In this document: piece after piece, positions 1-32,000 of the stretch | Position numbering within the stretch: the first letter of the stretch is position 1 | Layout of the letters: every line of letters begins with the position of its first letter | NCBI GenBank assembly: GCA_964445775.1 | Contig: CAYUMH010000004.1 | Location: 112,420 to 144,419, forward strand | DNA: 32,000 nucleotides | Direction: 5' to 3' | Origin: an uncultured Terrimonas sp. | GTDB taxonomy: Bacteria > Bacteroidota > Bacteroidia > Chitinophagales > Chitinophagaceae | Translations under genes and position numbers: made by a program | The notes under the pieces: model-generated | Told to the model about the DNA's origin: nothing | What the model saw: the letters and a program-made list of their open reading frames with translations, nothing else | The model's database searches: none

Positions 1-2361
1 CTTCAGCACACTCTGTATCCTTTCCAGCGTTTTCTTTTCACCGCAAAGCGACAGGAAAGCTTCTCTTTCCAGGTCCAGTAAATACTGTTCCGATACCAGT
101 GAAGGTTCACTCAGGTCACCGCCACACATAACGTATGCCAGTTTGCGGGCTACTACGCCATCATGTTCAGTGGCATAATTGGCACGTTGCATACCGTTAA
201 TACCGGCCAGTAAAGCGCCCAGGGCAGACCGGCCCAATACTTTTACATCATTACGCTGTACGGGTTGTACATAACCACTGTCGTATATTTCAATCACTGA
301 TTTTTTTGCTTCGGCAATACGGCGTCCCTGGTTCATCACTACCTCGTCCAGTCCTTTACGGTACACACCTATCTCAAAACCTTCAGCGGCCGATGTGGCT
401 ACTTTGGCGGTAGCAATGGTCAGGAAACGGTTCTTTAAAGTAATAGTATCAGGTTCGTCCACATGCATTTCATCGGCCGCACGTAATACAAACTCCTTGG
501 TGCCGCCACCACCGGGTATCAGGCCCACACCTAATTCTACCAGGCCGGTATAGGTTTCGGCAGCCGGGCAAACCTTATCGGCATGCAGGCTTAACTCACA
601 GGCGCCGCCCAGGGCTAAACCATGTGGTGCTACTACCACGGGTACTGAGGAGTAACGGGCCCGCATCATGGTATTTTGAAACAGGCGTATGGCCATATCC
701 AGCTCATCATACTCCTGTTCAATAGCCAGCATAAATATTAAACCCACATTGGCGCCTGCGGAAAAGTTGGCGCCTTCATTGCCTATTACCAGTCCTTTAA
801 ACTCTTTCTCTGCTTTTTCAATAGCGGTTTGTATACCACTTAATACATCTCCGCCAATGCTGCCCATCTTGGTATTCCATTGCAGGCCCAGTACATCATC
901 ACCAATATTATACAACTGGCAGCTGTTATTCTTCCAAACCAGTTTATCGGTATGATTGCTTAATACAATAAACCCGCTGTCATCACCACTGGTGGCAGGT
1001 GCATAATCACCGGTTGCGGGTAAGTAGGCAAGGCGTTTGCCATTTTCAATTTTATAAAAACTTTTATGCCCTTTGCTCAACATATCCGTAACCCAGGTTG
1101 CTACACTATGTCCTGCATCCTGCATGGCTTTCACCGTTCTTTCAACGCCCAGCAAATCCCAGGTTTCAAAAGCGCCAATCTCCCAGCCAAAGCCGGCTTT
1201 CATGGCATCGTCCACACTGTATACGGTATCACTTATTTCGGGTATACGGTGGCTTATATAACTGAATAAACCATAATGAAAATGTTTATAAAACTCCCCG
1301 GCTTTATCCGGCGACTGTACCAGCATTTTCAAACGCTGGTGCAGGTCTTCAACTGGTTTGGCAGCATCTATCGATGCAAATTTCGGACGGCTCTTAGGCA
1401 CATATTCAAATGTATCCAGGTTCAGCGTTAATATCTCGCTTTTGCCTTCCGGTGTTTTTATCTTTTTAAAAAAGCCCTGCTTGGTTTTATCGCCCAGCCA
1501 GTTATTGTCTACTATTTTTTGTAACCAGGCTGGTATTTTAAACAGGTCTTTGGCCTCGTCGTCCGGGCAATTCTCATACACGCCATTGGCTACTTTCACC
1601 AGGGTATCAATACCTACCACATCGGCTGTACGGAAGGTAGCCGATTTTGGCCTGCCGATCACCGGGCCGGTCAAGGCTTCCACTTCATCAATGGTCAGCT
1701 TCATTTTATCTACCAGCGAAAATATCTGCATAATGCTGAATACGCCTATACGGTTGGCAATAAACGCAGGTGTATCCTTACACAATACGGTGGTCTTGCC
1801 TAAAATAATATCACCATAATACATTAAAAAATCAACCACGGCTTTATCGGTATGCGGCGTGGGAATTATTTCCAGTAAACGCAGGTAACGGGGCGGGTTA
1901 AAAAAGTGGGTACCGCAAAAATGTTTTTTAAAATCATCACTGCGTCCTTCGGCCATTAAATGAATGGGTATGCCCGATGTATTGGAGGTAACCAGGGTTC
2001 CGGGTTTACGGAACTGCTCTACCTTATCGTAAATTATTTTTTTTATGTCCAGTCGCTCCACCACCACTTCAATGATCCAGTCGCACTGGGCAATATCCTT
2101 CATATTATCATCAAAATTCCCGGTCGTAATTTTCTTTATCGCATCCCTGGTGTACACCGGCGATGGGTTGCTTTTTACGGCAGTGGTCAACGCATCATTT
2201 ACCAGCTTATTTCTTTCGGCCGGTTTGGTACTTTCTGCAGCTTCTTTCGGCACCATATCCAGTAACAATACGGGTACGCCTACACCGGCAAAATGACAAG
2301 CAATTCTTGAGCCCATAACGCCGCTTCCCAGCACGGCTACTTTTTTAATTGTACGATTCAT
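1..2361 (-). CDS. 3-hydroxyacyl-CoA dehydrogenase / enoyl-CoA hydratase fusion (FadN-type), 3' end outside the window
   Basis: Manual reverse-strand translation from ATG at 2361-2359 gives MNRTIKKVAVLGSGVMGSRIACHFAGVGVPVLLLD (Rossmann NAD-binding fold of 3-hydroxyacyl-CoA dehydrogenases). The frame stays open for all 787 codons to position 1. The downstream part contains crotonase-fold motifs (GGACELSLHAD, GLIPGGGGT). It is missing from the ORF track because no stop lies inside the window. The plus-strand ORFs at 689-2296 are antisense shadows. Confidence 0.85.
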   Translation of the reverse strand, partial: MNRTIKKVAVLGSGVMGSRIACHFAGVGVPVLLLDMVPKEAAESTKPAERNKLVNDALTTAVKSNPSPVYTRDAIKKITTGNFDDNMKDIAQCDWIIEVVVERLDIKKIIYDKVEQFRKPGTLVTSNTSGIPIHLMAEGRSDDFKKHFCGTHFFNPPRYLRLLEIIPTPHTDKAVVDFLMYYGDIILGKTTVLCKDTPAFIANRIGVFSIMQIFSLVDKMKLTIDEVEALTGPVIGRPKSATFRTADVVGIDTLVKVANGVYENCPDDEAKDLFKIPAWLQKIVDNNWLGDKTKQGFFKKIKTPEGKSEILTLNLDTFEYVPKSRPKFASIDAAKPVEDLHQRLKMLVQSPDKAGEFYKHFHYGLFSYISHRIPEISDTVYSVDDAMKAGFGWEIGAFETWDLLGVERTVKAMQDAGHSVATWVTDMLSKGHKSFYKIENGKRLAYLPATGDYAPATSGDDSGFIVLSNHTDKLVWKNNSCQLYNIGDDVLGLQWNTKMGSIGGDVLSGIQTAIEKAEKEFKGLVIGNEGANFSAGANVGLIFMLAIEQEYDELDMAIRLFQNTMMRARYSSVPVVVAPHGLALGGACELSLHADKVCPAAETYTGLVELGVGLIPGGGGTKEFVLRAADEMHVDEPDTITLKNRFLTIATAKVATSAAEGFEIGVYRKGLDEVVMNQGRRIAEAKKSVIEIYDSGYVQPVQRNDVKVLGRSALGALLAGINGMQRANYATEHDGVVARKLAYVMCGGDLSEPSLVSEQYLLDLEREAFLSLCGEKKTLERIQSVLK

Positions 2362-2676
2362 ATAGCGAGGTATAAAATTAGTTAGCTAAACAACTATTTA
2401 TGGTGAAGGTAACAACATTTGGGCAAAAAGACAATCATAAAATCAAACTTAATAGTTGCTTTATACAACTGTTAAAAAGGCAAAAAAGGGCTGGTATTTT
2501 TTACCGGGGCTGTCGGCAGTAATAACTATGCTCAGCTGCAGTTCCCGCTTTTTATTACAAGTCCGGCACCAGGCAGCCGCACCCGGCTTCACCGGGCTTT
2601 TCATGCCAATCGGGCAGCCTTTGGGCTATATACCAAAATAAAACCGGTCAGGAATATGAAAAAGGGCTCAGGTAAT

Positions 2677-3549
2677 TTATACCATTGTATCTGTATGATC
2701 TTTGAACAGGAGAACCTGTTTCAAAATTTCTGCTTCAATTTTCCGGTGCAGTTTATCACTGCTGCTGCGGGCAATTAATTCAATACTGAATTTAACAAAA
2801 TCCTTTCCCAGTTCCTGCACCCTTAACTGCAGCTCATTACCGGGCTCCACATCGGGGTGGGTATTAAAAACGGATTGCAGTTCTTTTTCAAGCGCCTGCA
2901 TATGCGCCGCTTCGGATAAAGGCAATTCAAACTTTAAGGTCAGCAGTTTGGAGCGTAGTGCAGAAAGGTTTACCAATGGCTGGGTAAAAAACACGTTATT
3001 GGGTACCAGTACAATATCCTCTTCTTCATTCTTCAATACAATATTCGATAGGGTAATATCTTCCACCATGCCCTTATTGCCACCTACTTTTATTTTATCG
3101 CCAATAGATAACTGGTCGGAGAACATAATGAACAAGCCGCTGAGCATATTGGTAATATAATCACGAAAAGTAACGGCTATGGCCATGGCCACAATGGTCA
3201 TGCTGGTTAAAAATGTAACCGGGTTAATACCCGCGCCAATCATAATGGCAATAATAAAAAATACCGCGTTCAATACGGCTGTTAGCCGGTTAATACCTAA
3301 TACAAAATTTCCCCTCACCGATTTTTTAGCATGGCGGGCTTTATAAAAAGCAATAATAATAAACCGGATGATGGAAACAATAATACTGGGAATAAGAAAA
3401 GCCCAGAGGCCGGTAATGAGCTGCCAGGCCCATTTTTTATTTTCAATATTTTCTACATTGATCACTGTAAAAAACAGGATCAGCGATAATACTATTTTAA
3501 TAATGAAATAATACGGGAAAAACTTTTTATCATTTTGGGTCGACGTCAT
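2677..3549 (-). CDS. Mechanosensitive ion channel family protein (MscS-like)
   Basis: 290-aa ORF with N-terminal TM helices followed by an MscS-type beta domain (ITNMLSGLFIMFSDQLSIGDKIKVGG..GMVEDITLSNIVLKNEEEDIVLVPNN). ATG start at 3549. Confidence 0.85.
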   Translation of the reverse strand: MTSTQNDKKFFPYYFIIKIVLSLILFFTVINVENIENKKWAWQLITGLWAFLIPSIIVSIIRFIIIAFYKARHAKKSVRGNFVLGINRLTAVLNAVFFIIAIMIGAGINPVTFLTSMTIVAMAIAVTFRDYITNMLSGLFIMFSDQLSIGDKIKVGGNKGMVEDITLSNIVLKNEEEDIVLVPNNVFFTQPLVNLSALRSKLLTLKFELPLSEAAHMQALEKELQSVFNTHPDVEPGNELQLRVQELGKDFVKFSIELIARSSSDKLHRKIEAEILKQVLLFKDHTDTMV

Positions 3550-3653
3550 ATCAGCTGTGATAATATTTTTAATACCTGCCTCTAATTATTTTCGGCACAA
3601 AAGTACTTACAATTTTTTTGACAGCTTATTAGGTGCCTTAACGCCGTTGATGG

Positions 3654-4145
3654 CTAAGGTGCACTGCTTTGTTTTTTCTCCCAGAACGACTTTGTTTTTA
3701 CAATATTATTACTCACCATATCAATATGCCTGCGTAATATGGCAGCCGTAACACCCCGGTTCTCTGCGGCCAGTCCAAACTTCAGGCTGCCGTTTTTTGT
3801 AATATAAAACTGGGCTGGCTGTACAATACCATTCTGTTTTAACAGGTCTTTTGTCCTGGACTGATAACTGGTACTGTCACTGTTCAGTAATGCGGTAAAC
3901 CATACAAAATTTTTGCTGGGACTTACTTCGCAAAGCAGGTATATATCCAGCCCCGATGTGGTGTTTTTTATTTCAATTTGCTCTAAACCAGGGGTGGTAT
4001 TGAGGTCTTTTACGGTAAAGCCCATATTAACCAGCATGGTTCTCAGCTGGCTGCCGGTTATGGGTGCACAATCCTGTGCAGATGCTGTAGCGGAAAATAT
4101 ACATACCGCGAAAAGAATAGTCAGGGTAATGAGTAGCTTTTTCAT
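3654..4145 (-). CDS. Hypothetical secreted protein
   Basis: 163-aa ORF with a clear signal peptide (MKKLLITLTILFAVCIFSATASAQ). I recognise no catalytic motif. Confidence 0.6.
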   Translation of the reverse strand: MKKLLITLTILFAVCIFSATASAQDCAPITGSQLRTMLVNMGFTVKDLNTTPGLEQIEIKNTTSGLDIYLLCEVSPSKNFVWFTALLNSDSTSYQSRTKDLLKQNGIVQPAQFYITKNGSLKFGLAAENRGVTAAILRRHIDMVSNNIVKTKSFWEKKQSSAP

Positions 4146-4360
4146 AAATGTTTAATTAATCAGCAGCAAGGTATAAAACATTAAAAAAGCATTTGTACCC
4201 GCCACAGGGTATATTGCGGGTTATATTGTTATACAGATACAATGCGGAAAACATTAATTTTGAGTGGTTATTAGTAAGCTGTTACGATTGAATGTGATAT
4301 AAAAACTTAAAATGACTTATTTTTTGATAAGTCATTTTGTATTATCCCGGCAGGTATAAA

Positions 4361-6091
4361 ATGCATAAGGCTATAATGAAAAATTGGGTAAGATGTATAA
4401 AATGGCCAAAGCCGGCCCGGTTTTATGGTGGCTGGATGATAGGGTTATGCTTTTTCATTTCTTATAGCCTGGCCGCCCAATCAAATATTGATAGTATACG
4501 TACCGGGTTGAATAAGCCGGGCATTACAAAAAAAGAGAAGATCAATTATTTAAACAGGCTGGCTGCTTTTTTAAATAAAGATTCTACCAACCAGGCATTG
4601 GTGTATGCACATGAAGCATACCTGCTTAGCCTGAACGAAAATGATAAAAAACTCCAGGTAAACTCGCTGTTGAACCTTTCGGAAGGATACCTGTACAATG
4701 ACATTTACGACCAGGCCCTGCAATATGGGTATTCGGCACTGGACATCGCGGTTTTATTAAAAGATACTTTGCTGCTTGCCAACTGTAATACCAACCTTGG
4801 CTGGATTTTTTATGATACCGAGAACGTTAATTTCTCGCTGCAGTACCACCGTGAGGCTTATGGGTTATTTAAACAAAAAGGCGCTTTAAAAAATGTGGCC
4901 ATATCCTTAAATGCCATGGGGCTTATTTTTCAAATGAAAAATGAGAATGATTCGGCTAAGGTATATTTTGAACAATCTTTACAACTTGCCCGCGAACAGG
5001 ACCTGCGTTCCGTTATTTCGGCGGCACTCAATAATTTAGGCATTTGTGAAAATGTAGCGGGAAATTATAATGCAGCCATTGCGTATTTCCATAACGCATT
5101 GGCCATGAAAAGCCCTTCTGCTGATCTTTTATCCCTTGCCGAGATTGAAAACCAGATGGCTTTCTCCTACCTGAAGCTAAAAAACTACCAACGGGCTGAT
5201 TCCCTGCTCAAAAGTTCACGCAATTTAATTGACAGGTCCTCCTCTAACTCAAAAAAAGAGAAACTGCTGGATAACCTGCATATTGCTTCGCAACTGTTCG
5301 AGGTATTGGGCGATTATGCAAAAGCATTTGCCAACCTGAAAGAATATACCAATATCAGTAATCAGATCATCTCACGTAATAAAAGTGATGTATTGGCTAC
5401 TTTAAAACTAAAAAAAGAGGCGCAGGCAAAGGAAGACCAGATAAAAGAACTGCATGTACAAAAAGAGCTGCGCAGTTTTCAACGGAATGCCCTGGCCGGG
5501 GGCATTATATTGCTGGTAATAATCGGCATTTTGCTCTATGGCCGTTTACAGCAAAAGCAAAAAAGACAAAAAGAGCTGGATGCGGTAAAGCAGCAATTGA
5601 TAAAACAGGAACTGGATAGTACCCTGAGTGAAAAAGCCACTTTGAATGAAAAGCTGCAATATAAAAATGCCGATCTGAAAAGCTATGCCCTGTTTATAGC
5701 ACAGCGAAATGAAATGATCGGCCAGTTTATCGGCGAATTGAAAGGAATGAATATTAGTGCCAACCTGCCAAAGGAAACAGCCGTTGAACTGGACAAGGTT
5801 ATCCGTAAATTCCAGAAAAACCTGGATGTGAACAGCGAAACCCAGGATTTTAATTTATCGGTAGATGAAACCCTGAAAGACTTTTTTTATAACCTGCTTC
5901 AAAAATACCCCGGACTTACGGATAATGAACGCCGCCTTTGTGCACAGATCCGGCTCAATTTATCTATCAAGGAAATTGCCTCCCTCAATAACATTTCAGT
6001 AAAATCTGTTGAAATGGCCCGTTACCGGCTGCGTAAACATTTCGGATTGCAGTCACAGGATAACCTGGGTGATTTTCTGAAAACATTCTGA
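4361..6091 (+). CDS. Membrane-anchored TPR-repeat transcriptional regulator with C-terminal LuxR-type HTH
   Basis: N-terminal hydrophobic segment (WMIGLCFFISYSLAAQ), about 300 aa of TPR-like repeats, and a TM helix (ALAGGIILLVIIGILLYG). A coiled-coil region and a C-terminal LuxR/GerE HTH follow (LTDNERRLCAQIRLNLSIKEIASLNNISVKSVEMARYRLRKHF). The track ORF begins at 4337 with a non-ATG codon. ATG candidates are 4361 and 4376, so the start is uncertain. Confidence 0.8.
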   Translation: MHKAIMKNWVRCIKWPKPARFYGGWMIGLCFFISYSLAAQSNIDSIRTGLNKPGITKKEKINYLNRLAAFLNKDSTNQALVYAHEAYLLSLNENDKKLQVNSLLNLSEGYLYNDIYDQALQYGYSALDIAVLLKDTLLLANCNTNLGWIFYDTENVNFSLQYHREAYGLFKQKGALKNVAISLNAMGLIFQMKNENDSAKVYFEQSLQLAREQDLRSVISAALNNLGICENVAGNYNAAIAYFHNALAMKSPSADLLSLAEIENQMAFSYLKLKNYQRADSLLKSSRNLIDRSSSNSKKEKLLDNLHIASQLFEVLGDYAKAFANLKEYTNISNQIISRNKSDVLATLKLKKEAQAKEDQIKELHVQKELRSFQRNALAGGIILLVIIGILLYGRLQQKQKRQKELDAVKQQLIKQELDSTLSEKATLNEKLQYKNADLKSYALFIAQRNEMIGQFIGELKGMNISANLPKETAVELDKVIRKFQKNLDVNSETQDFNLSVDETLKDFFYNLLQKYPGLTDNERRLCAQIRLNLSIKEIASLNNISVKSVEMARYRLRKHFGLQSQDNLGDFLKTF

Positions 6092-6658
6092 TCGGTTTAC
6101 CGGCTTACCTTGTCCGGCGCTTCCCCAATCATCTTACAGCTAATATAAACAGCAGCCTGTACCTCACCGGCCGGTTTTACCTGGAGTGCATGTTGTATTC
6201 CTTATTTACCCCTCTCAACAACAGCGCAGCCATACCAGCTTCCGGCTGCCTCACTTACTGTTTTTTTGGCCCGTACAACCTATTAATTTGCCCGCATTTT
6301 GTTTTGAGCTTGAAACCGGGGTTGTAATATTATTGATTACAGTATATTATAATTATTTATTAATCATAGGTTTAAGAGCCGTGTAGAGGTGCTGTAGGGG
6401 TAAGGGTGGGGTTCGTGTATAGGCAAAAAAAGGGGAAACGCTTCTCTTTTAAATTATGTTTAGAAAATTATTTTTTTAGCAGTGCAGGCATACTAAAACT
6501 ATAATAACTGACGATTGCCATATCATTCATAAGGATCAAAACGAATTGCAAAAGGCCATATTTATATCATGGTAGCCCGTCTTTAAAAGCCGTTTTTAAG
6601 GTTTTGCTTGTTCCACTGTACTTCTTTTATCACAACTAACATTTTTAAACTTACTATC

Positions 6659-9600
6659 GTGAAAAAAAACTGCTGTCTCAAACACATTCCCCCGTTTGTG
6701 CAAAAAGTATTGCTGTTGAGTATTTTCCTTGCCTTCGGTGTCAGTGCCTTTGCCTTTCAACAGGCAGGCAACATTAAAGGACTGGTAACCGATGTGTCGG
6801 GCAATCCGTTACAGGGAGTTACCATCCAGTTAAAAAATACGACAACCGTTACTGTTACCGATGAAAATGGAAAATTCCGGTTGGAAGCTCCTGCAAAAGG
6901 GGTGCTCGTATTCTCTTTTACCGGCTATGCCGCTAAGGAGGTTGAAATAGGAAATCAGCTGGATATAACTGTTCAATTAACGCAGCAAGCTACTAACCTT
7001 GATGAAGTAGTGGTAATAGGCTACGGAACCCAGAAAAAAAGTAATTTAACCAGTGCCGTATCATCGGTAAAAGGCGATCAGCTGCAAAAAACAACCAGCA
7101 ATAACCCGGTTAATGCTTTACAGGGAAGGGTAGCTGGCCTTTCTGTAACAAGTCCGGGTGGTAACCCCGGGCAAATGTCCGATGTACGGTTACGTGGCAT
7201 TGGTACTTTTGGCGGTCACCAGCCATTATACGTTATTGATGGTACACCCGGCGACCCTTATTACCTGAACAATAATGATGTGGAGTCGATTGAGGTGTTA
7301 AAGGATGGCGCTGCTGCTTCCATTTACGGTTCTACCAGTGCCAATGGTGTGATCCTGATTACCACCAAACGTGGTAAAAAAGGCATACCACTCATTGATG
7401 TCAACAGTTATTACGGCCTTGCCAACCCCACTAAAAAGTATGATTTTTTAGATGCAGAGGGGTACAAGACCGTTCATAAAATGATGTACGAAAATGCGGG
7501 TGTTACTAACTTACCTGCTTACATTACCACCAATACCGGTGTTAATACCAATTGGCAGGACCTGATAACCCGCAGCGGAAATGTGCAGAATCATAATATT
7601 AATCTTCGCGGCGGCGGCGAATACCTGACGTTTGCACTCAGTGGCGATTATACCAATGAAACGGGAACATTTATCGGCTCAAAATTTAATAAAAAAGGTA
7701 TCCGGTCGGTTAATGAATTTAAAAAAGGAATATTAACAGTTACCAACAACCTCATTTTTTCACAAACCAGGTCCGAAGGCTATAAGTTCAATCTTGCCGA
7801 CGCTTATTTCCAATCTGCTTTATTACCGGTTTATGATAATAATGAAAAATACGGATATGCTTTAACGGTAAATGGTTTACCAAGGTTTCAAAACCCCGTG
7901 GGTGCCGATCACTTTATGGAAAACCACAGCACTACGCAATACCTGGCAGATAACTTAAAAATCCGCCTGCAGTTATTAAAAGGACTTAGCTATACGGCTA
8001 ATATCAACTATATAACAGCCAACAGCTTTGCGTACGAACATACACCTCCTTTCAGGGTAAATGCAAATGACCCGCTTATTTCCTATCCTTATGTGTACAA
8101 TAACAGGAGTAATTATAAGGAAATGCTGGCTGAGCACCTGTTGAATTATGACTGGAAGCGCGGTAAACACAATGTGTCATTACTCGCCGGTTATTCTGCG
8201 CAGCAAAAAACAAATGAATACTTAAGTGTAACAGCCGATGGAAAAACCATTGTACGTACAGTGGTGAACGGGGCTATTGTTGAAAAAGAAGTGGCAGGCG
8301 GATTTACCAATCCCGATTTTAACACCATCAGCGCAGGCCTGGGAGGTACTTTTAATGCTGCAGGCTCCAACAACAAATATGTACGTCATTCAGGCTTTGG
8401 ACGTATAAATTATGCGTATGATAATAAATACCTGTTACAGGTATCTGTGCGCAGGGACGGCTCTTCCATATTCGGATTAAATAACCGTTACGGTGTTTTC
8501 CCCTCTGTATCTGCCGGCTGGAACATCAGCAGGGAATCTTTTATGAGCCATATTACCTGGCTGAATAACTTAAAAATAAGAGCCAGTTACGGAGAGTTAG
8601 GAAATGAAGGTGCATTGGGTTATTACGATCACCAGGCCCTTATTACTACTTCCAACAGGTGGTCGGGTGGTTATGTACAAGGCGCGGGTGCCACACCATG
8701 GCCGGGTTCGGCCAGTTATGCGCTGGAAAACAGGGACCTTAAATGGGAGACCAGCAAATCCACCAATATAGGTGTTGATTTTGCGGTATTGCATAATACA
8801 CTATCCGGCTCTATTAACTATTACAACAATAAAACCGAAGGGTTACTGATCATTAAAGAAGTGCCTCCTTCTGCCGGGGTAAATGATCCTGTTTTAAATG
8901 TGGGTAAGATCGCCAATAAAGGAATAGAACTGGAACTGAATTATCTGTACCAGTTAAAAGAGGGGTCAGTAAATATTGGCGGCAACCTGAGTACGGTTTC
9001 CAATAAAGTGATCAGCCTTGCCGATGCGGAGCAGACTTTATACGGCACCGGGTTGAAATTCGGGTCAGATCATATTCCTACTCAAACAAAAGTGGGTAAA
9101 GAAATTGGCGCTTTTTACCTGTATGAAGCCGATGGTATTTTTAAAACTGACGCAGAAGCGGCGGCCTACAAAAATAAAGATGGCGATGCACTGCAACCTG
9201 ATGCCAAAGCAGGTGATATCCGGTTCAGGGATGCTAACGGCGATGGTGTTATTGATGAAAATGATAAAACCTACCAGGGTACCGGCTTTCCTAAATTTGA
9301 ATACGGTTTTAATATAGCGGCTAATTACAAACAATTTGATCTCTCTGTTTTTTTCCAGGGTGTAGGTGGAAATAAAATATACAACGGTAACCGTTTTGAA
9401 CTGGAAGGAATGGAAGCCGGCAGAAATTACCTGGCTACCACTTTGAATGCATGGACACCGCAAAATCCTAATTCATCTATGCCAAGGGCCGTATTAGGCG
9501 ATCCTAACGGCAATAGCCGTGAGTCCAACCGTTTCCTCGAAAACGGCGCATACCTGCGACTGAAATTATTACAGCTCGGTTATACTTTACCTACTGCATT

Positions 9601-9784
9601 GGTACAACGGGCCTGGATGCAGAAAGTCCGCATTTATGTGGGTGCACAAAACCTGTTAACCATTACTAAATACAATGGACTTGACCCCGAAGTGGGAAGG
9701 GTTAACGTGTTAAATACGGGTGTAGACAGGGTGTTATATCCGCAAAACAAAAGATGGATCGCAGGTATACAGATCACTTTATAA
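6659..9784 (+). CDS. susC: SusC/RagA-family TonB-dependent outer-membrane transporter
   Basis: About 1040 aa. It has a signal peptide (LLLSIFLAFGVSAFAFQ), a carboxypeptidase-regulatory-like domain (IKGLVTDVSGNPLQGVTIQLKN) and a TonB box/plug (DEVVVIGYGTQKK). The C-terminal barrel ends in an aromatic-rich terminus, and a SusD gene follows immediately. The track start at 6608 is TTG. GTG at 6659 (VKKNCC...) gives a more typical N-terminus. No STN signalling domain is present. Confidence 0.93.
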   Translation: MKKNCCLKHIPPFVQKVLLLSIFLAFGVSAFAFQQAGNIKGLVTDVSGNPLQGVTIQLKNTTTVTVTDENGKFRLEAPAKGVLVFSFTGYAAKEVEIGNQLDITVQLTQQATNLDEVVVIGYGTQKKSNLTSAVSSVKGDQLQKTTSNNPVNALQGRVAGLSVTSPGGNPGQMSDVRLRGIGTFGGHQPLYVIDGTPGDPYYLNNNDVESIEVLKDGAAASIYGSTSANGVILITTKRGKKGIPLIDVNSYYGLANPTKKYDFLDAEGYKTVHKMMYENAGVTNLPAYITTNTGVNTNWQDLITRSGNVQNHNINLRGGGEYLTFALSGDYTNETGTFIGSKFNKKGIRSVNEFKKGILTVTNNLIFSQTRSEGYKFNLADAYFQSALLPVYDNNEKYGYALTVNGLPRFQNPVGADHFMENHSTTQYLADNLKIRLQLLKGLSYTANINYITANSFAYEHTPPFRVNANDPLISYPYVYNNRSNYKEMLAEHLLNYDWKRGKHNVSLLAGYSAQQKTNEYLSVTADGKTIVRTVVNGAIVEKEVAGGFTNPDFNTISAGLGGTFNAAGSNNKYVRHSGFGRINYAYDNKYLLQVSVRRDGSSIFGLNNRYGVFPSVSAGWNISRESFMSHITWLNNLKIRASYGELGNEGALGYYDHQALITTSNRWSGGYVQGAGATPWPGSASYALENRDLKWETSKSTNIGVDFAVLHNTLSGSINYYNNKTEGLLIIKEVPPSAGVNDPVLNVGKIANKGIELELNYLYQLKEGSVNIGGNLSTVSNKVISLADAEQTLYGTGLKFGSDHIPTQTKVGKEIGAFYLYEADGIFKTDAEAAAYKNKDGDALQPDAKAGDIRFRDANGDGVIDENDKTYQGTGFPKFEYGFNIAANYKQFDLSVFFQGVGGNKIYNGNRFELEGMEAGRNYLATTLNAWTPQNPNSSMPRAVLGDPNGNSRESNRFLENGAYLRLKLLQLGYTLPTALVQRAWMQKVRIYVGAQNLLTITKYNGLDPEVGRVNVLNTGVDRVLYPQNKRWIAGIQITL

Positions 9785-9803
9785 TCAATTTAAAAATCGG
9801 GTA

Positions 9804-11333
9804 ATGAAAAAAATAACTTCAGTTTTATTGCTTTTAGCCACAGGGATGATGGTGATGACAGGCTGTAAAAAAGACCTGCTGAATCAAAATGCTCCTGATC
9901 AGTTAACTACGGATAATTTTTATACTTCTAAGGAAAAAGCCCTGTCGGGACTTGCCGCCGCCTATTCACAACTGGAGAGTTTTGTAGGCTGGGATAATTT
10001 TGTTGAGGCAAGGTCCGTAAGGGAATTCTACCGCGAGGATTATGTGAAGCCGGGAGATGATGCTTTCAACTATCCCTGGTGGATAGATCATTACAATTTT
10101 TCTTTTACATCGGGCAATTATGCCATTGATCTTTTATGGAGAGATAATTACCGGGGCTTGAACTTTACCAACCAGGTGTTGGGTAATGTTGCTAAAATGC
10201 CTGCTGAATTAATAGATGAAGCCAGCCGGAAAGAAATTTTAGCGGAAGCCAGGTTTTTAAGGGCTTATTATCACTTTAAATTATTGGTCAATTTTGAAAA
10301 AATAATTATCCGTGATAAAGTGCCTACTTCGGAAGCGGACCTGCCCAAAGCTACTTCTGAAAGAAAAGAAGTGTATGATATTATTATTGAAGATCTGAAA
10401 GCGGCAGAACAGGACCTTCCTTTAAAATCAAAACGTCCGGCTACAGAATTGGGCCGTGCTACCAAAGGCACCGTACAGGCCTACCTGGGTAAAGTGTACC
10501 TGTACAGGGCGGGTGAAGAGCCGGCCAATGCGGCGGCCTATTACACGGCGGCAGCAACCAGCCTGAACAATGTTATCCTGTCCGGGGAATATGATATGGA
10601 AACCAACTTTGTTGGCATGTTTAACGGTACCGTTAAAAACGGTACTGAGTCTGTATTTGAACTGCAACAAACTGCTGATGCATCTAATGGCGCCGTGTAC
10701 CGCTCGTACCTGGCTGATTGGATGGCTGCCTGGGAATTGGGCGGGTATGGTGAGATATATGGTACACAAAGATTATTGACCGAAATGCAGAAAGAGGGAA
10801 AAGTAGCAACCGGTAACTTATACGATCCGCGTTTATACCAGACCATGATTTTTGAAGATGCTTATTTTAATGATGATGCTAACCCTCGTGTATATGGTTA
10901 TACTTATGACGAGGTATTTGAAAACGGGTCGGGTGTACTGGCATTTAAAAAATGGATTCCGGCAGATATAACCCAGCTGGGACGTTCGCTGGCCATTAAT
11001 ATGCCGCTGATGCGTTATGCCGATGTGGTATTGATGTATGCGGAAGTATTGAATAACCAGGAAAAATTTGGCGATGCCATGGCGCAGGTAAATAGTTTGA
11101 GAACAAAACGAACCATGCCTGTTTTAGCGCTGAATAACAAACAGGCAATTTTTGACCAGATCATACACGAACGTGTTATGGAATTTACATTGGAAGGAAG
11201 CCGGTTTTATGATCTCAGGAGATGGGGATTACTGCAGCAAAATATGCAGGCAGCCGGAAGAACTTTTTCTGCGGATAAGGCTTTTTATCCTATTCCTTTA
11301 AAAGAAACCATCAACAATCCGCTGGTAAGGTAA
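9804..11333 (+). CDS. susD: SusD/RagB-family nutrient-binding outer-membrane lipoprotein
   Basis: 509 aa with a lipoprotein signal peptide and Cys (LLLLATGMMVMTGCKKD). SusD-like TPR-like helical core and conserved C-terminus (RVMEFTLEGSRFYDLRRWG). Lies 19 nt after susC. Confidence 0.93.
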   Translation: MKKITSVLLLLATGMMVMTGCKKDLLNQNAPDQLTTDNFYTSKEKALSGLAAAYSQLESFVGWDNFVEARSVREFYREDYVKPGDDAFNYPWWIDHYNFSFTSGNYAIDLLWRDNYRGLNFTNQVLGNVAKMPAELIDEASRKEILAEARFLRAYYHFKLLVNFEKIIIRDKVPTSEADLPKATSERKEVYDIIIEDLKAAEQDLPLKSKRPATELGRATKGTVQAYLGKVYLYRAGEEPANAAAYYTAAATSLNNVILSGEYDMETNFVGMFNGTVKNGTESVFELQQTADASNGAVYRSYLADWMAAWELGGYGEIYGTQRLLTEMQKEGKVATGNLYDPRLYQTMIFEDAYFNDDANPRVYGYTYDEVFENGSGVLAFKKWIPADITQLGRSLAINMPLMRYADVVLMYAEVLNNQEKFGDAMAQVNSLRTKRTMPVLALNNKQAIFDQIIHERVMEFTLEGSRFYDLRRWGLLQQNMQAAGRTFSADKAFYPIPLKETINNPLVR

Positions 11334-11348
11334 AGTGCAAAATGTTTT

Positions 11349-11380
11349 AAAGTCGCCGGCTTGTAAAAGCCGGCGACTTT
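11349..11380 (+). terminator. Perfect 14-bp stem / 4-nt loop hairpin between susD and the GH2 gene (terminator or attenuator/processing site)
   Basis: aaagtcgccggctt-gtaa-aagccggcgacttt, 15 nt after the susD stop. The stem is GC-rich, but no U-tract follows it, so its function is uncertain. Confidence 0.45.
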
Positions 11381-11424
11381 AACATGAATGTATTCGTGTA
11401 ACTATTTGAAAACAAAATGCTGTG

Positions 11425-14400
11425 ATGGTTAAAAAAAGTTGCTTCGGTTTTTTATTCGTTTTATTCATTGTAAATATTATAACTGCGCAGGAAATAAAAA
11501 ATGATTGGGAAAATCCCGGACTTCCTGTACATAATACCATGAAGCCGGCTGCCTGGTTTATTCCCTATCCCGGTGAAGCAGCTGCTCTGGCAAAAGGCAA
11601 TAGCCCCTTTGTAAAATCACTGGATGGTATATGGAAGTTTAACCTGGTGAATACGCCTGCAGAACGGCCTGCGGCATTTTATAAAGACAATTACGACCTG
11701 CGCAAATGGCATGATATAAAAGTACCGGCAAGCTGGCAGACCGAGGGTTTCGACCGTTTTATTTTTACCGATGTGGAATATCCCATTCCTGTGAATCCAC
11801 CATATGTGCCGGCCGATTATAACCCTGTAGGTTCCTATAAAAAAAGCTTTACTATTCCCGAAAACTGGAAAGGGAAAGATGTTTTCATTCATTTCGGCGC
11901 AGTCAGTTCTTTCTTTTATCTATGGATCAATGAACAGTATATTGGTTTTAGCAAGGACAGTAAAACAGAAGCAAAATTTGATATTACGCCTTACCTGAAA
12001 AAAGGACAGAATACCGTGTCGGTGCAGGTTTTTCGTTTTAGCGACGGTTCATACCTGGAAGGGCAGGACATGTGGAAGCTGAGCGGGATAGAAAGAACAG
12101 TGTACCTGACGGCCCGTCCTCCGTTTGCTGTGTATGATTTTTTTGTAAAGGCTTCGCTGGATAAGCAGTATAAAGATGGCCTGTTCAGTTTAAAAATTGC
12201 GTTTAATAAAAAGCCATCCGCCCGGGAAGCGCAGCAGTCTGTTCAGGTAAAAATTATTGATGAAGAAGCGAATAATAAAATTCTTTTTGAAGCTACACCC
12301 GCTATTACGCCAACAGGGGAAATATCTATCAACGAAGTCTTTCCCGGCATAAAAAAATGGAATGCCGAAACACCGCATTTGTACACACTTATTATTAACC
12401 ATATTAACAAAGAGGGGAAAATAATTGAAACTATCAGTCATAAAATTGGTTTCAGGAAAGCCGAAATATTACACGGTCTTTTTTTATTGAACGGTGTGGC
12501 GATAAAATTTAAAGGGGTGAACCGGCATGAGTTTGACATGATCAACGGGAAGGTGATCAACAGGGAGCAGATGATCCGGGATATTAGATTATTTAAAGAA
12601 TATAATATCAATGCGGTAAGAAACAGCCACTATCCTAATGCTCCGGAATGGTATGCCTTATGTGATCAGTACGGTATATATGTAGTAGATGAGGCGAATA
12701 TTGAATGTGACGGCATGAGTTTTTCGCCATTAAAAACTTTATCGGATAAAGCCGGTTGGAAAAATGCTTACCTGAACAGGACGGAAAGAATGTTTGAAGC
12801 AAACAAAAATTTCGCAAGCGTTATAACCTGGTCTTTGGGAAATGAGAGCCAGATGGGCGATAATTTCATCGCTACTTATCAATACCTGAAATCGGTTGAC
12901 GATAGCCGCCCGGTAGCTTATGAGCCTGCGAGCAGAACGGATTATTCAGATGTTTTTTTTCCGATGTATAAATCTTTGAATGTGATGCAGGAGTATGTGA
13001 AAGAATGGCGCAGCAAACCTTATATCCAGTGCGAATATGCGCATATGATGGGTAACAGCGGCGGCAATTTAAAAGAATACTGGGACCTGATCTACAGCAA
13101 TGAACAGTTACAGGGAGGATATATATGGGATTTTTCGGACCAGACCTTCCGCATCAAAGATAAAAACGGCAGGGATATCTGGGGCTATGGCCGGGATATG
13201 GGTAAGGTAGGCGAAACAAGCGATACCAGTTTTTGCGCCGATGGATTATTTTCAGCCGACAGGAAGCCACATCCGCAGGCATTTGAGCTAAAAAAAATAT
13301 ACCAGCATATTCATTTCAGTCCCGTTGATTTTGCTGCAAACAAAATTGACATAACCAACCGTTTTGATTTTACCAATCTTGGTCAATATAATTTTGAGTG
13401 GTATATAAAAGGTAACGGTGTAATGGTGGCACAGGGAAAACTAGACCAGCTGGATATAGCGCCGCATACAACAAAAACAATCCAATTAAATATACCCGTC
13501 TTTGATATAAAGCCGGGCGTAGAATATTTTTTAACCATCAATGCCAGGACCAAACAAAAATCGGCTTTATTGCCGGCAGATTTTTTACTGGCTTTTGAAC
13601 AGTTTAAATTACCTGTATACATAGAAAAAGAAGGGGGAGTAGTAAGTAATTTGCCTACACTGGAGTTATTACAAACCAATGACCAGGTAAAAATTGCTGC
13701 ATCATCATTTGCTGTTGTGTTTGATAAAAAAAGCGGTTGGTTATCCGGTTACCATTTACAGGGTGTAGCGATTATAAAAGAGGCTTTACAACCTCATTTC
13801 TGGCGCACAGCAACGGATAATGATATTGGTAACAGCCAGCAGATACGTTGTGCCGTTTGGCAGGATCCACTGAGAACGGCTGTATTGGATTCCATAACGG
13901 TGAAACAATTGGATAAACAACATATAGAAGTGAGTACTTTTCATTACCTGCCCGATATTAAGGCAAATTACCTGGCTACATACAGGGTAGCAGCCAATGG
14001 ATCAGTACAGGTGAATATTGAAATGCTGGCTTCGGCAGGGGACTTTCCCGAAATGCCCAGGTTTGGGATGAAGGTTATTTTGCATAAAGACTTTGGTCGT
14101 GTAAAATGGTTCGGGCGTGGCCCGTTTGATAATTACGAGGACCGTAAATCGGCGGCGAGTATTGATCTGTACCAGATGCCGGCCGACTCCCTGTTCCACC
14201 CCTATGCCCGGGCACAGGAAAGCGGGTATAGGACCGATGTGCGGTGGATAAGCCTGACCAATAAACAGGGACTTGGCCTGATGGCAGAAGGAAGCCCTGT
14301 TATCAGTACCGGTGTTTTACACTTTGATATGCATAAGCTGGAGTTTAATAAAGATGCGCCGGAAAATAACCACGGAGGCTCCATGATTAATGATGACCTG

Positions 14401-14535
14401 GTATGGTGGAATATTGATTACCGGCAAATGGGGGTAGGAGGCGATAACAGCTGGGGCGCAAAACCTCATGCCGCTTATTTATTACCCTATAGAAATTACC
14501 AGTATACTTTTACGTTAAGGCCGGTTAAGCCATAA
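11425..14535 (+). CDS. GH2 beta-galactosidase (LacZ-like), secreted/periplasmic
   Basis: About 1036 aa with a signal peptide (MVKKSCFGFLFVLFIVNIITAQE). Both LacZ catalytic motifs are present: acid/base WSLGNESQMG and nucleophile YIQCEYAHMMGNSGG. A C-terminal beta-galactosidase small-chain-like domain is also present. The track start at 11422 is GTG and the adjacent ATG is at 11425. Confidence 0.93.
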   Translation: MVKKSCFGFLFVLFIVNIITAQEIKNDWENPGLPVHNTMKPAAWFIPYPGEAAALAKGNSPFVKSLDGIWKFNLVNTPAERPAAFYKDNYDLRKWHDIKVPASWQTEGFDRFIFTDVEYPIPVNPPYVPADYNPVGSYKKSFTIPENWKGKDVFIHFGAVSSFFYLWINEQYIGFSKDSKTEAKFDITPYLKKGQNTVSVQVFRFSDGSYLEGQDMWKLSGIERTVYLTARPPFAVYDFFVKASLDKQYKDGLFSLKIAFNKKPSAREAQQSVQVKIIDEEANNKILFEATPAITPTGEISINEVFPGIKKWNAETPHLYTLIINHINKEGKIIETISHKIGFRKAEILHGLFLLNGVAIKFKGVNRHEFDMINGKVINREQMIRDIRLFKEYNINAVRNSHYPNAPEWYALCDQYGIYVVDEANIECDGMSFSPLKTLSDKAGWKNAYLNRTERMFEANKNFASVITWSLGNESQMGDNFIATYQYLKSVDDSRPVAYEPASRTDYSDVFFPMYKSLNVMQEYVKEWRSKPYIQCEYAHMMGNSGGNLKEYWDLIYSNEQLQGGYIWDFSDQTFRIKDKNGRDIWGYGRDMGKVGETSDTSFCADGLFSADRKPHPQAFELKKIYQHIHFSPVDFAANKIDITNRFDFTNLGQYNFEWYIKGNGVMVAQGKLDQLDIAPHTTKTIQLNIPVFDIKPGVEYFLTINARTKQKSALLPADFLLAFEQFKLPVYIEKEGGVVSNLPTLELLQTNDQVKIAASSFAVVFDKKSGWLSGYHLQGVAIIKEALQPHFWRTATDNDIGNSQQIRCAVWQDPLRTAVLDSITVKQLDKQHIEVSTFHYLPDIKANYLATYRVAANGSVQVNIEMLASAGDFPEMPRFGMKVILHKDFGRVKWFGRGPFDNYEDRKSAASIDLYQMPADSLFHPYARAQESGYRTDVRWISLTNKQGLGLMAEGSPVISTGVLHFDMHKLEFNKDAPENNHGGSMINDDLVWWNIDYRQMGVGGDNSWGAKPHAAYLLPYRNYQYTFTLRPVKP

Positions 14536-14596
14536 GTTAAAATAAAATATTTTCGGATTCTAATAACTCCGCTCAGGTGATTGATATAAGTTTTGA

Positions 14597-16552
<1,956 letters not shown>

Positions 16553-16562
16553 ACCTGGTGTT

Positions 16563-18878
16563 ATGCATTTTAATGAAACCTTTATCCGGCAACTGGCGAA
16601 TGACCAATACGGGCTGGATATAAAAGTAAGCCGGCTGAAAGGATACGATGAAGAGAATTTTTTACTGGAAGACAGAGTGGGAAAGAAGTATATCCTGAAA
16701 GTAGCAACGGAGCAACACAACTACGGTTTTATTGCTGCGCAGGTGGCTGTTTTGCAACATCTTTCCGGAACGGATTTGAAGGACATGTTCCAGCAAATTG
16801 TACCCGATATACAGGGCAACCCCATCTTTACTGTAAAACATTCCGGTGCAGTTTATTATATCAGGGTGCTTACTTACCTGGATGGAATATTCTGGGCAGA
16901 TCACAAAGACCGTACAGATGTTTTATATACTGACCTGGGTAGTTTTTTAGGTAAGATGGATAAGGCCTTACAAAATTTTTCACATGCGGCCATCCACCGG
17001 CGTTATACCTGGGACGTGACCACGGCCGCCGATGCGTATACGAATGTAAAATATATCAGGGATCATGAACTGCGCAGGATGGTTGGCTATTTTTTACTGC
17101 AGTTTGAAACAGAAGTAACGCCCTTTCTTCCCTCGTTACGACAGGCCTATATTCATAATGATGCAAATGATCTGAATATTTTAGTTGCTAATGACAGGAT
17201 AAAAGGATTGATCGATTTTGGTGATATGGTGCACAGCGCCCTGGTGGGTAACCTGGCCATTGCCTGTACCTATGCCATGTTCAATACGGACGATCCCCTG
17301 CATGCCGCTGTTAAAATAGTGGAAGGGTATCATGCAGTGTACCCGTTGACGATGCAGGAAACGGACCTGCTCTATTATCTGATAGCCGCCAGGTTATGCA
17401 TCAGTCTTACACAATCTGCCTATAATGCTTCATTAAGCTCAGCGAATGAGCATCATTTTGTGTCGGAAAAACCGGCCCGGGATTTATTATACAGGCTGAT
17501 TAAAATAAACCCGGTAAAGGCACAGGAAAGTTTCCGGTTATCATGTGGCTTTCCATCGTTAATTGATAAAACTGAGGGGTATGGTCCATTACTGCAGGAA
17601 AGAAGAAAACATATCGGCCGGAACCTGAGTATCAGTTATCAGCAGCCTTTAAAAATTGTAAAAGGTGCCTTGCAATATTTGTATGATGATCGGGGTAATA
17701 CATTTGTTGACTGCGTTAATAATGTAAGCCATGTGGGGCATTGCCATCCTGTTGTGGTAAAAGCCGTACAAAAGCAAATAGCCACACTTAATACCAATAC
17801 CAGGTACCTGAATGATGCTATTACCGATTTTGCGAAAGCGTTGATTGCAACCTTACCGCCTAAGCTTTCTGTATGTTATTTTACCAATTCGGGCAGTGAG
17901 GCAAATGACCTGGCGATACGGATGAGCCGGCATCTTACAAAGCAACAGGACGTGATCGTGTTAGATCATGCTTACCATGGCACAACAACGGTAGCCCTGG
18001 AGATGAGTCCTTATAAATTTGACGGCAAAGGAGGGTTTACACAAAAGCCGTACATCCATAAAGCTGTTTCACCCGATTTATACCGGGGTGAATTCCGTTA
18101 CCAGCACGAAGATGCCGGCATGCAATATGCAAACGCTGTAAAGACGATTATTGAGCAGCTATCGGCGGATAATAAAGGTGTTGCCGCTTTTATCTGCGAA
18201 ACACTGTTAGGTGTTGGCGGCCAGATACCTTTACCTAAAAACTACCTGAAGGAAGTATATAAACATGTACGGGCTGCCGGAGGTGTTTGTATTGCCGATG
18301 AGGTACAGGTTGGCTTTGGAAGAGTGGGTGAAAAATTCTGGGGCTTTGAATTGCAGGATGTGGAACCGGATATTGTTGTTTTAGGTAAACCAATAGGGAA
18401 CGGGCATCCGCTGGCGGCAGTGATTGTAACCGAAGAAATTGCAGATTGTTTTAATAATGGAATGGAATATTTTAATACCTATGGAGGCAATCCCGTTTCA
18501 ATGACCACGGGCCTGTCGGTGTTGCATGTAATAAAGGATGAAATGCTGCAACAACACGCAAAGGAAACAGGGGAGCATCTTCTTAGTCTACTTACTCTTT
18601 TAATGCATAAATATGCCATTATTGGTGATGTAAGGGGGCATGGCCTGTTTATTGGTGCCGAACTGGTCCGTAGCCGGGAAACAAAAGAACCGGCTGTAGC
18701 CGAGATCAATGCGATTGTGGAACGGATGAAAGAGAAGGGATTTTTGTTGAGTACAGACGGCCCTTTGCATAACGTATTAAAGATAAAACCACCCCTGGTA
18801 TTTAATAAAGCGGATGCAACCGAAATGGTAACCATGCTGGAGGAGGTATTGGAGGAGATGAACATGGATAAGCTGTAA
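16563..18878 (+). CDS. Bifunctional fusion: hydroxylysine-kinase-like (APH-fold) domain + class-III aminotransferase-fold phospho-lyase domain
   Basis: 771 aa with no signal peptide. Residues ~1-335 resemble human HYKK/AGPHD1 ([27 protein letters not shown], Brenner motif [12 protein letters not shown] at nt 17151-17186, LIDFGDM). Residues ~345-771 resemble PHYKPL/ETNPPL ([44 protein letters not shown]). The PLP lysine lies in [12 protein letters not shown], with the Lys codon at 18387-18389. Confidence 0.9.
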
Positions 18879-18968
18879 ACCTGCAGTGTGTGAATGACTA
18901 CTACGCTATAATATTTTGCATTTTCCTTTTGCGTTTACAATGGGTACTTTTGCCAGTAAAATGTACCT

Positions 18969-20318
18969 ATGACGATTCGTATATTACGTGTGCTGACTTA
19001 TTTACGCAAGAAACTGCGTTTACCCAACGACCCGGAAAGTATCAGGCTGTCTACGGAACGTATCAGGGACAGCGCTGAGATTGCTGGTGTGAACTTATGG
19101 GTACTGGTGATCGCTATTTTTATTGCCTGCCTGGGCTTAAATACTGATTCGGTAACCGTGGTCATCGGTGCGATGTTAATATCGCCGTTGATGGGCCCTA
19201 TATCGGCTCTCGGTCTGGGCCTGGGTATTAACGACTGGGAACTGATAAAGAGAGCCCTGCGTAATCTTATTGTAGCGGCCTTGTTATCGCTTATTACTTC
19301 TACTGTATTTTTTCTTATCAGTCCCATGAAGGATGCGGGACAAATGTTATTATCACAAACCTCTCCCTCCTTATATGATGTATTGATCGCATTTTTTGGT
19401 GGCCTGGCCAGTATTATGGCCAGTTCCAGTAAACTAAGGGCCAGTAATGTAATACCAGGTGTGGCCATTGCTACTACTTTAATGATGCCCCTGTGTACTG
19501 CAGGATATGGTATATCGATAGGAGAGTGGCGGTATATTGCCGGAGCTATTTATATGTTCTTTATCAACTCGGTATTTATTGGTGCCGCTACTTTTTTAAT
19601 GGTCAACCTGTTTGGTTATCCTAAAGTAAGTATTCACGATAGTAAAAAACGTAAACGTACCAGGGCCATTATTGCCACATTGCTCATCATTACCTTTATT
19701 CCCAGTGTGTACCTGACCTATCATATTGTTACCCGTTATTTTTTTGAAAAGAATGCCAATGCTTTTATTAAAAACGAAGTACAGGATAAGGATCATTTTG
19801 TGATCACCAAAAGATTGTTGTATAACCGGAATAAACCTGTTATTGAGTTGAGTATGCTGGGCCAGAATATTGACAGTGTTCACTATGCCGAACTGGTAAA
19901 ACGCATGCCCAAATATTTCCTGGGCCATGTGGGTCTGGTATTATTCCAGGGCCAGGATAGCCGGGTGGCCGCCAAGTCATATTTTGACCAGATAAGCAGC
20001 GGGCTTGAAATGAATAATGCTGCTATTCAAAATTTATACCGGCGGGTGGATAGTCTGCAAAAAATAACTGACCAGCAGTTGTATGTGGATAGCCTGGAAT
20101 ATAAAATTGGTAAGCTGGTACACACGGTTGATAGCAGTGTACAAAGCGTGCGTGTATCCAGCGTAATAGCCTACAATATGGTGAAAGCTAAAAAAGATAC
20201 TTCCTGGACTGCACAGCTGCAGTTTCAAAAAAATCCTTCACCGGCTGACCGTAATAAAATGACTGATCTGCTAAAAGAAAAGTTAGGCCTGCAAAATATG
20301 CAGCTGCGTTTCGATTAA
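18969..20318 (+). CDS. DUF389-family integral membrane protein with ~200-aa C-terminal soluble extension
   Basis: 449 aa. The multi-TM N-terminal half has the DUF389-type motif GAMLISPLMGPI. The C-terminal half is hydrophilic. Function unknown. Confidence 0.7.
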   Translation: MTIRILRVLTYLRKKLRLPNDPESIRLSTERIRDSAEIAGVNLWVLVIAIFIACLGLNTDSVTVVIGAMLISPLMGPISALGLGLGINDWELIKRALRNLIVAALLSLITSTVFFLISPMKDAGQMLLSQTSPSLYDVLIAFFGGLASIMASSSKLRASNVIPGVAIATTLMMPLCTAGYGISIGEWRYIAGAIYMFFINSVFIGAATFLMVNLFGYPKVSIHDSKKRKRTRAIIATLLIITFIPSVYLTYHIVTRYFFEKNANAFIKNEVQDKDHFVITKRLLYNRNKPVIELSMLGQNIDSVHYAELVKRMPKYFLGHVGLVLFQGQDSRVAAKSYFDQISSGLEMNNAAIQNLYRRVDSLQKITDQQLYVDSLEYKIGKLVHTVDSSVQSVRVSSVIAYNMVKAKKDTSWTAQLQFQKNPSPADRNKMTDLLKEKLGLQNMQLRFD

Positions 20319-20331
20319 TTATTTAGAGGAT

Positions 20332-21591
20332 TTAGTATTGCATCTTACGTAAAGAAGGCGCTTTGAACCAGGTAACAATTACCACACCAATGGTCATACA
20401 GCCGCCGAATACCACGGATGGAATAACACCCAGGAGCCTGGCCATGGTACCGCTTTCAAACTGTCCTAACTCATTACTGCTGTTAATGAACATGGAGCTT
20501 ACGCTCATTACCCGGCCCCGGACATGGTCAGGGGTTTTTAACTGCATAATAGTACCACGGGTTACCACGCTTACCCCATCCATAATACCGGCAATAACCA
20601 GTGCTAAAAAGGAAAGTATAAACCATTTGGATAAGCCGAAAATAATAATACAGACACCAAAGCCCGCTACGGCATACATGAGCTTTTTGCCCTGGTTGCG
20701 GCGCATGGGGATAAAGGTTAAAGTCAGTACACTGATGATAGCGCCGATATCGGTAGCAGCATTTAACCAGCCAAAGCCGATAGAGCCAACTTTTAAAATA
20801 TCCCTTGCATAAATGGGCACCAATGCTACCGCACCGCCGAATAATACGGCGAAAAGGTCCAATGACAGGGCGCCTAAAATTTCTTTGGTCTTAAATACAA
20901 AACGAAGGCCCTCGCTCATGCTTTGTAAAGTGGTTTGCTGTGCCGGTTTGGCCACCGGTGGTTGTCTTTTTAAAAATGCCAGCACGATCAGCGAAAGGCC
21001 CATGATACTGCAAACAACGATAAGTGTATTGTGAATACCGATAAAGTGGATCAGGAATCCCCCGGTAGCATGACCGGTAACCGATGCCGTTAAAAAAGCG
21101 CCCTGGTTCCAGGTAATAGCGTTTTGCAACAAATGCCGGGGAACAATACCCGCGATCATGGTACTGAAGCTGGGACCTACAAAAGAGCGGATTAGTCCTG
21201 TAATCACAAACAGTCCATAGATGCACCAGGCGATCTGTTTGTTTTTGAGATGGGTACCGATATAACCGCTTGATAAAAACAACAACGCACCCGCTACACA
21301 TACATACACAAATATGCTGCGTAACATCAGGTTGCGTTTTTCACTCCGGTCGATCACATGCCCGGCATAGAGGGCCATTATAAAAGCCGGGATAAACTCC
21401 GACAGTCCTACCAGGCCAATGGCCAGCGGGTCGTTGGTCAGTTCGTAGATCCACCAGCCCACCACAGAAGTGATCATGCGCAGGGACATGACAAACATAA
21501 AACGGCCGGTAATGAGATTTCGGTATTGAATCACCCTTAGTGCAGCAAAAGGGTCGGAGGTAACCTGTTTGATGGAGGAGTCGTCGTTCAT
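20332..21591 (-). CDS. MFS transporter (EntS/MFS_3-like)
   Basis: About 12 predicted TM helices with an MFS-like loop (GHVIDRSEKRN). The track start at 21627 is TTG, and the first ATG (MNDDSSIKQ) is at 21591. Convergent with the DUF389 gene, 13-nt gap. Confidence 0.85.
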   Translation of the reverse strand: MNDDSSIKQVTSDPFAALRVIQYRNLITGRFMFVMSLRMITSVVGWWIYELTNDPLAIGLVGLSEFIPAFIMALYAGHVIDRSEKRNLMLRSIFVYVCVAGALLFLSSGYIGTHLKNKQIAWCIYGLFVITGLIRSFVGPSFSTMIAGIVPRHLLQNAITWNQGAFLTASVTGHATGGFLIHFIGIHNTLIVVCSIMGLSLIVLAFLKRQPPVAKPAQQTTLQSMSEGLRFVFKTKEILGALSLDLFAVLFGGAVALVPIYARDILKVGSIGFGWLNAATDIGAIISVLTLTFIPMRRNQGKKLMYAVAGFGVCIIIFGLSKWFILSFLALVIAGIMDGVSVVTRGTIMQLKTPDHVRGRVMSVSSMFINSSNELGQFESGTMARLLGVIPSVVFGGCMTIGVVIVTWFKAPSLRKMQY

Positions 21592-21663
21592 AGCGGAGCA
21601 AAGGTAGTAGTTATTAGGTTTTTCCAAAAGTTCAAAGGCGGTTGGAAATGGGCATTTGTATTA

Positions 21664-21788
21664 AGTATATAGTATTTAGTATATAGATTAGTAACCTGTT
21701 ACTGCACGACAACCTTGAACTCTTAAACCTTTGAACTCCTTGAACCTTCATCACGACAACCTTAAACCTTATACCTTAAACTTTAAAC
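21664..21788 (-). repeat. Copy 1 of a ~125-bp inverted repeat pair, 3 nt downstream of the SNF2 stop codon
   Basis: The reverse complement of 21664-21788 aligns by hand to 28160-28285 with about 11 mismatches and 1 indel (~90% identity). It contains an internal duplicated core, aaggttgtcgtg (x2, ~50 nt apart), degenerate gtt[ct]aagg runs, a GTAAC-N2-GTTAC mini-palindrome and four TWWATAC heptads. Confidence 0.85.
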
Positions 21789-21791
21789 CCT

Positions 21792-24647
21792 CTACGCAAA
21801 CAGGTACGCAATATCCTCCTCCGACAGGTTTTGAATAAATCCATCGTCGGTGGAGATAAGGTCAGCTGAAAGTTTTTTCTTTTTGCTTTGTAACTGGATG
21901 ATCTTTTCCTCGATACTGTCCTTACAAATCATTTTGTAGGCAAATACACTCTTGGTCTGGCCAATACGGTGGGTACGGTCAATGGCCTGTTGCTGTACCG
22001 CCTCATTCCACCAGGGGTCAAAGAGAAATACATAATCTGCTGCGGTTAAGGTAATACCGGCATTGCCGGCTTTCAGGCTAATGAGGAAGAGGTTGGTATC
22101 ATTGTCTTCCTGCTGGAAAGCATTGACCATCTCCATTCTTTTTTCCGCCGGGGTTTGCCCGTCGAAATGGTAGTATTTGAGTTGTTTCTTTTTGGCCTGT
22201 TCTGCAATCAGGTTTAACATGCTGGTGAACTGTGAAAATACCAGCACTTTATGTTTTGCCAGTAAATTATCCAGCTCTTCAAACAGTACCTGCATTTTAA
22301 TAGATTCACTGGCAGTTCTATCCTCTTCGGGCAACAACAGGGGAGAGTTACATACCTGCCGTAATTTTAAAATACCCTGTATTACAGCCAGTTTGGCCTG
22401 CCCCACACCTTTTTGCTGGATATCAGTAAAGATATTGCCGCGTATCTGCTCCTTGATACTCTCGTACATATCCCGCTGGCTATTGCTCATTTCACACCAT
22501 AATACTGTTTCCGTTTTTTCGGGCAGGTCAGTAGCAACCTGCTCCTTGGTACGGCGTAATACAAAGGGCGCAATGATCTTTTGCAGGTATTGCATTTTCT
22601 CTTCATCGCCAAAACGGTCAATGGGATCGGCATATTCTTTTTTAAAGAACTCACGGTTGCCAAACATGCCGGGTAATACGGTGTTCAGCTGCGCATACAA
22701 ATCGAAGGTATTGTTCACTACCGGCGTACCGCTGAGGGCAAAACAGTAGGTTGACCATATTTCACCCACTGCCCGGGTAATTTGAGCCGAGGGGTTTTTA
22801 ATATTATGGCTTTCATCAATGATCATCACGCCAAACTGCAGGGCCTTTAGTTTTTCTATATCTGAACGCAGGGTGCCATAGCTGGTAATATAAACCTGTA
22901 CATTTTTATCCTGTAACACCGCATCATTTCGCTGGGCGCCATGGTGTACCGAAAGGTTTACATCCGGTAAAAACTTTTTAAACTCCTGTTCCCAGTTATA
23001 TACCAGGGAAGCCGGGCAGACAATGATATGTTGTTGTGCAGGGTGGGCTTCAATAATGGAAGCGATAAAGCAAATGGTCTGTAATGTTTTACCCAGGCCC
23101 ATATCGTCGGCCAGGCAACCACCGGCACCGGCATCGGATAGTAAACGCATCCACTCATATCCTTTTTGCTGGTAACTTCTCAGATCGGCCTGTATAGCGG
23201 CTGGTGCCGTGTATACTGTTTCACCTGCCAGCCAGGCCTGCCAGCGTTTCCACCAGCTGGTATAATTAATGGCGGGTTGTAAGGACAGGTTATCACCATC
23301 CTGTAAAGGAATAGCCAGCCAGCTGGCAATGGTGAGATCCTGTTTATTTACCTTCCCGTGTTTAATGAACGTGGCATACTGTTTATGCCAGTCATCGCCC
23401 AGTACACCCAGGCTGCCGTCCTTTAATAATACGGCTCTTTGACCGGCCAGTAATATTTTCTGCAGTTCGTTCAACGGTACGGTTTCGGTACCAAACTGTA
23501 GTACAAATTTGATACGGATAAACTGTTCCGTGGCTTCCAGCTGTTCCATGGTGGTAATGGCTTTATGGGTGGAGTAGCGGAAATGTTTCAGCATGTCCAT
23601 ACCCAGCAGGTCAATACCACTGGTCAGTAATTTATGATAGGCTTTTAAAAACCATTGTTTTTTTTGTGCTTCGGCAAAGGACAGGTAATAATAACCGTTT
23701 TTCTGGTCGGGAAATTTTGGGTGCAGTCCCTCCAGCAGGTCCAGTAATTGTTTTTCCTGTGTTTCATTACGGTTAATGGTCACCAGTTGTCCTTTTTCCG
23801 ATAATTCGGTTACAGGCTGCCAGGCTCCTTCCATAATATAACCATCATAGCTCCATTTTGGCGTAAGCATCAGGAAAGCGCCACTTAATTCACTCAACAC
23901 TACCTGGCCTACCGGCTCGGCCGTAATGGTGTTTTCGGTTTGCAGGCTATTGCGTTTAACCGGGTACTTGCCTTCCAGCTCCAGCAATATATACTGTATC
24001 AGGTCGGCAGGATTATAAGCATATTGTTCGGGTTGTTGCTGCCGCAGCCATTCCAGGGTCTGGTAATCACCGAAGTACAGCATGAAATACTCGTTACCGC
24101 TTTCCAGTAAAAAGTATTTGCGGGTAAAGCTGTCCAGCGCAAACGGGGTACCGTTAATATTTACCCAGGTGGTAAGATAATAACCGTCGTCCCTGGTATC
24201 CACTTCAAAACTTAACTGGGGCCGGTAGTTGCTGATGCTGCAGGGGGCTGTAAGCCAGCGTTTTTTATCCAGCAGTTCACGGGTATGGTACCATTTAACC
24301 AGGGGCATGAAGGGCTTGGCTTCCAGCAGCCGGTCATAATAATACTTTACCAGTTGCTGTTGCTGGAATTGCTGAAAGGGGAGGGGACTTTTTTGCAGGT
24401 TATACCGTTGTTTGATCTCGCTTACCGCTTTGTCCATATTATCGTCGCCAAAGCTGGCAAAAGCTTTCAGCGCTTCCTGTGGTAAATGGGCAAATTGCTG
24501 TTGTAAGCCTTTGTTTACAATGGCGTTGGAGGTATATACAGGAGGTTTGGACTCCTTATCCACCTTTAATAATTGTACAAATCCTTTCGGGGTATCAATT
24601 TTATGTGCAAACAGTACCAGTGCGTTATTCGTCTTATTACTCGCCAT
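21792..24647 (-). CDS. SNF2-family helicase/ATPase with ~480-aa uncharacterised N-terminal region
   Basis: 951 aa. SNF2_N motifs (LADDMGLGKTLQ, IIDESHNIKN, LSGTPVVNN, VLRRTK) and helicase-C motifs (LISLKAGNAGITLTAADYVFLFDPWWN, QAIDRTHRIGQ). Confidence 0.92.
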   Translation of the reverse strand: MASNKTNNALVLFAHKIDTPKGFVQLLKVDKESKPPVYTSNAIVNKGLQQQFAHLPQEALKAFASFGDDNMDKAVSEIKQRYNLQKSPLPFQQFQQQQLVKYYYDRLLEAKPFMPLVKWYHTRELLDKKRWLTAPCSISNYRPQLSFEVDTRDDGYYLTTWVNINGTPFALDSFTRKYFLLESGNEYFMLYFGDYQTLEWLRQQQPEQYAYNPADLIQYILLELEGKYPVKRNSLQTENTITAEPVGQVVLSELSGAFLMLTPKWSYDGYIMEGAWQPVTELSEKGQLVTINRNETQEKQLLDLLEGLHPKFPDQKNGYYYLSFAEAQKKQWFLKAYHKLLTSGIDLLGMDMLKHFRYSTHKAITTMEQLEATEQFIRIKFVLQFGTETVPLNELQKILLAGQRAVLLKDGSLGVLGDDWHKQYATFIKHGKVNKQDLTIASWLAIPLQDGDNLSLQPAINYTSWWKRWQAWLAGETVYTAPAAIQADLRSYQQKGYEWMRLLSDAGAGGCLADDMGLGKTLQTICFIASIIEAHPAQQHIIVCPASLVYNWEQEFKKFLPDVNLSVHHGAQRNDAVLQDKNVQVYITSYGTLRSDIEKLKALQFGVMIIDESHNIKNPSAQITRAVGEIWSTYCFALSGTPVVNNTFDLYAQLNTVLPGMFGNREFFKKEYADPIDRFGDEEKMQYLQKIIAPFVLRRTKEQVATDLPEKTETVLWCEMSNSQRDMYESIKEQIRGNIFTDIQQKGVGQAKLAVIQGILKLRQVCNSPLLLPEEDRTASESIKMQVLFEELDNLLAKHKVLVFSQFTSMLNLIAEQAKKKQLKYYHFDGQTPAEKRMEMVNAFQQEDNDTNLFLISLKAGNAGITLTAADYVFLFDPWWNEAVQQQAIDRTHRIGQTKSVFAYKMICKDSIEEKIIQLQSKKKKLSADLISTDDGFIQNLSEEDIAYLFA

Positions 24648-24826
24648 TACCTTCTCCTTATATAAAAATGGGTGGCAAACTTATAACAACCGGCCTGTAA
24701 TCGGAAATAATAATATCAACGCCCGGGCCTTAAATATTTAAAAAAATGATAATCGGTAGCCCGAATCCAGTGGGTTAGCATTATCTTCAGTCCACCTTAT
24801 CAACTGACAAATTCGAACTGTTTATT

Positions 24827-25345
24827 ATGATTATTCTTGAGACTGAACGATTGTATATCAGGGAATTTACTTATGATGATGCGCCTTTTATTATTGAATT
24901 GGTAAATAATCCCACCTGGCTTGAATTTATTGGCGATAGAAACGTGAATAACCTGGATGATGCCCACCGGTATATGCGGGATAAAATAATATACCTGTAC
25001 GAGCAATATGGGTATGGCCCCTGGTTGCTGGAAGATAAACACACCCATGAGTCCATCGGCATGTGCGGGCTCATTAACCGTGATTTTTTAAACGATACGG
25101 ATATTGGTTATGCATTGCTGCCGGGCTTTACGGGTAAGGGACTGGCTTTTGAAGCAGCCAAAGCGGTACTGGACTATGGTTACCGGGTGTTGCAACTGCC
25201 GGCCATTGTGGCTATTACCCTGCCTGCAAATACGGCTTCCATCAGGTTATTGCAAAAACTGGGTATGCAAAGCAACAGCAGTATACAGCCTCCGCAAAGC
25301 CCCAATACCCTTAGCCTGTTTGAGCCGGTAAAGATAAATAGCTGA
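24827..25345 (+). CDS. GNAT-family N-acetyltransferase (RimJ/RimL-like, Acetyltransf_3)
   Basis: 172 aa with the typical N-terminus (LETERLYIREFTYDDA) and an acetyl-CoA-binding motif-A-like segment (GFTGKGLAFEAAKAVLDYGY). Divergent from the SNF2 gene across a 179-bp gap. Confidence 0.88.
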   Translation: MIILETERLYIREFTYDDAPFIIELVNNPTWLEFIGDRNVNNLDDAHRYMRDKIIYLYEQYGYGPWLLEDKHTHESIGMCGLINRDFLNDTDIGYALLPGFTGKGLAFEAAKAVLDYGYRVLQLPAIVAITLPANTASIRLLQKLGMQSNSSIQPPQSPNTLSLFEPVKINS

Positions 25346-25532
25346 GTAAAACGGTTTTTTCTATAAAAACAGTAGGATAATGTGTTTACTGTTCTTATCT
25401 TAGGATGGCACTAACAACAAAATACAGGTGTTTTATAAAAAACTTACTATAATTTTTTGTTGAACCACTGTATTCGTTGTAATTTCATTTTTACTTCATT
25501 ACCTATCATTCCAACTAAAAAAACATTGATGT

Positions 25533-26201
25533 ATGGCAACAAAGAAAAAAGCCAAACCTTCACCTGCTAAAAAGAAAGCAGCTCCTAAAAAGGCTGTGAA
25601 AAAGGCAGCGCCCAAAAAAGCCGCTAAGAAGGCAGCTCCTAAAAAAGCTGTAAAAAAAGCCGCTCCCAAAAAAGTGGTTAAAAAAGCTGTGAAAAAGGCA
25701 GCGCCTAAAAAAACTGCGAAAAAAGCCGCTCCTAAAAAGGCAGCGAAAAAAGCTGCACCTAAAAAGGCGGTAAAAAAAGCAGTGAAAAAAGCGGCGAAGA
25801 AAGTTGTTGCCAAAAAGAAAATAGCCACTAAAAAAGCCGCCCCTAAAAAGGCAGCGAAAAAAGCTGCTCCCAAAAAAGCGGTGAAAAAAGCAGCTCCTAA
25901 AAAAGCTGTAAGTAAAGCCGCTCCTAAAAAAGTGGTGAAGAAAGCGGCACCCAAAAAAGCAGCGCCAAAGAAAGCAGCGCCTAAAAAAGCGGTGAAAAAA
26001 GCAGCGCCTGCAAAACCGGTTAAACAGCCCGAAGCAAAAGAGGTATTTGAACCTAAAATAGCTCCGGCCCCGGAGGTAACACCGGCTCCTGTTGAAGAAG
26101 CACCGGCTGAAAACCGTCCTGCGGTACAGACCGACCTGTTTGATGCACCCTCTTCTCCTGTAGCGGGCGAAGATGAAAAAACAGAAGAAGCGCCTTTGTA
26201 A
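25533..26201 (+). CDS. Histone H1-like lysine/alanine-rich DNA-binding protein with acidic, proline-rich tail
   Basis: 222 aa. Residues 1-164 are almost entirely K/A/P/V, with 14 AAPKK units in a KKAAPKKAx nonamer pattern. Residues 165-222 are acidic and proline-rich (PEAKEVFEPKIAPAPEVTPAPVEEAPAENRP...GEDEKTEEAPL). A strong terminator follows. The antisense ORF 25499-25954 (FFTAFLGAA repeats) is a shadow. Confidence 0.85.
   Translation: MATKKKAKPSPAKKKAAPKKAVKKAAPKKAAKKAAPKKAVKKAAPKKVVKKAVKKAAPKKTAKKAAPKKAAKKAAPKKAVKKAVKKAAKKVVAKKKIATKKAAPKKAAKKAAPKKAVKKAAPKKAVSKAAPKKVVKKAAPKKAAPKKAAPKKAVKKAAPAKPVKQPEAKEVFEPKIAPAPEVTPAPVEEAPAENRPAVQTDLFDAPSSPVAGEDEKTEEAPL
25563..26024 (+). repeat. In-frame ~27-nt tandem coding repeat (KKAAPKKAx units) inside the H1-like gene
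   Basis: Repeated aaa-aaa-gcN-gcN-ccN-aaa-aaR-gcN-gtN blocks are visible directly. The units differ mostly at synonymous third positions (gca/gcg/gcc/gct, cct/ccc). Confidence 0.8.
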
Positions 26202-26224
26202 AAGAGCTTAAATAATATGTAAAA

Positions 26225-26250
26225 GGCCCGGTGTACACCGGGCCTTTTTT
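26225..26250 (+). terminator. Rho-independent terminator, potentially bidirectional (H1-like gene / mgtE)
   Basis: ggcccggtg-ta-caccgggcc stem followed by tttttt and preceded by aaaa. It sits between the convergent H1-like gene (stop 26201) and mgtE (stop 26285). Confidence 0.75.
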
Positions 26251-26284
26251 GCTATAAAAAACTATTTGCTAAAGCATTATTGCC

Positions 26285-27679
26285 TTATAAAAGACTGCCG
26301 CTTAAAAACAGGTAAGCTACCGAAAAATAAATGATAAGCCCCGTTACATCTACCAGGGTAGCGACAAAGGGGGTACTGGAAGCTGCGGGGTCAGCACCCA
26401 GCCTTTTCAATAATAAAGGCAGCATTGAGCCCATTAAGGAGCCCCACATCACAATACCCAGCAGCGAGCAGCCAACGGTTAAACCAATTGACATATAATG
26501 AATGCCAAATGTTTCAGGCGATAATAGATGCCAGATATAAATAATGGTTATGCCAAGGGTACACAGGGTGGTACCGAGCATTAAACCGGAAAGAATTTCA
26601 CGGCGCATGATCCGCCACCAGTCGGCAATGGTCACTTCGCCCAGGGCCATGGCCTGTATAATAAGTGTAGACGCCTGCGAGCCGCTGTTACCGCCACTGG
26701 AAATGATCAGGGGAATAAAAGTAGCCAGTATTACCACTTTGGCAATTTCATCCTGGAACTGCTGCATGGCCGATATGGTGATGAGCTCGCCAAAGAAAAG
26801 GATGATCAGCCAGATGATCCTTTTCTTGTATAACCTGAACAAGGGGATTTCAATATAGGGCTCTTCCAGTGCAGCTGTACCACCCATTTTCTGCATATCC
26901 TCGGTAAACTCTTCCTCTGCTACCCATAAAATATCATCAATGGTTACAATGCCTAACAGTTTATTACTGCCGCTTACCACGGGCAGGGCCACCCGGTTAT
27001 TCATCTTAAACACTTCGCTTACCGTTTCCTGGTCATCTTCGGGGTGCAGGGCAATAAAACGGTCATCCATCAGCTCCGATACTTTTTTATCCGGCGGGTT
27101 CAGGATAAACTCATGAATGCGCAGGTCATCCAGCAGTTCGCCCTTTTTATTGATCACGTAAATAACGTTAATGGTCTCGCTATCCTTACCGTACTTCCTG
27201 ATGGTAGCAAATACTTCCTCAATGGTATTATCCGGGTACACATACACATAATCCGGCGTCATCAAACGGCCGATACTGTTCTCGGGATAACCCAATAGCG
27301 ATAAAGTAACCCTGCGTTCCTGTGGATCCAATAACTTGATCAGTTCCCGCACCGCATTACTGGGTAACTCTTCCAAAAAGTCGGTACGGTCATCCGCCGG
27401 CAATTCGTTCAGTAAAGAAGCAACCGTATTGGGAGGGAGGTCCTGGATAACGCTTTTCTGGGTGGTGATCTCCAGTATCTTAAATACACTGGCAGCACGA
27501 TGTACTGACATACCCGCAATGATACTGCTTTCATAATCAGGAAATTCGTACACCAGGTCAGCCACATCACTGATGTTCTGGTGGTTCAAAAACTCCTTAA
27601 TAGCCAGCTTGTCCTCCGTTTTAATAACGGCCTCAAACTGCTCTTTGATCGACAGATCGGTATCGTACATCTCGGACAT
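26285..27679 (-). CDS. mgtE: Magnesium transporter MgtE
   Basis: 464 aa with an MgtE N-domain (LLNELPADDRTDFLEELP), a CBS pair and a C-terminal TM domain carrying the signatures PLIISSGGNSGSQ and PFVATLVDVTGLIIYF. Confidence 0.93.
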   Translation of the reverse strand: MSEMYDTDLSIKEQFEAVIKTEDKLAIKEFLNHQNISDVADLVYEFPDYESSIIAGMSVHRAASVFKILEITTQKSVIQDLPPNTVASLLNELPADDRTDFLEELPSNAVRELIKLLDPQERRVTLSLLGYPENSIGRLMTPDYVYVYPDNTIEEVFATIRKYGKDSETINVIYVINKKGELLDDLRIHEFILNPPDKKVSELMDDRFIALHPEDDQETVSEVFKMNNRVALPVVSGSNKLLGIVTIDDILWVAEEEFTEDMQKMGGTAALEEPYIEIPLFRLYKKRIIWLIILFFGELITISAMQQFQDEIAKVVILATFIPLIISSGGNSGSQASTLIIQAMALGEVTIADWWRIMRREILSGLMLGTTLCTLGITIIYIWHLLSPETFGIHYMSIGLTVGCSLLGIVMWGSLMGSMLPLLLKRLGADPAASSTPFVATLVDVTGLIIYFSVAYLFLSGSLL

Positions 27680-27775
27680 GCCCCAAAATTAAGGGAATGC
27701 GGTCGGCATCAAATCCCCCGTTCATAAAAAAAAATGTAAACTTAACGCAAACGAAAAACCATTTACTTTGGGGCT

Positions 27776-28165
27776 ATGATTTTATCCAGTTTGTTTATTG
27801 CCCGTACTGACAATATGGGGCGGGGTGTTTTTACCAACCAGCCCATCGATGCCGGCGAAGTAATTGAAGTGTCACCGGTTATTGTAATGAGCCATGCCGA
27901 AAGGGAAAAGCTGGATGCCACCACCTTACACGATTATATATTTGAATGGGATGGTCATAACGGCTTGCAATGTTGTATGGCCATGGGCTGGGTACCCGTA
28001 TACAACCATTCCTATGCTGCTAACTGCGATTATGATATGGATTATGACGAAGAAAATATCATCATCAAAACCGTACGTCCCATACAGGCAGGTGAACAGT
28101 TATTTATTAACTACAATGGCGAGTGGAACGATGAGAAGCCGATCTGGTTTGATGTAGAAGTTTAA
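27776..28165 (+). CDS. SET-domain protein-lysine methyltransferase (minimal bacterial type)
   Basis: 129 aa with SET signatures GRGVFT (GxG), VYNHSYAANC (NHS motif) and AGEQLFINY (ELxxxY-type). Its stop codon lies within the first bases of inverted-repeat copy 2. Confidence 0.88.
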   Translation: MILSSLFIARTDNMGRGVFTNQPIDAGEVIEVSPVIVMSHAEREKLDATTLHDYIFEWDGHNGLQCCMAMGWVPVYNHSYAANCDYDMDYDEENIIIKTVRPIQAGEQLFINYNGEWNDEKPIWFDVEV

Positions 28166-28285
28166 AGTTTAAGGTTTTAAGTTTAAGGTTGTCGTGATGA
28201 AGGTTCAAGAGGTTCAACAGTTTAAGAGGTTCAAGGTTATCGTGCTGTAACAGGTTACCAATCTATATACTAAATACTACATACT
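28160..28285 (+). repeat. Copy 2 of the ~125-bp inverted repeat pair, starting at the SET stop codon
   Basis: See copy 1. gtttaaagtttaagg...aaggttgtcgtgatgaaggttcaag...ttcaaggttatcgtgctgtaacaggttacc...tatatactaaatactacatact. It has the same sense orientation relative to its upstream gene as copy 1. Confidence 0.85.
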
Positions 28286-28316
28286 ATTCATTGTTATTTG
28301 TCAACTGTCCATTGAA

Positions 28317-28961
28317 CTAAACGATCAGCTTATGTTCATACGCATACTTAATTAATCCTATCACAGAGTTGGTGCCGGTTTTGCGGAAGATATTCTTGCG
28401 GTGGGTTTCAACCGTACGTTCGCTGATGAATAAAGCATCGGCTATCTGGCGGTTATTGTATTCTTTTTCTATCAGGCGGGTGATCTCTATCTCTCTTTCT
28501 GTGAGGTGCATTTCGGGTAACTGTTTTTTACGGGTGCTGTTTTTATCCAGCTCGTTCAGCACATCTTCCTGGAAATACATACCGCCGGCAGCAATTTTTT
28601 CCAGGGCGGTTACCAGTTCCTGTTTGCCGATATTCTTTAACACATAACCCGATATATCGGCCTGGTTGATCATTTCATCTACCACATCGCCTGCACCGCT
28701 CATGGACAGTGCCAGTATTTTTACATGCGGGAATTTTTGTTTTACCAGCTTGGCCAGTTCATTACCCGGTAGCCCCGGCATCATTACATCCGTTAATAAA
28801 ATATCTACATGGTTCTGCGATAAGCGCTCTATCACTGTATTGGGGTCTGTGGTAGCAAAAACAAAATCATAACAATCATAACCCTTTAAAAGGGCCATAA
28901 TACCATCAATTACAATCTGGTGGTCATCTACAATGGCGAGGGCTATTTTGTCTGCTTTCAT
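28317..28961 (-). CDS. NarL/FixJ-family response regulator (REC + LuxR-type HTH)
   Basis: REC domain (IALAIVDDHQIVIDG, DILLTDVMMPG, KILALS) and a C-terminal HTH (LTEREIEITRLIEKEYNNRQIADALFISERTVETHRKNIFRK). The track start at 28976 is TTG, and ATG at 28961 gives MKADKIALAIVDDH. Confidence 0.9.
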   Translation of the reverse strand: MKADKIALAIVDDHQIVIDGIMALLKGYDCYDFVFATTDPNTVIERLSQNHVDILLTDVMMPGLPGNELAKLVKQKFPHVKILALSMSGAGDVVDEMINQADISGYVLKNIGKQELVTALEKIAAGGMYFQEDVLNELDKNSTRKKQLPEMHLTEREIEITRLIEKEYNNRQIADALFISERTVETHRKNIFRKTGTNSVIGLIKYAYEHKLIV

Positions 28962-28980
28962 GTGTGGTAATTGCAATGTA

Positions 28981-30945
28981 CTACAATTTATCGGTTTCGT
29001 TCAGTGGTACATGTATGGCTACCAGTGTACCCTTATCAGGTGTGGCATCAAAGTCAACCGTACCTTTTAAAAACTGTACACGTGTGATGATATTTTTTAA
29101 CCCGATGCCGTCAAAATTGGCCTTATTATTCGTATCAAAACCTTTACCGTTATCCTCAATAGTGGCGCTGATGCCGTCACCATCCCGCATTACCGATATA
29201 TCCAGGGTATTGGCGCCTGAATGTTTGATCACGTTGTTCACGCACTCCTGTATCACCCGGTAAAAAACAGCTTCTACATTGGCATCAATACGTTTATCCA
29301 GGCCTTCGGTGTACAGGTGTACCTGCAGGGCTTTTTTATCCAGCTTATCAATAAAATCCCTGATAGCCGCTGCCAGGCTGTTCTTGAGCAGGGCATTGGG
29401 CATCATATTATGCGATACGCTGCGTATTTCTTTACAGCTATCGTCTACCAGGGCAATAATACGTCCCAATGATTCTTTTTGGTGCTGCGGTACGGTAGTT
29501 GCTTCCGATTCAAAGGCCGACAGGTTCATTTTTGCGGCGCTCATCATCTGGCCAATACCATCGTGCAGGTCGCGGGCAATACGCTGTCTTTCCTGCTCCT
29601 CCGCCTCCATCACGGCTTTGGTGGCCAGGTCCTGTTGTTTCATAATGGTGGCCTGCAGCGCCGCTTTTTGTTGCAATTGTTTACGGCGGTAGAAGGAATA
29701 GGCCAGTAAACTACCTAATACCAGTAAACCGCTGATGCCCGCAATCCAGTAATTACGGCGGGTAATGGAGAACTCTTTTTGTTTAATATCAAATTCCTGC
29801 TGCTGGATGGTTTTCTCCTTTTCCAAGGTTTTGTACTTGCGGTCCAGGTCGGCAAAGTTCTGGCCCAGTTCATCCGTATACAGGGAGTCACGGGTGTTTA
29901 CGTACTCTTTCAACATTTCCAGTGACCGGGCATACTCGCCCTTGTTTTCATACAAACCGGATAAGGATAAATAAATTTTATTTACCTCGGGTAAGGTGTT
30001 TACCGCCTGTAGTCCCAGCTTCAGGGCATTGTTTAAATACAGTTCTGCAGAGTCGTAGTGTTGTTTATTGGTGTAAACAGTGCCCAGGTTATTCAGGCAG
30101 CTCACCATGCCCTTTGTGTCTTTTAACTGCTGGCGCAGGGTTAATGATTCCTGTATCAAGGGAATGGCCTCATTGTACCTTTTAGTGTCGGTGTACAAAG
30201 TACCCAGGTTGTTCAGGGCATTGGACAGGTACTCCTTATCACCAATTATGCGGGTAATTTCCACCGCTTTACGGTAATAACTTTCGGCCTGCACAAAATC
30301 TTTTTCCAGCAGGTAAATATTGGCAATATTTACATAAGAGCCGGCCAGTCCATAGTTGTCGCCCATTTTTTCTTTAATGGCAATGGATTGTTTCTGGTAA
30401 CTGATGGCATCCTTGTAGCGGCCCATATTCTGGTTCAGGATACCGATATTATTCAGGGAATAAGAAACACCCTGGTCGTTATTGAACTTTTTAAAAAGCT
30501 CCAGTGCTTTTAGCTGGTAATCCAGCGATTTATCAAACAAACCCTGACGCTGGTACACAATACCAATTTTGTTATACAGTTTGGCTACACCCAGTTCATC
30601 TTTTAACTGGTTACGCATCTGTACGGCCTGCTCGTATAAATGTACAGCAGTATCATATTGCTCTTTATCGTAGTAAATAATGCCCAGGTCATTATAGGCT
30701 TGTGCAATGCCTGTCAGGTAATTTATTTGTTTCCCCAGGGCGATGGCTTTATTGCCGTAGGCGATAGCTTTGTCACCATCAACCAGGCGGTATTGCCAGG
30801 TTAATTCGTTATAAGTGGCAACAAGTACACTGTCTTTTTGTTGGGGAATGAGTTTTTCCAGGCTATCCAGTACTGCTTTGTTCTTTTGGGCATACAGCAA
30901 TACCGGTATCCCGGTACACAGGAGGAGGGAAATGGCTTTGAACAT
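28981..30945 (-). CDS. TPR-repeat sensor histidine kinase (HisKA_3 + HATPase_c)
   Basis: Signal/anchor sequence (MFKAISLLLCTGIPVLLYAQ), about 330 aa of TPR repeats and a TM helix (YWIAGISGLLVLGSLLAYSFY). H-box RIARDLHDGIGQ, then N/G boxes (ECVNNVIKHSGA, DNGKGF, GIGLKNI). The track start at 30966 is TTG, with ATG at 30945. The cognate response regulator lies 19 nt downstream. Confidence 0.9.
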   Translation of the reverse strand: MFKAISLLLCTGIPVLLYAQKNKAVLDSLEKLIPQQKDSVLVATYNELTWQYRLVDGDKAIAYGNKAIALGKQINYLTGIAQAYNDLGIIYYDKEQYDTAVHLYEQAVQMRNQLKDELGVAKLYNKIGIVYQRQGLFDKSLDYQLKALELFKKFNNDQGVSYSLNNIGILNQNMGRYKDAISYQKQSIAIKEKMGDNYGLAGSYVNIANIYLLEKDFVQAESYYRKAVEITRIIGDKEYLSNALNNLGTLYTDTKRYNEAIPLIQESLTLRQQLKDTKGMVSCLNNLGTVYTNKQHYDSAELYLNNALKLGLQAVNTLPEVNKIYLSLSGLYENKGEYARSLEMLKEYVNTRDSLYTDELGQNFADLDRKYKTLEKEKTIQQQEFDIKQKEFSITRRNYWIAGISGLLVLGSLLAYSFYRRKQLQQKAALQATIMKQQDLATKAVMEAEEQERQRIARDLHDGIGQMMSAAKMNLSAFESEATTVPQHQKESLGRIIALVDDSCKEIRSVSHNMMPNALLKNSLAAAIRDFIDKLDKKALQVHLYTEGLDKRIDANVEAVFYRVIQECVNNVIKHSGANTLDISVMRDGDGISATIEDNGKGFDTNNKANFDGIGLKNIITRVQFLKGTVDFDATPDKGTLVAIHVPLNETDKL

Positions 30946-30975
30946 CTTAGTTTTGGTTTGTGGCAATGCGAAGAT

Positions 30976-31007
30976 AATCTTAGATCTCAGATCTGAGATC
31001 TAAGATT
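30976..31007. repeat. 32-bp perfect palindrome between the dapB stop and the histidine-kinase start
   Basis: aatcttagatctcagatctgagatctaagatt is its own reverse complement and contains three AGATCT hexamers. Its function (terminator hairpin or operator) is unknown. Confidence 0.9.
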
Positions 31008-31017
31008 AAAAAGAAAG

Positions 31018-31734
31018 TTAGAGTCCTAAAACCTCCTTCATCCCAAAAATGCCCTTTTTGTCCTGTACAAATTCGGCGGCTATTACTGCACCGGTGGCAA
31101 ATCCTTCCCGGTTATGAGCGGTATGGATAATTTCAATATCATCAATGGAGGAGGAATATTTGATATTATGCGTACCTGGTGCCGGATCTTCTCTTTTGCT
31201 GATGATCACCAGGTCTTCCTCATTAGTGCTGTTGTCGTTAACCCACTGTTTTTTGGTGGTCAGTGATTCCATTACCCCTTCGGCTAAAGTGATAGCGGTG
31301 CCGCTTGGGGCGTCTTTTTTCTGGGTATGATGTGTTTCTTCGAGTGCTACCCGGTAATTTTTGTGTGGCGCCATCAGGGCGGCCAGTTTTTTATTGAGCT
31401 CGAAAAATATATTAACGCCCACGCTAAAATTGCTGGCATATACAAAACTGCCGTTGGTCTCATTCACCAGGGCAGTTATTTCAGGCATGCGTTCGGTCCA
31501 GCCGGTAGAGCCGCTTACCACCGGTACATGGTGTTGCAACAGTTTAATAATATTGTCAAAAGCGCTGTGCGGGCCGGTAAATTCAATGGCTACATCGGCC
31601 TTCGCCAGGTTTTCGGCATTAAACTCCCGGGTATTGGTTTCGTCAATTTTTAATACAATAGTATGTCCCCTGTCAATGGCTATGGCTTCAATAGCTTTAC
31701 CCATTTTCCCGTATCCGATAATTGCGATGTTCAT
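31018..31734 (-). CDS. dapB: 4-hydroxy-tetrahydrodipicolinate reductase
   Basis: 238 aa with an N-terminal NAD(P)-binding motif (MNIAIIGYGKMGK) and the DapB signature EETHHTQKKDAPSGTA. Confidence 0.93.
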   Translation of the reverse strand: MNIAIIGYGKMGKAIEAIAIDRGHTIVLKIDETNTREFNAENLAKADVAIEFTGPHSAFDNIIKLLQHHVPVVSGSTGWTERMPEITALVNETNGSFVYASNFSVGVNIFFELNKKLAALMAPHKNYRVALEETHHTQKKDAPSGTAITLAEGVMESLTTKKQWVNDNSTNEEDLVIISKREDPAPGTHNIKYSSSIDDIEIIHTAHNREGFATGAVIAAEFVQDKKGIFGMKEVLGL

Positions 31735-31786
31735 GATTTATAAATGAAAAGTAAAAAATTAAAAGTCAAAAATAGACAGTATATAT

Positions 31787-32000
31787 TTATTGACAATATA
31801 ACTGCCTTACACTATCTGCTTCTATATTGCCATAAATGATTGCTTTTGTAAAAAAAGAGCAAGCGGAGTTTGTTTTTCCAGAAGAAAGATTTACCCAACC
31901 TATCCAGTAATAACACTTATCTGGCATATATCCGCTTTTTAAAGCATCGTCAAAGTATTGATTTGCTTTACTCAAACTATCAGCATCATAGTAAACAAGT
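31787..32000 (-). CDS. Hypothetical protein, 5' end outside the window
   Basis: The reverse-strand frame is open from the window edge (LVYYDADSLSKANQYFDDALKSGY...) to a stop at 31787. The track's start at 31975 is TTG and the frame stays open upstream of it. I recognise no family. The content is weakly TPR/Sel1-like. Confidence 0.4.
   Translation of the reverse strand, partial: LVYYDADSLSKANQYFDDALKSGYMPDKCYYWIGWVNLSSGKTNSACSFFTKAIIYGNIEADSVRQLYCQ

What the first reader, a model, noticed from the sequence alone, without database searches (positions are those of the whole stretch)
4361..18878. PUL-like locus whose three enzymes match stepwise breakdown of collagen-type Glc-alpha1,2-Gal-beta-O-hydroxylysine
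Seen in sequence: five co-directional genes separated by 19, 91, 64 and 10 nt. They are susC, susD, a LacZ-type GH2 with both catalytic Glu motifs, a YgjK-type GH63, and a kinase/PLP-enzyme fusion. Both glycosidases carry signal peptides, while the fusion does not and is therefore cytoplasmic.
Established knowledge: the conserved collagen-domain O-glycan is Glc-alpha1,2-Gal-beta1-O-5-hydroxylysine. In animals, hydroxylysine kinase (HYKK/AGPHD1) and 5-phosphohydroxylysine phospho-lyase (PHYKPL/AGXT2L2) convert free hydroxylysine to 2-aminoadipate semialdehyde, ammonia and phosphate. From memory, glycosynthase and structural work on E. coli YgjK pointed to Glc-alpha1,2-Gal as a preferred ligand.
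Inference: SusCD would import the glycopeptide or glycosyl-amino acid, GH63 would remove the alpha1,2-Glc, GH2 would remove the beta-Gal from Hyl, and the fusion would channel hydroxylysine into lysine catabolism. I know of no described bacterial locus dedicated to glucosylgalactosyl-hydroxylysine. A glycan PUL ending in an amino-acid-specific kinase/lyase is unusual in its own right.
Basis: partly seen in the sequence, partly recalled or inferred. Interest (0 to 1): 0.85.

Follow-up and report, generated by a model that had tools for sequence, protein, structure and literature searches.

The report
Bacterial locus for collagen's sugar-hydroxylysine
A soil Bacteroidota gene cluster joins an outer-membrane importer, an alpha-glucosidase, a beta-galactosidase and a hydroxylysine kinase/lyase, which fits stepwise consumption of the glucose-galactose-hydroxylysine unit found in collagen, a route not yet described in bacteria.

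Summary
The + strand carries susC, susD, a LacZ-type GH2, a YgjK-type GH63 and a 771-aa APH-kinase/class-III PLP-enzyme fusion, with gaps of 19, 91, 64 and 10 nt. The catalytic motifs are intact. Both glycosidases have signal peptides and the fusion has none. The stated start (4361) belongs to a sixth, unmentioned gene, a TPR/HTH regulator candidate.

I examined 62 species-level loci with enough upstream sequence. In 50 the fusion sits beside a secreted beta-galactosidase, and 42 of those also carry GH63.

- **Enzyme family swaps:** GH2 is replaced by GH42 in Flavobacterium. GH63 is replaced once by a GH31.
- **Downstream pathway:** Relatives place 2-aminoadipate-semialdehyde (P6C) dehydrogenase, HglS and a YdiJ-like dehydrogenase in the same gene row. 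This points to hydroxylysine rather than ethanolamine.
- **Collagen link:** Two Flavobacterium species embed GH63-GH42-fusion among hydroxyproline-catabolic genes and prolyl peptidases.

Weak points remain. The window itself lacks those downstream genes. The lyase half is slightly closer to human ETNPPL than to PHYKPL. No enzyme has been assayed. I found no paper describing such a locus. Verdict: a new variant of a known kind, interest about 0.78.

The parts
4361..6091 (+). Candidate regulator with TPR repeats, one transmembrane segment and a weak C-terminal HTH. The ORF opens at TTG 4337 and the first ATG is 4361.
   Evidence: Pfam TPR_12 at 74 bits. NCBIfam BT3442-family match at 56.7 bits, well below its cut-off. 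The C-terminus gives only a weak Sigma70_r4_2 match (E 0.0014) and a weak DUF6377 match. A 49%-identical gene lies upstream of susC in L077. Its role as regulator is inferred.
6608..9784 (+). SusC-type TonB-dependent outer-membrane transporter. The probable real start is GTG 6659.
   Evidence: TIGR04056 at 840.6 bits against a cut-off of 368, plus Plug, CarboxypepD_reg and barrel domains. Start read from the sequence. It is 45-47% identical to the SusC of the Flavobacterium loci and 71-74% identical to some Chitinophagaceae.
9804..11333 (+). SusD-family surface lipoprotein, the presumed ligand-binding lid.
   Evidence: PF07980 at 95 bits and PF14322 at 73 bits. Lipobox MVMTGC. It is 43-47% identical to the Flavobacterium partners.
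11422..14535 (+). Secreted LacZ-type GH2 beta-galactosidase. Proposed to release Gal from Gal-beta-O-hydroxylysine.
   Evidence: Five LacZ domains. NCBIfam Bga2A at 998.8 bits against a cut-off of 999. 32% identical to LacZ and 31% to EbgA, with E475 and E538 aligned to LacZ E461 and E537. Signal peptide read from the sequence. Orthologues are next to the fusion in 16 other loci, and GH42 takes this role in 37.
14600..16552 (+). Secreted YgjK-type GH63 alpha-glucosidase. Proposed to remove the alpha-1,2-Glc cap.
   Evidence: PF21152 YgjK_N and PF22422. 30% identical to E. coli YgjK, E 2e-100, with D429 and E621 aligned to D501 and E727. Below the NCBIfam YgjK equivalog cut-off, at 416.8 against 625. 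Next to the fusion in 47 other loci.
16563..17582 (+). N-terminal half of the fusion: a cytoplasmic APH-fold small-molecule kinase. Proposed to be a 5-hydroxylysine kinase.
   Evidence: PF01636. K46, HxDxxxxN and DFGD are invariant. AlphaFold model pLDDT 91.6. The nearest solved folds are homoserine kinase II (2ppq), amicoumacin kinase, NahK and aminopropanol kinase. One source names an orthologue 'hydroxylysine kinase / 5-phosphonooxy-L-lysine phospho-lyase' (P0037).
17583..18878 (+). C-terminal half of the fusion: a PLP-dependent phospho-lyase of the ETNPPL/PHYKPL subfamily. Proposed to be a 5-phosphohydroxylysine phospho-lyase yielding 2-aminoadipate semialdehyde, ammonia and phosphate.
   Evidence: PF00202 at 261 bits. 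Human ETNPPL 6tor gives E 6.5e-148 and 54% identity, against 2.9e-55 for the best true racemase or transaminase. PLP-Lys K609 is invariant.
18969..20318 (+). DUF389 membrane protein, 90 nt downstream and co-directional. Membership of the locus is doubtful.
   Evidence: PF04087. Found in this position only in the window and in Terrimonas rubra L001. A near-match to a Bacteroidota promoter motif precedes it. A transporter role would be pure speculation.

Best explanation
The locus is a PUL-type system that feeds on the collagen-type glycosyl-amino acid Glc-alpha1,2-Gal-beta-O-5-hydroxylysine, its Gal-Hyl form, or short glycopeptides carrying them.

**Proposed steps.**
1. SusCD takes the compound across the outer membrane.
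2. In the periplasm the GH63 removes the alpha-1,2-glucose.
3. The GH2 then removes the beta-galactose. This frees the 5-hydroxyl of hydroxylysine.
4. An unlinked inner-membrane carrier imports hydroxylysine.
5. The cytoplasmic fusion phosphorylates that same 5-hydroxyl. It then eliminates phosphate and ammonia to give 2-aminoadipate semialdehyde.
6. This enters the AmaB (P6C dehydrogenase), HglS and YdiJ route to 2-oxoglutarate.

**Shown here.** The genes, domains, catalytic residues, leader peptides and the conserved gene association.

**Inferred.** Every substrate assignment, the order of the steps, co-transcription and the regulator.
For: 1. **Anatomy.** The five genes and their motifs are as described.

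2. **Association across two classes of Bacteroidota.** In 62 loci with at least 9 kb upstream, 50 carry GH2 or GH42 and 42 also carry GH63. GH63 never occurs without a beta-galactosidase. All of these glycosidases have leader peptides.

3. **Different families, same function.** Flavobacterium uses GH63-GH42-fusion. Chitinophagaceae use GH2-GH63-fusion. L004 has GH2-GH31-fusion. Gene order and SusCD lineage also differ, which argues for repeated assembly rather than one inherited block.

4. **Downstream pathway in the same gene row.**
   - Flavobacterium: Lrp< >HglS-P6CDH-[susC-susD]-GH63-GH42-fusion-YdiJ.
   - Chitinophaga L056: susC-susD-GH2-GH63-fusion-HglS-P6CDH, with gaps of -4, 4, 15 and -1 nt.
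   - P6CDH passes its curated equivalog cut-off, at 827.5 against 730 bits.
   - The functions of HglS, YdiJ and AmaB are taken from bioRxiv 10.1101/450254 and 10.1101/2020.01.30.927905.

5. **Collagen context in L053 and L071.** The row reads S37 peptidase, Pyr2C reductase (above its cut-off), trans-3-hydroxyproline-dehydratase-like, GH63, GH42, fusion, M24 prolidase, DPP-IV, aminopeptidase P, D-amino-acid dehydrogenase, proline-racemase family, aldehyde dehydrogenase, DHDPS family.

6. **Chemical logic (inference).** The 5-OH is both the glycosylation site and the phosphorylation site. Deglycosylation must therefore precede the kinase.

8. **Lyase subfamily.** The lyase half belongs to the animal phospho-lyase subfamily.
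Against: - The 32-kb window and its closest relative L001 have no P6CDH, HglS or YdiJ near the fusion.
- The locus encodes no inner-membrane transporter for hydroxylysine and no peptidase.
- The lyase half is 54% identical to human ETNPPL. Sequence alone does not favour hydroxylysine.
- Homology of the kinase half to animal HYKK could not be confirmed against a named sequence.
- GH63 is only 30% identical to YgjK and falls below the curated YgjK cut-off. Recent literature still lists nigerose as the preferred GH63 substrate.
- 12 of 62 loci have the fusion with unrelated neighbours, including F. psychrophilum.
- Many of the loci are related Flavobacterium species, so the counts are not independent events.
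- There are no expression, growth or enzyme data.
Confidence: 0.65

Rival explanations
1. This is an ordinary sugar PUL for lactose-like beta-galactosides and alpha-glucosides such as kojibiose, nigerose or a microbial or plant Glc-alpha1,2-Gal glycan. It merely happens to sit beside an unrelated amino-alcohol catabolic gene. The fusion acts on ethanolamine or 1-amino-2-propanol, as ETNPPL and the aminopropanol kinase/phospho-lyase pair do.
For: - The best solved relative of the lyase half is ethanolamine-phosphate phospho-lyase, at 54% identity.
- Aminopropanol kinase 6ef6 is among the fold matches of the kinase half.
- The literature gives nigerose as the preferred substrate of YgjK-type GH63.
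- E. coli has GH2 (ebgA) and GH63 (ygjK) together without any fusion.
- 12 of 62 loci carry the fusion without glycosidases.
Against: - The fusion stays beside a beta-galactosidase and an alpha-glucosidase in two bacterial classes. This holds despite changes of enzyme family, gene order and SusCD lineage.
- In Flavobacterium susCD and the glycosidases are sandwiched between HglS/P6CDH and the fusion/YdiJ.
- HglS and P6C dehydrogenase have no role in ethanolamine or aminopropanol breakdown.
Confidence: 0.12
2. The glycosyl-hydroxylysine chemistry is right but the source is not animal collagen. The substrate could be a glycosylated hydroxylysine, or a similar delta-hydroxy amino compound, from other organisms. 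Candidates are collagen-like proteins of giant viruses or microbes, or other soil glycoconjugates.
For: - The organisms are mostly soil and freshwater Chitinophagaceae and Flavobacterium.
- Giant-virus collagens are glycosylated on hydroxylysine (PMC9546862, listed).
- Nothing in the window itself is collagen-specific.
Against: - L053 and L071 place the module among genes whose families fit 3-hydroxyproline and 4-hydroxyproline catabolism, and among prolyl peptidases. That fits animal-type collagen peptides.
- L060 and L079 have DHDPS-family, aldehyde dehydrogenase and DPP-IV genes nearby.
- Several carriers are fish- or leech-associated Flavobacterium species.
Confidence: 0.13
3. The fusion recycles hydroxylysine from the bacterium's own or neighbours' hydroxylysine-containing aminolipids, or simply uses free hydroxylysine. 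The glycosidases serve a separate substrate.
For: - Hydroxylysine lipids exist in soil Bacteroidota (PMC4484230).
- The fusion stands alone in 12 of 62 loci.
Against: - This does not explain why secreted beta-galactosidase and alpha-glucosidase genes and susCD are kept in the same gene row as the fusion and the 2-aminoadipate pathway genes.
- The position of the hydroxyl group in the lipid head group is not known to be C5. This last point rests on my own knowledge of that paper's abstract.
Confidence: 0.07

Closest known systems
Animal hydroxylysine catabolism: HYKK (AGPHD1) plus PHYKPL (AGXT2L2). Source: Veiga-da-Cunha et al. 2012, J Biol Chem 287:7246, cited from memory because the paper is not held.
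   Same: An APH-fold kinase is followed by a class-III PLP phospho-lyase. The lyase half is 50-54% identical to the human paralogues. As I recall, that paper already noted bacterial bi- and tri-functional kinase-lyase fusions and used them as the clue to the human enzymes.
   Different: Here the two activities are one polypeptide. The substrate of the bacterial fusions has never been tested, to my knowledge. The gene is embedded in a SusCD/glycosidase locus. The lyase half is marginally closer to ETNPPL than to PHYKPL.
Animal protein-glucosylgalactosylhydroxylysine glucosidase, PGGHG/ATHL1, a GH65 enzyme (PMC8626586, PMC11012932).
   Same: The proposed reaction is the same: removal of alpha-1,2-Glc from Glc-Gal-Hyl by an inverting (alpha/alpha)6-barrel glucosidase.
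   Different: The family and clan differ: GH63 in clan GH-G against GH65 in clan GH-L. The enzyme here is bacterial and periplasmic. It is coupled to complete catabolism of the amino acid.
E. coli YgjK (GH63) and its neighbourhood ebgA-ebgC-ygjI-ygjJ-ygjK.
   Same: The GH63 is 30% identical with the same catalytic Asp and Glu. YgjK was crystallised with Glc-alpha1,2-Gal (3W7W). It lies in a row with a LacZ-type GH2, EbgA.
   Different: E. coli has an amino-acid-permease-type transporter, YgjI, instead of SusCD. EbgA has no leader peptide, by my own knowledge. E. coli has no kinase/lyase fusion there. The window GH2 is no closer to EbgA (31%) than to LacZ (32%).
Classical Bacteroidota polysaccharide utilization loci, such as Sus and host-glycan PULs.
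   Same: A SusC/SusD pair is followed by secreted exo-glycosidases, with a nearby regulator candidate.
   Different: The predicted cargo is a glycosyl-amino acid or small glycopeptide of about 0.5 kDa, not a polysaccharide. In relatives the locus continues into cytoplasmic amino-acid catabolism, with the fusion, HglS, P6CDH and YdiJ.
Pseudomonas putida D-lysine/2-aminoadipate route AmaB - PP_4108 - HglS - YdiJ (bioRxiv 10.1101/450254).
   Same: Relatives of the window locus encode P6C dehydrogenase, HglS and a YdiJ-like dehydrogenase next to the fusion.
   Different: Entry into the pathway would be from 5-hydroxylysine through phosphorylation and elimination, not from lysine. No dedicated 2-aminoadipate aminotransferase was seen in the loci. 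These genes are absent from the window itself.

Membership tests
Polysaccharide utilization locus (PUL) | Adjacent SusC-type TonB-dependent transporter and SusD-family lipoprotein | tested here: met
   TIGR04056 at 840.6 bits against a cut-off of 368. PF07980 and PF14322. The two genes are 19 nt apart.
Polysaccharide utilization locus (PUL) | Co-directional secreted carbohydrate-active enzymes | tested here: met
   GH2 and GH63 with N-terminal leader peptides, in the same strand row with short gaps.
Polysaccharide utilization locus (PUL) | Dedicated sensor or regulator (HTCS, SusR, or ECF/anti-sigma) | tested here: inconclusive
   The upstream TPR/TM protein has only weak HTH signals. Sigma70_r4_2 gives E 0.0014, SusR model 19 bits, and BT3442 family 56.7 bits against a cut-off of 940.
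Polysaccharide utilization locus (PUL) | Substrate-dependent co-transcription | not testable with these tools
   The consensus promoter and terminator scan showed no excess and no intergenic terminators. No expression data are available.
GH2 LacZ-type beta-galactosidase | Five-domain LacZ architecture with acid/base and nucleophile Glu | tested here: met
   PF02837, PF00703, PF02836, PF16353 and PF02929. E475 and E538 align with LacZ E461 and E537.
GH2 LacZ-type beta-galactosidase | Curated equivalog score (NCBIfam Bga2A, NF052611) | tested here: inconclusive
   998.8 bits against a cut-off of 999.
GH2 LacZ-type beta-galactosidase | Hydrolysis of Gal-beta-O-hydroxylysine | not testable with these tools
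   Needs an enzyme assay.
GH63 YgjK-type alpha-glucosidase | N-terminal beta-sandwich plus (alpha/alpha)6 barrel, with general acid Asp and general base Glu | tested here: met
   PF21152 and PF22422. D429 and E621 align with D501 and E727.
GH63 YgjK-type alpha-glucosidase | Curated YgjK equivalog score (NF007525) | tested here: not met
   416.8 bits against a cut-off of 625. YgjK has two large insertions that are absent here. This is a GH63 relative of YgjK, not an equivalog.
GH63 YgjK-type alpha-glucosidase | Preference for Glc-alpha1,2-Gal | not testable with these tools
   Only the existence of the YgjK-ligand complex 3W7W is documented. The +1 subsite residues could not be mapped without coordinates.
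Hydroxylysine kinase (HYKK/AGPHD1) | APH/eukaryotic-like kinase fold with the catalytic HxDxxxxN and DFG-type motifs | tested here: met
   PF01636. K46, H198, D200, N205 and D218-D221 are invariant. Model pLDDT 91.6, with the closest folds being small-molecule hydroxyl kinases.
Hydroxylysine kinase (HYKK/AGPHD1) | Orthology to animal HYKK | tested here: inconclusive
   There is no HYKK structure in the PDB. The AlphaFold library was unavailable. The representative search gave unnamed hits. The only support is a source annotation of orthologue P0037 and my memory of the 2012 paper.
Hydroxylysine kinase (HYKK/AGPHD1) | Phosphorylation of 5-hydroxy-L-lysine | not testable with these tools
   Needs an assay. 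The context with P6CDH, HglS and YdiJ supports it indirectly.
Ammonio-phospho-lyases ETNPPL/PHYKPL (class-III aminotransferase fold) | Class-III fold with PLP lysine, clearly closer to phospho-lyases than to transaminases | tested here: met
   6tor gives E 6.5e-148 and 5g4i gives 4.9e-92. The best other class-III enzyme gives 2.9e-55. K609 is invariant.
Ammonio-phospho-lyases ETNPPL/PHYKPL (class-III aminotransferase fold) | Closer to PHYKPL than to ETNPPL | tested here: not met
   54% identity to ETNPPL against 50% to a PHYKPL sequence recalled from memory and unverified. The difference is small and the bacterial protein may be an outgroup to both.

The most novel reading that the evidence does not exclude
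These loci are the first microbial pathway for complete breakdown of collagen's glycosylated hydroxylysine. A SusCD pair imports a glycosyl-amino acid rather than a polysaccharide.

The recurring pair of beta-galactosidase and GH63 would define the long-unknown natural substrate class of YgjK-type GH63 enzymes. By extension, the E. coli ebgAC-ygjIJK row would act on the same Glc-alpha1,2-Gal-beta-amino-acid conjugates. That row contains the 'evolved beta-galactosidase', whose natural role has never been settled, plus an amino-acid-permease-type transporter and YgjK.
Probability: 0.25. Interest if true: 0.9.

Novelty: new variant of a known kind. Interest (0 to 1): 0.78.

Why it matters
Collagen is the most abundant animal protein. 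From established knowledge, its Glc-Gal-Hyl and Gal-Hyl units survive animal proteolysis and are excreted. No microbial route for them turned up in ten full-text searches. If the reading is right, it would do the following.

- **Carbon and nitrogen cycling.** It fills a gap in the turnover of animal remains.
- **GH63 function.** It gives a physiological substrate to bacterial GH63 enzymes, which are still described as nigerose- or kojibiose-type glucosidases.
- **Bacterial fusions.** It assigns a function to the widespread bacterial kinase/phospho-lyase fusions, known only as bioinformatic clues since 2012.
- **SusCD cargo.** It extends SusCD substrates to glycosyl-amino acids.
- **A linked pathway.** It shows a glycan locus wired directly into an amino-acid pathway (hydroxylysine to 2-aminoadipate to D-2-hydroxyglutarate to 2-oxoglutarate).
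- **Practical uses.** It offers enzymes for collagen glycoform analysis and a testable idea for the natural role of E. coli Ebg.

Tried and rejected
- **Naming the kinase half as HYKK.** All routes failed.
  - PDB sequence search gave no hit.
  - The PDB fold search gave only generic small-molecule kinases.
  - The 1.84-billion-protein search gave many 33-40% identical stand-alone kinases, but their clusters carry no useful names.
- **Contexts of three distant relatives** (P0126, P0137, P0136) were uninformative.
- **Separating hydroxylysine from ethanolamine by paralogue identity** did not work. The result was 54% to ETNPPL against 50% to a recalled PHYKPL.
- **Exact look-up of the window's fusion** to find its source contig: not on record.
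- **Sigma-70 promoter and terminator scan:** no excess over shuffles and no operon boundaries.
- **Unannotated neighbours as hidden GH63 relatives.** I tested c9 (about 670-690 aa), c10 (about 485 aa) and c94 (430 aa) with HMM and profile-profile comparison. All were negative.
- **Is the window GH2 an EbgA orthologue?** No. It is equidistant from EbgA and LacZ.
- **The 2012 hydroxylysine-kinase paper** could not be read.
- **One literature search was badly framed** and returned only generic PUL papers.

Full report
**Observation.** The + strand of the window carries a tight row of genes.

| Gene | Coordinates | Notes |
|---|---|---|
| susC | 6608-9784 | A more plausible start is GTG 6659, giving a normal signal peptide |
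| susD | 9804-11333 | Lipoprotein signal |
| GH2 | 11422/11425-14535 | Leader peptide |
| GH63 | 14600-16552 | Leader peptide |
| fusion | 16563-18878 | 771 aa, no leader |

- Pfam and NCBIfam confirm each assignment.
  - SusC scores 840.6 bits on TIGR04056.
  - SusD matches PF07980 and PF14322.
  - GH2 has the full five-domain LacZ architecture. It scores 998.8 bits on the Bga2A model, whose cut-off is 999.
  - GH63 has a YgjK_N domain plus an (alpha/alpha)6 domain.
  - The fusion has APH and Aminotran_3 domains.
- The catalytic residues are in place.
  - GH2 E475 and E538 align with LacZ E461 and E537.
  - GH63 D429 and E621 align with YgjK D501 and E727.
  - The kinase Lys, HxDxxxxN and DFGD motifs and the PLP lysine K609 are invariant among homologues.
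- The two glycosidases begin with typical leader peptides and the fusion does not. I read this from the sequence.
- The one discrepancy is the stated start. It encodes a TPR/transmembrane protein with only weak HTH signals and is probably the regulator.

**Source organism.** The closest genome is Terrimonas rubra, a member of the Chitinophagaceae. It has the same gene order at 89-98% protein identity (L001).

**Is the gene association real?**
- A scan of one genome per species found 327 loci encoding relatives of the fusion. The best 80 were fetched with 10-kb flanks. They come mostly from Flavobacterium and Chitinophagaceae.
- I searched them by tblastn with the window proteins. I also clustered all ORFs of these loci and annotated the recurrent clusters.
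- Counts for the 62 loci with at least 9 kb upstream of the fusion:

| Feature on the same strand | Loci |
|---|---|
| Beta-galactosidase (GH2 or GH42) | 50 |
| Beta-galactosidase plus GH63 | 42 |
| GH63 without a beta-galactosidase | 0 |
| susC plus susD | 37 |
| Beta-galactosidase but no GH63 | 8 |
| None of these glycosidases | 12 |

- The beta-galactosidase differs between lineages. Chitinophagaceae use the LacZ-type GH2. Flavobacterium uses a GH42 (PF02449 at 377 bits, 37 loci).
- In L004 a GH31 occupies the GH63 position. That is a single locus, and GH31 specificity is broad.
- All of these enzymes carry leader peptides, including the GH42s, several of which look like lipoproteins.
- Gene order also differs: GH2-GH63-fusion against GH63-GH42-fusion. 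At least two SusCD lineages are used.
- The required functions are therefore conserved while the parts are exchanged. That is what a functional coupling predicts and what chance adjacency does not.

**What does the fusion act on?**
- *Sequence evidence.*
  - The lyase half belongs to the animal phospho-lyase subfamily. It scores E 6.5e-148 and 54% identity to human ETNPPL (6tor), and 4.9e-92 to the Arthrobacter phospho-lyase. The best ordinary class-III enzyme scores 2.9e-55.
  - The kinase half modelled with high confidence (pLDDT 91.6). It resembles small-molecule hydroxyl kinases such as homoserine kinase II and aminopropanol kinase.
  - I could not compare the kinase half with a named HYKK.
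  - Sequence alone therefore leaves hydroxylysine, ethanolamine and aminopropanol all open.
- *Genomic context.*
  - Three further genes share the fusion's strand and row in 38 of 80 loci.
  - One is an aldehyde dehydrogenase that passes the curated equivalog threshold for L-piperideine-6-carboxylate (2-aminoadipate semialdehyde) dehydrogenase. It scores 827.5 bits against a cut-off of 730.
  - One is a DUF1338/HglS 2-oxoadipate dioxygenase/decarboxylase.
  - One is a 980-aa FAD/Fe-S protein that best matches D-2-hydroxyglutarate dehydrogenase YdiJ.
  - In Pseudomonas putida these three activities carry 2-aminoadipate semialdehyde to 2-oxoglutarate.
  - Flavobacterium rows read Lrp-type regulator (divergent), HglS, P6CDH, [susC, susD], GH63, GH42, fusion, YdiJ.
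  - Chitinophaga L056 reads susC, susD, GH2, GH63, fusion, HglS, P6CDH, with gaps of -4, 4, 15 and -1 nt.
  - 2-Aminoadipate semialdehyde is the product of 5-phosphohydroxylysine phospho-lyase. It is not a product of ethanolamine or aminopropanol breakdown.
  - I take this context as the strongest evidence for hydroxylysine.

**Is it collagen?**
- In Flavobacterium taihuense and F. laiguense (L053, L071) the GH63-GH42-fusion module is flanked by the following genes:
  - an S37 peptidase;
  - a Pyr2C/Pip2C reductase, above its curated cut-off;
  - a trans-3-hydroxyproline-dehydratase-like protein;
  - an M24 Xaa-Pro dipeptidase;
  - DPP-IV;
  - aminopeptidase P;
  - a D-amino-acid dehydrogenase;
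  - a second proline-racemase-family protein;
  - an aldehyde dehydrogenase;
  - a DHDPS-family protein.
- At family level this is the known set for 3- and 4-hydroxyproline catabolism plus proline-specific peptidases. It amounts to a collagen-peptide island.
- L060 and L079 show a smaller version.
- Several carriers are fish- or leech-associated species.

**Mechanism proposed.**
- SusCD imports Glc-Gal-Hyl, Gal-Hyl or small glycopeptides.
- The periplasmic GH63 removes the alpha-1,2-glucose. The beta-galactosidase then removes galactose.
- Hydroxylysine enters the cell through an unlinked carrier.
- The fusion phosphorylates the now free 5-hydroxyl and eliminates phosphate and ammonia.
- The glycan occupies the very hydroxyl that the kinase needs. 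The glycosidases are therefore obligatory upstream steps, which explains the linkage. This last point is an inference.
- The loci with only a beta-galactosidase would handle the Gal-Hyl glycoform.

**Weaknesses.**
- The window and T. rubra lack P6CDH, HglS and YdiJ within reach.
- No inner-membrane transporter or peptidase is encoded in the locus. The downstream DUF389 gene is conserved only in Terrimonas.
- GH63 is 30% identical to YgjK and below the curated YgjK cut-off.
- A 2026 preprint still lists nigerose as the preferred GH63 substrate. It also cites the YgjK-Glc-alpha1,2-Gal complex 3W7W.
- 12 of 62 loci have the fusion alone, so free hydroxylysine or another source must suffice there. 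Hydroxylysine aminolipids of Bacteroidota are one candidate (PMC4484230).
- The many Flavobacterium loci are not independent.
- Nothing has been assayed.

**Comparison with what is known.**
- The kinase-lyase chemistry is that of animal HYKK and PHYKPL. From memory, the 2012 paper that identified them already used bacterial kinase-lyase fusions as a clue, but their substrate and context were not studied.
- The only enzyme known to deglucosylate Glc-Gal-Hyl is animal PGGHG, a GH65.
- Ten full-text searches found no paper linking hydroxylysine with GH63, SusCD, PULs, Flavobacterium catabolism or HglS. This is absence in one library, not proof of absence.
- I therefore class the locus as a new variant of a known kind. 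It is a PUL whose cargo is a glycosyl-amino acid and which runs on into amino-acid catabolism.

**Seen in passing.**
- In E. coli K-12, ygjK lies in the row ebgA-ebgC-ygjI-ygjJ-ygjK.
- YgjI is an amino-acid-permease-family protein.
- The pairing of a LacZ-type GH2 with a GH63 therefore recurs outside Bacteroidota, beside an amino-acid-type carrier.
- The window GH2 is not specifically EbgA-like, so this is only a lead.
- It does suggest a testable natural substrate for the Ebg system.

**Verdict.**

| Item | Result |
|---|---|
| Observation | Confirmed |
| Interpretation | Supported by comparative genomics, confidence about 0.65 |
| Novelty | New variant of a known kind |
| Interest | 0.78 |

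Noticed in passing
L081 (E. coli K-12 NC_000913.3 3224000-3238000) and L082: The characterised GH63 ygjK lies in a co-directional row ebgR-ebgA-ebgC-ygjI-ygjJ-ygjK. That row joins a LacZ-type GH2, an amino-acid-permease-family transporter and GH63. It echoes the window's GH2+GH63 pairing and hints at a natural substrate for the 'evolved beta-galactosidase'.
   Followed up: partly
L053 and L071, whole loci (Flavobacterium taihuense, F. laiguense): The GH63-GH42-fusion module is embedded in an apparent collagen-peptide island. It contains an S37 peptidase, Pyr2C reductase, a 3-hydroxyproline-dehydratase-like protein, M24 prolidase, DPP-IV, aminopeptidase P, a D-amino-acid dehydrogenase, a proline-racemase-family protein, an aldehyde dehydrogenase and a DHDPS-family protein.
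   Followed up: yes
L009 15899-22289, and likewise L035, L037, L046, L048, L054, L062; also L073 7675-9753: A second, convergent PUL (susC-susD plus two secreted proteins of about 485 and about 670 aa with no Pfam match) abuts the YdiJ gene in seven of the Flavobacterium loci. In L073 the 692-aa member of the second family lies directly upstream of the fusion, next to a GH29 fucosidase. These may be unclassified glycosidases. HMM and hhalign tests show no relation to GH63.
   Followed up: partly
L069 518-1813 and L078 1227-2519: A 430-aa secreted protein sits immediately upstream of the fusion in one Chitinophagaceae MAG. It has a weak GH94-superfamily (alpha/alpha)6 match and could be another stand-in glycosidase.
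   Followed up: partly
L017 7813-9948 and the other Flavobacterium GH42 genes: These GH42 beta-galactosidases have N-terminal leaders with a Cys in a lipobox-like context (for example ...VAGC, ...IANC). GH42 enzymes are usually cytoplasmic, by my own knowledge.
   Followed up: no
window 6608-6700: The longest susC ORF starts at TTG 6608. GTG 6659 gives a conventional signal peptide (MKKNCCLKHIPPFVQKVLLLSIFLAFGVSAFA) and is the more likely start.
   Followed up: partly
window 18969-20318 (+) and 20332-21627 (-): A DUF389/TIGR00341-type membrane protein follows the fusion by 90 nt. It converges on an EntS-like MFS transporter. Both are conserved only in Terrimonas rubra, so they are probably not part of the core system.
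   Followed up: partly
window 27776-28165 (+): A small (129 aa) bacterial SET-domain protein (PF00856, 64.9 bits) lies next to MgtE and a TPR histidine kinase / LuxR-type response regulator pair.
   Followed up: no
window 25533-26201 (+): A 222-aa ORF has a highly repetitive Lys/Ala/Pro-rich N-terminus (KKAAPKKAVKKAAPKK...) that looks histone-H1-like. It has no Pfam match.
   Followed up: no
L010 2352-9939 and L018: In two Chitinophagaceae the GH2-fusion pair is preceded by myo-inositol oxygenase, a sodium:solute symporter and a GFO/IDH/MocA oxidoreductase, instead of susCD.
   Followed up: no

What the first reader, a model, noticed from the sequence alone, without database searches (positions are those of the whole stretch)
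16563..18878. Single-polypeptide hydroxylysine-kinase-like + phospho-lyase-like fusion
Seen: one uninterrupted 771-aa ORF. The N-terminal ~335 aa carry APH/HYKK-type motifs ([19 protein letters not shown]). The C-terminal ~430 aa carry class-III aminotransferase-fold motifs that are very close to PHYKPL/ETNPPL as I recall them, including the PLP-Lys in [10 protein letters not shown] (codon 18387-18389).
Established: within this fold, the AGXT2L1/AGXT2L2 subgroup are ammonia-eliminating phospho-lyases, not transaminases. The kinase that makes their substrate is a separate gene in animals.
Inference: the fusion implies substrate channelling of a phosphorylated amino alcohol, and annotation pipelines would probably mislabel it as an aminotransferase. 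Its placement as the last gene of a glycoside-hydrolase operon provides a physiological source for the substrate.
Basis: partly seen in the sequence, partly recalled or inferred. Interest (0 to 1): 0.6.

Follow-up and report, generated by a model that had tools for sequence, protein, structure and literature searches.

The report
Hydroxylysine kinase/phospho-lyase fusion in collagen-sugar locus
This soil Terrimonas gene encodes one protein joining a small-molecule kinase to a phosphate-and-ammonia-eliminating enzyme, and its conserved neighbours suggest it finishes the breakdown of the sugar-tagged hydroxylysine found in collagen, a route not yet described in bacteria.

Summary
Window 16563-18878 (+) is one open 771-aa frame, with an APH-type kinase domain (residues 1-327), a 13-residue linker, and a class-III PLP domain (residues 341-771).

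The C-domain is 52% identical to human ETNPPL (E 4e-147). The next non-lyase hit is at E 3e-55, so it is a phospho-lyase type rather than a transaminase.

The fusion itself is not new. It is common in Bacteroidota, and, as I recall, bacterial fusions of this kind guided the 2012 identification of HYKK and PHYKPL.

The context is the stronger result. I examined 65 species-level loci of this clade.
- 51 have a co-directional beta-galactosidase just upstream: GH2 in Chitinophagales, GH42 in Flavobacterium.
- 44 of those 51 also have an alpha-glucosidase: YgjK-type GH63, or GH31 in one case.
- 36 carry an aminoadipate-pathway gene (ALDH7-type dehydrogenase, HglS, or a YdiJ-like protein).

This points to 5-hydroxylysine released from Glc-Gal-hydroxylysine. 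No biochemistry exists for this protein, and substrate channelling is untested. The scan has noted the same locus type on other DNA (232 notes, at least 190 genomes).

The parts
16563..18878 (+). 771-aa bifunctional ORF (kinase + PLP phospho-lyase), with no signal peptide
16563..17543 (+). N-terminal APH-superfamily small-molecule kinase domain (residues 1-327)
   Evidence: Pfam APH, E 3e-20. Matches the N-terminal part of NCBIfam PRK06148 (E 6e-86), then homoserine kinase II (E 8.5e-14). AlphaFold2 pLDDT 95.3. Foldseek best hit is 2PPQ homoserine kinase (TM 0.73-0.79), and 6EF6 aminopropanol kinase also appears.
17151..17186 (+). Kinase catalytic loop [13 protein letters not shown]198, D200 and N205 are invariant.
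17208..17228 (+). Metal-binding DFG-like segment LIDFGDM. D218, F219 and D221 are invariant.
17544..17582 (+). Short inter-domain coil (residues 328-340) between the last kinase helix and the first lyase helix
   Evidence: AlphaFold2 secondary structure. The alignment to ETNPPL begins at residue 345-346.
17583..18875 (+). C-terminal class-III-fold PLP domain of the ETNPPL/PHYKPL (phospho-lyase) type
18387..18389 (+). Codon of Lys609, the predicted PLP Schiff-base lysine
   Evidence: Aligned with the G-K-P-M-G-N-G-H-P segment of ETNPPL. Invariant in orthologues. Coordinates computed.
14600..16552 (+). Secreted YgjK-type GH63 alpha-glucosidase, ending 10 nt upstream of the fusion
   Evidence: Pfam. 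PDB best hit is E. coli YgjK, E 1e-88, at 30% identity over the full length. Signal peptide.
11422..14535 (+). Secreted LacZ-type GH2 beta-galactosidase
   Evidence: Pfam five-domain GH2 architecture. 31-32% identity to EbgA and LacZ. Signal peptide.
9804..11333 (+). SusD-like outer-membrane binding protein
6608..9784 (+). SusC-like TonB-dependent transporter
4337..6091 (+). TPR protein upstream of susC, a possible regulator. Conserved at this position in L031, L033, L049 and L127.
   Evidence: No DNA-binding domain was detected.
18969..20318 (+). DUF389 membrane protein downstream. Probably not part of the system, because it is kept only in Terrimonas rubra.
   Evidence: 1 of 65 loci

Best explanation
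The gene encodes a cytoplasmic bifunctional enzyme.

Proposed reaction:
1. The N-terminal APH-type kinase phosphorylates the 5-hydroxyl of 5-hydroxy-L-lysine.
2. The C-terminal PLP domain carries out a 1,2-elimination on 5-phosphohydroxylysine. This releases phosphate and ammonia and yields 2-aminoadipate 6-semialdehyde. It is the reaction pair of animal HYKK plus PHYKPL.

Proposed role in the locus. The enzyme is the last step of a Sus-like locus:
1. SusC/SusD import collagen-type Glc-alpha1,2-Gal-beta-O-hydroxylysine, or small glycopeptides carrying it.
2. The periplasmic YgjK-type GH63 removes the glucose.
3. The periplasmic GH2 removes the galactose.
4. Free hydroxylysine enters the cell by an unidentified carrier and is processed by the fusion.
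5. The semialdehyde is oxidised by the genome's ALDH7-type dehydrogenase, which lies beside saccharopine dehydrogenase on contig C34, and so joins lysine catabolism.

Shown: the domain identities, the catalytic residues, the predicted localisation signals and the conserved synteny.

Inferred: the substrate, the order of steps and any channelling.
For: Enzyme type:
- The C-domain matches human ETNPPL at E 4e-147 and 52% identity, and Arthrobacter phospho-lyase at E 1e-91. The best non-lyase scores 3e-55.
- The PLP lysine and the kinase catalytic residues are invariant.
- The kinase fold is modelled at pLDDT 95 and is nearest to homoserine and aminopropanol kinases.

Synteny. Of 65 species-level loci with at least 6 kb upstream:
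- 51 have a co-directional beta-galactosidase: 16 GH2 and 35 GH42.
- 44 of those 51 also have an alpha-glucosidase: 43 GH63 and 1 GH31.
- 38 have SusC/D.
- The enzyme family is swapped (GH2 to GH42, GH63 to GH31) while the activity is kept.

Link to the aminoadipate pathway:
- In loci without glycosidases, the fusion is followed by HglS, a 2-oxoadipate to D-2-hydroxyglutarate enzyme (PF07063, E 2.6e-67). It is also followed by an aldehyde dehydrogenase whose best solved relatives are ALDH7A1-type aminoadipate-semialdehyde dehydrogenases, at E 1e-165 to 1e-176, against 6e-72 for other ALDHs.
- One Flavobacterium-type locus (L036) reads HglS-ALDH7-GH63-GH42-fusion-YdiJ-like FAD/Fe-S protein. In many Flavobacterium species SusC/SusD lie between the ALDH and GH63.
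- HglS and YdiJ are the 2-aminoadipate to 2-oxoglutarate route of Pseudomonas putida (bioRxiv 10.1101/450254).

Other support:
- E. coli YgjK was crystallised with Glc-alpha1,2-Gal (PDB 3W7W, cited in PMC13671375), and its natural substrate is considered unknown (PMC9061262).
- GH2 and GH63 carry signal peptides and the fusion does not.
- The window's own genome has an ALDH7 orthologue (77% identity to the linked one) near saccharopine dehydrogenase.
Against: - There is no biochemical data for any bacterial fusion of this clade that I could find.
- The only solved relatives act on phosphoethanolamine, not phosphohydroxylysine.
- No PHYKPL or HYKK sequence could be brought in, so specificity residues and orthology were not compared.
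- 10 of the 65 loci show none of the linked genes, including Flavobacterium psychrophilum.
- The more distant fusions (38-51% identity; L034, L035, L038-L041) lack the glycosidase context.
- No inner-membrane carrier for hydroxylysine is conserved in the locus.
- This genome lacks HglS and a close YdiJ, so the pathway beyond 2-aminoadipate is unresolved here.
- About 40 of the loci are Flavobacterium species and are not independent.
- The source of collagen-type glycans for a soil Terrimonas is assumed, not shown.
Confidence: 0.6

Rival explanations
1. Ethanolamine kinase plus O-phosphoethanolamine phospho-lyase. The fusion would convert ethanolamine, for example from phosphatidylethanolamine turnover, to acetaldehyde, ammonia and phosphate. 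Its position after the glycosidases would be incidental.
For: The best solved relatives, human ETNPPL 6TOR and Arthrobacter A1RDF1 5G4I, are both phosphoethanolamine phospho-lyases. An aldehyde dehydrogenase nearby could in principle oxidise acetaldehyde.
Against: - The linked aldehyde dehydrogenase is specifically ALDH7/antiquitin type, about 100 orders of magnitude in E-value better than other ALDH classes.
- HglS, which acts on 2-oxoadipate, is directly downstream in several loci.
- The conserved, family-swapping beta-galactosidase and alpha-glucosidase neighbours have no role in ethanolamine use.
- No ethanolamine transporter or acetaldehyde-handling genes were seen in the loci examined.
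- PHYKPL has no solved structure, so 'best PDB hit is ETNPPL' cannot discriminate between the two.
Confidence: 0.1
2. Same chemistry, but on a different vicinal amino alcohol released from a non-collagen Glc-Gal glycoconjugate. Candidates include a glycosylated aminopropanol, a sphingoid base, or a hydroxylysine-like residue of microbial, algal or viral origin. On this reading the locus is not about animal collagen.
For: - Kinase plus phospho-lyase pairs act on other amino alcohols. The aminopropanol kinase of the mycobacterial microcompartment (6EF6) is among the nearest folds.
- The hosts are soil and freshwater bacteria, for which a collagen supply is not demonstrated.
- YgjK-type enzymes also occur in bacteria that have no hydroxylysine pathway next to the gene (E. 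coli).
Against: The ALDH7 plus HglS plus YdiJ linkage predicts a C6 alpha-amino-dicarboxylate product, that is, a lysine skeleton. Glc-alpha1,2-Gal-beta-O- attached to an amino alcohol is, to my knowledge, characteristic of hydroxylysine in collagen-like domains.
Confidence: 0.2
3. The C-domain is a genuine omega-transaminase, as most annotations say, and is fused to a kinase of unrelated or resistance-type function.
For: Pfam and most NCBIfam matches are aminotransferase families. Database names say aminotransferase.
Against: - A gap of about 90 orders of magnitude in E-value separates the phospho-lyases from the best other class-III enzymes, which are racemases; true transaminases score worse still.
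- The C-domain is 52% identical to ETNPPL and 24-31% identical to transaminases and racemases.
- All transaminase NCBIfam models score far below their cut-offs.
- The window genome's own class-III transaminases are separated from the whole clade by a very long branch.
Confidence: 0.03

Closest known systems
Vertebrate hydroxylysine catabolism: HYKK (AGPHD1, EC 2.7.1.81) plus PHYKPL (AGXT2L2, EC 4.2.3.134). Veiga-da-Cunha et al. 2012, J Biol Chem 287:7246 (paper not held; content recalled).
   Same: It has the same two activities in the same order, an APH-family kinase and a class-III-fold PLP phospho-lyase. The predicted product is 2-aminoadipate semialdehyde, which feeds ALDH7. As I recall, bacterial fusions were the clue that led to identifying the animal enzymes.
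   Different: Here the two activities are on one polypeptide with a 13-residue linker. The gene is embedded in an outer-membrane import and glycosidase locus. Nucleotide preference and substrate are untested. Orthology of the N-domain to HYKK was not testable here.
Human ETNPPL (PDB 6TOR) and Arthrobacter aurescens A1RDF1 phospho-lyase (PDB 5G4I)
   Same: These are the best sequence and fold matches to residues 341-771, at 52% and 36-38% identity. They share the PLP-lysine segment.
   Different: Both are stand-alone enzymes acting on O-phosphoethanolamine. The gene context here points to a lysine-skeleton substrate.
NCBIfam PRK06148 / PRK06149: about 1000-aa bacterial APH-M23-class III proteins
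   Same: They are the best family matches for both halves. Three-domain relatives occur in the same phylum (L044).
   Different: The M23 peptidase-like middle domain is absent here, and the score of 950.7 is below the 1128 cut-off. In the C-domain tree, the window's two-domain clade is separate from the three-domain proteins and from a second two-domain clade.
Animal PGGHG (GH65 protein-glucosylgalactosylhydroxylysine glucosidase, EC 3.2.1.107)
   Same: It carries out the proposed first step, removal of alpha-1,2-glucose from Glc-Gal-Hyl (PMC8626586).
   Different: The bacterial locus uses a YgjK-type GH63, or GH31 in one locus, from a different family and clan. It adds a beta-galactosidase step. 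As far as I know, no animal enzyme has been assigned to that step.
Pseudomonas putida 2-aminoadipate to 2-oxoglutarate route: HglS (PP_5260) and YdiJ (PP_4493). bioRxiv 10.1101/450254.
   Same: HglS and YdiJ-like genes flank the fusion in many orthologous loci.
   Different: Neither has an orthologue in this window's genome. In P. putida they serve D-lysine catabolism, not hydroxylysine.
Sus-like polysaccharide utilisation loci of Bacteroidota
   Same: It has a SusC/SusD pair followed by co-directional secreted glycosidases.
   Different: The predicted cargo is a disaccharide-amino acid rather than a polysaccharide, and the locus ends in a cytoplasmic amino-acid catabolic enzyme.

Membership tests
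AGXT2L-type PLP phospho-lyases (ETNPPL/PHYKPL) | Class-III aminotransferase (fold-type I) domain | tested here: met
   Pfam PF00202, E 1.8e-77, residues 362-763. Foldseek TM 0.78 to 6TOR, normalised by target length.
AGXT2L-type PLP phospho-lyases (ETNPPL/PHYKPL) | Schiff-base lysine in the conserved G-K-P-x-G-N-G-H-P segment | tested here: met
   K609 aligns with the corresponding ETNPPL segment. It is invariant in 12 orthologues.
AGXT2L-type PLP phospho-lyases (ETNPPL/PHYKPL) | Closer to characterised phospho-lyases than to any transaminase, racemase or decarboxylase | tested here: met
   E 4e-147 and 1e-91, against 3e-55 for the next enzyme class. 52% identity against 24-31%.
AGXT2L-type PLP phospho-lyases (ETNPPL/PHYKPL) | Forms one clade with animal PHYKPL/ETNPPL, to the exclusion of true transaminases, in a tree | tested here: inconclusive
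   The tree of bacterial C-domains, with this genome's own transaminases as outgroup, shows a very long separating branch. No animal sequences could be added, because none was retrievable by the tools.
AGXT2L-type PLP phospho-lyases (ETNPPL/PHYKPL) | Elimination of phosphate and ammonia from a vicinal amino-alcohol phosphate | not testable with these tools
   This needs an enzyme assay.
Hydroxylysine kinase (HYKK/AGPHD1) | APH/protein-kinase-like fold with a catalytic H-x-D-x4-N loop and a metal-binding D-F-G-D | tested here: met
   Pfam APH. AlphaFold2 pLDDT 95.3 and Foldseek hits to homoserine, aminopropanol and aminoglycoside kinases. D200, N205, D218 and D221 are invariant in both alignments; H198 is invariant in A1 and at least 90% conserved in A2.
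Hydroxylysine kinase (HYKK/AGPHD1) | Orthology to animal HYKK | not tested
   There is no solved HYKK structure, and phmmer of the N-domain against the PDB found nothing at E<0.01. The word-based homologue search returned only bacterial proteins. One NCBI record of a 67%-identical orthologue carries the name 'hydroxylysine kinase / 5-phosphonooxy-L-lysine phospho-lyase', which I take to be an automated name.
Hydroxylysine kinase (HYKK/AGPHD1) | Phosphorylates 5-hydroxy-L-lysine | not testable with these tools
   The only evidence is indirect: linkage to ALDH7, HglS and YdiJ-like genes.
NCBIfam PRK06148 (APH-M23-class III tri-domain proteins) | Central M23 peptidase-like domain and a full-length score above the cut-off | tested here: not met
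   There is no M23 match. The score is 950.7 against a cut-off of 1128, in two stretches. A true member, L044, shows APH+M23+Aminotran_3.
Sus-like utilisation locus (PUL) | Adjacent susC/susD pair with co-directional carbohydrate-active enzymes | tested here: met
   Gaps are 19-88 nt. Conserved in 38 of 65 orthologous loci.
Sus-like utilisation locus (PUL) | Dedicated regulator and substrate-induced expression | tested here: inconclusive
   A TPR protein is conserved upstream in four loci, but no DNA-binding domain was found.

The most novel reading that the evidence does not exclude
The fusion is the committed cytoplasmic step of an undescribed bacterial pathway. That pathway takes the collagen-specific glyco-amino acid Glc-alpha1,2-Gal-beta-O-hydroxylysine to 2-aminoadipate, and in Flavobacterium on to 2-oxoglutarate through HglS and a YdiJ-like dehydrogenase.

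If true, it would:
- give YgjK-type GH63 enzymes their long-sought natural substrate;
- identify, to my knowledge, the first beta-galactosidases for Gal-Hyl;
- suggest that the E. coli ebgAC-ygjI-ygjJ-ygjK cluster, which holds a GH2 of unknown natural substrate, an amino-acid permease and GH63, handles a related glyco-amino acid.
Probability: 0.5. Interest if true: 0.75.

Novelty: new variant of a known kind. Interest (0 to 1): 0.6.

Why it matters
Collagen is the most abundant animal protein, and as far as I know its Glc-Gal-hydroxylysine units are excreted by animals largely unmetabolised. A conserved bacterial locus that imports, deglycosylates and catabolises this unit would have several consequences.
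- It would explain how this material is recycled in soil, fresh water and on animal surfaces.
- It would give a physiological substrate to bacterial GH63 (YgjK) enzymes, whose natural substrate is regarded as unknown.
- It would correct a widespread "aminotransferase" mis-annotation.
- It would provide enzymes useful for assaying or removing collagen glycosylation.

The fused kinase/lyase is the marker gene that makes the locus recognisable.

Tried and rejected
- The founding paper (Veiga-da-Cunha 2012) is not held, by DOI or by PMC id. What I say about it rests on memory, plus its citation as a gene-fusion example and as a comparative-genomics example.
- I searched for animal HYKK relatives using the N-domain. 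There was no PDB hit, and the homologue search returned only bacterial sequences. HYKK orthology was therefore not tested.
- The AlphaFold2 model of the full-length protein, built from a 12-row alignment, had mean pLDDT 71 and a poor C-domain. It is unusable for measuring the distance between active sites, so channelling could not be assessed. The N-domain on its own modelled well.
- Promoter and terminator scans were no better than shuffled sequence for promoters and were uninformative for operon ends.
- DUF389 as the missing hydroxylysine carrier is rejected as a conserved part. It is present in 1 of 65 loci.
- The window's GH2 is not specifically Ebg-like: 31% identity to EbgA against 32% to LacZ.
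- Four literature searches for a bacterial Glc-Gal-Hyl or hydroxylysine locus found nothing relevant.
Full report
**Observation**

Window 16563-18878 (+) is one ATG-started open frame of 771 codons. Pfam places an APH phosphotransferase domain at residues 26-251 (E 3e-20) and a class-III aminotransferase-fold domain at residues 362-763 (E 1.8e-77).

- residues 197-208
- residues 216-222
- residues 607-616

The lysine codon is 18387-18389, as stated.

The frame is not an assembly artefact. The 120 best hits in the protein collection are full-length proteins of 765-792 aa with the same two domains. Eighty species-representative genomes encode it at 64-89% identity. The closest named genome is Terrimonas rubra KCTC 23299, at 89% identity with identical gene order, so the window comes from a Terrimonas-like member of the Chitinophagaceae.

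**What the two halves are**

C-terminal half. It aligns end to end with human ethanolamine-phosphate phospho-lyase (6TOR) at E 4e-147 and 52% identity. It also aligns with the Arthrobacter phospho-lyase A1RDF1 (5G4I) at E 1e-91. The next best solved proteins are racemases, at 3e-55 and 24-31% identity. Lys609 lies in the segment that aligns with the PLP-lysine segment of ETNPPL and is invariant in orthologues. All transaminase models of NCBIfam score far below their cut-offs. In a tree, the whole bacterial clade is separated from this genome's own class-III transaminases by a very long branch. I conclude that the C-domain is of the ETNPPL/PHYKPL phospho-lyase type.

N-terminal half. It has no sequence-detectable relative in the PDB. 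It matches the N-terminal parts of NCBIfam PRK06148 and PRK06149 (E 6e-86 and 1e-44), and then type-II homoserine kinase (E 8.5e-14). Modelled alone, it gives pLDDT 95.3. Its nearest solved folds are Agrobacterium homoserine kinase (2PPQ), amicoumacin kinase and the microcompartment aminopropanol kinase 6EF6. The catalytic-loop residues and the metal-binding Asp residues are invariant or nearly so. It is therefore a small-molecule hydroxy-amine kinase. Direct orthology to animal HYKK could not be tested, because no HYKK sequence could be retrieved.

Linker. The two domains are joined by a coil of about 13 residues, 328-340.

**Is the fusion new?**

No.
- It is abundant in Bacteroidota.
- One NCBI record already names a 67%-identical orthologue [quoted passage not shown].
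- As I recall, the 2012 paper that identified HYKK, PHYKPL and ETNPPL started from bacterial bi- and tri-functional fusions. That paper is not held, but PMC12138971 cites it as the example of gene fusions revealing function.

Other architectures exist in the phylum:
- an unfused adjacent pair (L042);
- a tri-domain APH-M23-lyase form of about 1010 aa (L044).

The window's two-domain clade is distinct from a second two-domain clade that groups with the tri-domain proteins.

**Context in the window**

The gene is the last conserved member of a co-directional run, with gaps of 19, 88, 64 and 10 nt:
1. SusC (6608-9784)
2. SusD (9804-11333)
3. GH2 beta-galactosidase (11422-14535)
4. YgjK-type GH63 (14600-16552)
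5. the fusion

GH2 and GH63 have signal peptides, and the fusion has none. The GH63 matches E. coli YgjK at E 1e-88, far better than it matches the mannosylglycerate and glucosylglycerate hydrolases.

**Comparative test**

I fetched 80 orthologous loci and further loci from relatives, and scored them with a protein panel. Among the 65 loci with at least 6 kb upstream:

| Linked gene | Loci |
|---|---|
| Co-directional beta-galactosidase next to the fusion | 51 (GH2 16, GH42 35) |
| Also an alpha-glucosidase | 44 (GH63 43, GH31 1) |
| SusC/D | 38 |

The GH2 form is found in Chitinophagales genera: Terrimonas, Pseudoflavitalea, Flavitalea, Chitinophaga, Ferruginibacter, Agriterribacter and several metagenome-assembled genomes. 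The GH42 form is found in Flavobacterium. One Chitinophagales locus has GH31 in place of GH63. The activity is kept while the enzyme family is swapped. This is the classic signature of functional coupling rather than inherited neighbourhood.

The second line of evidence identifies the carbon skeleton.
- In loci without glycosidases, the fusion is followed directly by HglS (PF07063, E 2.6e-67).
- It is also followed by an aldehyde dehydrogenase whose best solved relatives are ALDH7A1/antiquitin-type aminoadipate-semialdehyde dehydrogenases (E 1e-165 to 1e-176). Other ALDH classes start at 6e-72.
- One Flavobacterium-type locus (L036) reads HglS-ALDH7-GH63-GH42-fusion-YdiJ-like FAD/Fe-S protein. 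In many Flavobacterium species SusC/SusD lie between the ALDH and GH63.
- HglS converts 2-oxoadipate to D-2-hydroxyglutarate, and the YdiJ homologue PP_4493 is required to oxidise that product to 2-oxoglutarate in Pseudomonas putida (10.1101/450254).

In total, 36 of the 65 loci carry at least one of these genes. The product of the fusion is therefore expected to be 2-aminoadipate semialdehyde, which means the substrate is 5-hydroxylysine rather than ethanolamine.

The window's own genome has the ALDH7 orthologue (77% identity) on contig C34, near a saccharopine dehydrogenase. It has no HglS and no close YdiJ.

**Fit with the glycan**

Glc-alpha1,2-Gal-beta-O-hydroxylysine is the collagen disaccharide unit, and animals remove its glucose with the GH65 enzyme PGGHG (PMC8626586). 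E. coli YgjK has a Km of about 230 mM for nigerose, so its natural substrate is assumed to be something else (PMC9061262). It has been crystallised with Glc-alpha1,2-Gal (3W7W; PMC13671375). An alpha-glucosidase of this type, followed by a beta-galactosidase and a hydroxylysine kinase/lyase, is exactly the enzyme set needed to dismantle the unit from the outside in.

**Limits**

- No enzyme of this bacterial clade has been assayed, as far as I could find.
- Ten of the 65 loci show none of the linked genes, and the six more distant fusions examined (38-51% identity) lack the context.
- About 40 of the loci are Flavobacterium species and are not independent.
- The Flavobacterium sequences nest inside the Chitinophagales clade on short branches, which suggests lateral spread.
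- Within the window's genus, the gene is present in only one of four other species, and in 6 of 41 relatives overall.
- No inner-membrane carrier is conserved. The downstream DUF389 gene is kept only in T. rubra.
- Substrate channelling could not be evaluated, because the full-length model was poor in the lyase half.

**Earlier notes of this scan**

The scan has 232 notes in at least 190 genomes describing the same kind of locus on other DNA. I reached the HglS, ALDH7 and GH42 results before reading those notes, and they agree. They are AI notes and do not count as independent evidence.

**Verdict**

The fusion is a known architecture, and this gene is a new member of it. Its conserved embedding in a Sus-like locus with alpha-glucosidase, beta-galactosidase and aminoadipate-pathway genes defines a probable, apparently undescribed bacterial route for collagen-type glycosylated hydroxylysine.

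My confidence in each step:

| Claim | Confidence |
|---|---|
| Kinase plus phospho-lyase chemistry | about 0.9 |
| Hydroxylysine as substrate | about 0.7 |
| The full locus model | about 0.6 |

Noticed in passing
L131 (E. coli K-12 NC_000913.3 3221466-3231239): ebgR-ebgA-ebgC, ygjI, ygjJ and ygjK are all co-directional and adjacent. EbgA is the GH2 'evolved beta-galactosidase', whose natural substrate is unknown as far as I know. YgjI is an amino-acid permease (Pfam E 3.8e-32). YgjK is the GH63 crystallised with Glc-alpha1,2-Gal. This is the same GH2 + GH63 pairing as in the window, with an amino-acid carrier between the two, so the cluster may handle a Glc-Gal-amino acid. The window's GH2 is no closer to EbgA (31% identity) than to LacZ (32%).
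   Followed up: partly
L036, L048/L059 and about 30 other Flavobacterium loci: Cluster HglS-ALDH7-[SusC-SusD]-GH63-GH42-fusion-YdiJ-like FAD/Fe-S protein. This is nearly a complete route from Glc-Gal-Hyl to 2-oxoglutarate, with only the 2-aminoadipate transaminase not seen in the locus. Several of the species are, as far as I know, fish-associated (F. tructae, F. oncorhynchi, F. branchiicola), and F. cutihirudinis is, as its name suggests, from leech skin.
   Followed up: partly
L054:7577-9811: A GH31 enzyme sits between GH2 and the fusion, where other Chitinophagales loci have GH63. This is a second non-orthologous replacement.
   Followed up: partly
L044:7846-13028: The tri-domain APH-M23-lyase protein (1010 aa) is preceded by a galactokinase and a DHDPS-family gene. 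This hints that the tri-domain form is also tied to galactose release.
   Followed up: no
L042:5678-9261: An unfused version: a DAO-type FAD oxidoreductase, a 338-aa APH kinase and a 432-aa lyase as three adjacent genes. The kinase stop abuts the lyase start.
   Followed up: no
Tree of C-domains; genomes G001, G002, G004: The Flavobacterium and Mucilaginibacter fusions nest within the Chitinophagales clade on short branches. The gene is missing from three of the four other species of the window's genus. Together these suggest lateral spread and frequent loss.
   Followed up: partly
window 18969-20318: A DUF389 membrane protein lies 90 nt downstream of the fusion. It is kept only in Terrimonas rubra, so it is unlikely to be the missing hydroxylysine carrier.
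   Followed up: yes
G000 contig C34:12304-15943 (L133:4305-7943): An ALDH7-type aminoadipate-semialdehyde dehydrogenase and a saccharopine dehydrogenase lie close together. This is the lysine-catabolic entry point that would receive the fusion's product in this genome.
   Followed up: partly

Follow-up and report, generated by a model that had tools for sequence, protein, structure and literature searches.

The inverted repeat pair and its genes

Within the window, the whole stretch of 32,000 nucleotides analysed here from an uncultured Terrimonas sp., two copies of a repeat (copy 1, 21664-21788; copy 2, 28160-28285) lie 6.4 kb apart, inverted relative to each other, on either side of a block encoding SNF2, GNAT, an H1-like protein, MgtE and SET, a set of products that includes chromatin-type proteins. 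The two outermost genes are transcribed outward, away from each other: the SNF2 ORF occupies 21792-24647 on the minus strand, its stop codon (21792-21794) standing 3 nt from the end of copy 1, and the SET ORF occupies 27776-28165 on the plus strand, its stop codon (28163-28165) falling within copy 2. Local alignment of the two arms gives ~90% identity across 126 columns, and the alignment and ORF coordinates together bear out the original prediction of a ~125-bp inverted pair at the SNF2 and SET stops, with copy 1 3 nt past the former, copy 2 overlapping the latter and both genes pointing outward. A repeat search of the 32-kb window returned the pair as two adjoining matches shifted by one indel (21720-21788 with 28160-28228, 69 nt at 90%; 21664-21720 with 28229-28285, 57 nt at 93%), and since the runner-up inverted repeats are far shorter, 33-34 nt at 74-79%, chance does not account for the 125-bp pair.

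The features of the two arms are listed below; on the plus strand the order in copy 1 is module C, cores, arrays.

21599-21628, minus: probable MFS-gene promoter immediately outside copy 1 (TTTG, 18 nt, TACCTTTG), read from sequence
21664-21788, plus (C-rich orientation): copy 1 of the repeat, array end towards the SNF2 stop
21664-21686, plus: module C, AGTATAT/AGTATTT heptamers (AGTATATAGTATTTAGTATATAG), from TRF and the family alignment
21705-21720, plus: core a, CACGACAACCTTGAAC
21711-21748, plus: 8-9-nt TTGAAC/TTAAAC tandem array separating both cores (TRF)
21752-21767, plus: core b, CACGACAACCTTAAAC
21758-21789, plus: CTTAAAC-type heptamer array of 4.6 units, ending 3 nt off the SNF2 stop (TRF)
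28160-28285, minus (C-rich orientation): copy 2 of the repeat, array end over the SET stop
28158-28190, minus: heptamer array, plus-strand unit GTTTAAG (TRF)
28181-28196, minus: core b, CACGACAACCTTAAAC
28201-28235, minus: 9-nt tandem array, AGGTTCAAG as read on the plus strand (TRF)
28229-28244, minus: core a, CACGATAACCTTGAAC, one mismatch
28263-28286, minus: module C, AGTATGTAGTATTTAGTATATAG on the minus strand (TRF and the family alignment)
28286-28316, minus: module A remnant, outer GACAATG-type heptamer array, reading TTCAATGGACAGTTGACAAATAACAATGAAT

The last codon and TAA stop of SET (GTT TAA) come from the first heptamer unit of the copy 2 array. Copy 2 is separated from the stop codon of a LuxR-type response regulator by the module A remnant, at a place where relatives carry 60-90 nt of GACAATG-type array. 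At the other end, 21599-21628 is probably the promoter of the downstream MFS gene; it is kept in T. rubra and fits the Bacteroidota -33/-7 consensus TTTG...TAnnTTTG. Arm 1 would therefore sit between the SNF2 stop and the next promoter.

Modular architecture of the element

The 16-nt core CACGAYAACMTTRAAC occurs twice per arm, and the form CACGACAACCTTRAAC is found at 21705, 21752, 28181 and, with one mismatch, 28229, four matches where 0.34 would be expected by chance. TRF calls period-7 arrays (AGTATAT; AACCTTA/CTTAAAC) and an 8-9-mer TTGAAC array in both arms. C outnumbers G by 28:5 (copy 1) and 25:6 (copy 2) in the core-plus-array part of the C-rich strand, and no other 78-nt segment of the window is as skewed between the two bases. 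Both the duplication of the core at a distance of ~50 nt (47-48 nt as measured) and the strong strand asymmetry had been predicted. The mini-palindrome GTAACCTGTTAC, put forward as a further feature of the element, does exist at 21691-21702 but is not conserved, relatives carrying instead GAAAACCTGATAC and similar sequences. Elsewhere in the window, and in its relatives, intergenic regions also carry period-7 arrays with different sequences.

A family profile searched with nhmmer matches copy 1 at 21658-21720 (E 8e-15) and copy 2 at 28285-28229 (E 1e-13), and an alignment of 20 copies has a common module order. On this alignment a family member, read in the C-rich orientation, is an ordered series: an optional module A of outer, GACAATG-type heptamer arrays; an optional, unique module B of ~55 nt, absent in both window arms; module C, built of AGTATnn heptamers and marked by AGTATTTAGTATA.AGAA, one of the two best-conserved motifs of the family; a spacer of ~15 nt (14-15 nt in most copies) whose length is kept and whose sequence varies; the 16-nt core, single or duplicated; and 7-9-nt arrays (TTGAAC, CTTAAAC) extending to the neighbouring coding boundary, which look as if the 3' end of the core had expanded by strand slippage. 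The whole is a multi-copy, non-coding, intergenic and AT-rich element of 50-450 nt in which 7-9-nt tandem arrays predominate.

Dispersal and genomic contexts

The family is present at unrelated loci. A core-pattern scan of the genome collection found 11 Chitinophagaceae loci, including a third T. rubra site (L025) and two further contigs (L021, L029) of UBA4857, which also carries the syntenic locus L008; the pattern of module C plus core found 7 sites on 6 contigs in the metagenome collection, all in a single assembly (PJTT01). Neighbouring genes in Terrimonas-like Chitinophagaceae encode FtsX/LolE-like, fatty-acid hydroxylase, RlmI-like methyltransferase, FabH, RpoD-like sigma factor, tryptophan dioxygenase, M28 peptidase, FtsI (ftsI-murE), PdxJ (pdxJ) and PheS (pheS) products, and this recurrence of module C, core and array beside unrelated housekeeping genes supports the suggestion of a genome-wide MITE/REP-like repeat. 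As to copy number, the dispersal in unrelated contexts stands, but the full element is low-copy in the T. rubra lineage, not dozens per genome: the representative T. rubra genome yielded three full C-plus-core loci with a pattern whose sensitivity is roughly 40-65%, and a profile search of ~370 kb of fetched DNA found no extra, unascertained C-plus-core copy. The SNF2/SET pair therefore makes up a large share of the family there. Module B behaves like a high-copy short repeat in UBA4857/PJTT01, where it turns up roughly once every 4-8 kb of the DNA fetched.

Members lie in either direction with respect to genes. At ~8 independent loci a stop codon adjoins the array end, and at ~5 a start codon follows it, so that both are about equally common, and the intergenic regions holding the element (~6-7 co-directional, 3 convergent, 3 divergent) are spread roughly as expected for placement indifferent to gene orientation. 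At the ftsI-murE junction a minimal unit of arrays plus core fills ~45 nt, and the MurE frame starts at or inside the core, which speaks against the element acting as a terminator. Imperfect palindromic versions occur locally in some relatives (L015, L022, L027). As to recent mobility, single copies have no terminal inverted repeats, and neither target duplications nor an empty site, a transposase or a parental IS were found; the copies looked at are old ones, passed down at orthologous sites.

Conservation and turnover of the arms

Gene order and arms at both positions recur in L002, L003/L004, L005 and L008, the pair occupying both orthologous sites in five Terrimonas-like genomes, and the block faces the same way relative to the flanking MFS and response-regulator genes in 5/5 assembled genomes, the window included. 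The pair already occupied both positions before the Terrimonas-like genomes sampled here split. Symmetry of the pair is not universal, since module C is missing from arm 1 of UBA4857 and L003, and in more distant Chitinophagaceae MgtE and SET are linked alone and the element is absent.

The window arms are 90% identical to each other as against 80-83% to their orthologues, the latter value matching the identity of SNF2 third codon positions (77%). Six arm substitutions, in the outer part, sort by genome and five, in the inner part, sort by position, and this mosaic of genome-specific and position-specific changes points to gene conversion between the arms. The T. rubra arms likewise hold a common 87-nt tract at 97% despite B modules of differing types. 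On these patterns the two arms exchange sequence. The arrays, in turn, turn over quickly: the orthologous copies upstream of pheS in L029 and L039, with flanks ~98% identical, are several module-sized indels apart, and the copy downstream of lolE is present in three orthologues whose arrays differ. The core, module C and parts of B are recognisable across genomes whose third-codon identity, 53-57%, is near saturation; something maintains them, which may be either purifying selection, and hence a function, or family-wide gene conversion.

Functional alternatives

Since the C-rich, G-poor strand is also unusually unstructured, Rho loading is physically plausible, and the arms could be rut-like insulators at which Rho would keep antisense transcripts out of SNF2 and SET and, at other loci, out of the next gene; copy 2 would then be the Rho-dependent terminator of the convergent response-regulator/kinase operon, the response-regulator stop lying 32 nt upstream in the right orientation. 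Besides the extreme skew, such a role would suit the C-rich strand of copy 2, which folds worse than 198/200 shuffles (z +2.3; centroid almost unpaired), and the lack, already remarked in the original prediction, of a hairpin plus T-tract terminator in either arm, although the organism has such terminators elsewhere (a canonical bidirectional one at 26221-26248). A co-directional gene, however, lies upstream of the C-rich sense at only ~4/12 independent loci, the upstream neighbour being divergent at the others; copy 1 has no plus-strand gene to feed it, the adjoining MFS gene being on the minus strand; TTGAAC- or GGAAC-rich arrays are far less skewed; and arrays are replaced wholesale between near-identical genomes, so that we regard Rho loading as rather unlikely. 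A protein-binding or boundary element, with the two best-conserved motifs, AGTATTTAGTATA.AGAA and CACGAYAAC, 14-15 nt apart, as a candidate bipartite site for a nucleoid-associated protein, regulator or recombinase, would have the pair delimit or co-ordinate the SNF2-GNAT-H1-like-MgtE-SET block. The motifs and spacer length kept in ~20 copies around a variable spacer sequence, their survival between genomes with saturated synonymous sites, the retention of the pair at both block ends in 5/5 Terrimonas-like genomes and the chromatin-type proteins encoded between them are all consistent with it. Single copies of the same motifs nevertheless stand beside unrelated housekeeping genes, arm 1 can lack module C, the distant MgtE-SET linkage does without the element, no candidate binding protein was identified and the constant spacer length may just reflect the rarity of indels in non-repetitive DNA, all of which makes a binding site quite improbable.

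The idea that the same G-rich extension on both mRNAs co-regulates SNF2 and SET post-transcriptionally, as a shared 3'-UTR or sRNA element acting through stability, a binding protein or an sRNA, draws on the arms beginning at or within 3 nt of the stops in the same sense relative to each gene, on the ~8 loci with G-rich arrays directly after a stop codon and on the long local hairpins (z -2.3 to -7.6) that arrays form straight after stop codons in other genomes. It fared poorly in the structural comparisons: Rfam has no match for the element, RNAalifold finds zero consensus pairs on either strand across 15 copies, and the sense RNAs of the window arms are no more stable than shuffles (z +0.4 and +1.3). 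Since ~5 loci have it ahead of a gene and in the opposite sense, a copy sits in the ftsI-murE junction and array sequences differ even between near-identical genomes, such co-regulation is very unlikely. Hardly more can be said for arms at which the 6.4-kb block would invert, whether frequently or by programme, or for arms as the terminal repeats of a mobile cassette. Inverted arms at this distance do have tracts of 87-125 nt at 90-97% identity, the conversion mosaic shows that they recombine, and short-read contigs L006 and L007 terminate exactly in both arms; those ends, however, are an assembler effect at repeats, the block genes include no invertase, integrase or transposase, only one orientation is found among the five assembled genomes, with no alternative neighbourhood reported, MgtE-SET is an ancestral housekeeping pair in Chitinophagaceae and the outer ends show no target duplication. 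The predicted inversion sites thus appear highly improbable.

The favoured reading: a dispersed intergenic repeat family

The reading that we favour, with a probability of about 0.6, is that the arms are two resident copies of an undescribed, low-copy, modular and dispersed BIME/STRR-like intergenic repeat family of Terrimonas-like Chitinophagaceae, and not a device for SNF2 and SET in particular. The arms would stay ~90% alike because homologous recombination (gene conversion) homogenises these inverted sequences across the intervening 6.4 kb; the arrays would expand and contract through replication slippage, and the element would have no gene-specific regulatory role. Likely incidental consequences are that the pair offers a recombination substrate and a break point for assemblers, and that transcripts crossing it in one direction gain a C-rich, G-poor, unstructured stretch. 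Several observations weigh against this reading: the low copy number of the full element, the absence of mobility signs, the persistence of the unique motifs between strongly diverged genomes and the constant spacer length, which could point to a bipartite protein-binding site.

Comparison with known repeat systems

The closest general parallel is with the repetitive extragenic palindromes (REP) that are assembled into bacterial interspersed mosaic elements (BIME; PMC2817692). Like these, the Terrimonas-like family is extragenic, non-coding and dispersed, combines recurring modules in variable mosaics and often lies directly 3' of stop codons, and its module B behaves in UBA4857/PJTT01 as a high-copy short repeat. 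Unlike these, it has no GC-rich palindrome of 20-40 nt, its single copies form no stable hairpin, its C-plus-core element is low-copy, AT-rich and dominated by 7-9-nt tandem arrays, and it also occupies divergent, promoter-side intergenic regions. The STRR heptamer arrays of cyanobacteria, in which Elhai et al. in 2008 reportedly found small dispersed repeats embedded, are similar in being intergenic heptanucleotide arrays with several unit sequences side by side and with short conserved unique sequences in or beside them, dispersed to many loci. The present family differs in belonging to Bacteroidota (Chitinophagaceae), in its unit sequences and in its longer conserved parts (16-nt core, ~23-nt module C, ~55-nt module B) in fixed order; it also gave no sign of recent mobility.

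Intergenic direct repeats of the heptamer TAACTGA occur in Beggiatoaceae, Cyanobacteria and a few Bacteroidetes, and several different heptamer arrays in some intergenic regions of Bacteroidetes (PMC4679880). The same paper cites Mrazek et al. 2007 on long simple sequence repeats, and in the account given there the heptamer is the commonest unit length, attributed to polymerase slippage (PMC4679880). Period-7 tandems concentrated in intergenic regions near start and stop codons are common to the TAACTGA repeats and our family, whose unit, however, is not TAACTGA; and whereas the TAACTGA sets lie mostly immediately upstream of starts in one orientation, the Terrimonas-like family obeys no rule of orientation and centres on conserved, non-repeated cores.

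Arms and bracketed block

The two arms, copy 1 (21664-21788) and copy 2 (28160-28285), are members of a dispersed, modular repeat family that is rich in heptamer arrays and apparently homogenised by gene conversion, and probably (at roughly 0.6) their inverted pairing has no function specific to the SNF2 and SET genes that they adjoin. The predicted pair of ~125 bp is genuine: repeat search and alignment resolve it into two adjoining inverted matches, 21720-21788 with 28160-28228 (69 nt, 90% identity) and 21664-21720 with 28229-28285 (57 nt, 93%), which are separated by a single indel and together give 126 aligned columns at 90% identity. The remaining inverted repeats of the 32-kb window are all 34 nt or shorter and 70-80% identical.

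Features of the block, its flanks and the arms
21792-24647, minus strand: SNF2 helicase, 951 aa (ORF map, Pfam)
24827-25345, plus strand: GNAT acetyltransferase (Pfam)
25533-26201, plus strand: Lys/Ala-rich H1-like repeat protein, 222 aa (no Pfam match)
26221-26248, where the H1-like and MgtE genes converge: bidirectional intrinsic terminator of canonical form, AAAAGGCCCGGTGTACACCGGGCCTTTT
Between the H1-like gene and SET, minus strand: MgtE (Pfam)
27776-28165, plus strand: SET protein, 129 aa (ORF map, Pfam)
Outside the block on the copy 1 side, minus strand: MFS transporter
21599-21628, minus strand: probable MFS promoter, TTTG, 18 nt, TACCTTTG (read by eye)
Outside the block on the copy 2 side, minus strand: LuxR-type response regulator and TPR histidine kinase
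21664-21686, 21758-21789, 28158-28190 and 28263-28286, also 30977-31006: period-7 arrays (TRF)

Given this layout, copy 1 lies between the SNF2 stop codon, from which the ORF map separates it by the predicted 3 nt, and the probable MFS promoter, named by comparison with the Bacteroidota promoter consensus. SET and the response-regulator gene converge on copy 2, which, again as predicted, overlaps the SET stop, starting within the final SET codons such that GTT TAA forms its first heptamer.

The internal anatomy of the arms likewise agrees with the original prediction. Each arm contains two copies of a 16-nt core, CACGACAACCTTRAAC, spaced 47-48 nt (four matches in a window scan against 0.34 expected), together with period-7 and period-8/9 arrays detected by TRF, and the core-plus-array part has the strongest strand asymmetry within the 32 kb, with C:G of 28:5 in copy 1 and 25:6 in copy 2. 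The terminator scan found no hairpin with a T-tract in 21628-21791 or 28166-28316, the absence that had been noted, whereas the terminator at 26221-26248, which is also the source of weak sub-threshold Rfam matches in a permissive search, shows that ordinary terminators are used by this organism, unlike at the SNF2 and SET ends.

Four chromatin-type genes, for the SNF2 ATPase, GNAT, H1-like and SET proteins, are grouped around MgtE (21792-28165). The H1-like protein consists of AAPKKAVKK-type repeats, each 27 nt at the DNA level. Chlamydial SET proteins are reported to methylate the H1-like Hc proteins, and the action of SET on the neighbouring H1-like protein is therefore a testable idea.

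Conservation of the arrangement

Clustering at 90% identity places the SET protein of the window with that of Terrimonas rubra, and the syntenic loci compared were those of T. rubra (L002), a close assembly (L005), a JGI metagenome relative (L003/L004) and the more distant MAG UBA4857 (L008). In all of these, gene order and orientation are identical and related repeats occupy both positions. The conservation of the flanking arrangement, on which the prediction had been staked, holds; the inverted repeat is both real and evolutionarily stable. Among distant Chitinophagaceae, in which SET is 63-69% identical, linkage is limited to MgtE-SET and the ~50-nt gap after SET contains no element; block and repeat pair are therefore a feature of the Terrimonas-like clade.

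The arms of these relatives are longer and modular and, taken in the C-rich direction, run from module A (GACAATG heptamers) through B, C (AGTATnn heptamers), a spacer and the core to TTGAAC and CTTAAAC arrays that reach the stop codon. The order of modules A, B, C, core and arrays is fixed and their presence variable, content differing among arms and genomes: arm 1 of L003 has neither B nor C, arm 1 of UBA4857 is a local hairpin made from the arrays, and both window arms lack B. Within module B of arm 1 the close assembly has a 37-nt GC-rich hairpin insertion (CCCCGAGTTCCGCTATGCTCGTCGGGG..., L005:3770-3810), which is missing in T. rubra although the SNF2 genes are 98.5% identical.

Dispersal of the family

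The prediction had left open that the pair might be a generic intergenic repeat, and this reading is supported, the same modules adjoining unrelated housekeeping genes in related genomes. A scan for the core plus one array unit, at one genome per species, gave 21 loci, of which 11 lie in Chitinophagaceae, among them two further UBA4857 contigs (L021 and L029) and, as the third site in T. rubra, L025; the other 10, in unrelated phyla, look like chance matches. A metagenome collection scanned for module C plus core gave nine loci, and a single assembly, PJTT01, accounts for seven of these, spread over six contigs. Twenty copies can be aligned across modules B, C, spacer and core. The element is thus not private to SNF2 and SET, its neighbours including genes for a LolE/FtsX-like permease, a fatty-acid hydroxylase, an RlmI-like methyltransferase, FabH, an RpoD-like sigma factor, tryptophan 2,3-dioxygenase, an M28 peptidase, FtsI, PdxJ and PheS. 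Nor is it always downstream of genes, the point that the prediction had raised for checking: at ~8 independent loci the array end adjoins the stop of a gene on the opposite strand, and at ~5 it lies ahead of a start on the same strand. All copies are extragenic, and the mix of intergenic regions (~6-7 co-directional, three convergent, three divergent) is roughly that expected for placement blind to gene orientation.

Copy counts are limited by the exact patterns, which recover roughly 40-65% of known copies and with which the C-plus-core element was detected at three loci in T. rubra and seven or more in PJTT01. The full element appears to be low-copy: a search of ~370 kb of fetched DNA with nhmmer profiles added no C-plus-core copy to those already ascertained.

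Module B, by comparison, is far commoner alone than the C-plus-core element in the fetched DNA (nhmmer), being a stand-alone, high-copy intergenic repeat in UBA4857 and PJTT01 at about one per 4-8 kb; the 32-kb window contains no copy by the same search. Its ~55 nt (ACAAGWGWGYGACRCAA..GACGATGATAGTAGTA.TGCAGCTGGTAACA) include a small palindrome both sides of which change together (GCGACGC versus GTGACAC), and neither a consensus RNA structure nor an Rfam match was found for it. A stem upstream of module B (TACTGCAA...TTGCAGTA) was considered and dropped, as it occurs in some copies only.

Examples of module B
UBA4857, L008: 7022-7064, 10525-10580, 14294-14349, 17511-17565, 19612-19668
Further related locus, L037: 4176-4229, 10307-10364, 12707-12751
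T. rubra, L002: 14212-14267

Probable homogenisation, and turnover

Comparison of the window with T. rubra or the close assembly gives an overall SNF2 identity of 91%, and of 77% at third codon positions. Orthologous arms, at 80-83% identity, diverge at about the neutral rate, and the window arms match one another at 90%. Column by column, both arms within a genome have six substitutions of the outer part (from module C to core a) in common, and these differ between genomes; five in the inner part track position, each arm agreeing with its counterpart in the other genomes. The T. rubra arms, which bear different B-module types, have 97% identity over an 87-nt tract. This genome-wise and position-wise mosaic, the T. 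rubra tract and the absence of B from both window arms are the expected footprint of short-tract gene conversion, which, acting repeatedly between inverted arms 6.4 kb apart, would keep the arms alike. The arms thereby provide a clean small case of gene conversion between inverted intergenic repeats.

Upstream of pheS, orthologous copies in UBA4857 (L029:7274-7730) and PJTT01 (L039:4201-4680) with flanks ~98% identical are separated by a change of two heptamer units, a module of 49 nt that contains a hairpin and a ~95-nt core-plus-array block, which marks this intergenic locus as hypervariable. Three orthologues, with third-position identity of ~57%, carry the copy that follows the lolE-like gene; the arrays differ in each, and core, module C and B remain recognisable. 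Array turnover is therefore very rapid, which fits slippage and exchange between copies. The unique motifs are still recognisable beyond synonymous-site saturation, a persistence that could reflect either selection or family-wide homogenisation; if selection were shown, tests for a conserved role in protein binding or Rho loading would be worthwhile.

Period-7/14 arrays of unrelated sequence flank dapB in the window, at 30977-31006 (ATCTAAG x4.3, its position kept in the close assembly at L005:13385-13418) and 31742-31773 (AAATGAAAAGTAAA x2.3), and TRF finds many further period-7 intergenic arrays in the relatives. These genomes thus form heptamer arrays as a general rule, as has been described for cyanobacterial STRRs. 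The same has been described for TAACTGA repeats (PMC4679880).

Logan short-read contigs from two public runs (L006, 6580 nt; L007, 6523 nt) cover the SNF2-to-SET block exactly, with one end inside each arm; in L006 the family profile matches the 30 nt at either end. This is an assembler effect of the repeat, short-read assemblies breaking exactly at the block ends because of the arms.

RNA structure and alternative roles

The suggestion that the arms act as a shared 3'-UTR or sRNA element in SNF2 and SET mRNAs, which we now regard as scarcely credible, has no support from the searches for structure at the arms. Rfam 15 returned nothing relevant at gathering threshold in the window and nine related loci, and a permissive search (E <= 10) of the block and one full family member returned nothing at the arms. 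Nor was the conserved structure that a covariance-type check might have revealed found among homologues, RNAalifold giving zero consensus pairs for 15 copies on both strands, over the whole alignment and five sub-windows. Folding of the sense RNAs 3' of SNF2 and SET gives stabilities no greater than those of dinucleotide-shuffled sequences (z +0.4 and +1.3). In the distant MAG loci L015, L022 and L027 and in UBA4857 arm 1, arrays are arranged as local inverted pairs that begin at stop codons, forming palindromic array-plus-core units with hairpins of 110-140 nt (z -2.3 to -7.6; L015:2560-2680, L022:650-830, L027:1640-1750, L008:3650-3800) whose arms co-vary between loci, as where GTTTCTG pairs with CAGAAAC in L022. 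The window arms have no local inverted partner; with these local versions and the distant inverted arms, the arrays thus tend to come as inverted pairs, local or distant. The L022 unit sits between convergent genes, resembling a bidirectional terminator, and the 129-aa gene beside it was ruled out as SET.

Loading of Rho on the C-rich strand, or insulation by it, is unlikely but has a compositional argument in its favour. The C:G ratios are those of a rut site, a C-rich, G-poor and weakly structured RNA of ~80 nt, and the C-rich strand of copy 2 is less structured than 198 of 200 shuffles (z +2.3), with a nearly unpaired centroid. This composition is, however, confined to the strand antisense to SNF2 and SET. 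A minimal 45-nt unit (GTTTAAG-type heptamers and GGTTATCGTG) constitutes the whole ftsI-murE spacer in two Chitinophagaceae MAGs (L019:1390-1440; L020:1900-1946), where the MurE frame is open across the core and may begin at a GTG inside it, an arrangement that fits poorly with a terminator role. A role of the conserved bipartite motif (AGTATTTAGTATA.AGAA, 14-15 nt, CACGAYAAC) in protein binding or as a boundary, suggested by its sequence conservation, is in our judgement quite improbable. The fuller version, to which we give little credence, is that the motif would be the putative site of a host DNA-binding protein, the inverted arms, kept throughout the history of the Terrimonas-like clade, a boundary, insulator or synapsis pair around the chromatin-type block, and the arrays tunable spacers. 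Interpretation of the motifs as sigma-70-type, Bacteroidota -33/-7 or ECF-type promoters was set aside on inspection, the spacing of 23 nt between the best hexamers being wrong.

The arms might also have served as inversion sites or cassette ends, a proposal that we hold to be highly improbable. Inverted repeats are present, as in site-specific invertible segments, and crossing-over between the arms would invert the block; such segments, however, show both orientations, whereas a single one was found in all five genomes (the window, L002, L003/L004, L005 and L008), and Pfam identified no invertase or recombinase gene in or beside the block. Similarly, a mobile cassette or transposon was rejected, since the block encodes neither a transposase nor an integrase and its outer ends carry no direct repeats, and a phage or mobile-element origin was rejected on zero matches in viral contigs with both patterns. 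The appealing but unsupported idea of a private SNF2/SET regulatory element gives way to a documented repeat family.

Relation to known element classes

The proposed MITE/REP-like identity stands as regards dispersal and fails as regards the REP palindrome and the MITE terminal inverted repeats. A REP unit is an imperfect palindrome of ~20-40 nt with a stable stem-loop, in contrast to this family, with its zero consensus pairs and arms at shuffle level. REPs and BIMEs are extragenic and typically exceed 100 copies per genome; the copies of this family are all extragenic, and patterns of ~40-65% sensitivity detected the C-plus-core element at three loci in T. rubra and seven or more in PJTT01. 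No RAYT (REP-associated tyrosine transposase) is encoded in the fetched loci examined. Likewise, individual MITE copies carry terminal inverted repeats, whereas the outer GACAATG and inner CTTAAAC arrays are not mutually inverted, and local palindromic versions, a MITE-like feature, occur only in some distant relatives. Neither target duplications nor an empty site were found, three orthologous comparisons (SNF2/SET arms, pheS upstream, lolE downstream) all being occupied in every genome, so the ends of the element are not definable. The intrinsic terminator, a GC-rich hairpin with a T/U tract, has no counterpart at the arms.

As far as the literature search and Rfam show, the family is apparently without earlier description in Chitinophagaceae. 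With BIMEs it shares a mosaic construction from repeat units and other conserved motifs, here as variable modules in fixed order, and with the heptanucleotide classes (STRRs or long simple sequence repeats) the head-to-tail 7-nt intergenic arrays. The closest architecture is that of BIMEs and of cyanobacterial heptamer arrays with embedded small dispersed repeats, and the resemblance to the latter extends such an architecture to Bacteroidota.
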